Part shown: positions 1 through 64,000 of the stretch, one piece after another | How positions within the stretch are numbered: the stretch's first letter is position 1 | Layout: each line of letters starts with the position of its first letter | Source of the DNA: Marsupella aquatica | Lineage: Eukaryota; Plantae; Marchantiophyta | DNA: 64,000 nucleotides | Direction: 5' to 3' | Assembly (NCBI GenBank): GCA_973895155.1 | Contig: OZ316895.1 | Span: 8,730,184-8,794,183 of the forward strand | Made by a program: the position numbers and the translations under genes | The notes under the pieces: generated by a model | Seen by the model: only the letters and a program-made list of their open reading frames with translations | Databases searched by the model: none | What the model was told of the DNA's origin: nothing

Positions 1-1366
1 GCCCTCATTGTATATTACTGTAAGTAGTTTCCGCTTGCAATCCCGTCCAATCCCGTCCAATCTTGCGTCCTCGTGTGGAAGTACTGCGTTGGTCGACTTT
101 TCCTTTTCAAGACAATATCTCAGATGAGGCCTCGGATTCCCCCCAAATCCCCAAAGTCCTAGTTCACTCGGGATAGGTATCCTTCTTCCCTGATCTGCTC
201 GTCTTCTTGTGGTTCATCTCCAGGTATGATCTCAAAATTTCCCTTGCATACGTCCTGTTCTTTACGTAGAACTTGGTGATTCTTTCAGCGAGGAATGCCT
301 TACCTAGCCATGATTCATTTACAAACCTGTCCTTCATGTGCTTCCTGACTTGTTCCTTGCTTTGATCTGTGCAATTTCTTCTACTACTCTGCGAACCAGT
401 AGTATTCAGGATGAAATTGCAAGCGATTCCAGAGACATGATTATTATAGGGGGTCGTATGGGTCTTAGTTCAGGTTGGATTTTAGGAACGCGGCACGCAT
501 TTAGGTCATATCATGCGAATGACATGGGCAGGGATACCCTGACACCTCGTTTGTTCACTTGTTCTTGTTCGAAAGCTGGGTTTCTAAAATAGAATTATGT
601 TTTCATTGATCGCCCAACGGAGAAGAACTGAACATCACCGATCGTCGAAGTTCCAACCTGGCTCAGCGGCTTTACGGGGGATCCAAAGCACGGACACCAG
701 AGTGTACACAGGTGGTTCCATTACTATATTTACCAATCTAAGAGTCTGGCCTAAGGGACGAGAGGCAACTTACATCAACCCCACATTTTGAGAGAAGCTG
801 GGCCTCATTCGAACCACAGTCTCTCCTAATCTAATCGGTTTCAACTTTGTTGGCCCCATCTATCTACTGGTTAACTAACAGGTTCAAGCGGTTCCAGCCC
901 GCGTTCTAAATCAGACCAAATCCAACCTTAGCAGCGATGTGAAATATTCTATAGCTACTGCAAAGTGCCACCGTTCATGCCATCTACGTTGTAGAAATAA
1001 GTTGAAATATTCTTTACAACAGACAAGAATTGCACTTTGGAGGAGCAAAGCTTTATGTAAGTTCTTAAGGCATACTGCTGCTTATTATGGGCCTCGTCCC
1101 CTGAGCAAGGCCAGCCACTTGCGAAAATGCACCTGCAGTAAACATGTGCTTGCATTTTCATTGAACTTAACGAACTTCTCCTGACGTGTGTTATGAGATT
1201 TTATATTTACTATGGAGTCGGTGGGAGACCTCGGTAAGTGCAAGGGCTCTGTTCGAGCCACATTCTTGGACTTATTAAACATTGCAATTGATCTATAAGT
1301 GCAATGATTACTCACATTGCAATTATTGGTAAAAGGCAACCTAATGAGCACTCTGCATTTTTCGAT

Positions 1367-1467
1367 AAACTGCAATCTCAATAAACTGCAATCTCAATAA
1401 TCTCAATACATACGTTGACAATAGAATGCATACGTTGACAATAGAATACATACGTTGACAATAGAAT
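1367..1467. repeat. Short tandem repeats (16-bp x2, 20-bp TACGTTGACAATAGAAT(G/A)CA x3)
   Basis: Directly visible tandem copies. Confidence 0.8.
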
Positions 1468-2466
1468 AACTGTTAACTGCGAGTCCTAAGTTAGATTGCA
1501 CTTACAGGGGACTCCTACTCTAGGGGTCTCGGTAACTGCACATCAAAATATGACATATACTATGTAAGGCACCCTTGCATGCATACAGTGATAATCCTAG
1601 TTTTTCTTTCTTTCAATCAATGAATGCAACCACATTTTGATGTGTGATTACCAGCAGGGCTACTCTAGACCTAACCCAGTGACACAATCATAGACCTGCC
1701 CAAGCGCAAGAGCTGAAAAGTGGGCAAATTGGAATATTGGTCGCAGAGCCAAGGTACCAACCGGTTCATGCCATTGGGTCAGAATTCATTAGCAGTTCCA
1801 GCTAAGTCTAGCTGACGTTTGTAGTTCTAAAGTGGCGCAAATGAAGCATAGAAAGTGGAGCACTCGATCAGTTGACAATTCTCAGAACAAAAAGTGAGGT
1901 GATTGCATCGAGCTCCAACCGAAACTGCTATTAAGTTGCTTTTGAGCATTTTCCTATACAATTCTGCTCACTGTGGTAATGATTTGAAAGTGTTAATATT
2001 TGAAGCTGCCTTTGAGCATTTACATATACAAGTTAGCTCAGTTAGGGAATGATTTGAAAGCGTTATCTGACTTGACAGTGGCATAGATTGACTTCTGTTG
2101 AATGGCATAGGTTTGTGTGGACAAGTTCTGAATGAGAGTCGGGAAAAAGCAAAAGTATTGAGGTTGCTTGCGAGCCTGGGGCCCGGTTATCTCCTCTAGT
2201 GCGCACGTTGCATGCATGGTGATCGAACCATACTAGCTCAACAATTTTTGTGAGTAATTGTTGAGTATGGTTCGATCACCAATGTCCATGTAGATGATAG
2301 TAAGTATATCCATCATTCCATCTATAGTGTCATCCACCAGACAACGACTGAAGGACACTCCCAGCCACCGTTCATGTGCTCTTACTTGCATGTAGAGAAT
2401 GTAAGTTCTATTCAATGAAACTGTGTTTTCATTGAATGAGGTAATCAGGACAACTTTTAGGACCTT

Positions 2467-5400
2467 TCAAATGTATCCTGGCACACACAAGGCGATTGTG
2501 GCGTGCCCATGAATTAAGTTAGCTGGTGCACGAGCGAAGCCGGTGATACTTTCACCAATAGGCTGGATAATACATCCATCCATTATGGCGACCCCTCCAG
2601 CAACAGGCCCTGGGGTTGAGTAAGTCCACAAAGTTGCCCCAGTTACGGAATCTAGTGCCACTATTTTGCCTACCGGTGTACTGCTAGAGAAGTTACCCTG
2701 TGATCCGCCAAAGACCACACCATTGGCATAAGCAACCTGCATGATCATCCAATAGACTGTCAGCATTGATGCTGTCTGATCGAATGCCAAGCAACTTAAT
2801 ACCTATGTCTGTTAATCAAGGAGACTTTTAGACAGGAGATTGCACCCGGAACTAGGAACTTCTTCGAACTGTGGTGTACACGGGCGAGCTCCTGTAATTA
2901 TGGCATCTTGATCCTTCGTTTTCCAGATTACAATCCCAAGACCTTGCGATCGAATATCATGGTACGTTTGAACACGAAAATTATATTTTGGTGCAGATAA
3001 AGACAGCATACCGGTGCTTGAGTACCCAGTGGATCAGGGTTGGCTGTGGACCAGAGGATAGCTCCTGTGGAAGCATTCATGGCCACCCAGCCCCCCCAAG
3101 TTATGACTCTCTCCGATGGCACCAAGGTGAAATTGAAGCCCAAGGCGTTGATAATGTTCGTGAATACCCTCTCACCATCGGTAGCCATGCCCCATGACGC
3201 TCCACCTCCAGTAGACCCTGGACCTGCATCCTGCAGGTTTGCTTCTTATATGAATTTCCTTCAATGGTGCATCAAAGATTAAAAATCATAGACTCAGACT
3301 GCGTTGCATTAAACGGGCAAGCACACTGCCATGTTATATTGGCAGAACAAAACTCCCAAGTCTACAGTCCTATACAGAATTATAAAGTCCACCGGCACCC
3401 AATTAATCCCACAATTCACACATCTATCCATGACATCGATCATCATTTTCACTCAAGATCGATTATCTCCCATTCACGATATATATATATGGGTGGGGAC
3501 GAAATTGGTGACTTGCCCCGGAATGGAGGTTATTAACAGATCGAGACGTGCTACAGTAGTCAGCATCTAGGTTAAGAAAAATGCATGTAGAAACGACAAC
3601 GTTTGAATGCAACATGAAAAACGTCAACCGGTTCGTGCGTCCCAACTAAGAGCGCTTACAGTTTGCCAAACAATTCCTCCGGTCTCTCGATCAAGAGCAT
3701 GAACGATCCCACTCTTCTGACCACCAACCACGACGTCCCTCAGCTTGCATGACGAATTATGCTCTTCCTTGATCGTTATCAGGAACGGAGCTTCTCCAAA
3801 ATCGGCATCCGGTCCAAGAATTGGGGGGCAATTCGGCAAGGGGACAGGGGAAAGTTGACAAACTTGAGTCCAAGTATCAAAGGCGCCCAGGTGTGTGGCC
3901 CAAACAATTTTGCCAGTCTCCATGGCGATGGCAAGAAAGGATTCGGCATGATTGTCCGGGTGGATGCAGGGATCGGGGAAGGTGGCGTTGGTCTTGTTCA
4001 ATTGAGCTTGTTCACAAGCCGTAATATCTGGGGGGGGTCGTGTAGTCATTTCCCGTGGCAATGTATACCAACCTCCTGGAGGCATCAATTGCTGGACTGC
4101 TCCCCCAAATGGCCGCTCCTGCATAGAGCCCTGTCTGCTTGTGGTTGTCAGGAAGCATGGGCACTCGCCACACTGTCTCTCCCGTCTTAGCGTTAAGCTT
4201 GAACATCGCACCTTGAAAGTTACAGCAGGTTTCCGCCGGAGCAGACTCCTCCGCGGAGCTCGTGCCGATGTAGAATGCCCTTCACAATTTTCACGATAAT
4301 TAAGTACGTGACGGCGCAGTCATCAAATTAGGGGTTTGACTGCTCCACGTTAGCTCCGTTAGTTTGCTAAACTTAACCTGGCAATGAAGCACTTGTCTTG
4401 GTGTAACGAATTCAAGCAGCACGAATCGATATATTATTAATATAACCGTGTCTCTGATCAGATTACAACTACATGGAGGTAGTACGTAAATCTCTATGGA
4501 AGCAATAGACTATCAAATTTTGTACCGATTCATTGAATTCGGCATTTTGTGAATAAATTCAAATTTGAACAATGGCATTACTGATTCACAAAATCTTGAG
4601 ACAGCCGTGACTTGAGTTCGAAACAGCTATTTCTCGGTAGTCTGACATTGTTGTCTTCACTTTGTTAGTTCTTATGATTTCATAAATCTTGTTATTCCCG
4701 ACAATCGTGACGATCGAGGTAAGCAAACAGATTAATGAACTTACGGAATTGTTCAATTGCTACCCGACTTGCCCTTTCCCATGAAAAGAAATTTAATGAA
4801 CAAAGATGGAACAAAGATGTCCGATCCGGTCAAGATGTCAGTAAATTGATACATATTATCAACCCTGCCATATATATTCGTCATCAGAAATACACCGAGA
4901 CAGTGTTGAATATATTGCCTGTTTCTCAATTCAGCGGCAGCTTAATCTCGCAAAATGTTTCTCAATTCAGCGGCAACTTAATCTCGCAAAAGGAGTAGTA
5001 TAGTAGTCGATGAATAGATCAATGGTACCAGTACAGTCTAGAATTTAAGTACAATCAGCAATCAAGGTACGGGGGTGAAAGGGAGGAGCTGTGTCTATCA
5101 AATTGTCAAACTGACCCTTGGAAGTACGTCCCGGATTGGTCTAAGGTGCACCATTGCTGAGAATCCAAGCTGGTCCACCAAACCACTGCTCCTGTAGATC
5201 TGTTCAACGCCAGCACATAGCACGGACCATAGATCCCGACCAGTAGCAGGGGTCCGGCTATGGTTGGAGTTGCCCGGGAAAGAAGATCTGGAGCTTTAGA
5301 AAGTGAGGGTGCATTCTTTCTGAAATACGGCATAACGTAGATTCCGTCCAAGAATCCTGGAATTGTCGGAGCAACCTCGGTAAGATTCACTTTCCAGATG

Positions 5401-6314
5401 CGCTCGCCGGTGTCTTTTGTGACGGCGTACAGGCATCCATCCCAGCTCGAGAAATACACTGCTCCCCTTCCGCGGCAATCGATGGATGGGTTTGCAGACA
5501 CGTCGTAGTCCGCGTAGGCGGTCCACTTCAGCGACAGTTTTGCCACTGTGTCTTTGCTGATCTTCGTCTCGGACGGAGACTCGCGGCGATTAGTAATACC
5601 CCCTCCTTGGTTCGGCCATGACTTTGACGACTCGTCCCACTCCTGCTTGTAGAGTGTATTTTGCACAATTCACGCGGAATCCAGTAGTTAGTAATTTTGA
5701 CGATCGATCGAAACAGGCAGGGATCCGATTCATCCACTGAAGAAGGGTACTTAATTAAGGTTGCAGTGGTAGATTTCTGAGCTGAATATGAACTAAATAA
5801 ATCAAGGACTATATAGTTCAAGCACTACAAATCAATATCGATCTATAATATCCAGTAGATTCTTTTGGCCATCAAATCTCAGCAAGACACTCATGACAAT
5901 TTCATTATAACGAACGTCCAACTATGGAACTTAACTTCACTTCTCGATCGATCAGGTCACTGCCACTGACTTGGCTATGCGAAAGGTCGTCGAGAAAAGA
6001 TTCGACAGAAAAGTTTCCTAAATCTTTTCTCGAAGAGCTTTGTTGTCTGTTGGTTAAATAGTAGCTTCCAATTCCATTGCACACAAAGGTACATAGTAGT
6101 TATATAGGATGGAACTAATGTCTCCTCCACATTCAAGGGAAATTGCAACACGAACTCGATTTCCTTTCTCAGATTACAAGGTGATTCTGATCGAGTCGAC
6201 CTAGATCGACGTGATACTTACATCAGAATCCCGACTCCAACACAGGACCGGAGTCGCAACGAGGGCCGCAATCAGCAAGACGATCATACATCGATCATCT
6301 GAAAATGTTTGCAT
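2467..6314 (-). CDS. Secreted PQQ-type beta-propeller protein (polyvinyl-alcohol dehydrogenase-like), copy A; +1 frameshift in a G-run
   Basis: GT-AG exons 6314-6222 (signal peptide MQTFSDDRCMIVLLIAALVATPVLC), ~5650-5116, 4279-3660, 3230-3012, 2736-2467. PQQ-repeat motifs (AVTKDTGERIWK, ALNRSTGAVVW, ALDRETGGIVW) and vicinal CC (ETCCNFQG). Exon 3 is 620 bp vs 619 bp in copy B because of G8 at 4030-4037. The acceptor of exon 2 and possible micro-exons are uncertain. Confidence 0.85.
4921..4992. repeat. 36-bp tandem duplication in an intron
   Basis: GTTTCTCAATTCAGCGGCA(G/A)CTTAATCTCGCAAAA occurs twice. Confidence 0.8.
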
Positions 6315-6515
6315 CGCTTTAGGCCCTACTCTGCAATGCAGCTTAGCTTCGTCGTACACGATATGGAGGCTATTCTTCATTGCTAATCACCCTGAACTAT
6401 ATGTGTGACCGATGCGCAACCGATCGCTTTTTGCTCCCCGTAGGCCCAAGTCTAGCATTTGGAGGAGTTGCCGCGCGCCGTCATGGCGTTCACGTGTACG
6501 TAATCTGGCGGGCTT

Positions 6516-6720
6516 AGAAATACCGCAGCTGACCAGGCTGTGGAGCTTCATATTCATTAAAGATTAAGAAATACTGCAGCTGACCAGGCAGTGGAGCTTC
6601 ATATTCATTAAAGATTAAGAAATACTGCAGCTGACCAGGCAGTGGAGCTTCATATTCATTCAAGATTAAGAAATACCGCAGCTGACCAGGCAGTAGAGCT
6701 TCATATTCATTCAAGATCAC
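6516..6720. repeat. 51-bp tandem repeat x4 upstream of PQQ gene copy A
   Basis: Unit AGAAATAC(C/T)GCAGCTGACCAGGCAGTGGAGCTTCATATTCATT(A/C)AAGATTA; a single related copy (TACTGCAGCTGACCAAGCGGAGCT) lies upstream of copy B at ~14974. Confidence 0.9.
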
Positions 6721-6751
6721 TCAGAAATGCAGCATTCTTGCGATCGATCTT

Positions 6752-7306
6752 AGGGGTTAGGTTCCCATGGGGCTGGGAGTAAAGAGTGCACATATATGTG
6801 TGTCAATAAAATCCTTGGAATTGGAATGTCTGTCAATAAGATCATATTGGTCACACATGTGCACTCTTCACGTGTGTCAATAAAATCATACTCCCTGGCT
6901 ACTGTCCTATTTGTACACTAACTGGAATTGGAAAAGCTCCGACGTATTTGTACACTACTTGGAAAAGCTGTCATCCTATTGACTCCTTACTCACTCCAAG
7001 TGTACAAATATGACAGTAGGGAGTATGATTTTCCCTCACACTCCCTATTAAACTCTAGGGACACCCCTTGCCACCCGTTGTCCTTGTGTATAGTGAAAGA
7101 ACAATCATTGCATTCTTATTCCCCACACTCCCTATTAAACTCTAGGGGCACCCCTTGCCCATCATTGCATTCTCATAAGCTCTAAAGTCAAAACTTGTAC
7201 ATTTAAAATACTGTGTACACTTTGACATATAGTGTATTTGGGGCCCGAGGGTGTTAGAGGGAGTGATTGTACTCCCTGCCCTTGGCCCATGGGACCTGGC
7301 CCACCC
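6752..7306. mobile_element. Possible degenerate MITE
   Basis: Imperfect inverted ends GGGTTAGGTTCCCATGGGGCTGGGAGTA ... TACTCCCTGCCCTTGGCCCATGGGACCTGGCCC, plus an internal ~36-bp direct repeat; no clear TSD. Confidence 0.3.
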
Positions 7307-10300
7307 TCAGTCTTAAGTAATATGTGGAGGACATGCAAATGCTTGAAGGCTGGTTGATACTCATTTAATTTGAACTAAATATTTACTAATATTACCATTA
7401 AAAAAAACAACTTTTTATAGAAAACAAAAATTATAACAAGTAGTGAAGGGATGGGGCCACCATGCATCCCGGGGGTTCACTTAATTTTACTTAGATTGAG
7501 GGCTCAGGAATTGCATCAGATAGGGGAATTCACCTTATGAAATTGTTGTATACCATGTGCGAACACCCTTATTTAACCACTCTCTCTAAAAGGAATAGGA
7601 ACACCCCTATTTAACCACTCTCTCTAAGAGGAATAGGAAGCTCAAAAACCCACCAATCATTTATTGACATGTGACAAGCAATGAATCATGTGATGACAAA
7701 TGACACTTTTTGAATTGTTACCCCTTTACTTACTTCCTTGCTACTTCTATAAAAATAATAAAATGAATAAGATATATGCCCCTTGCTTCATTTGCACATG
7801 ATCAACATTTGTGAAAGTGAACCCCTGAGAGAGGACCTCCATTAAAATATTCTTGGTTCAAACCATAGTACCTACTTCCAAGCATAGGGATTTGAGCACC
7901 TTGTGGCCCTACCTTGGAACATAAGCCCCTACTACAAGAATGAGTTGGCTAAGTTCATCCCCAACTACAACTCGATCAGTACGTGCAAAAGATTATCAGG
8001 GTACGTACATGGACGGGTGCAGGATGTCCTTGTCCAAGGAGAGTCTGCGGATGATCTTTGGCTTACCCGAGGGCACGGCCCGGGTAGAGTCAATCTCGTG
8101 CCCCAAGAGGGAAAGAAGCAAAGTATCACTCTTCCAACTTTGCAGTCAATGGGCACGTTGACAACAACTTCCTTCTACCAAAGGATGTGCCTAAGGGCAA
8201 AGATAGTAGAAGTGAACCCCCCGAGGGAGAACCTCTATTATGTTATGGACAAACAGTGGTTGTTGGCTCTGGCAGCTTCGGCTTATGGCAAGGTCACGCG
8301 GTTCCGGGAGGTTTTATTCGCTGACCTACTTACAAACGAGCTTACAAAGTATGTTGAGCTTGAGTCAAGACAATAGTCTTAAAGTTCCTAGATCCTGATG
8401 GGTTACTTACCAAAGTGTTTGGTTGCTTGTGCACACCATGAGGATTGTTGAGTGACGGTCATGTTAAGGAGCAAGTGCGGCTTCGGGTATGGGAGTAACC
8501 GCTGGGCCGGGTTGATAGGGCAAGGTACCAAGTTGCTTGCTCAAGAAGTTCCAAGGAGGCATTTGCATAGCAAGTTAATTAGGGTACTTAGGTGAGAGTA
8601 CTGGGATTGGTGAGGGCACTGGGTGCATGGCAAGGTCCACCACTCAAACCCTCTAACCACCAGCTACACCACTAGCAAGCCAGTCCCTTCTATTTCTGGC
8701 CATTAAGCAGGTGTTTTGTGTGCTTATTGATACGGAACGCTACTAATCCCTTAGACACATTTACTGGACAAATTCTTTTAATTATCGAGTTATGAGGTAT
8801 TGAGTGAGGTATGATGCCAACCTCCTCCACCTACACTTAAGTCCCAATCTTCTTCAAGTATATTAATTTGTATTCTGCCCCCAAAACTTGCCCAACTGGC
8901 TTGGTACGTGGCCGCTATATAAGTGTCTTTATCAGTCAAACACATCTAACAGTTACTGATCTCCATTGCATGTCTCTTTGTCGCTACTAGTTGGTGTGGG
9001 CAATCTCCAAACAAGCAGATGCGACACACAAAGCAAAAAACAAACCTTGCGCGCTGACTTGGGTACTGACTGAGATAATTATAACCATGCAACATCCATA
9101 AACTCATACATCTTGCATGTGCCCCTGATCTGCAAACTAAGTCGTGATGCCAACTGTATTAAGGTCATTGAATTGGTACAAGGAAACATGAATATACACA
9201 TGGTACACTATATAACTAGCCAAGAGCTTCCTTTACTGAATGATCCAAGCGCTACTAATGCACAAATGACTTGCCTTAGGCAAAAACGCCCTCATCACTC
9301 CATTGCCGAGGTATTTATCCTGGCAGCGCACCTGTTGTCCTACTTATGTGTTAAACTAAGTCTATTCCTACTGTAATTTTCCTGAGGGTGTATAGCGGGG
9401 CAAGAGCACAAGTGTTTCTCTTACCAGATCGAGGATCCGCACTCCAAACTATCTAAGTGTCGGGGCCGCCTTTTGCCCTTGATCCAAATCCTAAATATCC
9501 TTAAAATGAACATTCTAATGCCCCCCTCCAAACCAAAAAAAAACTTGATAGAGAAATCTTTTGTTAGGAAATAACATGAAGTAATTAAAAAATGCTCTCC
9601 TCTCAATCCCTGAAAATTCCTATGTCACCTATCCCCAAACAACCACCCTCAACCCAAAATTCCTTAATCAATCTGCTCCTTCATTTCATATTTATGTGCC
9701 TGGCATGTCTCCATACAATATAATGTTATAAATTGCAAGTTGTTTGTAAATGTGATGTGGGCCCCTTGACTTTCCATAGGCATTTCACTGAAGTCATCAC
9801 ATTGTCATTGTCATGCCTCATACCCACTTCACTTCACCATGTCATTCTCATGCCTGGCAAGTCAACATCAATTCTTAAGGTTCCTTCAGTTGGGACTAGA
9901 GTCTTGGCTGGGCAACCCTTCTCCCAAGGCCTTTCTTAAGCCCTTTGCCAGATCTAATGGTTTAGAATATTTCTGATTTAATCCTATGGTTATATTGAGT
10001 TCCCGCTTTTTCCATTTTCATAAATGGACCATAAGAGTGGAAAGGGATAGCATATTATAGTTGTAGATACGGCCTAAATTAGTTTTTGAAAACTTTTATA
10101 ATAAACTCATTAATAGTGTCAAATGTATACACATTGCCCAGGGATTTCTAAGTAGTCTAGCTCTTTTGCATTACTTTGGCTGCCAAGGGGCTAGTAAATA
10201 TATAACTCTAAACTATAATACAATGTTCCGCCTTTTTATGCAATGGTGGTCATTCAAATTTGAAGTGGCTTTTTGAGTGAAAAAAACAGAAACTGCAAAA

Positions 10301-10779
10301 AGTGGAAGGAATAAACTATAGACAAGTGAATTATATATTTGGTGTGAATGAAAAAGTGAATGCAGGCTTCTCCAAGCTAGAAGGAAAATAACAAAGTATA
10401 CCATGCCCCTCCCTCTACCATCCATGCTATACCATGCTCCTCTCTCTCTACCATCCATGCATACAGGTGCTACATAGCAATAGTAGTTTAATTGCAAATA
10501 TTACATAGTCACTCAAGTAGGGCATTATAATCTAATCAATGAGAGAACAAGGAGACCAAAAAGTAATAAAACAGAGGGAACCAGAAGAAAAAAATCATCC
10601 TTGCTTTGTTATACTTTGGTGGTTGATGTTGCATCTCTTTTAATTGAGTCATGATACCTTTTACCGAACAACATTTTTTATGCAAATGAATGAGATCTTT
10701 CTAACAAACAAAATAGTTTACTCATTCAAGCTATCTTTTGCAACATGGTAGTTTTTCTCAACTACATCTTTAGCACAAT

Positions 10780-11205
10780 GCCATCTATAATTAGGCATTG
10801 ACATCTTTTGACAAACAATATCTTTAGTAAATCACATGTTTTTCGCAATGATATATTTTAATACTTAACAACCTCTTTATCTGAGCAACCACATTGATAT
10901 TTTACTTGACAACATCTTTTGTGCAATGCTCTCATTTACTTAACAACTTACATCCTTTACTTAATGACATCTTTTACTTAATTAACGACATCTTTTGCGC
11001 AACAACATCTTTTACTTAACAACATCTTTTGAGCAACCACATATTTACTTAACGACATCTTTTGCACAATGACATATAATTTTATTAGCAACACCTTTTG
11101 GACAACCACATGTTTTACTTCACGACATGTTTTGCATAACGACATCTTTTACTTAAGGACATCTTTAATGCAACAACATGTTTACGCAATAACATCTTCT
11201 GTGCA
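10780..11205. repeat. Degenerate AT-rich minisatellite (ACATCTTTT-based ~18-bp units)
   Basis: Many copies of (G/A)ACATCTTTT(ACTTAA/GC(G/A)CAA) just downstream of PQQ gene B. Confidence 0.75.
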
Positions 11206-11242
11206 ATTACGCACGAGGATCGAACTCGTAACACTATAAAAC

Positions 11243-14200
11243 TCATGGTACGCACAAGGCAATCAGGGAGTGTCCATGAGTTAGATTAGCTGGTTCAGTC
11301 AAGAAGTCAGTGGTAGTTTCACCAATAGGCTGGAAAATACATCCATCCATGATTGCCACCCCTCCAGCAAGAGGCCCTTGGGTTGAGTAAGTCGACAGAA
11401 CTGCCCCAGTTGCAGAATCTAGTGCCACAATTTTGCCTACAGGGGTACTGCTCGAGAAGTTACCTTCTGATTCGCCAAAGACTACACCATTGGCATATGC
11501 AACCTGCATCATTCAATAGATTATTTGTCAGTCAGAATTGGTGCACTCAAAATGCCAGACTGCGAGAATCACAACATCATCAGTTTGCAGAGGTATCAGT
11601 CGTTAGTGTGTGTAACTTTCCTACTCACCGACACCACCAAAAAAAGACCACTCAACAAGGTCAGCCTAGTGCTCAGTGAGGCCAGCCAAGAGCCCAATGA
11701 ACGAGGTAAGCCGAGAGCTCAACAAGGTAAGCCGAGAGCTCAGCGAGGTCAGCAGAAATATTCTACCTCCTATGGGCCACTGAGATCAATAAAACGACCA
11801 CAAAATTGATGTTCAAGTTCGGCAAGGCCACGGAGCTTCACTCATACCAGTGACTAGGATATCGGTGACTAATAAGTGATGCGGCTAATTATTTAAGTAG
11901 ACTTTTAGACAGGAGAGCCCCCCCTCACCCCCAATTTATAACCTCATCCAAGTGCGGTATACATGGACGAGCTGCTGCAATTATATAATTATGGCGTCTT
12001 GACTCTATTTTTAGTTTCCAGATTACAATTTCAAGACCTTGCGAACATCATGGTTTGGTCACGAAAATCAGTTAAAGACAGCATACCGGTGCTTGCGTAC
12101 CCACTGGATCAGGGTTGGCTGTGGACCAGAGGATAGCTCCTGTGGAACCATTCATCGCCACCCAGCCCCCCCAAGTTATCACTCTGGACGATGGCACCAA
12201 TGTGAAATTCAACTTGAATACATTGATGATGTTCGTGAATACCCTTTCACCATCGGTAGCCATGCCCCATGACGCTCCTCCTCCAACAGACCCTGGACCA
12301 GCATCCTGCAGGTTTTGCAAATGTTCCATATCAATGATCATCTTTCGGTGCATTACAGATTAACTATCATAGTCTCAGACTGCGTTGACGTAAATGGGCA
12401 AGTCCACGGCCATGTTATATCTGCAGAACAGAACTCCAAGTCTGATAAGTCTTGTAATTAAATAATGATGAGGTCGACGCACCCTATCACACAGTTCGCA
12501 TATCTATCGATGAAATTGAACAATTGCCATCATTGATGTCCCATGTATTAACGATATATTGGTGGGGACATAATCGGTGACTTGCCCCGAAAATGTAGGG
12601 CATCAACAGATCGAGTGCTAGTCAGCATCCACGATGACAAAAGTAATGCATGTAAAAGCGGCAACGTTTCGATGGAACATGAAAAAGTTTAAGCGGTGTG
12701 TGCGTCACGACGAAGAGCACTTACAGTTTCCCAAACTATCCCTCCAGTCTCTCGATCAAGAGCATGAACGATCCCATTCTTCTGACCGGCAACCACGACA
12801 TCCCTCAATTTGCATGTCGAGTTATGCTCTTCCTTGATCGTTAGCAGGAACGGAGCTTCTCCAAAGTCCGAATCCGGTCCAAGAATTGGGGGGCAATTGG
12901 GCAAGGGGACAGGGGAAAGGAAACAAACATAAGTCCAAGTATCATAGGCGCCCAGATGTGTAGACCACGCGATTTTGCCAGTGTCGATGTTGATGGCAAC
13001 AAAGGATTCGGCGTGATTGTCCGGGTGGATGCATGGATCGGGGAAGGTGGCGTTGGTCTTGTTCAATTGCGCTTGTTCACAAGCCGTAATATCTGGAGGG
13101 GTGGTGTAGTCGTTCCCCGTGGCAATATATATTAACCTCCTGGAGGTATCAATTGCTGGACTGCTCCCCCAAATGGCCGCTCCCGAATAGAGCCCCATCT
13201 GCTTGTGGTTGTCAGGAAGCATGGACACTCGCCACACTGTCTCTCCCGTCTTAGCGTTGAGCTTAAACATCGCACCTTGAAAGGTACAGCAGGTTGCTGG
13301 TGGACCAGACTCTTCCCAGGAGCTCGTGCCGATGTAGAATGCACTGCACAAATTTCACGATAGAAGACAGCACATTAGCCACCAGATTACTAGGGGTTTG
13401 ACAGCTCCAAGGTATAACGTAGCTAAAGCGGCAAGTTAATTGATCTCGGCGACGGAGTAATACATATAGAGTCGATGAATCAATGGTGCAAGTACAGGGA
13501 ATGTACTTGTAGTCAGCAATGAAGGTACGGTGGTAAAAGAGTCATGAAATCGTCAGACTGACCCTTGGTAGTACGTCCCGGATTGTTCTAAGATGCACCA
13601 TTGCTGAGAATCCAAGCTAGTCCACCAAACCACCGCTCCAGTAGATCTGTTCAACGCCAGCACATAGCACGGACCATAGATCCCGACCAGTAGCAGGGGT
13701 CCGGCTATGGTTGGAGTTGATCTGGAAATAAGATCAGGAGCTTTGGAAAGTGACGGTGTATTATTTTTTATTTGCGGCATAACGTAGATTCCTTCCAACA
13801 GTCCTGGAATTGTCGGAGCAACCTCGGTAAGATTCACTTTCCAAATACGCTCGCCGGTGTCTTTCGTGACCGCGTACAGGCATGCATCCCAGCTCGAGAA
13901 ATACACTGCTCCCCTACCGCGACCATCGATGGATGGGTTTGCAGTGATGTCGAAGTCTGCAAAGACGGTCCACTTCAGCGCTAGTTTTGCCACTGTATCT
14001 TTGCTGATCTTCGTTTCGGACGGAGCCTCGCGGCGATTACTAAGACCCCCTCCTTGGTTCGGCCATAACTTCGACAACTCGTCCCACTCCAGCTTGTACA
14101 ATATATTTTGCACAATCCAGTAGTTAGTGATTTTGTCGATCGAGAGAAACAGGCATGCAGTCCGATTCATCCAATGAAGAATGGGTACTTAAGGTTGTAA

Positions 14201-14750
14201 TGCTAAAGTTTTTAGCTACATATATACAAAGTAGCTAAACTGAAAACTAGATAGTTCAAGCAATAGAAATCAATATCTATCATTTCCTGTAGATTCGTTT
14301 GGCCTTCGAATTTCAGCAAGACACTCATGACAATTTCATTGTAACCAACGTCGAAATGGAGGTCTCATTTCTCAGGTCGTATTGACTTAGCTCTACGAAG
14401 TGTACGATGTCCGAAAGGTCGTACGTGGAGAAAAGATTTGAAAGAAAAGTCTGCTGGCTAAATGTTTGTCGAAGACCCTTGCATGTGGTCTTCCAAATCC
14501 AGTCACAGTGCACACAAAGCTAGCTGCATAGACTTCGTTATATAGGATGGAACTAACGTCTCCTTCACATTCAAGGGAAACTGCAACACGAAATCATTTT
14601 CGTTTTTTTAATTGCAAGTTAATTCTGATATATCGGGTCCTAAATCGAGGTGATACTCACATCATAATCTCGACTCCAACACGAGACGGGAGTCACAACG
14701 AGGGCGGCAAACAGCAAGACGATCCATCGACAATCTGAAAACTTTTTCAT
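11243..14750 (-). CDS. Secreted PQQ-type beta-propeller protein (polyvinyl-alcohol dehydrogenase-like), copy B, apparently intact
   Basis: Exons 14750-14661 (MKKFSDCRWIVLLFAALVVTPVSC signal peptide), ~14095-13563, 13343-12725, 12305-12087, 11503-11243. Same intron positions as copy A; motifs ATCCTFQG, ATGNDY, DFGEAP, GGASWGMATDG. Confidence 0.88.
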
Positions 14751-15424
14751 CGCTTTAGTTTGGGCTACCTCAACCTTGGCCTCTCGCCCTACGTACTGTC
14801 TGCACTGCAGCTACTATATATTGTTCCTACAGGATATGGACACTATTCTTCTCTGCTAATCACCCTGATCCAGCTAGGTATTTCAGCAATCTGCAGGAGT
14901 GCTGTGCAAACGATCACTTGTTGCTCCCGCGGGCCCAAGTCTTTTGCATAAGTTACCGCGCGTCATGATGGCGTACTGCAGCTGACCAAGCGGAGCTCGA
15001 TAAGTTGCAAGCATTGTCGTATGATCTGATGTCATTCTCCGAGTCATGTGGAACATGTCCTGTGACGTCTCGTTTCCCACGCTGTGAGACCTGCTCCATA
15101 ATTAAGAAATCAAAAGTGACGATTGCTTTCTGAAGTATCCAGGGAGATTGAGTGATAAATGGTTTTTTTTATGTAATCATGTCTCCTCAAATGTTATGCT
15201 GCTGCTATATGGCGCATCCTTGTTTCATATCCCCAAGTCCGCATCCTTGTTTCATATCCCCAAGTCCAATTTTTTATGGACATTATTTTTGGCTGAACTT
15301 AAAGTTCAGCTTTGTGGTGGGAGCCCAAAATGGTTGGCTGAATTTAAAGTTCAGCTTTGTGGTGGGAGCCCAAAATGGCTCCAAACTTTTTTTCTGCTCA
15401 TACGTTTTCTCCACATACGTTTTC

Positions 15425-17697
15425 AAAATATACACATACTTTTTACAGAAGAAGGCCAAATAGAGTACAAAAGAATAAACAAGAGAGGTCCCAAGTGGAC
15501 AAAATCAAACGCAAAAGAAGTGAGCAAAAGGAAACCCTAAAAACCAAGAAAGAGGAACTAAAAGAAGTGAGCAAAAGGAAACCCCTAAAAACCAAGAAAG
15601 AGGAACTAAAACTACCGCAAATGGACCAAGGTCCTCATCATACCTAGCAAATGTGGCAACAAGCTAGTGGTCTACATCAAGTGTCGAAACTAGATCAGCA
15701 AGTGGGACATGAATGTCCTCTAGGGGGGCTAGCCGCTGCGGAGTCACACTAGCACCCACTGTCAGAGATCGACGATAGACGGCCCGAGCTTGAGCACGCT
15801 GTAAGGTGACTGAAATGCGTTGGCGAAAGTGCGTGGTCAAAACAGATAGCGGGGGCCCGGTGGGACCCATCCGGCCGTGAACATCCCGAGCAGCTTGGCG
15901 AAGAAGCCCGTCGAACTGATGATGGAGACGCCCAAATATCTCAAGAGCAAGGGGCAAGAAGCTATCAGATGCAGCTCGTGCAGGACCAGGTAACTCGAGC
16001 ACCACCTCCCGCTGCGCGCAGACCAAAGAGCCAGAGAGAACTCGAGCACCAGCTCCCGCCGCGCGCAGTCGCATCTCTCACAGCGTCGTGAACAAAAATG
16101 GTTTCGCCGCCCAAACTGCATCGAAGAAGATGGACACCTGTGGCATCACAAGGCTTCCCACAAGTGCAAGTAGGAGGTAAACCAGCAAGAAGTGGGTGGG
16201 GCAAGCCCATACGAAGACGCATGGCTGTCACAAACTCCGCAGAAGACATCCGCAGGTGAGGAATGACTGGATTGGCCTGAAGCCAGCCTCCTGCGCCCTT
16301 CCCTCCGGAAGAAAGAATCCAAGCTCGGTCCGTGTCAGGTGCCTCGGTGAGGATGCTGGAAAGGGTGAAAGCGTGCATACGCCCAGCAAGGTCTGCCTGA
16401 AGACGGACGGGGTCCAAGGATAAAAACTCCTGGAATGAAGGTAACACAGCTCGAACAGGATCGGGTAATGATGACCGCGCCGCGCGCAAATGAACCTGAA
16501 ATGGGAGGGAACCCTCCTCGACCTCCATGAGAGATGAAAGTAAAAAAGGTCGATCCTCAATAAGGAAACGATCTGCCAACAATGAGAAGGCGGCCGCCCA
16601 CGCGCCCAACAAGGCCAAAGGTGCAAGGCGCTCAGTGGAAGTGAGCCCAAAACCACCGTGAGAAATAGGAAGACTGAGCTGTCGATGAAGCCACGGAGAT
16701 GAGAGGAAAGTACCTGGCCCTAAAAGAGAGGCCAAAGTCTCACGAATGGAGACATCAAACGCTCGGAGGTGTAGATAAAGATCCTCGGTAGGGGGATGTG
16801 TCCGAGCCAAATAGGACGCACGAGGGTGGATGCATCTCAACAACAACCCAAATGCTGCCTGAGAGTCTGCTAACTTAGGGAGCATAGGAGTAGGGGCTAA
16901 GGCAGCCTGGAGAGCGTCAGCAATGAAAGATGAGCAAAAGGAGGCGGTACCGACTGGGGAGCCAAGGACCCGAAGACCGTCGGCAGGACGTAAGAACCCA
17001 GGGGGAAGCGCAAGATCAGAGGGTAACCCAGCTGGACTCCATGCACGACTCTTCACTGGCTGAACTCGTAAACCGAGGCCCAACAAATGGGTGGAAAGGG
17101 TGGCGAGGGCAGAAGTAACAGCAACAGGTGGACCAATGATGTGGGTGTCATCTGAAAGGGAGGGGAAGATACACTGGGGGTGGGCCGCGGAGGCTTCTCG
17201 TAAAGCAGTAAAATGGGCAATGGCAAAAAGAGGCCCACCCAAAGGGTCACCTTGACGTGTACCTTCTGCAGAAGAAAGAGTGGTATACACTCCTGTAGAG
17301 GTGTGATGACTATAGAAGAGGGGGGCCTCAAACCCATAAAAATAACGGACAAAGGGGATAAGGGACTAGATGTCTGGATCCGCTGCCCTCAAAGCACGAA
17401 AAATGGCTGCCCGAGAAACCGTATTGAAAGCATTGGAGACATCAACCTGGAGGACAACCCAATCAGGGTGGAGGTCCAAGGTAGTACGAATACCCGCAAT
17501 AACTGTCTCACAACCGCCAGGAACGCCCACTGCAAACTGATGTGGAGAGAGATGATCCGATAGTGCAGAGCGATACTGCGATGAAAGTGCGCGAGACACC
17601 AGACGAAGAAAAACCTCTCCAATAGCTATGGGCCGAACACCCGGTGAAGACTTAGCCATGGCCAACAAACGAGAAGCACTCAAAAGAGAAGCCATGG
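15425..17697 (-). mobile_element. 5'-truncated non-LTR retrotransposon, CRE/R2-group-like (RT plus C-terminal zinc finger/REL-type region), decayed
   Basis: RT motifs GVRPIAIGEV, DVSNAFN, GTRQGDPLG, SLSDDT, LRVLGSPVG; C-terminal CTCG...HLLRC and ISVTLQR. Flanked by a 14-bp TSD CCACATACGTTTTC (15411-15424 and 17698-17711). Contains an in-frame stop and a frameshift. Confidence 0.85.
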
Positions 17698-19086
17698 CCA
17701 CATACGTTTTCTCCACATATGCTTTCTCTACATATATATAGAGGCACACAAATATACTTTAGTCACAATATACTCATCTAACACTCTTTAGTTTGTATGG
17801 AATACTCAAGATAAAGACAAATTGGAGTACACAGAGTATATTATATTCAACACAAATGAAAGTACATTAAATGCTCCCCCCTCAATGTAAGTGTGTACTT
17901 GATTCTCTCACCATTTAATGTCTTTGTCTTTTAGTTATCAGAATTTCTTAATGCTTTTATATATCTCCCTTTGGGACCAAAGTCACCTTGAAAAGGTACG
18001 ACTCTTAAAGGGGCTTCCTTTTTGTTTTTGGGTGAAATTGGTCACCTCGAAAAGATTTTTAAAGGGGCTTCTTTTTTTTAGAAAAAACGATGAGTAAGGA
18101 GCATGCCCTATGGTTGATCTCATTATTTTATTTTCTTTGAGAATTAAAACAGATAGAGAATCAAGGGTATTTTAAAGAATGGGAAAATCAAAAAGACAAA
18201 AAGAGACATTTTTATTTTTTGGCCCGGATGGAGGATTACTTTAAGGGGAGAAATAATAAGGGTTTAAAGAATTTTTTCTTTAATTGCTGAGAGGTTTAAG
18301 GGTATTTAAGGGAGAGATTTTCAAAATGGTCTTTGTTTATATTTTTTTCTTGCTAGAGGGGGCAGACACTACTTGAGTGTATCGAACAAGCTAACCCCTA
18401 TTCTATCTTGAAGTGGGGAGCGATGGATGGTTTAAGGGTCTTTTAAGGGAGGAACAATAAAGACAAAGAATGGAGAGATTTCAGGTTTTATAAATCTTTC
18501 CTTTTTCTTGCAAGAGGGGGGTCAACATCAAAACAAAAAATGTGTTTTTATTCCTTTTGTGGACTTCTCACTCATTTTTCAACATAGATATAGATTTTTA
18601 TTTGAGTAATTCTAGAAGAATAGGTGGGTGTGCTTTTAATTAGGTTAGGTATGATATTAATTAGTCGCTAATGAAATTAGGTATGACATTAATTAGGAAC
18701 TTAGAGATGATTAGCATAAAAGGGAGAGTCTCTCAGTTCATTCTCCTCATTCTCTTCTCCTCTCCTCTCATTGCTTATTCTTTTGCCTTTTTTTGGCCAA
18801 AGCGACCTCATAGGCATTTCTTGGGGCAAGCGGCGCCATAAGCGTTGCTTGCAACCTACCATTTGCCTAGGTGGTCGTGGAGGGACGCGCTCGATCATTA
18901 GGGTCGTTCATAGGTAGTTTTCTATCGTATTCTCTTGGACTAGTGCGAGTTTGCTCTAGCCGGTGGTAGCAATGACCTAGTCATTTGCTACATACCTGCC
19001 TATAGTCACTTAATTGGCGGGACATTTGGATGCAACTCTTTTTTGTTGGAGATATACTTTGGCTTTGTGTTGTCATCGATAGTGTT

Positions 19087-19226
19087 CTCGATGCATACAA
19101 TGCTTGTTGCTTGAGAAATATTTTGCCTACGAGCGTGTTCATCCTTTAGATGCTGGTCGATGCATACAATGCTTGTTGCTTGAGAAATATTTTGCCGACG
19201 AGCGTGTTCATCCTTCAGATGCTGGT
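19087..19226. repeat. ~69-bp tandem duplication
   Basis: TCGATGCATACAATGCTTGTTGCTTGAGAAATATTTTGCC...GATGCTGG occurs twice. Confidence 0.85.
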
Positions 19227-20819
19227 TTGTATATACATCAACGAAAGGTTGACGATGAGAGGAGAAAAAAATTAAATTCTTTATGATTTATTTCAGATTA
19301 GGTGGTGGACAACTTAGGGTTAATTTAGGTTAGTCTTTTAGATACATTTAGGTTTTGATACATTTTTTTCTCTTATCAAAGAAAAATTACATGTATGAAT
19401 TCTATTTCAAACTTATATTATTTTGAGGTATCATATTATAATGAATTATATTTTCCTTGTATTTATTAATTTTTCTCAAATTTAAATGCAACCCCAACTT
19501 ATCATGTTTTTGTACTATTGCGAGTCAAATTTGGGTCAAAGCATTTCAGGACCCGAGTTTTGAACCTGAGACCTCCCCCTCACGAGAGTGATCACTATAC
19601 TAATGAAACATTCATGTATTGGTGACAATAACTAATCAGTCACAAATTATATAAAGAGTAGTTCAGCTTTTGTGACCAAACCCCTTTGGTCACGGGCATT
19701 TTAATTTTTATCCCTGGCTCTGATGGGTGTCTCTTTAGTTTGTTATTTTTTCTATCTTCAAATTACTTGAACCCCCATATATATCTCATTTACCATTTCC
19801 ATATTCAAATTCAATTAGACACCCAGCCTGCCCCCTCTAATGTTCATTCCTTTCCATGCCCTCAATCAAAGAAAAGAAAAGTTGCCCTTTGTGTGCCTTG
19901 AACACGCCACTTCCTAGTCTCAACTGAGCTCCAATACCCTAGGTCACACATTACCTCTGTGCATCAATTCTTCATGCTCATTACCATTTAATCCTTTATA
20001 ATTATTTTATACTAAAAAATATATTGATATCTTTAAAATTGATAAATTATAAATGTACATTATTTTTGAATAAGTTATTAGCGTCAAGCATTAGAACTCC
20101 TCAAAAATCTGTGCCCTCGTCAAAATTGAACAAGAGATATACTTAGTGGACCTCCAAATGCAACTTTCTCTCTTAATGGACCAAAAGTTTCCCACGCCCT
20201 CCCAATGGACCCCAAAGTTTAGATTCTCTCCCAATGGACCTCCGGGCCCACTCCGTACAGGCATGTTCTTATGAAACAGCTTACCACGCAGTTCGAGTCC
20301 ACTGCATACCCTCTGGAAACCGTGGTTGGTCATGTGTAGTCGGCCGTCAATAACGTCGCAATCCACAAGCGTTGTAGCCCTGGCGGAAATCAAGCTCCGC
20401 TCAGCACCATGGCAGTTTTTGTGAATACAATATGACTATTGTATTCAAAACAATAATTGAACGAGTTTGCGGTGGCATTGGAGCCTTCGTGCCCGGCCTC
20501 ACAAGATTTCAGAATACATTGTCACTTTAGTGTTCAAGATACAAAGGAAATAGTTTATTGGAGCTTGCAACAGCCGGCAAGCTGTACCTCCCCGAACCTC
20601 CTTGCTTTTATGAAGACATTGTCCATAATGTGTACAAATCGTAAAGGAATAATTTTCAAAAATTCAAATGTGCCCGCCCTTTATGGAACCCTTTCGGAAC
20701 CTGTTTTGTTGTCATTTGGTTTGTTTCTCGACATTTTCTCGTGTTGCTGGTTCTGGCTCGTGTTGCTGGTTCTTGTTGTTCCTGTTGTTCCCGCTCGTGT
20801 TCTTGCTCGTGTTCCTGCT

Positions 20820-21458
20820 ATGTCGACCCTTGAGGATGTGCGAATTGCAATGAAGGAGCGGCCACACAGCATCATTGGGCCAATCCCGGTATATGTTTGT
20901 AATTTTCACTCTGATTTCCCATGGCCCAGAAAGTTCACATACAGAGGTTGCAGGCATGGCATTGGCGGTGGTTTGGTTTGTGGGAAGTCCATTGAGGCAG
21001 CGGAGCAATGCAAGCACAACCCACTGGTAGACGGTAACAATTGTCATTTGTATAGGTTCGATATTTGCATGGTGGATGCATATGAGAACACTGGGCCATT
21101 CAAGGCCACTATCTTTCAAGCTGCACGAGAGCTTGTGGACATGACTGCTGACAAATTTGCAGAGTATGGTACCATTCGCCAGCTTGAAACAATGCACCAG
21201 CAAATTTCTCAGATCCCATACTGTCTAGTGTGGATTAAGGGAGGACGACACTCTGCTGTTGTGAATAAGCTTGTTGTTGAGATGTGGCGATGCCCTCCTA
21301 GTCGTGCCCCTGTGAGAACAAGAGTTGAGAAAGTGATCAACAGAAGCAATCTTGTGGATGTTGATGTCCTTATGCAGCAGTTGGAGGTGACTGCATCAAT
21401 GATTTCAAAGTTTTGTTTGTCCACCATCGAATCCGCCAAAGACTCGAAAGGCAAATGA
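20820..21458 (+). CDS. RPA70 C-terminal-like zinc-ribbon OB-fold protein (probable TE cargo)
   Basis: FTYRGC...CGKSI...C...C.LYRFDICMVD...TG..KATIFQAARELV.MTA matches the pattern of the RPA1 DBD-C domain; intronless; start assumed at MSTLED. Confidence 0.55.
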   Translation: MSTLEDVRIAMKERPHSIIGPIPVYVCNFHSDFPWPRKFTYRGCRHGIGGGLVCGKSIEAAEQCKHNPLVDGNNCHLYRFDICMVDAYENTGPFKATIFQAARELVDMTADKFAEYGTIRQLETMHQQISQIPYCLVWIKGGRHSAVVNKLVVEMWRCPPSRAPVRTRVEKVINRSNLVDVDVLMQQLEVTASMISKFCLSTIESAKDSKGK

Positions 21459-23598
21459 TAGGGATGTTGTGTCATGCAGAATACGTTTTGGTTGTTGTAT
21501 TCTTGTTATTTCTTGAAGAGATTGGTGGTTTGGTAAGATGATTTAGTGTCATTTAGCATTCTCCGTAGCTTCAATGATGAACAATTTGCATTTCAGATGA
21601 GTATTGGGGGAGCCCTTCAGTTGCATAATTTTGAAAACTTGTATTGTGTAATGGGTAATTTCTCTTGCGTTATGAATAGAATACAACATTGTTTATGTAT
21701 TCTCTGATCTATCTGTTATGTAACACGTTGCAACATTCTTTTGTATGTTGAGAATACAACACAAAATACTACATGGTGTATGTATTCTTTGAATTCTATT
21801 TCATGTAACACGTCTAGGTTGCGCCTGCTTTGCTACTTCATTGCTAGGGTTTAGGGTGCACGATCAGTTGCGCGTATGCCTTATCTTTGGCGAGGGTTTA
21901 GGATTTTAGAGAGATGGCGGCCGATGAGCGAGGAGGATTGTTTTAGGGAGGGATTCCACTATTGGAGCTCGCAAATCGATCGATCGAAGGCCTGATGTGC
22001 CGGTGAAGGGGGATTGCGCGTGATTGGGAGCGATGTGCGCAATGGGGGACTGCGCGCGATTGGGAGTGAGTGAGTATAGAGCGATTCAGGGAGCTGGTGC
22101 TGGTGAAGGGGGATTGTGAAATCACTTGGGATTGCCTGTCGGGTGATTGGAGTGACTGTCGAGAGCGATTCAGGGAGATCAACGAGTGAACGTTGGGCAG
22201 GTCAGTTGGGTTTTGAACCCAACCAAGGTAGTCATGGTGCCCCATGCCAAGAAACTAACATTGGCAAAGGAGGGACAACATTTTCGATACCGTGTAGGGG
22301 AGCAAGGGAACCACGTATTCAAGTGTATATGCGCCGGTCATGCTCCTCGCGGTTTCTCTTTGTTCAAGTCGTTTCAGACTCACTTGAGCACCAAGCATGG
22401 CCAAAAACTCCCTGCTGATTTGTTGGAGCCAGGCCTGCCTTGGTTGAGTTCAAAACTCAACACCTCTCGTCCCGCCAAGAAACCACGGAAATGCAGCAGC
22501 AGCAGTGGTAAGAAGACGGAAGGTGCGTCATGGATTTGATTGCGGTCGACTGCCAAGCTAAGAATCAACTGAAGGTGGACTATTGCATTTCAGTTCTGGG
22601 GAAGAAGGAGCCATCGGTTCCATCAAAATCGGTGCTTGTTCGTCTCATTAAGGTCTACCACATTCGTCCGAAGGAGAAGAGTGGTTGGGGCTGCTTGGTA
22701 GACGACAGTTTCTTTGAGATGTTACAGGAGCATGTCAGCTCTGCTCCTATCACCAATGTTGTGTATCACTGGGCCGAGCATGTGCAGCAATTGCCTGCTC
22801 AGTTGCTTGTGGATCGAAAGTTGCATGCTTTGCAGGTTGATTGTCGACTATTACAGGTACTTTTTCCACTAAGAGATGTCCCTGCCCAGTCTGTCCAACC
22901 TTCAGCAGGTGAGGAGAGTAGAGAACTCATTGTTGCAGACGCCTTGGAGTTTTTGAGGAAGAAAAGGGAAAGTCTTTTGTGGAAAGTCGGAGCAAAAGAA
23001 ATCAATTTTGACCATGCCTATCCAGACTATGTGAAGTGGAAAAAGGAGCAGAAGCATCTGTCAATTGCCACAGCCGGTCAGAATTGTGTGAAAGATTACA
23101 CAGGTGATGGCATGTCACAAGAAGAAGTAGAGGCAGCGGTACGTAACACAATCATTTTACTTGCCTTTGCATTGTTGTGTATACTTCGCGCACAATGTTT
23201 ACACCAGTTTTCATATTGCAGGCTAGAGTTCACGAAGTGTGGGTTGATACCTCAGATGAGGAGGGGTACAAGCCCACCCCTGACAAGTGGGGATTAGATT
23301 ATCATGAGTCCTCTGATGAAGAAGACGCAGCATAGGTATAGTTCCTCTTCCCCTTCTGCCAATGATTTTTTCTGAATCTGCAGAGTTTGACAACATTGAC
23401 TGAAATGTCTACAAAACTTCAGGTTCCTTTGAATGACGAAGCTGAAGCCAAAGAATCAGGGAAGAAAGGAAAGCAACGTAGGAAGCCAAACGAACCCAAG
23501 AAGCAACCTCCACAGAAAATTACGCCTCCTGTTGACACTCAGGAAGCCGATGAGGTAAAATTTGCACTTCCAATGTAATTATCCCATTTCTATACCGT

Positions 23599-24756
23599 TG
23601 TCCGGGTGACCGTGTTTTCTGGCAATAGCATGTTGGCTCTTTTGAAGGTAACCTTGCATGCTTATAAGTTCTACACTAAAATCAAAATGATAATTCTAGT
23701 AACAAGGGTAGTGGGTATTAAGAAAGGTTCAGGTGAAACTAAAATACTATTAAACCCTATTTCACCATACTTGCGGACCAACACATCACGAAAATTAGTT
23801 TTCTTACGACATATGATCCTAATATCTCCAAGAGAAAATGAAACAGGAATATCATTCGGACTCCTATTCAGATCCATGACTTCAATAAAGGACAAAGATG
23901 ATGCACTCCCACTCCTCTCGGTACGACACCACTGGGTATATTATTGGCTCGTTAGAAACCATAACAGCAGTTGCAAACTGAGCTCCAAAATGATAGGTTA
24001 GATGTTGCCTCATAGATGGTTTGTCTAAAAGATGGACTCTAATCAAAAACGGATTACGAAGGGGAAGATCAGGGATAACTCTCTCTCCTGGATTCGTGAT
24101 GGCTCTTCTATTCCTTTGCTATCCGGGCCAAAGGACGCCCCACCCCTATATTCCCAAAGAAACCTTATTCCCTAAGGTCCCATCTATAAATCTACCACTC
24201 ATTCCTTTGCTATCCGGGCCAAAGGACGCCCCACTACTATGTTCAAGGCACAAAAGAGCTTCACAACCTTGAATGATAAACACTGCGGAATGAGGGGAGA
24301 GTGCCCCTCACCACTTTATTTATAGTGCACACCAAGAGGGCATGGATCAAGCCCAAGCACTTGGATGAAGGCCAAGTGTCAAACATCTAATACCTAAGAG
24401 TGTGCTAGTACTATTCATAGTTGGTGAAACTACTTTTAGTAGGTGGAACTACCATGCGTTGGTGGAACTACTATGCGTTGGTGGACCTACTATGCGTTGG
24501 TGGACCTACTGTGCATTGGTAGAACTACTATGCGCTGGTGGACCTACTGTGCGTTGGTAGAACCACTATGCGTTGGTGAATATTATTGTAGTTGGTGGAA
24601 CTACTCACATGCATTGGTGAAACTTCTATAGTCCGTTAATATAGCTAAAGAAGTTTAATAAAGTTTAAATTTAATAATCTAACTACTAAATTACTTATAT
24701 AATCTATAGCATATTAAAACAAACAATTTTTTATAACTTAAGAGAAAATCACGACA
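23599..24756 (-). repeat. 3' LTR of gypsy element
   Basis: Near-identical to 30897-32054 (about 7 substitutions seen by eye); contains an internal TTGGTGGAACTACTATGCG-type minisatellite. Confidence 0.97.
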
Positions 24757-24809
24757 CATCACCCCTACCAAACCTGTGCATCCTCCGGTATGCACCACAC
24801 CTAGAATCG

Positions 24810-27800
24810 CTACATGTCTTCTTCATCTAAAGCCTCATAGTCGTCGGGTTCAAACTCTTCCTCTGTCACAAATCGAGTTCGTCGTTTAAACAATTTCACT
24901 CGCTTCCCTGCATAGGGATTACGATGAATTGCTCCATCAAGTTCTCTTACCACATATGTTGCATTAGGACGAACCTCCTCCACCACAAATGGTCCTCTCC
25001 AACGACGTGCAAACTTCTTCAGAGTAGAATGTTGCTGTTCCAACCCTCCCTCATAGATCAAGACCCAATCTCCATTCTGGATGGGAATTGGTCTCAAACG
25101 ATGGGTCTTGTCAAATCGTTCCTTATTCTTCTCACGAGCCTCCTTTAGCCTTAGTAACGCCTCCTCAATCTTCTCTTTGGTCTGGCTAAAGTGCTCAATC
25201 CTTCGCTCCAGCAACGTTTCTCGGGAGATTCTATCTTGCCATTCAATCATCCTCCAACTCTGAACATTTTCCTCAATCGGCATCAAAGGCAAATGTCCAG
25301 AGACTAATTCGGCAGGCGTAATTCCTGTTGTGGTAGTGCATGTCATTCGATCTGCCAAAAGAGCAAATGGTAGAAGATTGGGCCAAAGTGATGGTTTTCC
25401 TCGGCAAGATTTCACCAAGGCATTCACTATCGATGGGTGCCCTCGCTCAATCTTTCCATTTCCTTCTGGGTTGTAGGCAGTAGTGAGTTTGAGCTTGATG
25501 TTGAACCGGTTGAAAAATTCTGCAGCCTCTTCAGAATTCAGCTCTCCTCTATCTGCTCTCATTTGCACAAAACAACCATGACGTGCTATAACGTCTTCAA
25601 GTATGAACCTGCATACTGCTTCTGTAGTGTTAGAGGTTAAAGCCCTTCCTTCAACATAAGAAGATAAATCTTCTCTTGCAAGGACAAGGTACTTTGCCCC
25701 CTAATTCCCCGTGGCATGTGCACCACATCTACTGCCCACTGAAAATGTAAAGAAAGAGGACTAGTGGGATTAAGTCCATCTCTAAACCGAACTTTAGAGT
25801 AATACTGACAACTCTCACAAGATCCAACATAGGATTTTACATCCACATACATGCCTGACCACCAGTACCACCTTTGAACCCGCTCATAGGTAGCTCTAAC
25901 TCCTCGATGTCCTGCTTCAACAGCATCATGAGAATCCCATAAGACTCTCTTCTTCTCTTCATCTGTATCAAGAAGTCTACAAGGAACATGTCCTTTCTTC
26001 AAAGACCTTCTCCATAAAACACCATCCTTGAGCATGAACTTGTAAGCCTTCTTCCGTAATTGTTGAAACTTCTCTTCTATCATTTCAATAGGCCTTTGAA
26101 GAGTACTAAGGTACCTTCCAATCAAGAGCAACTCTCCAGAATAGAGCTCCTCTCGAAATGTTAAGACCTCAAACTCTCCATTCATCACTTGAACTGCCTC
26201 CACTTCATTCTGATCATAGCGGGCTCTTGAAAGCATATCTGCTACTGGATTATCTTTTCTAGCAATGTGTCGAAGCTCGGGGTTGATCATCCTAATAAAA
26301 GCTATCCAACATAGCATAGCAATGTTTGGAGTATCACAGTTAGCAATCATCCCTAAAAGTGGTAAACAATCAGTCTCAATAATGACTTGTGCTCCAATCA
26401 AGTAGACTTTTTCTTGACACAAGGCTATCCTTGCTCCCCACAACTCTCGTTTGATTTGAGGGTAATGCCTTTGCCTTGCTGAAAAGATCTTAGCTCCAAA
26501 CCTTGCTGCAAATCTTCTCCCCTCCTCATCATCTTGCCCTACCGCCCATCTAGCAGCATCAGGACTTGAATCTACAGTGACAATGATGGGTCTTCCATCA
26601 TAGCATAAGGGACGTAAAACAATGGGGCTAAGTAAGGCCTCCTTTAACCTTTGCATAGCCTCCTTATGTGCCTCTGTCCAAACAAAGTGCACATTCTTCC
26701 TCAATAATCCGTACAAAGGATCAGCAATATGTGCAAAGTGAGGAATCCAGATCCTATAGAACAAGCAAGCGCCAAGGAACCTTCGCACCTCCGAAGTTGT
26801 CCTACAATCTTTCATCTGATTGATTGCATCTACTTTTCCTCCATTTGGCTTCCTCCCATCAACTCCACAAATTTGTCCTACAATTAGGACTTCACGAAGC
26901 CCAAATGAAGATTTTTCACCAGAAAGAGTGAGCCCAACCTCAATCAACCTCTTCAAGATTGCTTTCACATCTTGAATGTGCTCCCATACAAATTGTCGCA
27001 AACCATCTTCACGTATAGTCTCATCTTTCTTTGTCTCCAAGCATCCCTTGATTGGCATATCATCAAGGAATGGCTGTGTCTTCTCTGGAATGAAACAGTG
27101 TAATACCTTATTCATGGCATTCTGCATGTGAGCCACCGAGTTGGTTGCCCCTTGAGGCAAGGTACACATGCGAAGTAGCCCCAAAGGTGTCCTCATAGTG
27201 GTGATATCTCTACTACTCTGAGCCAACTGAAACTGATCATAGCCTGAATAGAGGTCACCACATGAATAGATGGCTCTACCAGCAAATTCTTCCGCAAACT
27301 CATCTACTATAGGTCCTATTCCAGTATTGCAAATAGTAACCTTGTTAGGTGGTTGCATGTCCTGAATAAATCTAAGTTTACCATTTTTCTTACGAATGGT
27401 AAACCAACGATTAGAATAAGGTGCATCTGTTCTTTCCAAAATCCTAGTGGAAAGCTTCTCCTTTAATAGATCAATAAGTTTAGGTAACAAAGCCTTGGGC
27501 ACTGGAATGGGTTTCAAGTCCCAAGGAACATGCGGGACAGTGAAAATTACCATAGGAGTAACAACACTAGGATCCACACATCCCATCTCTTCAGGACAAA
27601 AGGCAAAAGCCTTACCATGCTCACCAATCATTGCTGAAACTCTTCTCTCTCTTCTTTTGTCAGCAACCCATCATCACCAATCCTTAGTTGATTAAGGGTC
27701 TCCTTCGTGAATTTGTGGCCAATCTTAGTCCGATCTATAAGACTGGTCTCTTTACCTGCCTTCTCCAAAATCTCCCTAGCATCCAAAGGTAAAGGAATTG

Positions 27801-28143
27801 CTGCTGGTCTCACTTTCTTCTCCACTGTTTTGTACTTGGTGTTGACCTCAACAAATTGAGACAACTCGCCATACAGCTCATGATTGATTTCCATATGAGC
27901 TTTCCCCTCTGAAAGACCTTCAATTATTTCTTTCAAAGATACTTCTACTCCTTCTTCATCTAGAAGGCCTTCAATCTCTTCACTTTCCTCTAGCAATCCA
28001 TGTATTTGCATAGTATCCTCAATCCTTGCAATTTTCTTTTTGAATTTTTTAGTAGCTTCACACACTTTCACATAAGAAATTCGACAATGCAAGCTTTCAC
28101 CTTCAAATGAGCTTGCCAACAAACTATTCACATTCCAAGTCAC
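24810..28143 (-). CDS. pol: Gypsy pol (RT, RNase H, integrase), frameshifted
   Basis: LPQGATNS, PFLDD, VDSS..A, DCLPL, ADMLSR, GHRG...CESC, TTAYNPEGNGKIER, RWRGPF; split across ORFs 27628-28143, 25637-27631 and 24810-25568. Confidence 0.92.
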
Positions 28144-28184
28144 CAGCGGGTCATTGGCGATGGCGCCCCGCCTTCCCGCATTGC

Positions 28185-30827
28185 TTAACGAGACGCCTTC
28201 CGGAAATCCTCATTTCCCTCCTTGGGTTCAGGTCCTCTCAACTCCTTCCGATTCCTCCAATGTCCAGGTTTCACTACATGAAATTGGATAACCCGCAATT
28301 CATCCCGACTCCTTACCTTTGCCATATGAGTGCCATCTGGTAGGACCTTGTACTCCATTCGAGCTTGAGTAATGTAAGGCTGCCCTAGAATGAGATCATA
28401 GGGCAAGCTATCATGCACAAAGATGTTAGTTGGTTCTATCACATGGCCAACCTTCACTGATACTCCAGGGCATCCTCCCCAAAGCATATTCTTTGAACGA
28501 TTGATTGAGTTGACAGACCATTGAGTATCACAATCAATCATCCATTGCCCAAGATCATAGATGCTTCTTGACATTAGATTCACCTCAGATCCTGTGTCAA
28601 TCAATGCTCGAGCTTTGCCCTCCATTCCTACAAGCTCTACCTCCACAACTGAGCAAGTTCTTGCCCAAAACGGCTCCAAAATGGACTCCTTGCCGTCTCC
28701 TGAATCAGAATTCTTCATAGCTGAAGCACACATGACCCACACACTTTGTGAGGCCTTGAGCACCTCTTCACGACTAATTTTTGCCATATCCTGGGTCACT
28801 GCAAATCCTGTTGTTGCTTTCGCCAATGGTTTCCACCTCTCCAATACCTCAACTCCTGACATCTTTGGTTCAAGAACTTCCTTTGTTGAAGACCCTAGCA
28901 TCTGTGGTCTGGGGATCTTCTCCGCATTCACTTGATACACTTCACACTCCACACTGGCTTGAGAAACAATTGAACCTTCTCCATCTTCATCAACATCAGA
29001 AAAAACCTCCATTCCCAAGGCATGAGGTCCTTCCTTGTAAAATCGTTTTCGTTTCACCTTTGCAAGTAATGCATCTTGAGCCTTGGAGTTCATGCAAGCA
29101 AAAAACTCCTCATTGGTGACTCCGCTCACCTCCGCTTTCCAAAACTTCTCAGCAACTTGATCATACGCAATGTGTTGCTCAACATCTCTTCCAAGGACCC
29201 AACCAGGTCCTTTCTTTTCCACCTTCTCTTTTTTTACCACTTCCATCTCCTTTGAGGATGAAGGAGTCGAAGTAGGCTCCTTTGTTGTACTTCCTCTATC
29301 TTCAAATCGAACACTCTTCCTTGTTGGGACTCTTGATGATGGCTGCAAAATAGAGGGTCCAGGCTCAACCTTTTGTTTTCCTTTGGCACGTTCTTCCAAA
29401 GGTTCCGACGACTTTCGTTTCTCCTCTACCATAGAATCCCATAGCGATCCCACTTCTGCAGTGAAAGAAGAGATCAACACTGGATCACTCCAACCTGACT
29501 TCCTCCTTACAAACTCTGCTAGTCTCTTCTTGTCTGTCTCTGTTGACGAAGAACTCCCAAAGAGGGTGTAAACATCTGCTTCATGCTCATCCTGATCTCC
29601 AAAAGCTGCTGCAATGGCTGAAGTATGATGTCCAGTCATTCTTCTCTCCACCAACACCTTCATACCGCCCTTGTTTGTGTTTACTAGAATAAGCTCTCCT
29701 GAATCATGATAAGCAAGCTTTCTTATGCCATCATGATCAATGAACTTGACTATTCTCTCTCTCAGAGCAACAGAAAGCTCCCCACATTCACGCCTTGAGT
29801 GCTCCTTACTATCACACCAAATACAATTCCAACTCCTTGCTCCGCCAATGGAACTCCCGGCTCCTGGACCACCTCTTGACGCTGGTCTTGATGCACCTCC
29901 TCCCATCTGCTCGAAGGCTTGGGTGGCAAGAATGGTAAGATTTTTCATGAGTTTAGACAACTCATCTATTTTGTCCATGCTTTTCTCACCCCTACCAGTT
30001 GTTGACTCTATTTTCTCCATTCTCCTCATAGAAGTCACAGGTGCAACCGCATGTAGAGCACCTTCATGACTCAGCTTTTTTCTTCTATGCTTTTGGCTGA
30101 CCCTAAGCACAGCAATCTCAATCTCCTCCCAAGTTGGTGGACTGGCTCCACGACTTGGGTTCATCAATTCCAGAGCAAGCTCCAACTCGTCTTGAAGCTT
30201 CTCATCAGCAGCTCGGATAAGTAAAGTAGCCTTCTGTACCTTGATAACTTCAGAACCAATCTCAGGAAGCTGATTGAACTTCTTCGTAAACTCCCTTATC
30301 AGTTCTTGAGGTCCCAACTTCTTGCTTCTATCGGCCACCCAATCAAGGAAAGATGCTTGAGTAACCCGATCTGGATCTTCAAGCTAAAATTCTTCTTTCA
30401 TCTTCAACTCAAAGACCTTCCATGCTTTCTCCCCAGTAGCTCCATCTATCAAGGTAGTAACAATTCCCTTGAGTTCAGGTTCTACTAAAGATACAAACTC
30501 CTTGACTGCAACTTCTGCATCAATCTTATGAATTGTAGCCTCCGTCCAGTACCCCTTGAGATACTTGGTTACATTTCGCCCATCAAATTCTCCTTGCTTG
30601 GTAAGAACCGAGTGTAGGTACTTCGTGGTCCTACCAAGCAACTCCTTCTTCTTGTTCTCCTCCATCTCCTTCTCCTTCATTCCATGTAAGTAAGCAGCAA
30701 TCAAGGATGAAAACCTCTCCATGTCAGTTGGATTCATCTCAGTTCCCATGATTGCAATTCTTCCCTCTTGACTTAATAATATAAATAAGTTAAGAACTGA
30801 AAGTTCCAAAACCATATCTCTCTTCAT
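28185..30827 (-). CDS. gag: Gypsy gag-protease, one premature stop near 30384
   Basis: EFDGRNVTKYL capsid-like start, zinc knuckle CIWCDSKEHSRREC, aspartic protease ALIDTGSEVN and DLILGQP. Confidence 0.9.
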
Positions 30828-30896
30828 TCATTAGAACTCAAACATGCATAAGCTAACTTCCAAATCCAGCGGTATCCCCAGTATGGTCGCCACTTA

Positions 30897-32054
30897 TGTC
30901 CGGGTGACCGTGTTTTCTAGCAATAGCATGTTGGCTCTTTTGAAGTTAACCTTGCATGCTTATAAGTTCTACACTAAAATCAAAATGATAATTCTAGTAA
31001 CAAGGGTAGTGGGTATTAAGAAAGGTTTAGGTGAAACTAAAATACTGTTAAACCCTATTTCACCATACTTGCGGACCAACACATCACAAAAATTAGTTTT
31101 CTTACGACATATGATCCTAATATCTCCAAGAGAAAATGAAACAGGAATATCATTCGGACTCCTATTCAGATCCATGACTTCAATAAAGGACAAAGATGAT
31201 GCACTCCCACTCCTCTCGGTACGACACCACTGGGTATATTATTGGCTCGTTAGAAACCATAACAGCAGTTGCAAACTGAGCTCCAAAATGATAGGTTAGA
31301 TGTTGCCTCATAGATGGTTTGTCTAAAAGATGGACTCTAATCAAAAACGGATTACGAAGGGGAAGATCAGGGATAACTCTCTCTCCTGGATTCATGATGG
31401 CTCTTCTATTCCTTTGCTATCCGGGCCAAAGGACGCCCCACCCCTATATTCCCAAAGAAACCTTATTCCCTAAGGTCCCATCTATAAATCTACCACTCAT
31501 TCCTTTGCTATCCGGGCCAAAGGACGCCCCACTACTATGTTCAAGGCACAAAAGAGCTTCACAACCTTGAATGATAAACACTGCGGAGTGAGGGGAGAGT
31601 GCCCCTCACCACTTTATTTATAGTGCACACCAAGAGGGCATGGATCAAGCCCAAGCACTTGGATGAAGGCCAAGTGTCAAACATCTAATACCTAAGAGTG
31701 TGCTAGTACTATTCATAGTTGGTGAAACTACTTTTAGTAGGTGGAACTACCATGCGTTGGTGGAACTACTATGCGTTGGTGGACCTACTATGCGTTGGTG
31801 GACCTACTGTGCATTGGTAGAACTACTATGCGCTGGTGGACCTACTGTGCGTTGGTAGAACCACTATGCGTTGGTGAATATTATTGTAGTTGGTGGAACT
31901 ACTCACATGCATTGGTGAAACTTCTATAGTCCGTTAATATAGCTAAAGAAGTTTAATAAAGTTTAAATTTAATAATCTAACTACTAAATTACTTATATAA
32001 TCTATAGCATATTAAAACAAACAATTTTTTATAACTTAAGAGAAAATCACGACA
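30897..32054 (-). repeat. 5' LTR of gypsy element
   Basis: Direct repeat of 23599-24756; followed on the minus strand by the PBS at ~30875-30892. Confidence 0.97.
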
Positions 32055-32180
32055 CCGTGATATCAATGTATGCACGATGGTTTAGTGCTCTTAGCCCGAG
32101 TATTGCTTTTTCAGGTTCCTCCGAACAAAGGAGCCAAAGCCAACCAATCAAAGCGGAAAACAAAAAGAACCAAGAAATTT

Positions 32181-32720
32181 GTAGAGCCACCACCGAACGG
32201 CAACACCACCCTTCCCGTAGATTCTCAGCAAGCTGACCAGGTAACGTTTACAGATGAAAGTTCTTTGCAACATGTGTAAACAGTGTGGAGAACATTTCCT
32301 GTTTTATCAACACTACAAGTTCAAGAGTAGGACATTATGTTGAATACCATGATGTTAATGTATACTCACTGTTTGAATGCGCCTGTACCCCGAGTACTGC
32401 ATTTTAGGTTCCTGAATCCCATGAAGGACCTACACCCGAACAATCTGTAGAGCCACCACCGAACGACAACACCACCCTTCCCGTAGATTCTCAGCAAGCT
32501 CACCAGGTAACATTTACAGATGAAAGTTCTTTGCAACATGTGTAAACAGTGTGGAGAACGTTCCCTATTTTATCAACACTGCAAGTTCAAGAGTAGGACA
32601 CCAATGTTATGTTGTATACCATGATGTTAATGTATACTTACTATTTGAATGTGCCTGTACTCCGAGTACTGCATTTTAGGTTCCTGAATCCCATGAGGAA
32701 CCTACACCCGAACAATCTAA
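32181..32720 (+). repeat. ~265-bp tandem duplication of an exon-intron-exon unit
   Basis: GTAGAGCCACCACCGAAC...CCAGGTAAC...TTTTAGGTTCCTGAATCCCATGA occurs twice. Confidence 0.85.
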
Positions 32721-33799
32721 GAGGAAATCAAAGAGAACCAAGAAATTTGTACAACCACAGAAGCCCGCACCTGAGGTAAGCGTATTTTCAATAGGCCAAG
32801 GAGGAACATTCCAGGGTAGACAGTGGTAAAAATGTATTCTATGTGTACTTATTTGATTTAAACATGCAATCACCTTAGTTTGCAATGACAGGGACCAAAG
32901 GAAGGAGAGCAAGCAACGGCACCCCCGGAGACAGAAAAAAGTGAACCTAGACGTTCAAAGAGGAAGCAAACAACTGCTCCCACCGAAGAGAAAATTGCCC
33001 AAACAAAAAGAAAGACCAGAACTAAACCAAGGTAAGTACAAATCATTGTGTACTATGTGGCCATATTGTATAGGGACTAAACACATGATTCGCTTGATAC
33101 TGATTTCAACCTTACAATTGCAGGATTCATCTAAACAAGTCCAGGATGTCAATGCACAACCAGCACCAGAAGGCAATACTATTGAAACTCAGGGTACTGC
33201 CCTTCCACCGAATGTGTCTGCAATCCCATCAGGAGAGGTGACTACACCGGTAGGGAGCACACCTTCTGTAATTGACTTTGGTGGCATGATTGATTGGTAA
33301 GATGTGTTTCTTTGCTGATTGCTTTCATATGTGAATTTGCAGGAGTACCAGAAACCACCTGATGTGCAACCAGACCCATATGCAAGTAGATGTCGGAGAA
33401 AATTGACAGTTTGTGGGCCATTGGGCAAGGCGCAAAGTGAATTTGTAATCCCAGGGTCTGTACCACAAGAGGTCACTGTGCAGGAGGACAATATTTTGGA
33501 TTCCTTGCACGCATCACAAATTCTCCAAGACTGTAGCCAGGCTGATGTTACCTCTTTTCACAAGGCAATCGATAAAATGATTAGTAATGTGGATGAAGTT
33601 TAGGGTACAATTAGCAATATCTGAGGGATAGTCTAGGGTACCTACCCTGTTTTGTCACCAATGTGTTCATGATAATAAATATGAAATGTTCCTGCATTTC
33701 TTGCTTTCTTTCAAGACTATATAACATGATCTGTTCCAAAAATGGTCATAGTAGATCTGTGTCTGGGATACAATATTTATGTTGTATTCACATTTTCTC

Positions 33800-34290
33800 T
33801 GACTTTACGACGAAGACGCCCCACTGTCAAATCCATCCCACTGACTAAGACGCCCCCCGCCGAAGCCCAAATGGACAAAACCTATGGAATTTGAACACAA
33901 AAAACCCTTTTTCATGTATATGATTTGGACATTGTATTTAGATTTCACACTTGGAAAAAAAATTGTCCCTCCGACTTTATGAACACGCCCTCCGCCGAAG
34001 CCTGCCCAAATGGACAAAACCTATGGAGTCTCAACATAGAAATACCTTTTTCATGTATACACTTTGGATATTGTATTCAGATTTCACACTTGGAAAAAAT
34101 AAATTGTCCCTCCGACTTTACGAACACGCCCTCCGCTGAAGCCTGCCCAAATGGACAAAACCTATGGAGTTTCAACATAGAAATACCTTTTTCATGTATA
34201 CACTTTGCACGTTGTATTCATAATTCACAGTTACAAAAAAATTCATTCACTTGAACTTTACAAAGACAGTCGGGCCTAAATGGAAAAAAA
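33800..34290. repeat. ~120-bp degenerate tandem repeat (x3-4) between convergent genes
   Basis: Recurrent CCGACTTTA(T/C)GAACACGCCCTCCGC(C/T)GAAGCCTGCCCAAATGGACAAAACCTATGGA. Confidence 0.85.
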
Positions 34291-34516
34291 CATGCCATAT
34301 TCAACACTTTAATACTCATACAGCACATGCACCATGGAAGGCGTACTCAGACCTAACAATTGCAAATAAAAGGCTTCACTCCTCATTGGATGGAATACAA
34401 CATCCACTTTGTAACAATTTGAACTCATTCAAGGTAGTGTTTAGGTCCATGCACAAATGTGCCCTACTACCATCTAACTTCCCAATATAGTGAATAGTAG
34501 ACTGTGATGTATATGT

Positions 34517-34738
34517 CTATTCTGTGATATCTACTTCATGAGGTAGCCCAAAATAAGGGCAATTATTAGCAGCTTCTTCAGCAAGTTCAGTGATGCGCCG
34601 TGCCCACTCATAATCCAAGGAGTTTTGAATGCGTGGATTGGAAGGCATAGTACCACTGCCTATTGTTGGTGCTCCAACGGTGACAAGCCACTCACGTTCT
34701 CCAGCATTGTTCACATTGTCATGCTCTTCCCCTTCCAC
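34517..34738 (-). CDS. Last exon of the MULE transposase gene, separated from the rest by the Sola-like insertion
   Basis: Removing 34809-47560 restores a ~100-bp GT-AG intron (donor CAG|GTACC at 47591/47590, acceptor GCAG|GTG at 34739/34738) that joins EDDEQ|VEGEEH in phase 0. Confidence 0.7.
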   Translation of the reverse strand: MEGEEHDNVNNAGEREWLVTVGAPTIGSGTMPSNPRIQNSLDYEWARRITELAEEAANNCPYFGLPHEVDITE

Positions 34739-35309
34739 CTGCGCATTACAATAACACTAGAATAAGTAAACAAATTCTTATGAAACTAGGACTTTTATAT
34801 GGACCTTCAACACAGTGACGGACCAAACGAGAAGTGTGACCACACTTCTTGTTTTGCCCGCGGCGAAAAAAGTTTCTAAGGCAAAAAGTCCTGGATACGG
34901 AATTAGTATTCCCCCCTAAAACTAGTTTTTCGGTTTCAAAAAATGGGAAAAATCGAAGTGAATACGAAGATGGGATACGGCGTATCCCATTTCGGATCCA
35001 ACTCCGGAATTCCAAAAAAAAAAAACCAAACGTAGTAAAAGTGCCGATATTGTTTTACCTGTTAAGAATATTCCCAAACAATTCTTCTCAACAGTAACAT
35101 TTAACCGACTGCGCTGCAACTGCAGTCAAATACTAACCACGGTCAGGGAGAAAACTATAAATAGGAGATCCCTGCTTGAAATTTTTTTGCTCATTTCTTC
35201 TCGCTGTCTATCCTCTTCCTCTCAACGAATGCCCACCGTCTATACAAACTCGTATTCCCCGAAAATCAAATTTGACTAACAGGTGAGAATCTTCATGCAA
35301 ATGGCGAGG

Positions 35310-35765
35310 ACAAATCCCAAATGGGATACGGCGTATCCCGTTTGGGATTCAACCTTCAAATGTCCAATTTTTGTTTCTGTTTAGTTGAAAAAGGAGGTTG
35401 GATGCGAAGTGGGATACCCCTCTGAATATGAAGTATCTTAGCCTCCAACTGTCAAAACCTCAACGTTGAATGCGAAATGGGATACGGTGTATCCAGTTTG
35501 GGATTCGCCCTTCAAATATCCAGTTTTTGTTTCTCTTCAGTGAAAAAAGGATGTTGGATGCGAAGTGGGATACGGGGTATCCCATATCGCATCCAACCTC
35601 CGAATAATAAGTATCTTAGTCTCCAAATTGCAAAACCTCAATGTTGAATGCAAAATGGGATACGGCGTATCCAGTTTGGGATTCAACCTTCAAATGTCCA
35701 AATTTGGTTTCTCTTTAGCTAAAAAAGGAGGTTGGATGCGAAGTGGGATACGGCGTATCCCATGT
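35310..35765. repeat. Array 1 of ~45-bp palindromes (core TGGGATACnnnGTATCCCA), ~88-bp period
   Basis: Five full copies and one half copy, inside a predicted intron (GT at 35283, AG at 35828); one more copy at 34970-34990. Confidence 0.9.
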
Positions 35766-36464
35766 GGTATCTCCCTAGAGTTTTCTTGGCATGGGAAAAA
35801 TCTTATGAATTGCTGATTGTTTCGCAGGCAAAGTTCAACTAAACATGCACTGAAGCTCTTGCTGCCTTTCAGTGACTCAAGCTTTTGCTTTCCTGGAAAA
35901 ATGACATTTTCTCTTGTGAGTCTAATGGCGGTCCAGAATCAAAACCTTGAGAAACGTGCTCGTCGATTGTATAAGCGATTAGTTGCACTCAAAGTTCTCC
36001 GTCCTGGATTAGGAGTGCTATGGACGGGAGGCGTGGATCCACATGATAGTTTGAATCCACTCCGAATAGAGTTTTGTGAAAAAATGAAGACGGAGTTCCG
36101 ATTCGGTCGAGGATATGTTTGAGTGGTTGTCTGCACTCTGTTAATTCTTCTTGTAATTATTGTCGTGATGCCCGAAACAAATATCATCGATTAGCATATT
36201 TGTGTTGTCGGATTTGGAACGAAGATCCTTGGGTTAACTTATTGCGTTGAATCTTCTTGATTAGTGTGTAAGTATTCAGGTGAACGTTCTTGGGTCAAAA
36301 CTTTTGTGAATATATTTTTCTTTTGATCAAAGAAATAAAATCAGTTTTTCTATCACTGTTTTGTAGGTTGCTGAGAAAGTGCTCACCATCTCATTTATTA
36401 CTCCAGGTATCCACTCTTATTTTGGAATGGCCGTCACTGAGAACCCTGTCTTTACAGGTTAGCG

Positions 36465-36965
36465 ATGTCATTCGACATAGAGAAGAAACAAATTCAGCAG
36501 AAAAGTGGCCAAAGGGAATCCAGATTGCTTTTGGATGGACTTCCTGATGAGATTGTTGAAACGTTCATTTGACCCATTTTGAAAGTTTGTTGTATAGAGG
36601 ATGAATTTGATTCCTCCAAGAACCAAGCTGATGAAAGATTGATGCGATTAAAAACAATGGTGTGGCTTGGATGCACCTCCAAGAAATGGAACCAGCTCGT
36701 AATTTGTACACGAGTCTGGGGTATTCTTAGACTAGCAAGAAGCCAGTTTGAGGAAGAAAATGAAATGCTGACAAGCATTCCCGATGGAAAACCCCTTCAG
36801 AATGTTCATATTGAAGCTTCTGTTAGGATGGAAACACCAAATCTTCCTCCAATCGATTTCTTAGGTTTATTTTCAAGGTCTGACCTAAATCGATTTCAAG
36901 AACACTGGCACAATCTTGAGAAAGATGAGCAAGCAAGGCTCTTGGAAATGTATGGGGAAGCTTAG
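36465..36965 (+). pseudogene. F-box-like protein with one premature stop (36570-36572)
   Basis: MSFDIEKK...LLLDGLPDEIVETFI*PIL...LGCTSKKWNQLV fits the F-box pattern LP.EI...I...L...V(C/S)K.W; TGA is likely derived from TGG. Confidence 0.55.
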
Positions 36966-37249
36966 AGCTTTATTTTGTGGCACAATTCTGGATGAATAAA
37001 GAGTTTTGTGATTCTACCCTTACATCAACCCCATTCGCTAAGCGTAAAATCTATTTGGTTTAATCCAGGGACGTGGGGATATGCCTCTCAAGTCCTCTCA
37101 AGCGAAAAAAGTATAAATAAACCTCTGGACTCCAACCCTCCGCTTTTGGATTCACCTTATCGCCTGTGTATACGAAGGTGATAAAGTATAAATAGCAGTG
37201 CCTGGTTAGAAAGTGCACGCTCATTTCTTTTCCTTCTCAACTTCTCCTT

Positions 37250-37866
37250 GCCGTATCCTCCTTTGCATTCAACTCTATTCTTTGCACTTCTGTTCAAAGA
37301 ACATAACTTTTCAATGTTGAATACGAGATGGGATACCGCGTATCCCATCTCGCATCCAACACCCTCTTCTTAGTATTCCATCGGAACCTCCTGGCTGTTT
37401 GTTGACTTTGAATACAAAATGGGATACCGCGTATCCCATTTCGGATTCAACTACATCTCTCTGGTCTTTTATTGCAGAGTACTAGAAATTCCTGATGTTT
37501 AGGGTTTAGCGCCTTTGCGGAGGATCATTGCAAAAAGAGCCGCATTGGATGATGTTGGATACGAACCGGGATACCCCGTATCCCATTTCGCATTCAACTT
37601 TCTATTTTTTGTTCTTTGCATCAGACTAGGGAATTGTTGACGTTGGATGCAAAGTGGGATACCTCGTATCCCATTTCAAATTCAATTCCCTATTTTTTGT
37701 GTTTTGTATCAGACTCGAGGCAATTGTTGAAGTTGGATGCAATGTGGGATACCGCGTATCCCATTTCGCATTCAACTCCCTATTTTTCATTCTTTGCATC
37801 AGACTCTCGGCAGTTGTTGATTTTGGATGCGAAGTGGGATACTGCGTACCCGATCTCGCATTCAAC
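37250..37866. repeat. Array 2 of ~45-bp palindromes upstream of the ParB-MTase start codon
   Basis: Six full copies, e.g. 37316-37360 GTTGAATACGAGATGGGATAC-CGC-GTATCCCATCTCGCATCCAAC. They lie between a TATA box (~37187) and the acceptor TTTACAG at 37911. Confidence 0.92.
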
Positions 37867-37915
37867 TACTTTTGTATGTTTACGCCCTGGTTCTGTGTCA
37901 ATCTTTTACAGGAAC

Positions 37916-40900
37916 ATGTCGAACAAATCAAAGTCGTCTGGTTCGACCGAATCTTCACGGACGTCTATCGTCGATGAGATTTGGAAGAAGGACCTTTACA
38001 CCGAGGAGAAACTCGTGAGGAATAGGTGGTACTTCAGGGATGCCCGGGCGATGGATATTCACAGAGCCTATGACGGTCCAGCGGTGTGGTTGGTTATAGT
38101 TAAGGGTAAAGACCATTGCCATTATGGATTAGTCGTGGACACTGGGGAGGCAGATATCACCGACGCAAAAACCAAACAGCTGAAGAAGATTCTAATGTAC
38201 CTTTGCATTCTTCCGAACAATGCCTTCACTGTAGTTGTCCTCAACTACGAGAAACTCGATCGGGTCTCGATGAACACATTTCCTGATGACCCGATCTGCA
38301 AGCTAATTTCGGACAAAGATTGATGACTTTTCTTATTGGTGTTTGAAATTTGTCTTGAAGTCTTGGAGGGTTGTTGAGGAACTTACCAAGGTAGCATATA
38401 GGTCCGTCATTGGAGCCAACTTTGGCGTCAAAGAGCGTCCTCTGAAGTTGAAAGTGACGAAGCCTACCGATCCGGCTTCGAAGTCAGGGGAGATGTCTAG
38501 AACACCCTCGATAAAGGAGAAATCTGCCATAGTTTCTTTTAAGGAACCGGCAAAAGGAAGCTTGCAGATCAACTCTCCGGGGAAGGTTCTAAAGCAGCGG
38601 TGTCAGGAGAAGCTGCTGGCAAGAAGAAATTGGATCGACGTGACATCCAGAAGCGCGCACCATCTGCACCCGGAAGTGTTGTCTCATCTTTGGTCCCAAC
38701 AATTTCACAAACACCATCTCAGATTCCTTCAACTTCATCAGGTGGGCCTTCTCTATCATCTAGGGGTGTTGTGAAAGAAAAGAAAAACGATTCAACAGAT
38801 ATCACCACAGCTTTGCAGCGGGAAGAGACACTTGTGGTTCATGAAGAAGTGTCTCGGTTGATGGAGACCAAGAGAGTTCAGAAGACAATTGTTATTCTGA
38901 AAACAACTAACCTGCTTCTTGTTGACGATATTGACGACAAGAACTCAACTTTGGTTCGAACAGTAGATCGGTTGCATGTGGAGAACATCAAGACTTTGAT
39001 GAAAATGAATCCAACAAATTTCACCACGCCATTTGTCTTGTTTGTGATCCCCAAAGACTGCCCGACAGTGACAGATTGGGACCCAGAAAAGGCAACAAGC
39101 TGGAGATATCGAGTGATTGGAGGTAATCACGGTGCTCGGGCTAAGAGAGAATTGTATCAGGCTTATGGGAGAGAGATCTTCAATGAACTCCAAGCTTGGG
39201 TGTATGCTGGTCTCACAAGGGAGGACATTCAGAAACTTAGCATCCAACATAATATTGATCAGGAGTACAGGAAAAAAATGAACAACATTGATCAAATCCG
39301 AACAATGCATAAGATTTTCCTTGCCAGAGGTATGGCAAAAACCAAGGAGACTAGAGAAGCATGTGCGATGGAGGTTTGCCTCGACGGGTTTTTTCCGGGG
39401 GACGCCACAAGCCTAAAGAAGCATGAACCTCTCTTCCAAATTGCGTTTAGGTCGGGTAAGGTCTGGGAACTCCAAGACCAGATCTTTGAGATGTGGAACA
39501 AGTTGGAGATCAAAGGGCAGAATAAGTAGAAGTCATCGATCAAGAAACTCAAGAAAAAAGGAAAAGCGCAGTCGATTCCAAAAGCTTTGAATAAGCTTGC
39601 AGGGGGCCTTACCCTGACACCTTGGAGAGCAATCCAGGGAATTGAACACGACCAATTTTTGGAGTCCCTTCTTCTACGAGTGAAGGACCGGATGATCTCT
39701 TTGGAGCAGATGGCAAAAGAAGCCAAGAGTTACAAGAAACTTGTGAAAATCAGCAAGCTTTTTGTTCAGTTATCAGGGCAGCCACACTGGGCGACTTGCA
39801 AATAAATGTTTCCAAAAGAAATAGAATCTGCCGAGCTCGAAAGATGGAGTGGGAAGTTGTCCGATGTGGTATGTTCTCCCCTTCCATTGATTGGACTTTT
39901 CTCGGATTCACTTGTGTTTATTTGATGTTTGTGATGTTTCAATGAGGTTTTGCTTGGTCGAATGCAAAGTGGGATACGGCGTATCCCATCTCGGATTCAA
40001 TTGTGTTTATTTGACGTTTGTGATGTTTCAATGAGGTTTTTGCTTGGTCGAATGCGAAGTTGGATACGCGGTATCCCATCTCGGATTCACTTGTGGTTAT
40101 TTGACGTTGGTGATGTACCAATGTGGTTTTTACTTGGTCGAATGCAAAGTGGGATATGCGGTATCCCATCTCGGATTCACTTGTGTTTATTTGATGTTGG
40201 TGATGTTTCAATGTTGTTTTTGCTTGGTTGAATGCGAAGTGGGATACGGGGTATCCCATCACGGATTCAATTGTGGTTATTTGACGACGATGATGTTTGA
40301 ATGGGGTTTTTGTTTGGTTGAATGCGAAGTGGGATATAGGGTATTCCATGTCGCATTTGTCGTCCAGATTTGATTGTTTAAATGCCCAAATGGTTCTCCC
40401 CATTGTCTTTTCTCTGGATTCCTTTAACAAGTTTGCGTTTGCAGTTGAAAACTTTTTCGAAGAAGAAGAACAATGATGCAATTGGTGCCGATGCGGTTGA
40501 GAAGCCTTCGGAGGAGCTGACTTCGAGTGTTATTCCCCGGGGTTTAAGAATTATGTTCAAGAAGCGATTGAGAACTACAACCGTCATCGTGGGATTGAAA
40601 CGGTTGAAGCAGAGTCGAGTGACCATCGATGGAAAAATGCTGATGGAAATTTCATCAGATATACATTGCATTGTGGAGATGTCAAGGCGCTGGATAAGTT
40701 TGTAGAGAAAAGGAATTACACACTTGCAATTGGAGACATTCCCTATGGATTCAATGCGCTTGGCTCCAAAAATGATGAGGTCCCATTTTCAGAGAGTGAT
40801 ATTGTGGATATGGTGAAGTGTTTTGCCAAGGTGACAAGTTCAAAGATGTGGAGGTTTGTTGTGATTCACTCTTTGCAGCAAACTTGGTCTGTGATGAATG

Positions 40901-41538
40901 CCCTGGGAAAAACTTGTAATGCAGGTGTAGAGGCTGGAATTTGGGAGAAGCCAAATGTACATGCTCATCCTTCGGGGAATCGATTGGCTTGGGCTTTTAA
41001 AAACTGGTCAATCGGATATTATCACGAGAGTGGTATTAGGACCAGAGACATGTACAATTTTGAACATGATGAGAAAAGGGTAAACATCATAAAAGTCCCT
41101 TATGTTACAAAGAAATGTGTAACACCATTGGGGGAAATAGTGAACCCTTACCAGAAGCCGATAGCTCTAGCAGATTGGTTCATTCAACATTTTAGTGAAG
41201 CAGGGGATTGGGTTGCTAATTTATGTGCGGGGAGTGGTTCGACCTCATGCGCTGCCTTGTTAGGGAAACGTCCGGTGACAGCCGTGGAGCTCAGTTCAAG
41301 CCAGGTGGATTGTATCCGGACCCGACTTGTCACGCTGGATGAATCGTGGGACTTGAATGATGAAGCAACAGAGGAGGGTACAGGACCCATAAGCTTCAAG
41401 GTTCAACCACCTATTGGTGGTACTATGAGCACCCTGACCACTGGAACTTGCATCATTACAACCGCGGAGGAGAACAACAATGATGAGGATAAAGAGGATG
41501 AAGTGGAACATGAAGCTCCGACACTTGATCTTGGCTAG
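37916..41538 (+). pseudogene. ParB/Srx-like domain fused to a beta-class (N6-adenine/N4-cytosine) DNA methyltransferase
   Basis: ParB-like RTVDRLHV...PFVLFV...YRVIGGNHG...QAWVY in ORF 38600-39529. Intron 39869-40444 (phase 0). MTase LHCGD, motif IV-like LAIGDIPYG, then YQKPIAL..WFIQHFS..GDWVANLCAGSGST..AAL.GKR...VEL (motifs X-I-II), i.e. beta order. Lesions: frameshifts at ~38317, ~38580 and ~40535, stops at 39527 and 39803. Confidence 0.85.
39900..40360. repeat. Array 3 of ~45-bp palindromes (89-90-bp tandem units x5) inside the ParB-MTase intron
   Basis: GTCGAATGC(A/G)AAGTGGGATACGGCGTATCCCATCTCGGATTCA(A/C) repeated at ~39957, 40047, 40137, 40227 and 40317. Confidence 0.93.
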
Positions 41539-41665
41539 TTCCTTGAGGTGTAGACTTTAGTTTAATTAGTTCTCTCATGTTGTATCTATTGATCCAAACT
41601 TGTGAAATATTGAGGAAGATTATGATTGGACTATGTTCTTATTTCACAAAGTAATATCTTTGCAG

Positions 41666-42576
41666 GAACCAAAGGAGGATTTTTTATTGAAACATGTTCT
41701 GCATAGATTCTCACACAATCCTTCTAGTGGGTTTCTTTTGGACAATAAAATATTGAGCCAACTTGAACCCGGTCAATATTTGGGTGATGAAATAATGGAA
41801 TTTTACCCACAATTAATAACCGAGGAACATGGAGATCTGGCTCCCTCAGTAAACACATTATCCTCTTTTTTTTACCCTTGGCTTATTTCAAGGACTGAAA
41901 CAGAACCAGCTGAGACCTTGTTGGAATCAATTCAAAAGATGCAGAATTATTACAAGCCACCATTTTCCCAAATTGAGGTCATTCTCATGCCAATTCACAT
42001 GAACATGCACTGGAGTCTGGTTGTAATATGTTTGGATCGGATTGAATCTTCGATCAAAATGTATCATCTAGACTCTCTTGCCGGTCTATACTCAACCCAT
42101 GTAATTGGATCAATACTGAGCAGGTATGTATATATTCTATTATATTTTTTCCATTTTAAATTATTTATGTGGTATATAAATATAAACACTTTGGACTAAG
42201 AACTTGAATGATAATATGCAGATATTTTACAATGGAATGAGAATTATTTTTTGGAAAAGTTCCAATGGGAGTTGTGGAGATTTACAATCCAATGGTAAGG
42301 ATTTGAAAAGTTATTTCAACTTTTATTTAGTTCAATTATTAAACACTTTGGACTAACTTTAAGATTCTTTCTCAGGTACCTCAACAACCAAACAATTCAG
42401 ATTGTGGTCTATTTGTTCTTCAAAATATGGATGAAATCAGAATTCAATGGCATATTACACAATGCCTTGATGCACAGTCTTTATTTACCAAAAAATGGTA
42501 CAACTCTAAAAGAGCATGTAACCTTAGAAAATTCATTCGAGATCAAATTCTAAAATTGATGCATGTACCTGTTTAA
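41666..42576 (+). pseudogene. Ulp1/SENP (peptidase C48) SUMO-protease domain, three exons; probably the C-terminus of the ParB-MTase gene
   Basis: LEPGQYLGDEIMEFY, LSSFFY, ILMPIHMNMHWSL (His), YHLDSL (Asp), VPQQPNNSDCGLFVL (Gln/Cys). Exons 41666-42123, 42222-42294 (stop plus frameshift) and 42376-42576. Confidence 0.88.
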
Positions 42577-42587
42577 GGACATCAATC

Positions 42588-45500
42588 TCAATCCTTTGAG
42601 TGTGCAGAACCTCGCTCTAATATAGCAGACTCTATAATTTTTTTAGTTTTTGCTGCTATTTGATTAGTACTTAAAAGCGCAAAGTTGTATGCATACACCG
42701 CTGTTGATGATAGAACTAGTTCATCTTGGAGAAGTCAATTAGATATATTATCTTTCTCTGAAAAATATTTCCCATCAATAGCAGACTCAGCACTTGCCTC
42801 AGTTGTGTACCATGTGATTTTGATTCTCTCAGGAATGTCTGCAGTTCTTGTCAAAATCTTTGACACCTTTGCCATCCAAAACAACTTGCCTTCTGGATCC
42901 TTGTGTGCCGCTACACATATCATGGACCACTTATTGTTAACTTCCATATCTCTAAAATCTCCAAATTCAGCTTGCTTTCGTCGAGGTCCGGAGTACATAA
43001 TTCTCTGTGGTCCAGCAACTTTGTCAACCAAAGTTGGATCAACACCTTCTTCAACAAGTTCATTTCCCACCCTTGGAAGTAGTTGTGCACCTTGATTTTG
43101 TTGCGGCCAAACCCACTCAAATAACCACTCACCTTCCTCTAGGTGGTTTTTGATAATATCTTTTTGTTTCTCAAAAAAACTCATCCATCAAAGTTTGTCT
43201 TCATTGTCAAAGTAATTGAAACCTTCCTGAATAGTTTTTTCATATTTCACCAGAGTAGTTAACGCACCATCTGTATTGGAAGAATCATGGACATCATCCC
43301 TCTCAACACCTTTTGCTGACTTCAGTGACATTTGTGCAGCAACCCACATTCTTGAAGTTGGAATGTAATTGACAAATGTCACTGCATCTCCCCAATCCTG
43401 GGTCGTGAAAAGATATTTCACGTGGAATGTTGTCTCTTCGTTTCCATCCTCCATGACTCGTTTGAATCTGAATTGTCTTTGAAAAGTTATGAGATTGAGA
43501 TCTCTCAAGACTCTACCTGAGACTCCCTTCTCATTTGGCTGGTCGGTTTCATTGACAAATTTTCAAAAACCGGCTACTTCATCCATAAATATGATCAAAG
43601 CTTCAGGTGAATATGCTTGTCGAATAATATCCTCAAGAGTCTCCAAGCGAAATGCTTTGTGCTTGTTTAACCTAGATGAAAATTTACTAAACATCTTATC
43701 TATCTGGTCATGTGTATGACCGACCAACAAGAAACCCACTTTAATCTTGTCAAAAATCTTCAAATCTACTAACATGTGAAGATAAGCCATCAAGAATTTA
43801 TTATTGTTTCCCTAGTGCTATTATCTAATTGAAGATATAACACTCTTGGTAATGTCCCATCCCATGTATTCAATACATTTTGAATAACATGTATGGTCAA
43901 GTTTGCATCATTATGGATATTGTGATATGTCAAAAATACTTTTGCTGCAAGGTTCCTGTTGAAGATGAGACAACCTACAACATGTATTGGAATGAAATAT
44001 TTTTCATCCATGTTCTTCGGACAATGAAGAAAATGTGGTAGCTCTGTTTTCTTTTGATCCATACCATCTATACAAATACCCAAATACTTGTTGGGCTCAT
44101 CATAGCATTTTTTACGATGCTTGGCTAACTTCATCCTTTCCAATGATTGTACTTTTTGATGCTCCATAAGGGCATTGATTTACTTTCCTGAAATGATACA
44201 ATAGCAATGAATTAAAAATCAATAACTAAGGATAAACTTTGACAAATATTGAAGTACATGTCATCAAATTAAAGTTGAAGGTTATAGTTAGTGGAATTTA
44301 CTTTTATCCTCTTCAGTTGTTGCTTTGTCCCGAAGAGCCTTGAATTCAGTACAAGGACCACAAGTAGAAAATCGACTCCTTTTAGGAATTCGTACATTTG
44401 GAAACTTTTTTTCCAAACATGCAAAAAATAAGAATATGTAACTTGTTGTTCTTCTCGCAACATTGTTTCAGCTTCAAAGATTCCATGTATCTCTTGCTTT
44501 GTCCAATTGTCTGGCAAGTGATGAATCTCTTTATGGGGAAGACTATCCATATTTTTTTCGAAAAAATCTTTCAACCATTCCACTAGGTTTAGAAATGAAG
44601 GTGAGTCTTCCTTACAAAAGGTATCTCGTTCAATCCTTGTAAACATGTTTGCATGGATTGTTGTCAATCTATTATTACCTAAAGAATATAGTTTCTTGAA
44701 TCCTCCTCTACATATAGGTTGTCCATTTACACTATATCCACGAGAAGTACTACTACTGTTCATGATACAACCTCGTAGCAAAATATTTTTCTGCAAGTGT
44801 TTAAGACCAAAATAATACTTGCGTTGTTTTGAGCATTCCTTTAGACCCAGAGACCTCAAGCAAAACTTGTCACAACAGGGATACTTAAAAATATCTGTAA
44901 TTTTGCGTTTTTTTAGATTTGCAATGGTAAGTCTATCTTTTCTAATCATCTGATCTCTGATTTTTTTGCTGGGTCTTGTCACCTCTACTCTATCCTGAAT
45001 AGTGTCGGGAGAACTTACCCCCCCACTATTTTCTAGTGAATTAGAATTCAAAACAAAAAGATCTTCTGTAGAGTTGTTTCCACTCTCCACATTTTCTGTA
45101 ACTGTTTCATGAACAATCTCACATCCCAGGATCTCTTCAACAATATTTGAGATTATAGCAGTCTCTCTATCATTTGCAGCCGCCTCTGATCTCTCTTCAG
45201 AGTCTTCAGAAAATGTAATAGGTGTTCGGAGATTTCTAGTTTGAAATCTTCTAATGATATTCACATCTTCAGTCACAATACCGCCCACTTGTCTCTAAGA
45301 CTGTAATCCCAGCCTAGGTGATTCTTCTCGACTTGAGGGCTCATCTTGACCATTAAATAATCTTTGGACAAGTTTCAATTTAGCATGTGCCCTTGAATTT
45401 TTGGGCCCTCTCTCCGGCAGCTCACTTCACAACAATCTCCAAGGAATTTTCTGGACACTAGATCTCTTCCCTCTTTCGTTCTGCACTTGCCGTCCAATGG

Positions 45501-46453
45501 AAGATCCAAAAACCTCACACTGCATCCTCGCCAAAGGGCTTCGAAGCCCCATGTTGTTAGTTTGACCATTCGGTGAAATAACCGATGGGAATACCGATTG
45601 GGATCCATGGATCCCAACTCGTATTCGTCCTTCGGGACTTTGAAGTGAAAACTTTCATAACAGTAAGTGGGAAAGTAAGTGGGAAAGTAAGTGGGAACTG
45701 GGATCCACGTATCTCATTTCGCATTCCATCATCGGAACTCGGGTTGGAAGTCCGCAAGACCAGTGACTCGGGCACAGGATTCTGCAAAATACCACGAGGG
45801 AATACTAAGTGGGATCCATGGATCCCACTTCGTATTTGACCCATGAAATTGGTACTGAAGGAGACGAAGTAGGCAATTTGCATTCACCGTTTCTCAACAT
45901 TCGAGTAGGGAATACCAAGTGGCACGGATCCCACTTGGTATTTGACCCACCAAATTTGGCTTTGAGGCTGCCCCTCCCTGCAATTCCGGCACATTCGGAC
46001 TCCTCATTCGCTCAAACTGTGATTGAACACTGGACACAGCTATCTTCACTCCCGGAGAACGAGACATTGGAAAAACCAACGGAGATCTTCGGGCCTACAT
46101 GGTAACGTTGTTCTTGGCATTAAAAACTGGGGTCTTCGTCTTTGAAGATCTGTCGGGGTTCGCGGAGAACCAGGTGTCTCTGTCGTAGGAACTACATTAG
46201 GCTTCTTTACAAGTAGACGTCGTTTAAGAGGTTTACTTGGAGAGACATAGTATGAAATCGGAGCACCCACAACACTCCTACAAGACTTTGAATCGGACTC
46301 TGATTTCTCAGATTCCGAGGAAAATGAAATCTCTAGCACTACTCTCTGTGAGGCTGGTAATTCATTCATCAAACGAGATGGAATAAATTTTCGAACAACA
46401 TCTGGCAAAGATGCATCTGAACTGTAAATTGACTCATCACTTGAAGATGCCAT
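42588..46453 (-). pseudogene. Sola-like / DUF7869-type DDD transposase, spliced and frameshifted
   Basis: Cys clusters CCDKFCL, ICRGGFKKLY, FSTCGPC; catalytic motifs GICIDGMDQ, LYLQLDNSTRE, FLLVGHTHDQID. Probable first exon MASSSDES at 46453; stop at 42588-42590. Confidence 0.85.
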
Positions 46454-46992
46454 AGATAATCAAACAAGGGTTGTATAGGAGTACGTATTCCTATCCAACA
46501 GAGATACTTCAGATTATAGTATTCTATGAAAACAACTACTCAATAGTGAACGAACCTCAAAGTAATCGCGAGAAATGACGATGAAAAACAAATGCGAGCT
46601 CTTCCTTTTATAGTTTTTGGGGGCATTGTACACGTGGCATTCCCTGATTGGTCCGTACAAGGGTTTTTTCAAGTGAGAGTCTGTCTTTTCCAGGACTGCT
46701 GAAATTTAAATTGTAGATTTTCGAGGAAGTCGCCGTGGATCCGAGTTGGTCTTCAAACTGGAATATCAAGGTATGCGATGCAAAAACTTCAAAATGTAGA
46801 GGTTAAATACTAGATCCCATCTAGTATTCATCCTCCTATTTTCCCGATGAGTTTTTAGACTTGCAAAAAAAATGGGATCCATGGATCTCAGTTGGTATTC
46901 ATGTCGAAAGATCTCCTGATGCAAAGTTGCAGGTGGAAAACATTGAGGTTGAATACGAGAGTGGATACTTGGATCCCGTCTCGTATTCATCA
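45585..46992. repeat. Variant palindrome family (core TGGGATCCATGGATCCCA) around the transposase 5' region
   Basis: Copies at ~45589-45626, 45801-45836 (perfect 24-bp AAGTGGGATCCATGGATCCCACTT), 45911-45942, ~46800-46830, ~46872-46900 and ~46948-46990, with the same GAATAC...GTATTC outer arms as arrays 1-3. Confidence 0.8.
46606..46651 (-). promoter_or_regulatory. Putative Pol II promoter of the transposase (CCAAT, G-box, TATA)
   Basis: On the minus strand: CCAAT (46651-46647), GCCACGTG (46638-46631) and TATAAAA (46612-46606), in order, ~150 bp before the ATG at 46453. Confidence 0.45.
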
Positions 46993-47590
46993 TGCGTTAT
47001 GGGCTAAAAAAATTCCAAACATGTTGTCAGGTTAACTTAACTAATTGTGTGGATCGACTGTAGTCCGCGGTTAGTTTTTCGCAGTTTTTCGGTTTACCGC
47101 AGTTAAAATTTCAAATATTTTTAACCCGAGGTTAAATGGAAGCGTCAAGAGAATGATTTGGTGCGGTTTTGTCAACAGTTGAATCCGAAATGGGATACGC
47201 CGTATCCCATTTTCAGTTTGCCATTTTGAAGGCGAAAATGAAATCTTGTGTTTTCTTCATTTTGTTTGACTCTCGGATTTAGCTTTTAGAGGATCACGTG
47301 AAAAGCATTGTTTTTCTAGGTTTTGGAATTTGCCCTTTTTTTAGATGTAGTGTATCGGAATTCTGGATTGTAACAATTCTTTGTTTTTGTGTCGACAGTA
47401 TCTCAATTTGAAATCCGATGTTGGATGCGATTTTGGATTCATCCTCAAAATAGCGTTTTTGATCTTAATTTTAGTGATTTTTTGCCATTTTTCGCGAAAT
47501 CAAAAACACACTTCTCGTTTGGTGGTCATACTTCTTGTTTGGTCCGTCACTGTGTTCTTCTTTGTCTTGCAACATTATAACATTTGGTAC

Positions 47591-50500
47591 CTGTTCATCA
47601 TCTTCAGTTGCTTGGGCAACTGAAACTTCTTTGCAAGATCGTTTGTTGTGGCCAACCTTTCCGCACCTGTTGCACGTACACTTTACATTACCCCGCTTCC
47701 TTTTCTTAGGTAGGATCTGAACCATTGGGAGGCCACTCGCAGAGTTTGCACTTGGAAACGGAATGCCTCTCTCATTGTCATCATCCATTGGATATCTGAG
47801 ACACAGCCTTCCTGTTGGATCAAGATGGAGGTCCTCCCCATTCCCTAAAGCCCTGGAACAAGTTTAATTCCCCATGAATTCTTACCATTCTATGTCGCCC
47901 ATTCACTATAGCAGGCTCTGGAGCATGACAACTTAAGCTCAATGGAAGGTGAGTGGAAACAAAGCTAGGTAATACACCATCATAAAGTAAAACCAAAGAC
48001 TGTGTCCGCCAGCATTTATGAAAATGCCTAGCCGGATTCTTTCCTGTTTCATCATCCCATGCCAGCATATGTTGGCATGGCCAAACCATCTCCTGCAGCT
48101 CCATGCAAGTGCACTTTGGTTTTGGTGACAAAGTGACAAGATACTCCTCACTCCCTGTTGTAGTCTGAATTTTGGCACTGGATTGACCATCACTGAATAC
48201 CTGTAGCATGACAGTATGAAATATGAAGCGTGAGACAATCCATCCTCCACATGTGGTGAAAATGTTCGTTACAAAAGGAAAAGAAAGAGCCAATCTGCAC
48301 CTGGAATTGTTGGAAGTTCTGCAAGTTGATATTGTATCGTAGTTGAGCTGGTTTTGACAGTGGTTCTTGTCTGCATGCAACCTCTATTCTCCTGTCTTTA
48401 AACTTTGTTGAATGTACACCCAAAGAGCCACCAACAACTTTCCAGGTGCTAGTAGACGGAATGGTAATAATCCAGAATTTGCTTGCTCGGCTGGATTACT
48501 TGTGACCTTACCCATGCTAGGGAGTGGGAATGCATGCCTGGCATAACATTTCACATCCAGACCGCGGATGTAATGTGCTACATCAACTCCCTTGCCGGCT
48601 ATCAATGAACCAGACAGTCGATCTAGCACAGACTCATATCTAAATTGAAAGAGACAGAATACATGAGTGACAATGTTTACAGAGACAGAATACATCAAGC
48701 ACAATGTTTGAATAGGCAAATTGCTTTCATATTGGTCCTAGTGAGTGTATTTACTTACTGGTGCACATCATTGGCATAGACACATCCGTAGAAGAATTCA
48801 CTTGCTATTCTACCATGCCTGGTCTTCACGTTTGCCCTCAAATGATTTGCGCACTGTGCATGGATCTTTCCTACTGTCCAAAAATAATAAATTAGATTTT
48901 GTACTCGAGTTAGCACAGTATCATCATAACTCTCAAATTTGACAGAATTAAGCAATCTAAGTGTGGAAGGGTGTTACCTGGCCAAATCTGACTTACAGCA
49001 ACAGTGAGACCCTTTTGACGATCTGACATGATGACAATGTCTTGACTACCAATGCCATATACAGCTCTGTCCATTAATTCTAGAAACCAAAGCCAGTTCT
49101 CTGTGTTTTCAACTGGTGCTACTCCATAGCAAAGTATGACACCGTTTGAGTTCCCATCCAGCTAGGCATGTAGCTAAAAATAGTTGAGTTGGATATTTTC
49201 TATTCTTGGTGTGACAAGCATCTAAACTAACCATCGGCTGAGTATAGTTAAGTGCTTTCCTGGTGGCAGATGGACATATGAATGCTCTGCAAAAAATGGT
49301 GGAGTCCTCCATAGTGCACCAATGTGCAACACAACCAGGGTCTGTCTCCCGAATCCTGTCAATCAATGTTGGGATCATCTGAAAAGATGATTTCTGTGAG
49401 CCAGCGGTCCAATGCCCTACAAGATCTTTGCCCCGCCACATTTGCTGGTAGTTACTTCCTCGCTTGTAGTCACCTTGGAAACCAGACAACAATTCCTTCA
49501 CAGGCATTTTCAGATTTCTGTGAGCCAGCGGTCCAATGCCCTACAAGATCTTTGCCCCGCCACATTTGCTGGTAGTTACTTCCTCGCTTGTAGTCACCTT
49601 GGAAACCAGACAACAATTCCTTCACAGGCATTTTCAGATTTCTGATGATTCTTGGAGCCAATGTTACCCCCAACCATGCAGACTTGTGAGTAGGAGCTCT
49701 CCACTTGTGAATGTGAGCAGCACAAGTATGTGTTAGTTCACATACAGTGATAATATGACCCCCACCCTTCACTCTACTGCAACGTACTCTGAAAGGACAT
49801 TCCTCCTCTGAGTAAAGCAAGTCTTCTGGACCTGGTTGAGAGGGCTTAGATCTGGACAACTATCCACAAGCTCCAGTTGCAGATGGCTTCCTAGTTTTCT
49901 GTTGACCAGGTTTACGTGGGTGTTGCGAACCAGGTAACCAAACGCTAGTGTGTTGGACTATGGACTTTGGTCTGTTGTGCACAACTCTTCCTTGTGTAGA
50001 CAAAACAGTATTTTTGTGCACAGTTTGTTGTACAGATATAGGTGCATTTTGGTGCACGGATTGTTGTGTAGACAATGACACATTTGTCTGCATGGTGTTC
50101 GCTTGAATGGCTGAAAGCGGTGCACGAGGTTGCTGACGAGCAAGAGTGATCTGATTAATGGCATTATGAAATTGACGATCTTCAATCTGCAAAACCCCAT
50201 GATTGTACACACCAAGAATTTGAGCAAGTGATTGTAGGATGTCCCAAAATAAAAAAGGGTGTGGCATTGGTGGCAGTGGCAGCGGCAGCACACACCTCTG
50301 CTTGACTGCGATATCTATTCTCTTGTTGTGTAGTTTGCTGCAATGTCTGAGACCTTGGTCCTTTCGATCGTCTTCCACTCCAATGGCCATATCTGCTATG
50401 AAACTCATGCTCACCTTCTGACTCTTCATCCTCTTCCTCAAATTGAAGCTGCCACTAGTTGGTTCCTCCGTAGCATGTGAACCAATGTTGTCATTGTCAC

Positions 50501-51080
50501 CATGGTCATCACAAGCTGCCTCATCATCGACTACCTGTTTCGATCTAGCAATCTTTCCAAACCTGCATACACGAATACATCAATTTGCAAACGTCTTGTA
50601 TCTGGACATGGCTCGACCATTCATCATAGCCAGAGAATCTAGGCACCGATCAAACTCTTCAAAGCTATTGAAGTGCTCTCCCAACTTGATTCAAGCAGCC
50701 TCTGCTGCCACTGTAATAGAGGAAGACATGTCATCACGTTAATATGTATACAATGACATCAATGTTCATGTGCGGAAGCTACATGCTTGGATGGGAACTC
50801 AAACGGTGTCATACTTTCAAATCACATTGGATTGACACACATTGTATGAAAATAAGAAATGTCCAGACAATCTGATGGCACCTTCTTCAGCAGTTCTGCC
50901 ATCCAATATCCTCGAGGGGTTCTCAACATTCTTTCGAGCCCTCTGACGTTCTTGTGTGTCTTGCGTTCGTGCCCTCTCATGATAGGGGACATTGACTTCC
51001 CAAACATCACCTCTGGTCCACAAATGCATTGAGTCATTGTCCTCCATGCCTGACACTGTCCCTCTAAGCGTATTGTACAC
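47591..51080 (-). pseudogene. MULE (MuDRA-like) transposase, multi-exon, decayed
   Basis: CPFRV...HTC (WRKY/FLYWCH-like), VSLDACH...LFLATC, SDRQKGL, CANHLRAN, TSNPAEQAN, SWIM CTC...PCQH, zinc knuckle CNRCGKVGHNKRSC. Interrupted at the 5' side by CACTA and in its last intron by the Sola-like element. Confidence 0.88.
49389..49644. repeat. Perfect 124-bp tandem duplication frameshifting the MULE transposase
   Basis: 49389-49512 = 49513-49636, bounded by the 8-bp microhomology GATTTCTG. Confidence 0.92.
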
Positions 51081-52519
51081 ACACTAGTAGAAATACCCCC
51101 TATTTTTGACCAAACCACTATTGACTACTGTGACAAGGTTATGGAAGTTTAGGGTGTTATCACTACATATGTCTTAAGTATCACTTCCACAAAGTTTCCA
51201 CTCATTTGTTGCGACTCCTTTGCGATGTTGACTTTACCTACTCTTTTCAATCACTCATTCTTCAAGGTGCAAGGGACATTGTTCATGGTTCAAGGTTGTC
51301 CATGCACCTTTGAAGTTGGATGGGGGATACCACTTAATTACAACATCCCATCATAAGGAAAATGGCAGGTCCACTATCTAAGCTGATTGTCTTAGTTTAG
51401 GGTTCTTATGTGAGTGAGTGCTACTCACCAATTGCCAAACATTCAAGCTTTTTATGTGAGAAAGCTTCAAATAGTAGAGGTACCCCCTTACATGAGCCCC
51501 TTACATGTCACTGGCTGAGAACCTTAGTACTCTCCACCCTTGTGCGTGGGAGCAAATGTAGGGTCTTCGTCCGCAAAGAGGGTTTACAAAGGGGAGGGGA
51601 GGTGGAGCGAATGAGGCGACTCATTGAGAGGGGCGATCGATAGTCGATCAATCAAGGAGGGAACGAAGGTTTATGGAGAAACAATGGGATTCTTAGTGTG
51701 CAGTGTGTCGGGCTCTCTATGATTTCAGGGAGGAGGAAGGGTTTGACACCACACTTGAAGCGACCTGACCACATTCAATCGGGTGCTGGGTGCATTTGCG
51801 AGTGCTCCCTGAAGGCATTGCGGGGGCATTGCGGGAAATTTTAGGGTCGGACGCCAAGTTCATGGTGCGGGGGTCCGTCTTCCGCCATTAGCTTTGTAAG
51901 TCTTTACCTCTGTGCCTTGCATAGCATTGGGAGATGAGAGGAGAGGAAGTGCTTCTTGCTCTTGCGGTCGAAGACTCTCTGTGATTGAAGGGAGGAGGAA
52001 GGGTTTAGGGCCACACTTGAAGCGCAACGTGACCACATTCAATCAGGTGCTAAGTGCGTCTGCAAGTGCTCCCCGAAGGCATTGCTTCCCGAAGGCATTG
52101 TAGGGGCATTGCAGGAAGACTTGGCGGGTCAAACGCAAAGTTGAAGGTGCGGGGGGTCCATCTTCCGCCATTTTCTTGTTGGGTTGTTCTTCGGTCAAGA
52201 GGAGAACGAGCTAGAACAAAAACGCGCTGCGACATTGGAGCGGGCGACATTGGAAGTGCCAGGTTTAGGGTGTCAACTTGTTTTCAAGACTGCTGATCTC
52301 TGGTGCGGTGTTGGGTGCGGCTGGTGTTCAGGCAGAGGTGAGAGGTCCCGTGCGACGCACTGTGGTGCTTCATTGTGCTCTGTTTGTACTCTGTTTGTTC
52401 ATCTTAACTCTGGAAAATTAATGACAGCGAAAACTATGGTTCATATATAGAAGGTCGTCCCTATTCGAGACCTCTCTTGCTGAATTCTCACCTCACTCTC
52501 TCTCGCCCTCTCTCTCGGT

Positions 52520-52592
52520 CTCGCTCTTCCATCGTGTGTCGCTCTTCCATCGTGTCTCGCTCTTCCATCGTGTCTCGCTCTTCCATCGTGTC
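52520..52592. repeat. 18-bp tandem repeat x4
   Basis: TCGCTCTTCCATCGTGT(G/C) repeated. Confidence 0.85.
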
Positions 52593-53852
52593 CGCTCTCT
52601 GTTGCAGATTTCTCTCTCTTGCAATCCTCAAGTACGTGTCATCATCTCTCCCTCTCTTATGCACGCCCATCACTATAGCAATCTCATGTCGGGGTCGGCG
52701 TCGAACTTGGATTTCACTATGGAAATGTAGATGGGATCACAGTATATTGTCAGCACTTTCATTCTGCTTTGGCTTGAATTGCTCTAATCTTATACACTAG
52801 TATTCTAGTGTGCAAAAGTGTTGTGCAGAACTAAGGTGGGGTGCGGGGGGTTTTTCTTTGCCTTTGCTGAGCTGCGATTTCAACTCAACGGTCCTGTCCT
52901 TAGTCGCTTAGTGCTTATTTGTGTCTTGCAACAACTTTTTAGACCTGCGCGCTTGCAATGCTTGTACTTTCAGAATCCCAGACTTTAGAGTATACTCTTG
53001 TACTGTCAATGACTAAATTAGAAGTTATTACGCGCGCCCTATATGCTTCACTTGTGTCTTTGGAGGCTTTCGGATTAGAGGTTGCACAAAGCATGGATGT
53101 CATAGCCCTAAACTTCAAATTTTCCTGCATGCAATTCTACCTCTACATTCATGTTTCGGCAACAGGAAGAACGCAAAGGGAGCAGGTCACTCTTCCATTG
53201 ACTACTTTGCCACTGTATGTATTCAATGTACAGGACATTAGTCAAATGTGATGTACTCTATAATGTACTCCTCCACGGACAACTAATGAGCCACAGAACT
53301 GATGAGCCACACTCTGTCTATGGCACTTGCAGATCATTTTTCCACCCGTTCGAGAGCTTTCTCTTTTGCCAAGCTAGGCACAAAGAAATCATTCCAGGGT
53401 TTTGTCAACTCTTGAGGTTTGTAATCACTCAGAGCCCTCTACATTGTCATTGCTTTGTCTGGGATTTGATTTTATGTATGGGGCGTCGATTGTATTCTAC
53501 TGGCCTTCTTGCTGTGCTGAGCAATGTCCTACTGTGGACTTTTGAATTCTTCTGCTGGTTCCCCCTATTTTTGTGGCCCCCAAAATTTATAAAAATTAAT
53601 GTGTGAAAATGCTAGCCCAACAATTGTCCACCTTTAATGGCAAAAATTGTTCAGTAATTGCCTGTGTCCAATCTCAAAGTCCTAAACTTAAAATTTCCTC
53701 CATGCACACAACCCGTCTTGAATTTACAGCTTGAAATTACAGTTTCTCAAATCTTTGGTATTAATTCATAGTTTTAGTTTCTCATTCCTTGCATGCGTCA
53801 CTACGTCACTGACTCTGGCCATATTGTGTTGTTTTCTGTCGGGGTAGAAGTC

Positions 53853-54575
53853 ATGGCTCGTCCAAAATGGCCAGCACGTAGAGGCGGATCACAGGTGAGG
53901 CACCATTCCATGAGTAGACACCATCATTGGTCCAATGCACAAATTCATCAGAAAGCCGCTCAGGTTTGTGCCATTTGTGACAATGGAGGTGACCTGGTCA
54001 TGTGTGATGGCCCCTGCCTGAGACAATTCCATGTCAATTCCTGGTCCACTTATGCACCACATAATACATGCCCTGGGGTTGGGCTCCGGGGGGACCATCG
54101 GGGTGCTTGGACTTGCTTTGATTGTGCCACTAATATCAGCAAGTGTGCTCAATGTGGCACAAACGGCACTGTTGGGGGGGATCAACCAGAGCTGCGGAAA
54201 TGTCCTGACAGGTTTTGTGTTTGTTTTTTTTGTTTGACATGCCTGCCCCATGATAACTCTCTTTTCCCACTACATATTTGTCCTGCTTGTGGGGAGCCTG
54301 ATGATGACTACTGGATAGTCATGGTCCATTGTCCCAGATGTCCCACAGCCTGGCACCATGAGTGTTTACTAGCCCTTCAGGCAGAAGGGTATGCATGTGA
54401 CCGCCAAATTTATTCCCACTCTGCACACGGGGTTGATAGGTGGTTTTTGTATTGCCACCTCCATACGATTGACCCTCATTTGCAGACCCCTGCGAGAGAC
54501 CATTTGACTTGGCTATTGCTGGATGACACCTCCAGCGCCAGCAACAAAACAAGTGGATCAGCACCAACAGGCTGA
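53853..54575 (+). CDS. EDM2-like composite (triple) PHD-finger protein, intronless, CACTA cargo
   Basis: CAICDNGGDLVMCDGPCLRQFH...CFDC...CAQCG...PLHICPAC...CPRCPTAWHHECL...LYCHLHTID..LQTPARDHL parallels the PHD region of plant EDM2 (CAICDNGG, CRRCPK.YH.KCL, TP.RDH). Confidence 0.75.
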   Translation: MARPKWPARRGGSQVRHHSMSRHHHWSNAQIHQKAAQVCAICDNGGDLVMCDGPCLRQFHVNSWSTYAPHNTCPGVGLRGDHRGAWTCFDCATNISKCAQCGTNGTVGGDQPELRKCPDRFCVCFFCLTCLPHDNSLFPLHICPACGEPDDDYWIVMVHCPRCPTAWHHECLLALQAEGYACDRQIYSHSAHGVDRWFLYCHLHTIDPHLQTPARDHLTWLLLDDTSSASNKTSGSAPTG

Positions 54576-55455
54576 GCAAAATGAATCCAACATTTCACAT
54601 CTCACATTTTGGACTTTTTAATGAAGTGGGCACCTCACTGCACTGTCTACCATAGCTCAGAGACACCCCGCTACAGTGAGCTGTCGATCGGCTTTGTGAC
54701 TGCATAGTAAATTTGGATTTTGATTTTTCAGTTCAGCCATACATGGTTCTGTCCTTATACTTTCGTACACGATGACACCTCAAAAACTAAGTTAACTTAT
54801 ATTTTGAAGACTGATTAAGTTAATTGCAATTTCAAAGTTAGGGCCTGCACAAGGATGTCTGTGTTTTTTCCACTTTCAGTGTGTATGGTAAGAGACCATA
54901 ACTGTGAAAGACTAAAGATTCCAAGCAGACTGTTGCCTGGAGTAAAACAACATGCATGCATTGGAGTATGAAAATACATATATAGCTACCATTATGTATT
55001 TGTTTCGGCTCTTAACAAAGGTCATCTTAAGTCGTGTGCCTGACCCATATATTTGTACAATTACAGATGTGACTGGAAATTGGACAGTTTAATGATATCA
55101 TTCTCAGTCCCCACCACTGTCACGTAAGATACAGGTATTCGAATGTGAATTCAGGCTATATGCAGACAGGACAATATAAAGGGCCACATGTATACTGAAG
55201 CAGGCTGTCGTTCTACGTTCATCAATGTAATTACATGAACACATGGTGAAAATAATTTGACTTAAGAGTATATGGTTTGTCCTATAACTCCGTGTTGGGA
55301 TTTACTGCATGTACTGACTTTCGATCCTGTCATGTGGGCCACAATCAGGGAGCTAGAGTGCACTTTGTGTCATCAGAGAGCATTGGGCTGAAGCATTAGG
55401 GACAGGCAACACGGGCACTGGTATTTCTCTATTGGCTTTTATTACAGGAGGCATC

Positions 55456-56385
55456 ATGCCTTCCAAACGGAAGCGTGAACCTGTCCCCCTTCCACCTTCC
55501 CAGTGTGCTCCCATCTTCCAAGGGGTCAGAGTCTTTTTTGTCCCAGGTATTCAAAGTGCAAGATTGAATATCCTTAGGAGAAAACTCATTGAGCATCACG
55601 GTACAGAGACACAATGTCAACTACAAGACATTCAAGTCACCCATATTATTGCAGAAACATGGGAACATTGTCTGAAAATGGCATCTTGGTCGGTTTTTTA
55701 TGACAAAGTCTTCTTGAGGCATGTCAAAGTACTTTCAGCAGAATGGATGTCTGACTCCCTTAGAAAAGGGAGTGTCCAAGATCTTGATGATTACAATTTG
55801 TTTGAGAGCAAGTACAACAGTGTCCAAATGATGAAAGATAGCCGAGATTGGCACAAGGCTCGTAGAATTGCAGGGAGAGGTGGGAGTAGGGTTCCGTCTA
55901 TTGACCAGATCACAAAAGTATACAATAACATTATCCCATATGAGACAGAACCCATCCCAGACCATACAATGTTCAGAGGTGTGAGGGCTGTTATACTTGA
56001 CAAGTCTATCAAGCCATATAGGGTTTGTCGTTTCAAGAGGGAGATCAGTAGAAGAGGTGGTACAGTGATTGAGAAGCTCACTAATGAGACCACCCATCTC
56101 ATTGCTCATTCATATTCTAAGGCATGCCGAGAGTATGGAAAGTCTGTGGTACGATGGCTCATCGCACATGGGCTGTGTGTGGTCTGCCCTGAATGGGTCA
56201 GGCAGTCACTTTCGGAAAATATGCGATTGGATGAGCATAAATTCGATTTAAATGAAGTATGGCCAGCAAAGCCATTCATCCCTATGACGACCCAGAATAT
56301 GTTACTTCTGAGTTCCAAACCACGGATGAAGAGTTTTCTGATAGTGCGTATGATTCTGTTAGCCCTAATGATTATGAATAAGTAA
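55456..56385 (+). CDS. Tandem BRCT-domain protein (DNA polymerase lambda-like BRCT), CACTA cargo
   Basis: Two repeats: IFQGVRVFF...VTHIIA...EWMSDSL and MFRGVRAVI...GGTVIEKLTNETTHLIA...PEWVRQSL. The 3' end may be frameshifted. Confidence 0.75.
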   Translation: MPSKRKREPVPLPPSQCAPIFQGVRVFFVPGIQSARLNILRRKLIEHHGTETQCQLQDIQVTHIIAETWEHCLKMASWSVFYDKVFLRHVKVLSAEWMSDSLRKGSVQDLDDYNLFESKYNSVQMMKDSRDWHKARRIAGRGGSRVPSIDQITKVYNNIIPYETEPIPDHTMFRGVRAVILDKSIKPYRVCRFKREISRRGGTVIEKLTNETTHLIAHSYSKACREYGKSVVRWLIAHGLCVVCPEWVRQSLSENMRLDEHKFDLNEVWPAKPFIPMTTQNMLLLSSKPRMKSFLIVRMILLALMIMNK

Positions 56386-56792
56386 GGTCTCAACTGTCCG
56401 TATGCTAGACGGTTACATTTTTGAAATAAAGTTTTGTGTGTTATTTTTGGTCTATAAGACATTACTCCTTTTCATCCTCCAAATGTCTGGGTTTTGCATT
56501 TGGAGATGTATGGCAGTGTATGATGTACGTTGTACCATTGACTGGTCAATGACCAAGCACCTCACTGATTATAGCAAGTCTGTTATGATGTTGCTGCCTG
56601 CAGTGAGCAGATGATACGTGAGCAGGTCGGGCGCCAGCACAGAGCGGACTTGATAGTGAGTGTACACCGTGTCTGTGATATTTCCTTCATGAAACTTGCA
56701 TGTGTCCCTCCATGTACTTAGAATATGCAATTGTATAAGCCTGTCTAGTGCAAAGGGTACATAGCCAAGGTGTGCCTACGACAGTTGAAGGT

Positions 56793-59700
56793 ATGGATCA
56801 GGCAAATGAGGATGGACAATTGGGGCAAAGGAATCAGACACATACCAATGAACTGCGACTCCCTTTGCATCACCCACTGAGGATTGCACGTCATGACTCC
56901 AAGTTGTGGAATAGAGAGGTGCTTAGAGCAAGCCAGGGCAGAAATGCCCGGATGAGATGCCCCTGCATGCAATATCGAGGATACCACTCAATGACCCTGA
57001 ACCAAGTGCATTCTCATCTTCAAAGGCATGGAAGACATCCAGTCCGCAGGGTGTGGAATGTGCCAGAGGAAGAGGATTCATCGGATGATGAATGGAGGGC
57101 AGATTTTGAAAATGTGAATACAGCAAGACGCTCTGCATTCTTTCATAACGTCACTGGTCATGCAGGCAACAATGCCAAAGATGAGTATGTTCCACAGGGA
57201 GGTCCCGAGACTTCTAATGAGGACGGGGCAGATGTTCCTAGGATGGTTTCGGACATTTTTGAAGACCTGGATGCACTTTATGAAGATGCAGAGGCACAGG
57301 GGGACGAAGAAGCAGACATGCATGGTGCAGGCCCGTCGGACCAAGAAGAGTTTGACATTGGAGAAGGAGTTGGAGATGATGGTCAATTCTTGGGAGCTGG
57401 GGCCTACTTGGAGGAAGCTACGTCCCCATTGTATGGTGGTGCAAATTGCTCCAAACTAGGGTTCATAGTGATGTTCCTCAATATATGTGGATGTCACCGT
57501 GTGCCCAACATATGTGTAACAGAGTTGTTGATGTTCCTACAGAGGACAGTACTACCCGCTGGAAACATTGCTCCTAAGAACATGTATGAGGCAAAGAAGG
57601 TGATGAGCAAACTTGGTTTGAATTATGTGTCCATCCATGCATGCCCAGATGGCCATGTACTTTTCAGAAAAGAATATGCTGATTGCCTATCCTGCCCTAT
57701 CTGCGGAAAGCACAGATATAAGAACGTGGGGAAGTCAACTCAACGTGCTAAGGTCCTACGGCATTTCCCTCTCATTCCAAGATTGCAGCGCCTTTATAGG
57801 TGTCCATCCATTTCTAAGATGATGACTTGGACCTCTGATCACAAGAGTACAGATGGTTTGCAACGTCACGTTGGAGATTCCAACCATTGGAAGTACATAG
57901 ATGAGAAGTGGCCAGACTTTGCAGCAGAGAGTAGAAATGTGAGGTTTGGTCTAAGCCTCGACGGTGCTAATCCATTTGGAGACAAGAACAATGTGTATTC
58001 TTCCTGGCCAGTGACTTTGATAAATTATAATCTCCCGCCTTGGATATCCACCAAGTGTTTTTTTGTGATCTTGTGTCTTATGATTCCCAGCCCAAACTCT
58101 GCTATAAGTGCAAACATAGATGTTTGGTTGGCCCCTGCTGTGGAGGAATGGGTTATTCTATGGACACATGGAGTTATGACAGTTGATGCACTTTGTGGAC
58201 CTGGTAGACCGAGGATATTCAACCTACGTGCAATGTGTGTTAATTCGATAGCAGACTACCCTGGACATAGCATGATATCTGGGCAGGTAGGGAAGGGATA
58301 TCTGGGTTGCACACGATGTGGCCTAGATGTTACATCTGAACGGTTTGCTTCCTTGGGCAGTATCAAATTCATGGGCCACAGGCGATATCTTCCTGCCGAC
58401 CACCCTTTCAGGCACAGGCCATCCCACATAGCCCGCTTCAACAACCAGAGGGAGCTTTGAGAGTCTCCTTTGTTGGTTAGTAGAGATCAACTTCTGCAGT
58501 GGGGACTGAACAAGGTGTCTTATGATGAATATGGTGCTTCCAGAGACGTGCCAGACGACCCAGCAAAGACTCATGGCATCAAAAGGTAGACAATCATGGA
58601 CACATCATTGGAGTATTGGAAGGTAACATTTGCATATTCACTTGTACTCAGTGAACCTATTCACAACAGTTTTTAGTTATTGTGTCTGAACCTAATTGTG
58701 GCAATCATGCGTACTTCATGGGTGCAGGATTTTGAACCAAGCAAACATAACATTGATGTAATGCACATTGAGAAGAATGTATGCGAAAGTCTTTTGAAGT
58801 TTCTGTCAGGGGACAACGATACTGCAGCAGTACGAAAGGACCTTCAGGAGAAGGGCATTCGTCCTCAACTTTGGCTGCAAGAATCCCAAAATAGGCCGGG
58901 TGTGGTATTCAAGTACCAAGCTCCATATGTTTGCACCCAGAACGAGTGGAACACAGTTTTGTCTAGGCTGAGTTCGTTCAAAGTACCCTCTGGGTATGCT
59001 GGAGCCTTTGCAAAGCATATAAGGAAGAAGAAGTTGGGAAGCATGAAAACTCATGACTTCCATGTTATGATGCAAGACATTCTACCAGTATGTCTGAGGG
59101 GATTGATGCAAAAACCAGTTCGCAATGTCATTTTGAGACTGTGTCAGATCTTTTGCCGTATTTGTGTCAAGGTGTGGGACCCTACAACATTTCCTCAGTT
59201 AAAGGCAGATACTGTGCGTGTGCTTTGTGACTTGGAGATCTATGTCCCGCCAGCATTTTTTGATGTCATGACTCATTTGATCATCCATGCGGTTGAAGAT
59301 CTGGGCCACTATGGCCCAGTGAGTACAAGGTGGATGTATCCAATGGAACGGTACATGAAGTTGCTAAAAGGCCATGTACATACTTATTACAGGCCTGAAG
59401 CAAGCATGGCTCTCGGTTACATTCAAGAAGAGACCTTGGGGTTCCTAACAGAATACATGGCTGGTGTAGACAGTGTTACGAGCAGGGTGTGGGATGCTGA
59501 GGAAGAAGAGGGGGTGGCTGGAGAGGTTCTTCAAGGCGCTTTTACTTCCATGCAATTTTCTGCAGAAGTTCGTGATGCAGCACACTTATATGTGTTACAC
59601 AATACAGTCATGATGCAACCTTGGTGGCAGTGAGTACTCATGTTTCCGCACCCTCCTTGCATTCCTTCTTTATTCATATCCATTTTGGTAGGATATGTAC

Positions 59701-60469
59701 ATTGTATTGAGAAATTGTTCTCATTGTCATCATTGTATGCAGGGAATATAATGTGCAGAAGGCCGCCCAATTAGGGTTAAATCACCAGGCATTCCCTACT
59801 TTTCCTGAGTGGATCAGGACAACAATTCAAGAGCATAGCAGGCAGAACCCAAACATGGATAGAGATGTTCTCCTCTTGTCTGTGCCTCCCAGACGTATTG
59901 TACAGCGGTATAAACGGATGAAAGCATATGGGAATCAGTACCGTGTGCATGATGATGAGGACAAGCATTTAGTGACATATAATTTGGGGGTAATATCTGT
60001 GTTTGAGCATATAGATGCTCAGAACAACAGGGGCTGCATGGAGATAGGATATGTCGGGGAGTTGGCAGACATCTGGGCACTGAATTATGGGAACACAACA
60101 CAACAAATCATCCTAATGAAAGGTTCATGGGTGAAGCCAGATTGGCATGGGCCAAGAGCAACCATGAAACGGGATATGTATGGCTTTCTAATGGTCAATT
60201 TTAACCAAAGACTGGCAGAATGGATGGAGCCTTTTGTGTTCCCAAGTCAAGTTGAGCAAGTGTTTTTTTTAGATGTGGAGGAGTCTCGTGGTTGGCGTGT
60301 AGTCTGCCATAGCTCACCTAGAGTTCGAAGGATGGAGGGTACTAAAATAGAGTTCAGTTTGGATGCACATGGGGCCTTTGAACCACTAGTAGAAAATGGG
60401 GCCTTTTATGACTATGACACATATGACTTATGTGCCCAAATGACAATATATGTCAATGACAGGACATGA
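56793..60469 (+). pseudogene. CACTA TnpD/Tnp2-type transposase, one premature stop (58458-58460), two introns
   Basis: RCPC...HL..HG, IHACPDGHVLF...CPICG, LRHFPLIPRLQRLY, RFGLSLDGANPFG, SSWPV, YNLPPW, DVMHIEKNV, KTHDFH, WMYPMERYM, EPFVFPSQVEQVFF. Confidence 0.93.
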
Positions 60470-63400
60470 ATGACACATAAATGACTATCTATAATGACAT
60501 AGTGAAGAAAATGACTAGTAATTGCAATAGAGTCATTTAAACCAATTAGCAAAATGACTTTGACTTCTATAATGACAACAGTGATGAGTTATAGTCATTT
60601 TGGACAGTCTTTGTCAATGACACAATTGACAACAACCCTGTCATATCAATGTTTTACATTTGGGAAGTCATTTGGACGACGGTGACTAATGACTAAAAAA
60701 ACAAATATGCAAATATCAGTGTTTAGTAGTCATTTAAACCAAAAGTGATAAATGACATGATAAACAATATATGACTATTTTGAGGTTTAGGGTTTAGTAT
60801 TTGATTTAGGGTTTTAGGGTATGATAAGTCATCCACATGCATGGTAGTATAAAGACCGGGAGCACATACATATTAGATTTTAAATACATTTAGAGACTCA
60901 ACAAACCTTGCTTTTGTTGTGAGTTTCATAATGGATGTACAACTTAAAGGCTCCATCATCTCTAGTAAGTATGTATCTATAGTACTTGCACCCATTCGTT
61001 ACATCTTTCCTATATATGCAAAGGACTCTAGAAGTGTTACCATTCACATTTCACATATTGGAGTACCAGGGTATGCAAGGTTGCCAAATAACACTCTCCG
61101 GCATACGTTTAGGGTTTAGGTACTAGATGCCTATATTTGCTTGTCATTTTTTCCAATTACTCCTATTATTTGCAAAGAATTAAGTCATTTATGCTTTGAC
61201 TCAACTTTCTAGTCATTTGACAAGTGCTGAAAAATGTCATTTATGCAAATGACATGAAAACAGATCATTTGGGATATCAATGTTGTGGTCATATATGTCA
61301 TGCACAATATGACTCCTAAGGGCCTCCAGTGGCTGATTGGCAATAATGGTCATAGGGGCCGGCCATTCAGGATGCTATCCACTCCAAATGGTGCGGGATA
61401 GGGTACGCATCAACTCTGGGCCACTAGTTATCCAATTCGGCCTTGCAATAGTTTTTATGACCCAAGTTTTGCACCTTGAAAAGGCATCATCCAAATTTGG
61501 GCAAAACACTCCCAAGGTGTATGACTTTGAACAAATGTGGCATCGACTTTGAAGTGATTTGCCCAAAGGGGTGCAAACTACTTGCATTTTGTCATTTGCA
61601 AGGGATTTTGGGTCATTTATGCGCGTGACTGAATGTTTTGGTCATTTATGGAGTCTTGTGAGATGTCATTCATGCGTATGACACAAAAAGAAGTCATTGA
61701 TGACGTCAATGTTGCAGCCATGCATGTCGCAGACAATATGACTCGTTGGGGCCTCAGGGGGATGATTGGCCATATTCGTGCTGGTAGCCAGCCATTAGGG
61801 ATGCTAACCACCCCACTTGGTGTGGGATAGGGTACTTGTCAACCCTGGGCCACTAGCTATGCCACTTTTCCTTCACAAACCTTTTTGAGGTATACTTTTT
61901 GCACCATGGAAGGGCATCACCCAACTTTGGGCAAAACACTCCCAAGTTGTATGACTTTGGAGTGATTTTCCAAAAGGGGTCCAATTCACTTGCTTTTTGT
62001 CATTGGCAAGGGATTCCAAGTCATTTATACTTGTGACTGAATGTTTTGGTCATTTTATGAGTGCCGCAACATGTCATTTATGCAAATGACATGGAAACAT
62101 GTCATTTGGGATGTCAATATTGTGGTCACGTATGCCATGCATAATATGACTCCGGAGGGCCTTGAGGGGCTGATTGGCCATATTGGTGGTAGGAGCCTGC
62201 AATTAAAAATGCTACCCACTCCACATGGTGCGGGATAGGGTACTCATCGACCCTGGGCCACTAGTTATGCCATTTTGCCTTCACAACCCTTTTTGACATA
62301 TACTTTTTGCACCATGGAAGGGCATCACCCATTTTTGGGCAAAACACTCCCAAGTTGTATGACTTTGGAGTGATTTTCCAAAAGGGGTCCAATTCACTTG
62401 CTTTTTGTCATTGGGACGGGATTCCAAGTCATTTATACTTGTGACTGAATGTTTTGGTCATTTTATGAGTGCCGCAACATGTCATTTATGCAAATGACAT
62501 GGAAACATGTCATTTGGGATGTCAATATTGTGGTCACGTATGCCATGCATAATATGACTCCGGAGGGCCTTGAGGGGCTGATTGGCCATATTGGTGGTAG
62601 GAGCCTGCAATTAAAAATGCTACCCACTCCACATGGTGCGGGATAGGGTACTCATCGACCCTGGTCCACTAGTTATGCCATTTTGCCTTCACAACACTTT
62701 GTGACATATACTTTTTGCACCATGGAAGGGCATCACCCAACTTTGGGCAAAACACTCCCAAGTTGTATGACTTTGGAGTGATTTTCCCAAAGGGGTCCAA
62801 TTCACTTGCTTTTTGTCATTGGCACTGGATTCCAAGTCATTTATACTTGTGACTGAATGTTTTGGTCATTTTATGAGTGCTGCAACACGTCATTTATGAA
62901 AATGACATGAAAACATGTCATTTGGGATGTCAATATTGTGGTCATGTATGCCATGCATAATATGACTCCGGAGGGCCTTGAGGGGCTGATTGGCCATATT
63001 GGTGGTAGGAGCCCGCAATTAAAAATGCTACCCACTCCACATGGTGCGAGATAGGGTGTTCATCAACCATGGGCCACTAGTTATGCCACTTTGCATCCAC
63101 AAACCTTTTTGAGGTATACGTTTTGCACCATGGAACCTGGGCATCACCCAACTTTGGGCAAAACACTCCCAAGTTGTATGGCTTTGGAGTTATTTGCCCA
63201 AAGTGGTGCAAGTGGCTCTCATATTGTCATTTGCAAGAACTTATGGGTCATTTGTGCGCATGACTGAATATTTGAGTCATAAATCTATGGAGTGCTATGA
63301 GACATCATTTTTGCAAATGACATGATGTGAACGTACAAGTCATTGATGATGGCAATCTAGTAGTCACACAATAAGCCATGGACAATATGACTTGTTAGAG

Positions 63401-63560
63401 CCTGAGCTAGCATTTGATTGGCTATATCTTGGGGATGAACCCCACATTAAGTATGTCACCCACCCCAAATGGTGCGGGATAGGGTAATTGTGAACCCTGG
63501 TTACTAGTTATTCCACTGTGCGATATCCCTTTTCTGGGGTTGAGTCCTCCATTGTGTCAT
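60410..63560. repeat. ATGAC/GTCAT-rich region with a 408-bp tandem repeat (~5-6 units)
   Basis: ATGTTTTGGTCATT recurs at 61633, 62041, 62449 and 62857 (exact 408-bp period); dense ATGAC/GTCAT motifs from 60410 on. Confidence 0.92.
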
Positions 63561-64000
63561 TTGTGCCCAATGGAGTGTTATAAAAGCCAATGATCTGAAC
63601 TCCTGTCATTGACACAATCATATGTTGGGTCATATCTACCAAATGACTCCAATACCCACCCCCGTACCCACCATTACACATGCCATTTTGTGCATCATTG
63701 ACAGAGTATCGTCAGAAAATGACCTGTTCAGGCAGAGGTTTAGAGTTGGGCCTTATAGTGGCATACATACGGCCCTACATACACCCAGGCATACACCACA
63801 CTACCTGACAAGAACAAGGTCACGAGGGTCTGAGACAAACAAAACTTGCTGACTTTTGGCTCCTAGTGGTAGTGCACAGTTACAATTTCTGGAGCCTTTG
63901 GATATGGAGCCCGATATGGACGCTGAGTTCTTTTTATTTTGTACGTTTATTGGTCATTTTCTACTATGCCGTTGTTGGTGTAATTGTTGATGTCATTGGT

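Follow-up and report, generated by a model that had tools for sequence, protein, structure and literature searches.

Enzymes that modify chromatin or DNA are already known as cargo of transposons. In fungi, the DNA-modifying TET/JBP enzymes are cargo of TIR transposons, for which an escape from silencing has been proposed (PMC12730594), while the Arabidopsis VANDAL elements encode a factor, VANC, and repeat family-specific motifs in their own non-coding DNA (PMC5735166). DNMT retrotransposons and DIRS elements with adenine methyltransferases (MTases) likewise carry an MTase proposed to methylate the element itself (PMC5890265, PMC4738411). A beta-class amino-MTase fold is encoded in eukaryotes by N4CMT of rotifers and MpDN4MT1 of Marchantia, and the domain order ParB_N then N6_N4_Mtase is found in a phage gene, Javan93_0016, located near terminase. 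Elements of the Sola superfamily, such as Sola1 of Physcomitrella, are described with 4-bp target-site duplications (TSDs), a DDD transposase and TIRs (PMC10741241, PMC9033089). In these features, and for Sola1 also in size and non-flowering hosts, the systems named resemble the locus described here. The literature searched yielded no description of a ParB domain with a beta-class amino-MTase in plant DNA transposons and none of Sola elements with MTase cargo; it may be that the ParB-MTase gene is already part of a Sola1 entry on record.

The window analyzed here is a stretch of 64,000 nucleotides from the liverwort Marsupella aquatica (contig OZ316895.1, positions 8,730,184 to 8,794,183). We propose, in a reading that we consider evenly poised between right and wrong, that it holds a decayed Sola-like transposon that has kept a ParB-MTase gene tail-to-tail with its transposase gene, and that the enzyme binds the element's own palindromes, writes 6mA and aids expression.

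A decayed transposon and its relatives

The element measures 12,748 bp, with termini AACAC..GTGTT, and the exact boundaries claimed in the original prediction (35-bp TIRs and a CTTC TSD) are borne out:

34805..34808, no strand: left TSD, CTTC (sequence and empty-site joint)
34809..34843, plus strand: left TIR, 35 bp (9 contigs with differing flanks begin at 34809, run X2)
42588..45294, minus strand: DUF7869 DDD-type transposase, disrupted by both stops and frameshifts, 5' end approximate (Pfam, alignment)
47522..47556, minus strand: right TIR (sequence match to the left TIR)
47557..47560, no strand: right TSD, CTTC (sequence)

The TIRs are identical at 33 of 35 positions, and the first 20 TIR bases occur at two sites only in the whole window, both of them in the TIRs. 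A 13-bp motif, unrelated to the internal palindromes, is present twice at each end. In sequencing runs X1 and X2 the empty site was recovered for one insertion site, with position 34804 joined to 47557 and 4 letters in common, which indicates that the unit moves as a whole. The family is multi-copy, with 1,629-5,391 contigs per sequencing run across all 30 bins. In the window copy all genes are damaged by stops, frameshifts or a motif lesion, the triad of an Ulp1 protease being spared; the element is a decayed copy of a multi-copy 12.7-kb transposon. Its right flank is a MULE-like repeat, with a SWIM finger at 47823-48383 on the minus strand.

The DDD transposase predicted on the minus strand was confirmed by Pfam matches to DUF7869 (E 4e-24 and 5e-14). 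Three Asp motifs, present in the window as DGMDQKK (44068), LQLDN (43834) and GHTHDQID (43721), are conserved in 16 aligned transposase homologues, and their three Asp residues are probably catalytic. The transposase has no PDB sequence match and no relative in the viral contigs scanned. The element (TIR 35 bp, length 12,748 bp, TSD 4 bp) falls within the ranges given for Sola in PMC10741241 (TIRs from 11 to 1124 bp, total length from 2 to more than 15 kb); both TSD and DDD fit Sola membership, the likeness being one of described features. Assignment to CACTA/EnSpm, judged by CAC..GTG termini, a 3-bp TSD and a Transposase_21 domain, was rejected despite a CACAG in the TIR: the termini are AACAC..GTGTT, the TSD has 4 bp, and the transposase belongs to DUF7869, with no Transposase_21 match.

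In three other contigs (L001, L003, L006; 65-74% nucleotide identity) the MTase gene likewise converges on a DUF7869 transposase gene. In Riccia, the MTase gene R1sor_020633 lies two locus tags from the transposase gene R1sor_020635 (chance of such a pairing about 0.017, assuming 27,500 tags); the nearest listed transposase to a second Riccia MTase is 101 tags away. MTase identities track transposase identities between relatives, and pN is 0.05-0.36 vs pS 0.74-0.98 for MTase and ParB alike. The MTase and the transposase are thus co-inherited in four element families, and the MTase is a stable cargo under purifying selection. A passive one-off capture in the style of Pack-MULEs, functionless for the element, would agree with the broken state of the window copy and with an F-box-like ORF and Ulp1 that are not common to the three related elements, but it is hardly credible in view of the empty site and of the same convergent layout in three other contigs whose synonymous sites are saturated. 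For the MTase, one-off capture, by which the original prediction could have failed, is refuted; for the F-box-like ORF it may still apply.

Chara, Riccia, Adiantum and Ginkgo each have several homologues, and one was found in Diphasiastrum; the family, for which a spread in land plants had been suggested as possible, runs across streptophytes, from a stonewort alga to liverwort, clubmoss, fern and ginkgo. The family comprises 372 clusters at E <=0.001, prokaryote-like relatives included, and its members in public gene sets are annotated "hypothetical protein". A transposase match was found at 4 of 38 eukaryote-like loci (3 DUF7869, 1 CACTA-type), most contigs being shorter than 5 kb; scans of flanking ORFs (78 and 146 proteins) revealed no transposase beside the other loci, with the exception of L049. 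Pieces of LTR retroelements were observed at L033 and L007. A search among longer proteins returned no homologue, one profile search reported 6 Ginkgo and 4 other proteins only, and viral contigs, scanned for the MTase, yielded a single distant locus. The tree (FastTree, 98 rows, after dropping rows <190 aa and 9 near-duplicates) has weak deep support, hence we claim no donor or order of events.

The ParB-MTase gene and its neighbors

The plus strand of the element carries the following coding features:

36441..36965, plus strand: ORF interrupted by a TGA, with a stretch that by eye resembles an F-box
37916..39868, plus strand: exon 1 of the ParB-MTase gene, with the N-terminal part, the ParB/Srx-fold domain and a helical region (copies, relatives, fold model)
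39869..40444, plus strand: predicted phase-0 GT-AG intron with 5 palindromes at a 90-bp period
40445..41538, plus strand: exon 2, beta-class amino-methyltransferase, one frameshift near 40534
41666..42576, plus strand: Ulp1/SUMO-type C48 protease, three predicted exons (Pfam, residues located)

The original prediction of a ParB-like, amino-MTase and Ulp1 coding region holds, with the correction that the first two parts form one spliced gene and that Ulp1 follows the MTase stop. A fusion of MTase and Ulp1 finds no support: the stop at 41536 is unchanged among the 40 differences listed (there are 124 others). Exon 1 contains frameshifts and two stops (39527, 39803), other copies differ in frame, and its N-terminal part is presumably joined to the rest of the gene.

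The ParB part has no Pfam match and is identified by its fold. The model of the window domain (pLDDT 84.9) retrieved Noc (E 1.7e-4) and ParB (E 7e-4) in a fold search, it superimposes on PadC with Z 9.6 (rmsd 3.0, 99 aligned), and its top 8 VIA matches are all ParB/Srx; the predicted fold thus agrees with the ParB-like domain claimed before. The canonical arginine patch with which ParB binds CTP is GxxRxxA; in its place the window has GGNH (39119), and homologues have GG[NSGC]H. The helical part gave weak matches (Z <=4.5) to helical and winged-helix domains. The ParB domain has no relative in the prokaryote genomes or viral contigs searched, and the ParB part has no PHROGs match.

The window MTase matches Pfam N6_N4_Mtase with E 3e-5, just short of the cut-off. 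In exon 2, DIPY (40735) and YQKP (41149) precede motif I (41218, with N replacing the usual D), which is the permuted beta-class arrangement. A model of the homologue P0012 matches CcrM (Z 21.8, rmsd 2.7, 208 aligned), M.BceJIV (Z 21.4) and MboIIA (Z 21.0), the N4C enzymes PvuII (Z 18.8) and N4CMT (Z 18.5) following in the same comparison. By permuted motif order and modeled fold, the domain is classed as a beta-class amino-MTase. Motif IV begins with D or N in 88/88 matches and with S in none, D-x-P-[YFH] is present in 11 of 12 eukaryote-like loci checked (one has no match), and the D of motif I is kept in 64/65 matches.

With D-x-P-Y as motif IV, and SPPY, the stated N4C signature (PMC8885841), in none of the 88 matches, the proposed link to 4mC writers was not upheld. 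These counts also bear on an alternative to which we assign a slight probability, namely that an active enzyme writes a mark by which the element restrains itself, through repression or a limit on dosage, or that it writes 4mC instead of 6mA. The rotifer N4CMT does put 4mC on transposons for silencing (PMC8885841) and the Z scores of PvuII and N4CMT are little below that of CcrM, but the lack of SPPY in any homologue argues against 4mC. It is quite improbable, too, that the MTase domain is catalytically weak or dead and counters silencing by binding DNA or as a scaffold, comparable to VANC or to the predicted-inactive DIRS domains. Motif IV has drifted from DPPY to DIPY, DFPY or DAPY, some gene models from ferns, ginkgo and Chara are devoid of parts of the domain, and DIRS1 MTase domains have been called likely inactive (PMC4738411); however, D, P, Y, QKP and motif I are conserved under strong purifying selection, and DLPY is present also in one prokaryote-like relative.

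The Ulp1 stop and the transposase stop are 11 bp apart (42574-76 on the plus and 42588-90 on the minus strand), as originally noticed. Peptidase_C48 matches exceed the Pfam cut-off in two Ulp1 exons (E 2e-12 and 1.5e-4), the residues His (42008), Asp (~42071), Gln and Cys (42403) are present, the middle exon contains one TGA, and a high-depth contig bridges the MTase tail and Ulp1. In L001, L003 and L006 the interval that separates the MTase from the transposase gave no Ulp1 match, and Ulp1 can no longer be counted as part of a conserved module. At E 0.05-0.1 the F-box-like ORF, whether or not its stop is read through, has no match in Pfam, so that the supposed F-box gene is a motif seen by eye, and unproven.

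Palindromes outside coding exons

In addition to those of the intron, palindromes are found in four regions of the element:

34958..35778, no strand: 6 palindromes, half-site consensus GTTGAATGCGAAATGGGATAC, 3-bp spacer, period partly 88-90 bp
37316..37869, no strand: 6 palindromes 5' of the ParB-MTase gene
45599..45940, no strand: variant palindromes with a GGATCC core, upstream of the transposase gene
46800..47225, no strand: palindromes of both the variant and the canonical type, close to the right end

All 23 palindromes of the element lie outside coding DNA, which makes up 55% of it. GGGATAC-N3-GTATCCC occurs 18 times inside the element and nowhere else in the window at <=2 mismatches (1 outside at 3 mismatches), the variant GGGATCCA-GGATCCC 4 times inside and 0 outside (5 and 2, respectively, at 3 mismatches); more than 20 palindromes are indeed confined to the element, as had been claimed. 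A dyad scan found 15 exact copies in the element, where the null reached 1 at most. Covariation between the arms is absent (282 matches vs 284.6 shuffled), which is the behavior to be expected of protein sites and not of hairpins; a hairpin or cruciform role was rejected on this ground and because spacers in relatives have 0-2 bp.

Related elements have dyads of their own, which are family-specific and sited in introns and intergenic DNA (in L001-L003 at the same intron position); thus, family-specific palindromes are kept outside coding exons. Palindrome likeness does not track protein identity: the GATAC-N3 core is common to L011 and L012 (33-35% protein identity), but the spacer of L003 (48%) is N2. 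Repeated palindromes are present in 3/3 DUF7869-linked contigs (L001, L003, L006), and no repeated dyads were found in an AT-rich group of homologues that have the ParB-MTase (L019-L033, L049, L052, L056; contigs <=9.5 kb).

This distribution, with dyads in all the DUF7869-linked contigs and none in the group of the CACTA-linked L049, favors another explanation, in our judgment unlikely, that the palindromes are transposase sites and that the ParB-MTase methylates with little site preference (e.g. the excised or newly inserted element), as has been proposed for phage ParB-MTases during packaging. A neighboring CACTA element also has 5 repeated dyads and no MTase among its scanned ORFs, so dyads may be transposase sites, and Iyer et al. 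predict packaging-linked DNA modification by MTases of phage ParB-terminase loci (PMC4738411). On the other hand, the palindromes are mostly internal (5' regions, introns, the intergenic gap) and not subterminal, and the TIRs carry a separate repeated motif.

Proposed mechanism and comparison with known systems

In the self-marking reading that we prefer, the ParB-MTase protein would be an active DNA MTase, and its mark would probably be 6mA, judging from the D-x-P-Y motif and the nearest structures. By analogy to parS for ParB or to the motif for VANC, the palindromes may be its binding sites, the ParB domain might permit loading and spreading, and the outcome would be escape from host 5mC/heterochromatin silencing. 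Self-marking with 6mA would thus be VANC-like; Ulp1, an extra of the window family, would remove SUMO locally and may counter SUMO-dependent silencing. We also entertain, tentatively and as rather doubtful in its full extent, a broader scenario, in which streptophyte transposons have carried since before land plants a phage-derived parS/ParB-like system. Its sliding clamp, loaded at family-specific palindromes inside the element, would spread a private 6mA mark that is read against host silencing; its module would have moved between Sola-like and CACTA elements and would supply algae, bryophytes, ferns and gymnosperms with 6mA from an unrecognized source.

If the self-marking reading is right, plant transposons would control their own silencing in a way not described before. 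If active, the family provides an enzyme, a target independent of tissue (the palindromes) and species for the search for plant 6mA, making this disputed mark directly testable by long reads; it would also be an epigenome writer programmed by sequence in nature, on which ParB loading and sliding on eukaryotic chromatin could be tested.

The ParB-MTase is likely phage-derived. Javan93_0016 has the same domain order, the VIGG[HN] motif can be aligned weakly (hhalign probability 12%, E 0.0025), and phage ParB proteins rank top in a viral fold search. The MTase of Javan93_0016, however, is only 23-29% identical to the eukaryotic family, and the protein has about 420 aa vs 700-1000 aa in eukaryotes, where introns and an extended helical insert also set the gene apart. 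N4CMT and MpDN4MT1 are host genes with (T)SPPY, whereas the enzyme described here has D-x-P-Y and a ParB fold, and is transposon-borne where the context is known. The DNMT and DIRS elements (PMC5890265, PMC4738411) are retroelements with C5 or Dam/PCIF1-like enzymes, whereas the present element is of the cut-and-paste type and its beta-class enzyme is circularly permuted. The fungal TET/JBP cargo spans transposon superfamilies, as the present one possibly does (Sola-like and CACTA), but it is a 5mC oxidizer (PMC12730594), while here an amino-methyl writer with a ParB fold is predicted, in streptophytes. Finally, binding and demethylation by VANC are experimental, and its motifs are short and non-dyad (PMC5735166), whereas the present system combines long dyads, as putative binding sites, with an enzyme domain.

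Boundaries, copies and decay of the element

The Sola-like element spans 12,748 bp (34809-47556), with terminal inverted repeats (TIRs) of 35 bp that are identical at 33 positions, and CTTC adjoins both its left and right ends. These boundaries, originally predicted from the TIRs and CTTC in the window, were independently borne out by contigs of public sequencing runs: contigs from X1 and X2 connect 34804 to 47557 with 4 letters compatible with both sides (an empty site), and 9 contigs from X2 start at 34809 but have flanks that differ (agreement 0.47). The element is flanked by a MULE-like repeat with a SWIM finger, and the empty site may thus represent a different copy of this repeat; whichever its origin, the element is a precisely bounded unit. 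Matches to it number 1,629 to 5,391 contigs per run, mostly 90-99% alike (four runs from two studies; one of the runs may be the window's own source), and since they cover 30 of 30 bins, the whole element including its cargo is multi-copy.

The copy in the window is broken. Its transposase contains internal stops and two frameshifts relative to the intact 672-residue frame of metagenome locus L006, and its ParB-MTase gene contains two stops and frameshifts; one-base insertions in other copies (36455, 38554, 40534, 43806, 44405) coincide with frame breaks in the window's copy. The first residue of MTase motif I is N in this copy and D in 64 of 65 homologue matches.

Other elements of the window
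2476-14974: duplicated PQQ-like beta-propeller genes, DNA 77-83% alike
23599-32055, minus strand: LTR retrotransposon (RT, RNase H, integrase) with LTRs of 1,159 bp, 99.4% identical and hence recently inserted
47474-48383 and left of 34805: MULE-like repeat as insertion host, with a zinc knuckle (by eye); high read depth persists in it on both flanks
53700-63521: large CACTA-type transposon (Transposase_21, DUF4218, DUF4216; ends not found); NSD-like PHD fingers and twin BRCT domains lie ahead of it, and its ~410-bp tandem array bears the dyad CATGTCATTT-N4-AAATGACATG

Transposase and cargo genes

Two pieces of the transposase match Pfam DUF7869. A search with the L006 transposase returned 154 homologues; the 120 listed include 47 proteins from Riccia sorocarpa and others from Adiantum, Chara, Clytia, sea urchin and oyster, and three Asp-bearing motifs are conserved among the homologues. 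Sola elements have a DDD transposase and 4-bp TSDs, may exceed 15 kb and are present in moss (PMC10741241); the element fits these traits (DDD transposase, 4-bp TSD, large size, occurrence in a non-flowering plant), and we label it Sola-like by traits and not by placement of the transposase sequence.

The coding region originally described as ParB-like, amino-MTase and Ulp1 stands as far as ParB-MTase is concerned, with both parts belonging to one spliced gene: they are joined by a predicted phase-0 GT-AG intron (39869-40444) and lie within a single chain in homologues. The Chara protein P0005 (CBR_g41648) has a gene model with two such units in tandem. The Ulp1 gene retains its catalytic residues and belongs to the window element's family, because high-depth contigs connect the MTase to it (945 nt) and cross its junction with the transposase; neither it nor the F-box had a match in loci L001, L003 and L006, and the putative F-box received no profile support. 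Transposons of the MULE, CACTA and Zisupton groups are known to carry SUMO proteases. Lower-depth contigs from X1, X2, X3 and X5 that are 80-90% alike over Ulp1 (41759-42450), with differing sequence beyond, point to further Ulp1-bearing subfamilies.

The MTase was found in 60 metagenome loci, 38 of them eukaryotic-looking (judged by introns and composition). In L001, L003 and L006 it converges (50-57% identical) on the same transposase (46-76%). These are separate families (DNA 70-81% alike) from one assembly, and may therefore come from a single host. Between families, non-synonymous differences in MTase and ParB are 0.05-0.36 vs 0.74-0.98 for synonymous ones, the transposase shows much the same pattern, and the closest family pair is the same in either gene. 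Of the two MTases in Riccia, one is 2 locus tags away from a transposase listed on a contig of equal length (chance ~0.017, gene number assumed); the second is 101 tags from the nearest transposase listed. The MTase is stable cargo: the shared convergent layout of the three loci rules out one-off capture, the objection against which the original prediction was checked. We have demonstrated both the ParB-MTase architecture and its co-inheritance with the transposase. The remaining 34 eukaryotic-looking loci, most under 5 kb, revealed no transposase. At L049 (4982-6274), the ParB-MTase homologue is instead faced by convergent pieces of CACTA type (DUF4218, DUF4216), which hints at a second superfamily carrying it, or could be a chance insertion in this one contig.

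Palindromes and their candidate binder

The element contains 23 palindromes (18 canonical, 5 variant), each a pair of 21-bp half-sites. They are found close to the element ends, in the intron and in the stretches upstream of the two main genes, with none of the 23 in coding DNA. An arm is no closer to its own partner than to arms of other copies (282 vs 284.6, p 0.77), so it is base identity and not pairing that is conserved. These dyads resemble parS, the sites of ParB. Related loci have their own versions in comparable kinds of place.

Dyads of related loci
L001, L002, L003, L006: CGA[GT]AC-N2-GT[AC]TCG, outer GAAT/ATTC arms
L011, L012: CGATAC-N3-GTATCG
L004, L005: TCATG dyads
L016, L018: AATCTGCAGATT (83-bp period in the L015/L016/L018 group)

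The last group is a distant one by MTase, with DPPF in L016 and two MTase pieces on opposite strands in L015.

We propose, as the likeliest mechanism, that the element makes a ParB-MTase that would bind the element's own dyads and methylate adenines within and around them, which would keep its promoters open. The dyads could instead be bound by the transposase, the MTase being non-specific. Three findings speak against the ParB-MTase as binder and leave the transposase a candidate: the AT-rich ParB-MTase group (L019-L033, L049, L052, L056) has no repeated dyads, the CACTA element of the window has 5 although its scanned ORFs include no MTase, and similarity of the motifs does not follow protein identity; against the transposase, the TIRs hold a separate repeated motif of their own, distinct from the palindromes. 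The family-specific dyads recall VANDAL elements, whose non-coding DNA contains repeats of the motifs bound by VANC, each family having its own (PMC5735166).

Predicted mark, origin and known systems

The model of homologue P0012 best matches beta-class N6-adenine enzymes (CcrM, Z 21.8; M.BceJIV, 21.4; MboIIA, 21.0), with N4-cytosine enzymes slightly lower (PvuII, 18.8; N4CMT, 18.5). The model of the window's N-terminal domain (pLDDT 84.9) matches Noc, ParB, PadC, KorB, sulfiredoxin and phage ParB proteins. Across 88 matches, motif IV reads DIPY, DPPY, DAPY, DFPY or a close variant, and in none of them SPPY; SPPY marks the rotifer and Marchantia 4mC writers and DPPY bacterial N6A enzymes (PMC8885841, bioRxiv 2021.02.12.428880). 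Therefore 6mA is the better prediction, and both a 4mC mark and the originally suggested link to 4mC writers lose ground. As rival readings, the mark might be repressive or 4mC, or the protein a dead-enzyme scaffold. That activity, mark, target and effect are jointly as proposed we regard as an even bet.

With a cut-off of E 0.001 the MTase has 372 relatives, and with one of 1e-10 it has 82. Of 30 looked up by name, 17 carried a species, the others being unnamed: Chara braunii (7), Adiantum nelumboides (5 clusters), Riccia sorocarpa (2), Ginkgo (1) and Diphasiastrum (1), that is 16 clusters, and one additional Adiantum member. All are non-flowering streptophytes; neither this small sample nor a further search, which added 6 Ginkgo paralogues, contained flowering plants. 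In a tree with weak deep nodes, named proteins cluster by host (Chara, Riccia, Ginkgo, Adiantum) and the window with L001-L003, as might be expected of lineage-specific expansion. Phage Javan93 has a ParB_N and N6_N4_Mtase gene shortly ahead of its terminase genes, a locus type named in PMC4738411; the same domain order suggests a phage origin of the ParB-MTase, the ParB alignment between the element family and phage being weak. PMC4738411 also reports, for chlorophytes, chytrids and haptophytes, MTases that are linked to ParB, with no permuted streptophyte MTase clade in the available portion of that source; its supplement, a list of MTase families, may include some ParB-MTase proteins.

No description of a ParB-MTase transposon family was found in the literature searched (few subscription papers; Repbase outside its scope). 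Transposon-borne DNA modifiers are already known: some retrotransposons encode C5-MTases and DIRS elements adenine MTases (PMC5890265), and TET/JBP is carried by fungal DNA transposons (PMC12730594). The ParB-MTase family is a variant of these.

Follow-up and report, generated by a model that had tools for sequence, protein, structure and literature searches.

A liverwort DNA transposon carries family-specific palindrome arrays, candidate docking sites for its own ParB-like methylase

To our knowledge, the proof that transposons protect themselves in a sequence-specific way comes mainly from Arabidopsis, and it is still unsettled how VANC lifts silencing. In the Mutator-like VANDAL elements, the targets of VANC are asymmetric motifs of 8-9 bp, arranged as family-specific tandem arrays in introns, intergenic stretches and terminal non-coding parts; the motifs differ between related families, and the arrays expand and contract (PMC5735166 and PMC10398659, in their accessible text). 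The transposon described here, found in a 64,000-nucleotide stretch of the Marsupella aquatica genome (the window), resembles VANDALs in these respects, and differs from them in its DUF7869 transposase, its 4-bp target-site duplication (TSD), its bipartite palindromes of 38-39 bp, and a candidate binder that joins a ParB-like part to a DNA-writing enzyme. Function has been shown for VANC, according to the same texts; for our element it is proposed from sequence. Family-specific motif clusters, in classes that mirror the element tree, are likewise described for Spm TnpA and the AtMu1 transposase, where motifs and hypomethylation lie at the termini and the binding protein derives from a transposase (10.64898/2026.08.24.746577, in its accessible part); in our element, by contrast, most arrays lie deep inside, in the introns of cargo genes.

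The bacterial ParB/parS, Noc/NBS and KorB/operator systems (PDB 7bm8, 6t1f, 7nfu, 8qa9) resemble our candidate binder in placing a helical domain after an N-domain of ParB fold, and its sites in having a clustered, palindromic core of 16-17 bp. The element's system departs from them in several ways: GGNH stands in place of GxxR, no ParA was seen, the gene is a eukaryotic one with introns, its product carries some 50 additional basic residues and a methylase at the C-terminus, and the sites have a further AAT element on their outer side. Phage ParB-N6/N4 methylase fusions of ParB-terminase loci also combine a ParB N-domain with a β-class methylase (PMC4738411, in its accessible part); unlike them, ours sits in a streptophyte-type transposon. 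The eukaryotic ParB-HTH-fused clade of that paper belongs to a different methylase group, chlorophyte Dam, and its main text, as far as accessible, reports no land-plant clade like our enzyme. A literature search, with Repbase, subscription journals and supplements outside its scope, found neither a ParB-methylase transposon nor such arrays.

The element is a multicopy DNA transposon of 12,748 bp (34809-47556) with terminal inverted repeats (TIRs). The TIRs (left, 34809-34843, plus strand; right, 47522-47556, minus strand) are 35 bp long and 94% identical, and the 4-bp TSD, CTTC, stands at both flanks (34805-34808 and 47557-47560). An empty-site joint, 34804 to 47557 with four shared letters, is present in contigs of runs X1 and X2, and nine contigs of run X1 have unlike flanks before 34809, showing the element to be multicopy. 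The host site is a MULE-like gene, with a SWIM domain in the right flank (Pfam scan of ORFs). The genes of the window copy are broken, and contig joints show that the number of palindrome units differs between copies. No variants were listed within the palindrome across contigs, an absence that short high-depth contigs could cause.

The transposase gene (42735-45552, minus strand) has stops and a frameshift in the window copy and contains no palindromes; an intact DUF7869 relative is present in the metagenome locus L014 (E=4e-50). DUF7869 is presumably the transposase domain of Sola elements, and three aspartate motifs were recognized in both transposases by eye, rather than by alignment to a Sola reference. 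Sola transposons, like our element, have TIRs and a 4-bp TSD; their reported size range takes in its size, and they are reported from moss (PMC10741241 and PMC3845634, in their accessible parts). The likeness is by description, and the accessible parts of these two papers describe neither large cargo nor arrays. VANDAL membership was ruled out by the DUF7869 transposase, the 35-bp TIR and the 4-bp TSD; Pfam named no VANC among the 17 ORFs in and beside the element. A scan of viral contigs with the L014 transposase found no relative.

The palindromes of the window (type A1, 45-bp units) share a 17-bp core, GGGATAC-NNN-GTATCCC, which, counted with at most two mismatches, occurs 18 times against 0.05 expected, and none of 100 shuffles reached 18. 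All 18 lie inside the element and none in the other 51,302 bases, as the original prediction of a motif confined to the element had it. That prediction placed about 18 full copies in three arrays and counted singles in addition; the total stands, with 16 in arrays and two single. The singles are at 34958-35002, about 150 bp inside the left end, and at 47178-47222, 334 bp inside the right end. Array 1 (35309-35775), with five palindromes and one broken unit (35397), lies inside a predicted intron (35283-35827) of predicted transcription unit 1, whose TATA-like box (35156-35164, plus strand) is a pattern match only. Array 2 (37316-37866) holds six palindromes between the TATA-like box of the ParB-methylase unit (37187-37195, plus strand) and the ATG at 37916, and L010 has the same TATA-array-ATG order. 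A half-site near it (37252-37273) is whole in other element copies; an acceptor AG follows at 37911, its donor not placed. Array 3 (39957-40361), with five palindromes, occupies the predicted intron between the ParB-like and methylase exons. All introns of the element are predictions from GT..AG signals and homology. The expected period of about 88-90 bp was found in array 1 (steps of 88 and 90 bp, and a 178-bp dimer) and array 3 (90 bp), and array 2 has steps of 88-91 bp with one of 147 bp. Between arrays, identity was 0.80 in the motif versus 0.29 in the spacers (85 pairs), bearing out the claim that the palindrome is kept while the sequence between palindromes differs.

A second site type, A2 (GGGATCC-NN-GGATCCC), overlooked in the earlier note, occurs at five sites before the transposase gene. 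Three (GAATAC-N5-GGGATCC-NN-GGATCCC; 45589-45837) lie just upstream of the predicted transposase ATG, with related half-sites to about 45956, and two (46863-46988) lie upstream of a minus-strand TATA-like box at 46612.

Relatives were available as six loci from one metagenome (L009-L014; 50-57% methylase identity), which carry 59 sites of classes B and C, 59/59 of them outside homology-defined coding sequence (62% of those loci). Cores differ by family (GGGATAC-N3, GCGAGAC-N2 and CCGATCC-N2) and are mutually exclusive: class A has 18 sites in the element and none in 10 loci, class B has 39, only in L009, L010, L012, L013 and L014, and class C has 20, only in L011. Whole sites are the 38-39-bp bipartite palindromes, with a common half-site frame (AAT at -17 to -15, GA at -5 and -4), while positions -7, -6, -3 and -2 are family specific, as is the spacer of 2 or 3 bp. 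These family-specific cores at matching positions strengthen the VANC-like target logic suggested originally. In L018, only 27% identical in its methylase, there is a fourth recurrent palindrome with four non-coding sites, which suggests that the trait follows the methylase gene far out; a recurrent palindrome was absent from three of four distant methylase loci (1.4-1.7 kb each). The putative recognition region is 30-59% identical between site classes versus 70-89% within class B. As site class follows the methylase tree, with only three or four classes, the matching divergence of site and protein may be plain inheritance.

The ParB-methylase gene begins with a fast-evolving N-terminal domain (37916-38474, plus strand; frameshifted in the window copy, 25% identical to L010), which is the fastest-diverging part (22-39% identity among three families). 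Its predicted model is of low confidence (pLDDT 59); it gave no fold, family or Atlas match, and a search for longer homologs found none. The ParB-like exon (38543-39868, plus strand; two in-frame stops in the window copy) is 45-47% identical to those of L009-L013 and comprises a ParB/Srx N-domain with the GGNH motif, a helical DNA-binding-like domain and a basic linker. The predicted AF2 structure of the L011 exon (pLDDT 87.8) has ParB, Noc and KorB as its top structural matches, in line with the ParB-like nature proposed for this domain: the modeled N-domain aligns over 99 residues (Z 11.5, rmsd 2.1 A; Foldseek E=6e-5), and N-domain plus DNA-binding domain, taken together, follow KorB in order for 203 of its 209 residues (Z 9.9, rmsd 4.3 A). 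Taken by itself, the modeled DNA-binding-like domain is a weak match to ParB (Z 5.7 and 3.9). A predicted complex of two exon copies scored 0.16 and speaks neither way, and no PDB sequence matched when the ParB alignment served as query. The CTP-binding motif of ParB is GxxRxxA (GxxR). Its place is taken by GGNHGARA in the window, L010, L011 and L012, and no ParA ATPase turned up in a scan of 17 ORFs within and next to the element. The palindrome cores, at 16-17 bp, match the roughly 16-bp size of a parS-type site; in the strict sense, nonetheless, the parS-like interpretation fails, because GGNH replaces the CTP arginine motif and no ParA was seen, and true ParB/parS membership was rejected on the same grounds.

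A predicted phase-0 GT..AG intron (39869-40444, plus strand) separates this exon from that of a β-class N4-cytosine/N6-adenine DNA methylase (40445-41538, plus strand; DIPY, NPYQKP, motif I). Its position and phase are conserved in L009-L013, each with its own array, that is, in the window and five of five spanning relatives, which upholds the placement of arrays in predicted introns and 5' regions. In the window copy, the methylase exon has a frameshift near 40534 (in frame in other copies), an N at a motif I position that is D in 17 of 18 homologs, and a PF01555 match (E=3e-5, 24.5 bits) just below the 26.7 cut-off, which homologs exceed. D[IVL]PYG is found in 18 of 19 alignment rows (the remaining row is truncated), with NPYQKP and motif I downstream, so that motif IV precedes the SAM-binding motif I in the β-class order. 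PF01555 shares a chain with the ParB-like part in 6 of 34 homologs scanned, annotated homologs with both parts in one chain exist in Chara, Riccia and Ginkgo, and the element's exons would be spliced into one such protein. Longer homologs of the methylase were searched for and none found. The exon matches phage DNA methyltransferase PHROGs (E=7e-15), Atlas matches to phage-type ParB-methylase (0.86-0.87) are leads, and the phage fusions are the likely ancestral source of the enzyme. A viral contig scan with the methylase alignment found no relative, and a search of genome contigs gave six partial matches (21-61 residues) to ordinary bacterial methylases. Rotifer N4CMT, a host-gene 4mC writer of prokaryotic β-class type, reportedly works in a eukaryotic nucleus. 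Its structure (PDB 8s9m) matches our methylase weakly (E=0.007, 69 residues). MpDN4MT1 is likewise a prokaryotic-type β-class methylase in a eukaryotic nucleus, but is a host gene with a TSPPY motif (10.1101/2021.02.12.428880, in its accessible part), whereas ours has DIPY, a ParB fusion and a transposon as its carrier.

The cargo of unit 1 is a broken ORF (36495-36965, plus strand) with a weak F-box-like stretch (Pfam E=0.4, below cut-off; a lead only). An intron-containing Ulp1 (Peptidase C48) gene (41606-42576, plus strand; E=2.7e-12) is free of palindromes and missing at the same place in the three relatives that span methylase to transposase.

With arrays masked, CpG observed/expected was 0.70 and 0.91 where the element bears arrays and 0.34 in its middle part, which has none (rate ratio 2.2, p=1e-6). 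This contrast counts in favor of protection by the methylase, but is to be read knowing that termini and promoters may be CpG-rich for other reasons. It is also uneven: at codon 3|1 of the methylase exon the value is 0.28, as low as in neighbouring transposons.

Comparison of the sequences supports the palindromes as conserved double-stranded DNA sites, tied to a transposon group and set in predicted introns and 5' regions. We give an even chance that they are family-specific sites at which the element's own ParB-like methylase docks, marking its family against silencing; on balance, the best reading would be VANC-like self-recognition built from a phage-type ParB-methylase. The protein would bind the palindromes as a dimer; its helical domain would read the variable 7 bp on the inside, and its basic linker the constant AAT, which lies roughly a turn of the helix farther away. 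Bound methylase would mark nearby DNA with 6mA or 4mC, the mark would keep the family active against host 5mC silencing, and the arrays would lengthen and shorten through slippage, which would make sites locally denser, in the manner of VANC targets. A fuller version, in which a phage-type ParB-methylase has become the private epigenetic system of a group of streptophyte transposons, the enzyme of each family loading at its parS-like arrays, spreading along the element and writing 6mA/4mC that blocks 5mC, with site and protein specificity co-diverging by family, is entertained only tentatively. Several observations go against a ParB-methylase reading: there are two site types, A1 and A2, and one ParB gene; sites near the ends and around the transposase fit the transposase equally well; and the CTP arginine motif is missing. 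The weak match of the DNA-binding-like domain by itself, the unevenness of the CpG contrast, the distant methylase loci that lack a recurrent palindrome and the broken genes of the window copy count against it as well.

The transposase might itself bind the sites, as subterminal-type helpers for end pairing and as a sequence-specific activator of its own family, with the ParB-methylase a passenger or recruited effector. The single sites near both ends, the A2 sites directly before its ATG, a site in the L014 transposase intron, and sites just 3' of the methylase in six relatives (in three of them the locus extends far enough to show that this is where the transposase has its 3' end) all suit this account, and transposases acting as sequence-specific activators with family-specific motif clusters are reported in a preprint (10.64898/2026.08.24.746577, accessible part). 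We nevertheless think it unlikely: the TIR lacks the half-site, palindromes accompany the distant methylase in L018 too, and the bulk of the sites surround cargo genes, at 0.5-5.5 kb from an end, whereas TnpA targets are confined to termini in the accessible part of the same source. Arrays between TATA-like boxes and start codons, and KorB as the fullest-length match to the predicted fold, would fit a KorB-type repressor of the element's expression, its methylase reinforcing or incidental. This is improbable, as CpG near arrays is kept, not lost, and core turnover by family is the VANC prediction for escape from silencing (PMC10398659, accessible part). Still less probable is that the N-terminal domain or a host factor reads the sites; that domain diverges fastest, as a specificity domain might, but has no fold or family match, and a host factor should not follow cores that differ between families of a single metagenome.

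Hardly credible, finally, is an origin of the units as RNA hairpins in introns, or as a tiny independent repeat of MITE or satellite type spreading in non-coding DNA. Five of eight units tested fold well (z -3.7 to -8.4), but three fold poorly, spacers may be 2 nt, and no unit matches Rfam. The arms of some copies had been thought to co-vary; single copies look symmetric, yet co-variation between arms does not exceed chance (282 paired positions versus 284.6 in permutations for the window, p=0.76; within arrays 227 versus 224.0, p=0.18; class B, p=0.50 within loci and 0.024 with loci pooled). The original hairpin alternative is thus not supported, and DNA rather than RNA is further favored by the asymmetric class C cores, whose units occur in both orientations within one intron. 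Palindrome depth at 36-54 times the adjacent flank (runs X3 and X4) would suit an independent repeat. Against it, the 51 kb outside the element hold no copy, depth on the palindrome amounts to 7.6-14.2 times that of the element's median bin, which stays within 18 sites per element (contig depth being a rough guide), and those loose ends that could be placed by eye agree for the most part with other arrays of the element. Eight single, unclustered matches to the palindrome pattern in viral contigs are taken as chance.

On the reading of the palindromes as docking sites for the ParB-like methylase, array logic of the VANC type recurs in transposons of an unrelated group, and its mechanism is directly testable because the candidate binder has a known fold and a joined DNA-writing enzyme. 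If true, a plant lineage would harbor a transposon that writes a non-canonical DNA mark of its own and may be a source of 6mA or 4mC in streptophyte genomes. Its families would also offer a natural series of protein-site pairs, with at least four cores, for studying the evolution of specificity or for targeted epigenome marking.

The palindromes of the window were recovered as 18 matches to the core GGGATAC-NNN-GTATCCC (two or fewer mismatches) against 0.05 expected, confirming that they are real. All lie inside a 12,748-bp element (34809-47556) bounded by 35-bp terminal inverted repeats (TIRs) with CTTC flanking both sides, and none was found in the remaining 51 kb of the window, as the original prediction had held. 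Its estimate of about 18 copies in three arrays plus singles was right as to the arrays (35309-35775, 37316-37866, and 39957-40361; steps of 88-91 bp) and the total, but that total already includes the two lone copies (34958 and 47178), leaving 16 in arrays. The spacers do differ between arrays while the palindrome is kept (29% and 80% inter-array identity, respectively). The co-variation claimed for the two arms did not survive analysis, with 282 paired positions vs 284.6 in permutations, and 227 vs 224.0 within arrays, neither above chance. Each half-site is conserved independently of the other, the pattern that a protein contacting double-stranded DNA would be expected to leave. Five sites of a second type, GGGATCC-NN-GGATCCC, which share the outer GAAT of the first, occupy 45589-45837 and 46863-46988; their cores contain GGATCC twice, and their 2-bp spacer resembles that of site classes B and C in related loci. 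The element, with its two types of site, may be a chimera or be served by two readers.

The element belongs to a multicopy family whose arrays are elastic: an empty site with a 4-letter overlap was present in contigs of two public sequencing runs, nine contigs of one run (X1) enter unlike flanks at 34809, and several contig joints gain or lose array units. The copy in the window interrupts a MULE-like gene. Contigs of the four runs compared (X1-X4) covered all 30 of its 30 bins. A DUF7869 transposase is encoded on the minus strand, and the plus-strand cargo comprises an ORF with weak F-box likeness, a domain of unknown type, the ParB-like region, the methylase (PF01555), and a protease of the Ulp1 type; stops and frameshifts are present in the ParB-like and methylase genes of this copy. 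TATA-like boxes at 35156 (+), 37187 (+), and 46612 (-) suggest three transcription units, each fronted by sites. The weak F-box-like stretch (E=0.4) falls in a broken ORF (36495-36965) that makes a third cargo gene, preceded by a TATA-like box and an array of its own. CACAGTG, identical to the heptamer of RAG/Transib, lies two bases inside each TIR end (34811-34817 and 47548-47554), and the 4-bp target-site duplication and the empty site place the true element ends two bases outside it. Contig depth at the element ends (34757-35670 and 47096-47552), up to two- to threefold higher in X2-X4, and internal deletion joints (38056 to 40909 among them) suggest non-autonomous derivatives retaining the terminal sites. 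The Ulp1 gene (41606-42576) may have been captured later by this element, since in three related loci (L009, L012, and L014) its place is taken by nothing more than a short palindrome-bearing spacer; VANDALs carry a Ulp1 gene as well. The TIRs, 4-bp duplication, and three aspartate motifs fit the published description of Sola (PMC10741241). Elsewhere in the window are a recently inserted LTR retrotransposon (23599-32055; 1159-bp LTRs, 99.4% identical; long minus-strand ORFs resembling gag/pol), a duplicated gene-like region (2476-6489 and 11243-14974; 77-83% identical), a 408-bp tandem repeat of ~5 copies (61168-63521) beyond transposase-like ORFs (56739-60466), and a 141-bp tandem repeat (33816-34241) inside the host MULE-like element.

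Metagenome contigs scanned with the methylase alignment yielded 10 loci, six close (L009-L014; 50-57% methylase identity, from a single metagenome) and four distant (27-34%). Recurrent palindromes were found in all six close loci, none using the window's core: class B, GCGA[GT]AC-NN-GTCTCGC, has 39 sites in L009, L010, L012, L013, and L014, and the asymmetric class C, CCGATCC-AA-ACATCGG, has 20 sites in L011, in both orientations. No site class was found in a locus of another class, the window included. The families share a half-site frame (AAT at -17..-15, GA at -5,-4) and differ at four core positions and in the spacer. The first array of L010 (207-409) has hybrid units, the left half class B and the right half close to the window core, possibly intermediates in site evolution. 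The predicted placement of sites in introns and other non-coding parts extends to these relatives: coding sequence as defined by homology spans 62% of locus length, yet none of the 59 class B and C sites falls within it, and the predicted intron between the ParB-like and methylase exons keeps one position and one phase across the window and the five loci spanning it, with an array inside it in every case. Further arrays lie ahead of the first exon in L010 and L011, in a second intron without counterpart in the window, and downstream of the methylase, at the place of the window's Ulp1 gene. One distant locus, L018, encodes an intron-bearing methylase (210-1411; DSNY replacing DIPY) and shows yet another palindrome, the fourth, in and around that gene: CGAGATAG-NNN-CTATCTCG recurs at four non-coding positions, two in predicted introns; it was matched in 0 of 500 shuffles, an optimistic figure since the pattern came from the same locus, and a pattern-free test gave one pair vs none in 40 shuffles. 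No recurrent palindrome was found in the other distant loci (L015-L017; 1.4-1.7 kb).

The stop-free ParB-like exon of L011 gave a predicted fold (pLDDT 87.8) whose top structural matches were ParB, Noc, and KorB, bearing out the ParB-like assignment. Its N-domain matched ParB over 99 residues (Z 11.5, rmsd 2.1 Å), and with the following helical domain it covered 203 of 209 KorB residues (Z 9.9, rmsd 4.3 Å); the helical domain by itself reached only Z 5.7 and 3.9 against ParB-type folds. CTP-binding ParBs have a signature motif with arginine; here the motif is GGNH, without it. Six of 34 scanned homologs have the methylase in the same chain, which supports a transcript spliced across array 3 (39957-40361) that would join the ParB-like region and methylase. 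The methylase has a beta-class motif order with DIPY and matches phage DNA methyltransferases; Atlas leads at 0.86-0.87, which are leads only, were phage ParB-methylase fusions. In the putative recognition region, class B sequences are 70-89% identical to one another and comparisons across classes give 30-59%, a divergence that does not separate co-evolution from inheritance because site class also tracks the methylase tree. Cargo homologs occur in Chara braunii, Riccia sorocarpa, Ginkgo biloba, and Adiantum nelumboides, which points to a streptophyte host; from these genera P0054 (module present twice), P0090, P0166, P0073, P0069, P0085, and P0075 are ParB-like or ParB-methylase proteins annotated only as hypothetical.

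It is highly probable that the palindromes serve as binding sites for a protein encoded by the element. That they are instead RNA hairpins or an independent repeat is very improbable: five of eight units folded well as RNA, but three folded poorly, Rfam returned no match for the units, and the arms co-vary no more than chance. Palindrome depth relative to adjoining flank was 5.6-7.5 in X1/X2 and 36-54 in X3/X4; the latter may reflect sister subfamilies or outside copies. Against such a repeat stand the lack of sites in the 51 kb of the window outside the element and the summed contig depth over the palindrome (276-bp stretch), which exceeds the median bin of the element by factors of 7.7, 7.6, 12.2, and 14.2 and so stays below 18 sites per copy, contig depth not being equal to copy number. 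Loose contig ends, placed by eye, mostly match other arrays of the element.

As to the factor, we give an even chance to the palindromes being docking sites for the element's ParB-like methylase, which, once docked, would mark the element as self and allow its escape from silencing. The main rival binder is the transposase, since its gene is surrounded by sites, others lie close to the two element ends, and transposases are presented as family-specific activators in a preprint (bioRxiv 10.64898/2026.08.24.746577); we regard this as possible, if doubtful. KorB-like self-repression is unlikely, and another reader of the sites more unlikely still. With arrays masked, CpG o/e was 0.70 over 34809-41538 and 0.91 over 45295-47556, vs 0.34 in the array-free Ulp1-transposase stretch (ratio of array-bearing to array-free 2.2, p=1e-6) and 0.14-0.74 in 500-bp bins of flanking elements. 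This pattern fits long-term 5mC protection near the arrays; the contrast is weak, because o/e at codon 3|1 of the methylase exon is 0.28 and, irrespective of any protection, CpG may be abundant in promoters and at termini.

Among known systems, the element resembles VANC/VANDAL, whose targets occupy introns and further non-coding regions as tandem arrays that diverge (PMC5735166, PMC10398659). It is not a member: its transposase is of another kind, its sites are long palindromes, and a ParB-methylase takes the place of VANC. The parS/ParB systems are alike in site and fold, but true membership was rejected, as GGNH stands where the CTP motif would be and no ParA turned up among the 17 ORFs scanned. 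Iyer et al. (PMC4738411) report ParB-terminase methylases of phages and a ParB-HTH clade from chlorophytes; the excerpted main text does not describe a ParB-methylase clade of the window's type, and the supplement may bear on this. Our literature search found no report of the element or of arrays like these. A parallel is offered by fungal transposons that reportedly carry TET/JBP enzymes (PMC12730594). The element may represent a form of transposon self-recognition built with a ParB-methylase.

Follow-up and report, generated by a model that had tools for sequence, protein, structure and literature searches.

The gene at 37916-42576 of the 64-kb window (the whole stretch of DNA analysed) belongs to a dead Sola1-like DNA transposon, as its accessory gene. 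In our preferred reading, to which we assign a probability of roughly 0.55, a likely ParB-type region is spliced to a β-class amino-methyltransferase (MTase), and a Ulp1 protease is probably spliced on in at least one isoform. The established part of this reading comprises the element, the ParB-MTase intron, the modelled MTase fold, purifying selection, family-specific palindromes and the replacement of a spacer by Ulp1. A preliminary description of this DNA had proposed the three-domain gene and overlooked the transposon that carries it.

Sola (Sola1) elements are distinguished by a 4-bp target-site duplication and terminal inverted repeats (TIRs) (PMC10741241). The element at 34809-47556 carries a CTTC duplication, 35-nt TIRs and an empty-site joint:

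34805..34808 (left) and 47557-47560 (right), unstranded: target-site duplication CTTC, 4 bp
34809..47556, unstranded: whole Sola1-like transposon copy, 12,748 bp, with CTTC on both sides
34809..34843, plus strand: left TIR (AACAC...), 35 nt, 94% complementary to the right arm at 47522-47556
about 42588..45294 (5′ extent uncertain), minus strand: broken transposase with DUF7869 matches, tail to tail with the accessory gene

The joint (34804^47557, four letters in common) is seen in sister contigs of X1 and X2, two of the four sequencing runs (X1-X4) that supplied sister-copy contigs, and nine loose contig ends lie at 34809 in run X2. The transposase stop (42588-42590) is 11 nt from the Ulp1 stop, and the transposase contains the Asp-bearing motifs IDGMD, LQLDN and GHTHDQID. 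A CACTA/Chapaev reading was rejected because CAC termini would leave the element without a matching duplication, whereas the AACAC termini are flanked by CTTC. The element is a Sola1-like cut-and-paste transposon, likely of a plant, and this copy of it is dead. Sixteen of 26 hand-picked transitions fall at CG/CHG, a decay of this copy at methylation contexts that counts against the preferred reading.

The accessory gene is encoded opposite the transposase, upstream of the Ulp1 cassette, as follows:

37186..37196, plus strand: TATA-like box followed by a pyrimidine-rich stretch, by its sequence the likely accessory-gene promoter
37916..39868, plus strand: exon 1, 651 codons, with N-terminal domain, low-complexity linker and ParB-like region (sequence and homologues)
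within exon 1, plus strand: GGNHG at 39119 and helices like those of a ParB DNA-binding domain near 39608
39869..40444, plus strand: phase-0 intron, GTATGT...TTGCAG
40445..41553, plus strand: β-class amino-MTase exon, with DIPY at 40735, NLCAGSG at 41218 and an acidic tail

The start codon at 37916 directly follows the acceptor TTTTACAG, which points to a likely 5′ UTR intron upstream. Scattered open reading frames had been taken for the remains of a single broken gene of ~1250 aa, and with breaks allowed for we find 1262 codons (651 + 368 + 243). Exon 1 is broken near 38316, 38554, 39527 and 39803, and the MTase exon by a frameshift at 40534 and a copy-specific TAG at 41536. The breaks had been ascribed to single-base indels and C>T stops. 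Indels they are at 38554 and 40534, where sister contigs of 4/4 runs carry an additional G and C, respectively; homologues, and not the sister-contig differences listed (40/1211 substitutions, 12/73 indels), place a further frameshift near 38316 and stop codons at 39527, 39803 and 42238. The C>T explanation fails for the TAG at 41536. This codon is open in the sister copies, as had been expected, but reads TCA (X1, 280/280; X2, 9129/9250; X3, 5605/5605; X4, 2255/2255 depth units) rather than the CAG suggested earlier, with one X2 contig (depth 121/9250) differing from TCA at 41537-41538. The TAG is therefore a two-base, copy-specific change. Four codons further on, the unspliced frame closes at GTG TAG (41551-41553), a stop missed in the preliminary description and located where all five relatives end.

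The intron predicted to link the ParB-like region to the MTase is corroborated by identical donor and acceptor positions, in phase 0, in 5/5 relatives, and by a homologue (P0046) that is intronless at this junction and reads straight through. These features together with the MTase fold support the fusion of the two domains, and 20 of the proteins recovered by the ParB search also contain the MTase in the same polypeptide. Synonymous sites are saturated among relatives (MTase dN 0.13-0.39), and a dN/dS of 0.06 between the related loci L004 and L005 indicates purifying selection on the ParB-MTase gene.

Structure prediction returned the Rossmann MTase fold that had been anticipated. The model (mean pLDDT 60.5; a single-sequence fold was poor, pLDDT 35) matches CcrM with a Foldseek E of 7e-11 (Z 17.1, rmsd 3.7, 208 aligned), its top 11 structure matches are all DNA amino-MTases, and it displays the permuted order in which motif IV precedes motif I, with DIPY at the end of the strand at 42-48. 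On this model the enzyme has a β-class amino-MTase fold. The reported DIPY in place of DPPY/SPPY is present in the sequence and is the norm of the family: motif IV is DIPYG in 20, DVPYG in 2 and NIPSG in 1 of 23 aligned homologues, so that exact DPPY/SPPY is not found among them and D-x-P-Y is conserved in 22/23. The distant family members P0208 and P0212 have DPPYG. As motif IV begins with Asp, N6-adenine is the likely target.

ParB CTPases carry an arginine patch, GxxRxxA. The ParB-like region has GGNHG instead, in agreement with the GNHG noted earlier, and GGNH is invariant in 25/25 rows of the ParB-region alignment, followed by G, S or R. We consider the region likely to be of ParB-type DNA-binding character, a label that rests on weak profile matches in homologues: phrog_1033 over residues 69-190 of P0050 (E 7.8e-5), HTH_ParB in the related locus L003 (E 7.8e-4) and Spo0J in homologues (E 0.15-0.39). 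Profiles of the region gave no match in NCBIfam or, with a wider profile, in the PDB, nor did the region match in phage and plasmid tblastn searches or in prokaryote genomes. Homologues occur in Chara, Riccia, Adiantum, Ginkgo and a sea cucumber. MTase patterns had no match in viral contigs, 0/729 candidates were longer MTase relatives (weak evidence), and MTase tblastn searches yielded only 22-26% matches to phage methylases, with no ParB beside them in the two neighbourhoods viewed. For these reasons we name no donor lineage.

Behind the MTase lies the Ulp1 cassette:

41548..41665, plus strand: putative intron, 118 nt, 70% AT, GAG/GTGTAG ... TTGCAG/GAA (predicted)
41666-42123, 42222-42294 and 42376-42576, plus strand: Ulp1/C48 protease in three exons, with a TGA at 42238
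His 41996, Asp 42065 and Gln/Cys 42382, plus strand: Ulp1 catalytic regions (sequence and domain match)

The domain matches Pfam C48 with 47.8 bits (cut-off 20.7) and SENP2 with an E of 4e-8, and the His, Asp, Gln and Cys expected of a C48 protease can be read in its sequence (PIHMNMHW, YHLDS, PQQPN, DCG). It is absent from 3/3 informative relatives, those reaching the transposase, and from 41/41 long homologues gathered by MTase- and ParB-centred searches, although other Ulp1-bearing Sola families could exist. Ulp1 occupies the place of a short 3′ spacer found in relatives and appears to be an intact-looking, family-specific add-on.

The donor described after TTC CTT GAG at 41548 and the phase-0 acceptor at 41665/41666 are both in the sequence, and the interval between them is intron-like, with indels in a sister contig. 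Joining Ulp1 to the upstream gene probably requires a donor in phase 0: that at 41548 or, if the MTase exon is skipped, the one at 39869. The three-domain chimera proposed at the outset stands for its ParB-like and β-class MTase parts; the addition of Ulp1 is plausible but not ancestral, since relatives end at the corresponding TAG and carry no Ulp1. A ParB-Ulp1 product made by skipping the MTase exon would fit the phases equally well. Two products might then replace any three-domain protein: a ParB-MTase of ~1020 aa ending at 41553 and a ParB-Ulp1 of ~894 aa via 39868 to 41666. Both junctions are phase 0, a TAG still marks the ancestral stop position, and the donor at 39869 is strong, whereas that at 41548 scores 4.0 bits against 7.6-11.9 for eight self-scored training donors. 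In favour of a join at 41548, on the other hand, an E/K/Q/R-V pair occurs in the last five residues of only 1/19 homologues, which makes a phase-0 AG/GT 3 nt ahead of the old stop an uncommon arrangement. The two-product reading would, moreover, require polyadenylation within the 112 nt preceding Ulp1 (41554-41665), a gap in which neither AATAAA nor ATTAAA occurs. Otherwise the MTase message would have its stop upstream of two introns, and a stop so placed is likely to expose a message to nonsense-mediated decay. We regard two separate products as unlikely. Less likely again is a captured passenger in the 3′ UTR or on its own transcript, never joined to ParB-MTase. The absence of Ulp1 from all informative relatives and this copy's in-frame ATG at 41633 would suit a passenger, but that ATG is TTA in three X3 contigs (loose ends), the gap contains no TATA word, the acceptor's phase is correct, and the catalytic residues and two introns look intact. 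Conserved Ulp1 residues begin upstream of the first ATG of the exon. A sigma-70 promoter scan of the gap was discarded as irrelevant for a eukaryote.

What the accessory protein would act on is suggested by palindromes of the form GGGATAC-NNN-GTATCCC:

34972..35761, unstranded: six palindromes, near the left end
37330..37852, unstranded: six palindromes, in the likely 5′ UTR intron
39971-40347, unstranded: five palindromes, inside the phase-0 intron
47192..47208, unstranded: one palindrome, near the right end

At 2 mismatches the window contains 18 of them, all within non-coding parts of the element and none outside it. Relatives bear their own, different palindromes: six loci hold three mutually exclusive types, one of them common to four loci with mostly saturated synonymous sites. 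From this distribution we consider it likely that the accessory protein binds the palindromes of its own element. The palindromes might instead serve the transposase or a host factor, with an accessory protein that is not self-targeting and an MTase that may be a non-catalytic binder. Palindromes near both ends (34972, 47192), GGNHG in place of the arginine patch and DIPY in place of DPPY lend themselves to such an arrangement. We nevertheless find it doubtful: in all six loci most palindromes occupy introns and flanking sequence of the accessory gene, kilobases away from either end, D-x-P-Y is retained by nearly all homologues, and in N4CMT the second motif residue is described as supplying a main-chain carbonyl (available text of PMC10406627). 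In line with the preferred reading, CpG:GpC stands at 120:123 in sequence up to 400 bp from a palindrome, against 50:97 at distances above 1.5 kb (p = 0.003). Coding and non-coding sequence are, however, unevenly distributed between these zones, which confounds the difference, and no such gradient around palindromes was seen in the related locus L001.

The closest described system is Ectocarpus Sola1-1_Ec32, whose available description (PMC12477816) already includes a ParB-MTase accessory gene and a proposal of self-binding and self-modification. Like our element, it is a giant Sola1 element with AAC.. termini, a 4-bp target-site duplication and a ~1100-aa gene for a ParB-like region and N4C/N6A MTase on the strand opposite the transposase; compared by description only, our element differs in its likely plant host, the Ulp1 cassette behind the MTase and palindrome arrays that differ by family. 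In red algal Plavaka PAG2/PAG3, as far as the accessible preprint text goes (bioRxiv 10.1101/2025.02.11.637652), an accessory ParB-like protein likewise accompanies tandem inverted repeats, is proposed to bind and modify its own element and is carried along with an N6A methylase, but the host is EnSpm/Plavaka, ParB-2OG oxygenase and methylase-SET are separate genes, and no Ulp1 appears. VANC/KIU of VANDAL are transposon-encoded self-targeting proteins that recognise motifs in non-coding parts of their own family, with a captured Ulp1 domain in some versions; the host, in contrast, is a MULE, the DNA-binding module is another, VANC leads to hypomethylation, and an MTase goes unmentioned in the text accessible (PMC13317346). 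KIU hosts are non-TIR MULEs, unlike this TIR element with its 4-bp duplication and DUF7869 transposase, and the likeness is convergent rather than one of membership. The MTase shares fold and motif order with CcrM, M.MboIIA, M.RsrI, rotifer N4CMT, M.PvuII and Marchantia MpDN4MT1, the last reported in the available text to have a TSPPY motif and to make 4mC (bioRxiv 10.1101/2021.02.12.428880), and differs from these in DIPY versus DPPY/SPPY, its fusion to a ParB-like region and its transposon-borne location. Chlorophyte-type Dam also joins an N6A MTase to a ParB-type HTH in eukaryotes; the consulted sections of PMC4738411 assign it to the group-2 MTases of chlorophytes and chytrids, whereas the enzyme here is circularly permuted and of the β class. 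In the open-access literature we found no report of ParB-MTase-Ulp1, Sola1-Ulp1 or palindrome covariation.

Under the preferred reading of a spliced accessory gene, the ParB-like region would dock on the element's own palindromes, the MTase, likely N6-adenine-specific, would mark DNA nearby, and a tethered Ulp1 could strip SUMO from host silencing proteins. The family would thereby escape silencing, a self-protection already suggested for the ParB-MTase genes of algae and exercised by VANC/KIU in VANDAL. We hold only tentatively, as an improbable extension, that all this resides in one three-domain anti-silencing protein, with a ParB module on family-specific parS-like palindromes, an N6-methyladenine self-mark and SUMO removal, a KIU design reached independently from prokaryotic parts, whose ParB-palindrome pairs diversify as a recognition code.

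ParB-MTase on Sola1 is known from Ectocarpus; the added Ulp1 and the palindrome covariation did not appear in the papers searched. Self-targeting by transposon ParB-MTase proteins has so far only been proposed, in algae, and the pairing of three palindromes with three diverged ParB-like proteins makes a ParB-palindrome code in eukaryotic transposons testable, and with it the writing of a DNA mark foreign to the host. If self-marking is true, 6mA or 4mC in plants would have a source carried by transposons, given the spread of homologues. If Ulp1 is joined, the VANC-to-KIU step would have been repeated, and SUMO removal may be a general aid to anti-silencing.

The transposon carries a conserved, spliced gene for a ParB-like region and a β-class methyltransferase (MTase), together with family-specific palindromes, and a Ulp1 domain was inserted later. 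Its features are as follows.

34809-47556: DNA transposon with 35-nt terminal inverted repeats and CTTC on both sides
37916-42576: accessory gene (ParB-like exon, MTase exon) with the probably joined Ulp1 exons behind it
Minus strand, tail to tail with the accessory gene: broken DUF7869 transposase gene

A 4-bp duplication and a match to the AAC terminus fit Sola1, an assignment made here from the element's ends; published descriptions give a 4-bp target-site duplication for Sola1 (PMC10741241) and AAC as the terminus of Sola1-1_Ec32. Four sequencing runs, drawn from two studies, span all 30 bins with many variant contigs, so the element belongs to a multi-copy family. Neighbouring CACTA and Gypsy elements, together with the named homologues, point to a land plant as the likely host. 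Two of the runs have contigs in which 34804 abuts 47557, an empty-site joint with four letters in common. A SWIM zinc finger piece (47823-48383, minus strand, E 0.0017) adjoins the right end, so a MuDR-like repeat may have been the insertion site; the empty sites could then be other copies of that repeat. Within the element, an ORF of ~167 codons with one TGA (36462-36965, plus strand) opens with the F-box-like LDGLPDEIV (only E 0.49 against Pfam F-box) and is possibly a third cargo gene. Elsewhere the window holds a Gypsy-type LTR retrotransposon (23599-31932) with RT, RNase H and integrase, whose long direct repeats, with a 19-bp tandem array, are spaced by 7298 bp; PHD and BRCT ORFs, which may be CACTA cargo, followed by a CACTA transposase (tnp2, DUF4218, DUF4216) and a 408-bp tandem array (53778-63500); and duplicated fragments of a PQQ-type beta-propeller gene (2476-5400 and 11243-14190, ~9 kb apart, 84-91% alike).

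The preliminary description had read the accessory gene as a single ParB-MTase-Ulp1 fusion of ~1250 aa. Its exons are present in the window and, breaks allowed for, total 1262 codons (exon 1, 651; MTase to the proposed donor, 368; Ulp1, 243), and sister contigs of all four runs carry the bases missing after 38554 and after 40534. The stop at 41536-41538 was expected to be CAG in sister copies; the codon is open there but is TCA across virtually the entire depth of the four runs, so the stop is private to the window copy. One contig of run X2 (depth 121) differs from TCA. From homologues, rather than from sister contigs, we infer further breaks near 38316, 39527, 39803 and 42238. The N-terminal domain (37916-38320) has no Pfam match and is conserved in a metagenome relative (L002, 619-1044; 25% identity, E 8.5e-9).

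The two-domain ParB-like/MTase fusion is solid. Among 34 pattern matches in a metagenome scan were five loci (L001-L005), not independent samples because their contig names share one prefix. All five place a ParB-like exon (45-47% identity to the window in the main matches) upstream of an MTase exon (54-57%). Their GT donor and CAG acceptor, both in phase 0, fall at the positions of the window's intron (39869-40444), and protein P0046 reads across the junction without an intron; both bear out the fusion proposed earlier. The MTase profile also matched 20 proteins retained from ParB searches. Named ParB-MTase homologues occur in Chara, Riccia, Adiantum and Ginkgo, with Holothuria as a cluster member, and profile matches at E 0.001 number 792 among 1.84 billion representatives. 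Synonymous changes have reached saturation in 14 of 15 MTase pairs and in 6 of 6 ParB pairs, with dN at 0.13-0.50; the single unsaturated MTase pair has a dN/dS of 0.06. Three distant homologues (P0116, P0132, P0201) differ in architecture, with a SAM domain, a Tudor-like tail and, in one Chara model, a pair of ParB-MTase units; these may be gene-model artefacts. One report (PMC12477816) describes in Sola1-1_Ec32 a 1104-aa ParB-like and N4C/N6A MTase gene opposite the transposase, with the idea of self-modification; the window element has the same arrangement.

Family searches with the window's own ParB-like sequence gave no significant match. Homologues gave weak, colinear matches: over the GGNH region to a family of phage ParB-like proteins (P0050, E 7.8e-5; at a cut-off of E 1, 3 of 25 members), to HTH_ParB (L003, E 7.8e-4) and to Spo0J residues 152-196 (E 0.15-0.39), the last lost with a wider profile. 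The ParB label is likely on these matches. ParB CTPases carry an arginine patch. In the alignment of the ParB-like region GGNH is invariant and the patch, as commonly defined, is absent, which makes CTP use doubtful.

An MTase model that drew on 26 sequences reached a mean pLDDT of 60.5 (70-94 in the core) and matches β-class DNA amino-MTases (CcrM, E 7e-11; Z 17.1, rmsd 3.7, 208 aligned), so that fold prediction and structure search uphold the domain assignment. DIPY closes the motif IV strand and is the usual form in this family: 22 of 23 aligned rows carry DIPYG (20) or DVPYG (2); 3 further rows are gapped. As a rule of thumb that is not firm, an Asp-first motif IV goes with N6-adenine rather than N4-cytosine, which suggests N6-adenine as the predicted target. 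The isoleucine need not kill activity, because in rotifer N4CMT the residue at the equivalent place acts through its main-chain carbonyl (PMC10406627). N for D in motif I is likely an example of further damage in the window copy.

The element contains 18 copies of GGGATAC-NNN-GTATCCC in ~90-bp units, which the preliminary description did not mention; at two mismatches none occurs in the window outside the element. All 18 are non-coding (left arm, 5′ UTR intron, ParB-MTase intron, right end). Relatives have palindromes in the same places with other sequences: L001, L002, L004 and L005 share one type (6, 16, 8 and 5 sites), which has persisted although their synonymous sites are mostly saturated, and L003 has another (20 sites); no type matches the sites of a different one. 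A different type goes with greater divergence of the ParB-like region (identity 81% within the type for L002/L004, 62-66% to L003, 46-48% to the window), but three classes are too few for proof of co-evolution. CpG:GpC is 120:123 within 400 bp of palindromes against 50:97 beyond 1.5 kb (p = 0.003, cores masked), a retention confounded with coding status and not seen in L001. A second repeated palindrome, TGGGATCCATGGATCCCA, lies at 45640-45930, close to the 5′ region of the transposase gene. A ParB-like protein gene beside inverted-repeat arrays is also described from red algae (PAG3; bioRxiv 10.1101/2025.02.11.637652).

In all five relatives the MTase finishes in an acidic tail followed by TAG; without splicing, the frame in the window closes at the equivalent place (GAG GTG TAG, 41545-41553). 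The transposase tail follows ~360-490 nt on in L001, L003 and L004, the loci on which the comparison rests (L002 and L005 sequences end earlier), versus 1182 nt for the matching window segment. A C48 domain is absent from all 41 long homologues, and the Ulp1 exon as query matched none of 250 retained proteins. The short spacer of the relatives and the lack of C48 in homologues argue that Ulp1 is an insertion between the MTase and transposase stops, specific to the window's family. Its stop lies 11 nt from that of the transposase. Ulp1 matches C48 above cut-off and SENP2 (E 4e-8), has the His, Asp, Gln and Cys, and, its one break (a TGA) aside, looks functional by sequence.

Ulp1 begins at a phase-0 acceptor. 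That it is never joined to ParB-MTase is improbable: the 112-nt gap before it holds no TATA or AATAAA word, and three X3 contigs have TTA in place of the in-frame ATG at 41633. Ulp1 probably requires an upstream coding donor. The proposed donor at 41548 is weak (4.0 bits), though none of the 29 phase-0 GTs in 40600-41640 scores higher and it shares the top place. It precedes the old stop by 3 nt, which the sequence would permit in just 1 of 19 homologues. Also in phase with the Ulp1 acceptor is the strong donor at 39869, which would allow a ParB-Ulp1 product made by exon skipping; that this is the only product we regard as unlikely, if less so than an unjoined Ulp1. We put a spliced ParB-MTase-Ulp1 isoform at roughly 0.55, a three-domain protein being a little better than even.

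We found no report, in the open-access literature searched, of Ulp1 with ParB-MTase or with a Sola1 element; a review (PMC13317346) gives VANC with captured Ulp1 as KIU. The feature is real, a Ulp1 addition behind a ParB-MTase transposon gene of an already known but unproven kind. The accessory protein may dock on the element's palindromes, where its MTase would methylate DNA nearby, likely as 6mA, and in the window's family Ulp1 would bring a deSUMOylase; together, these activities would hold off host silencing.
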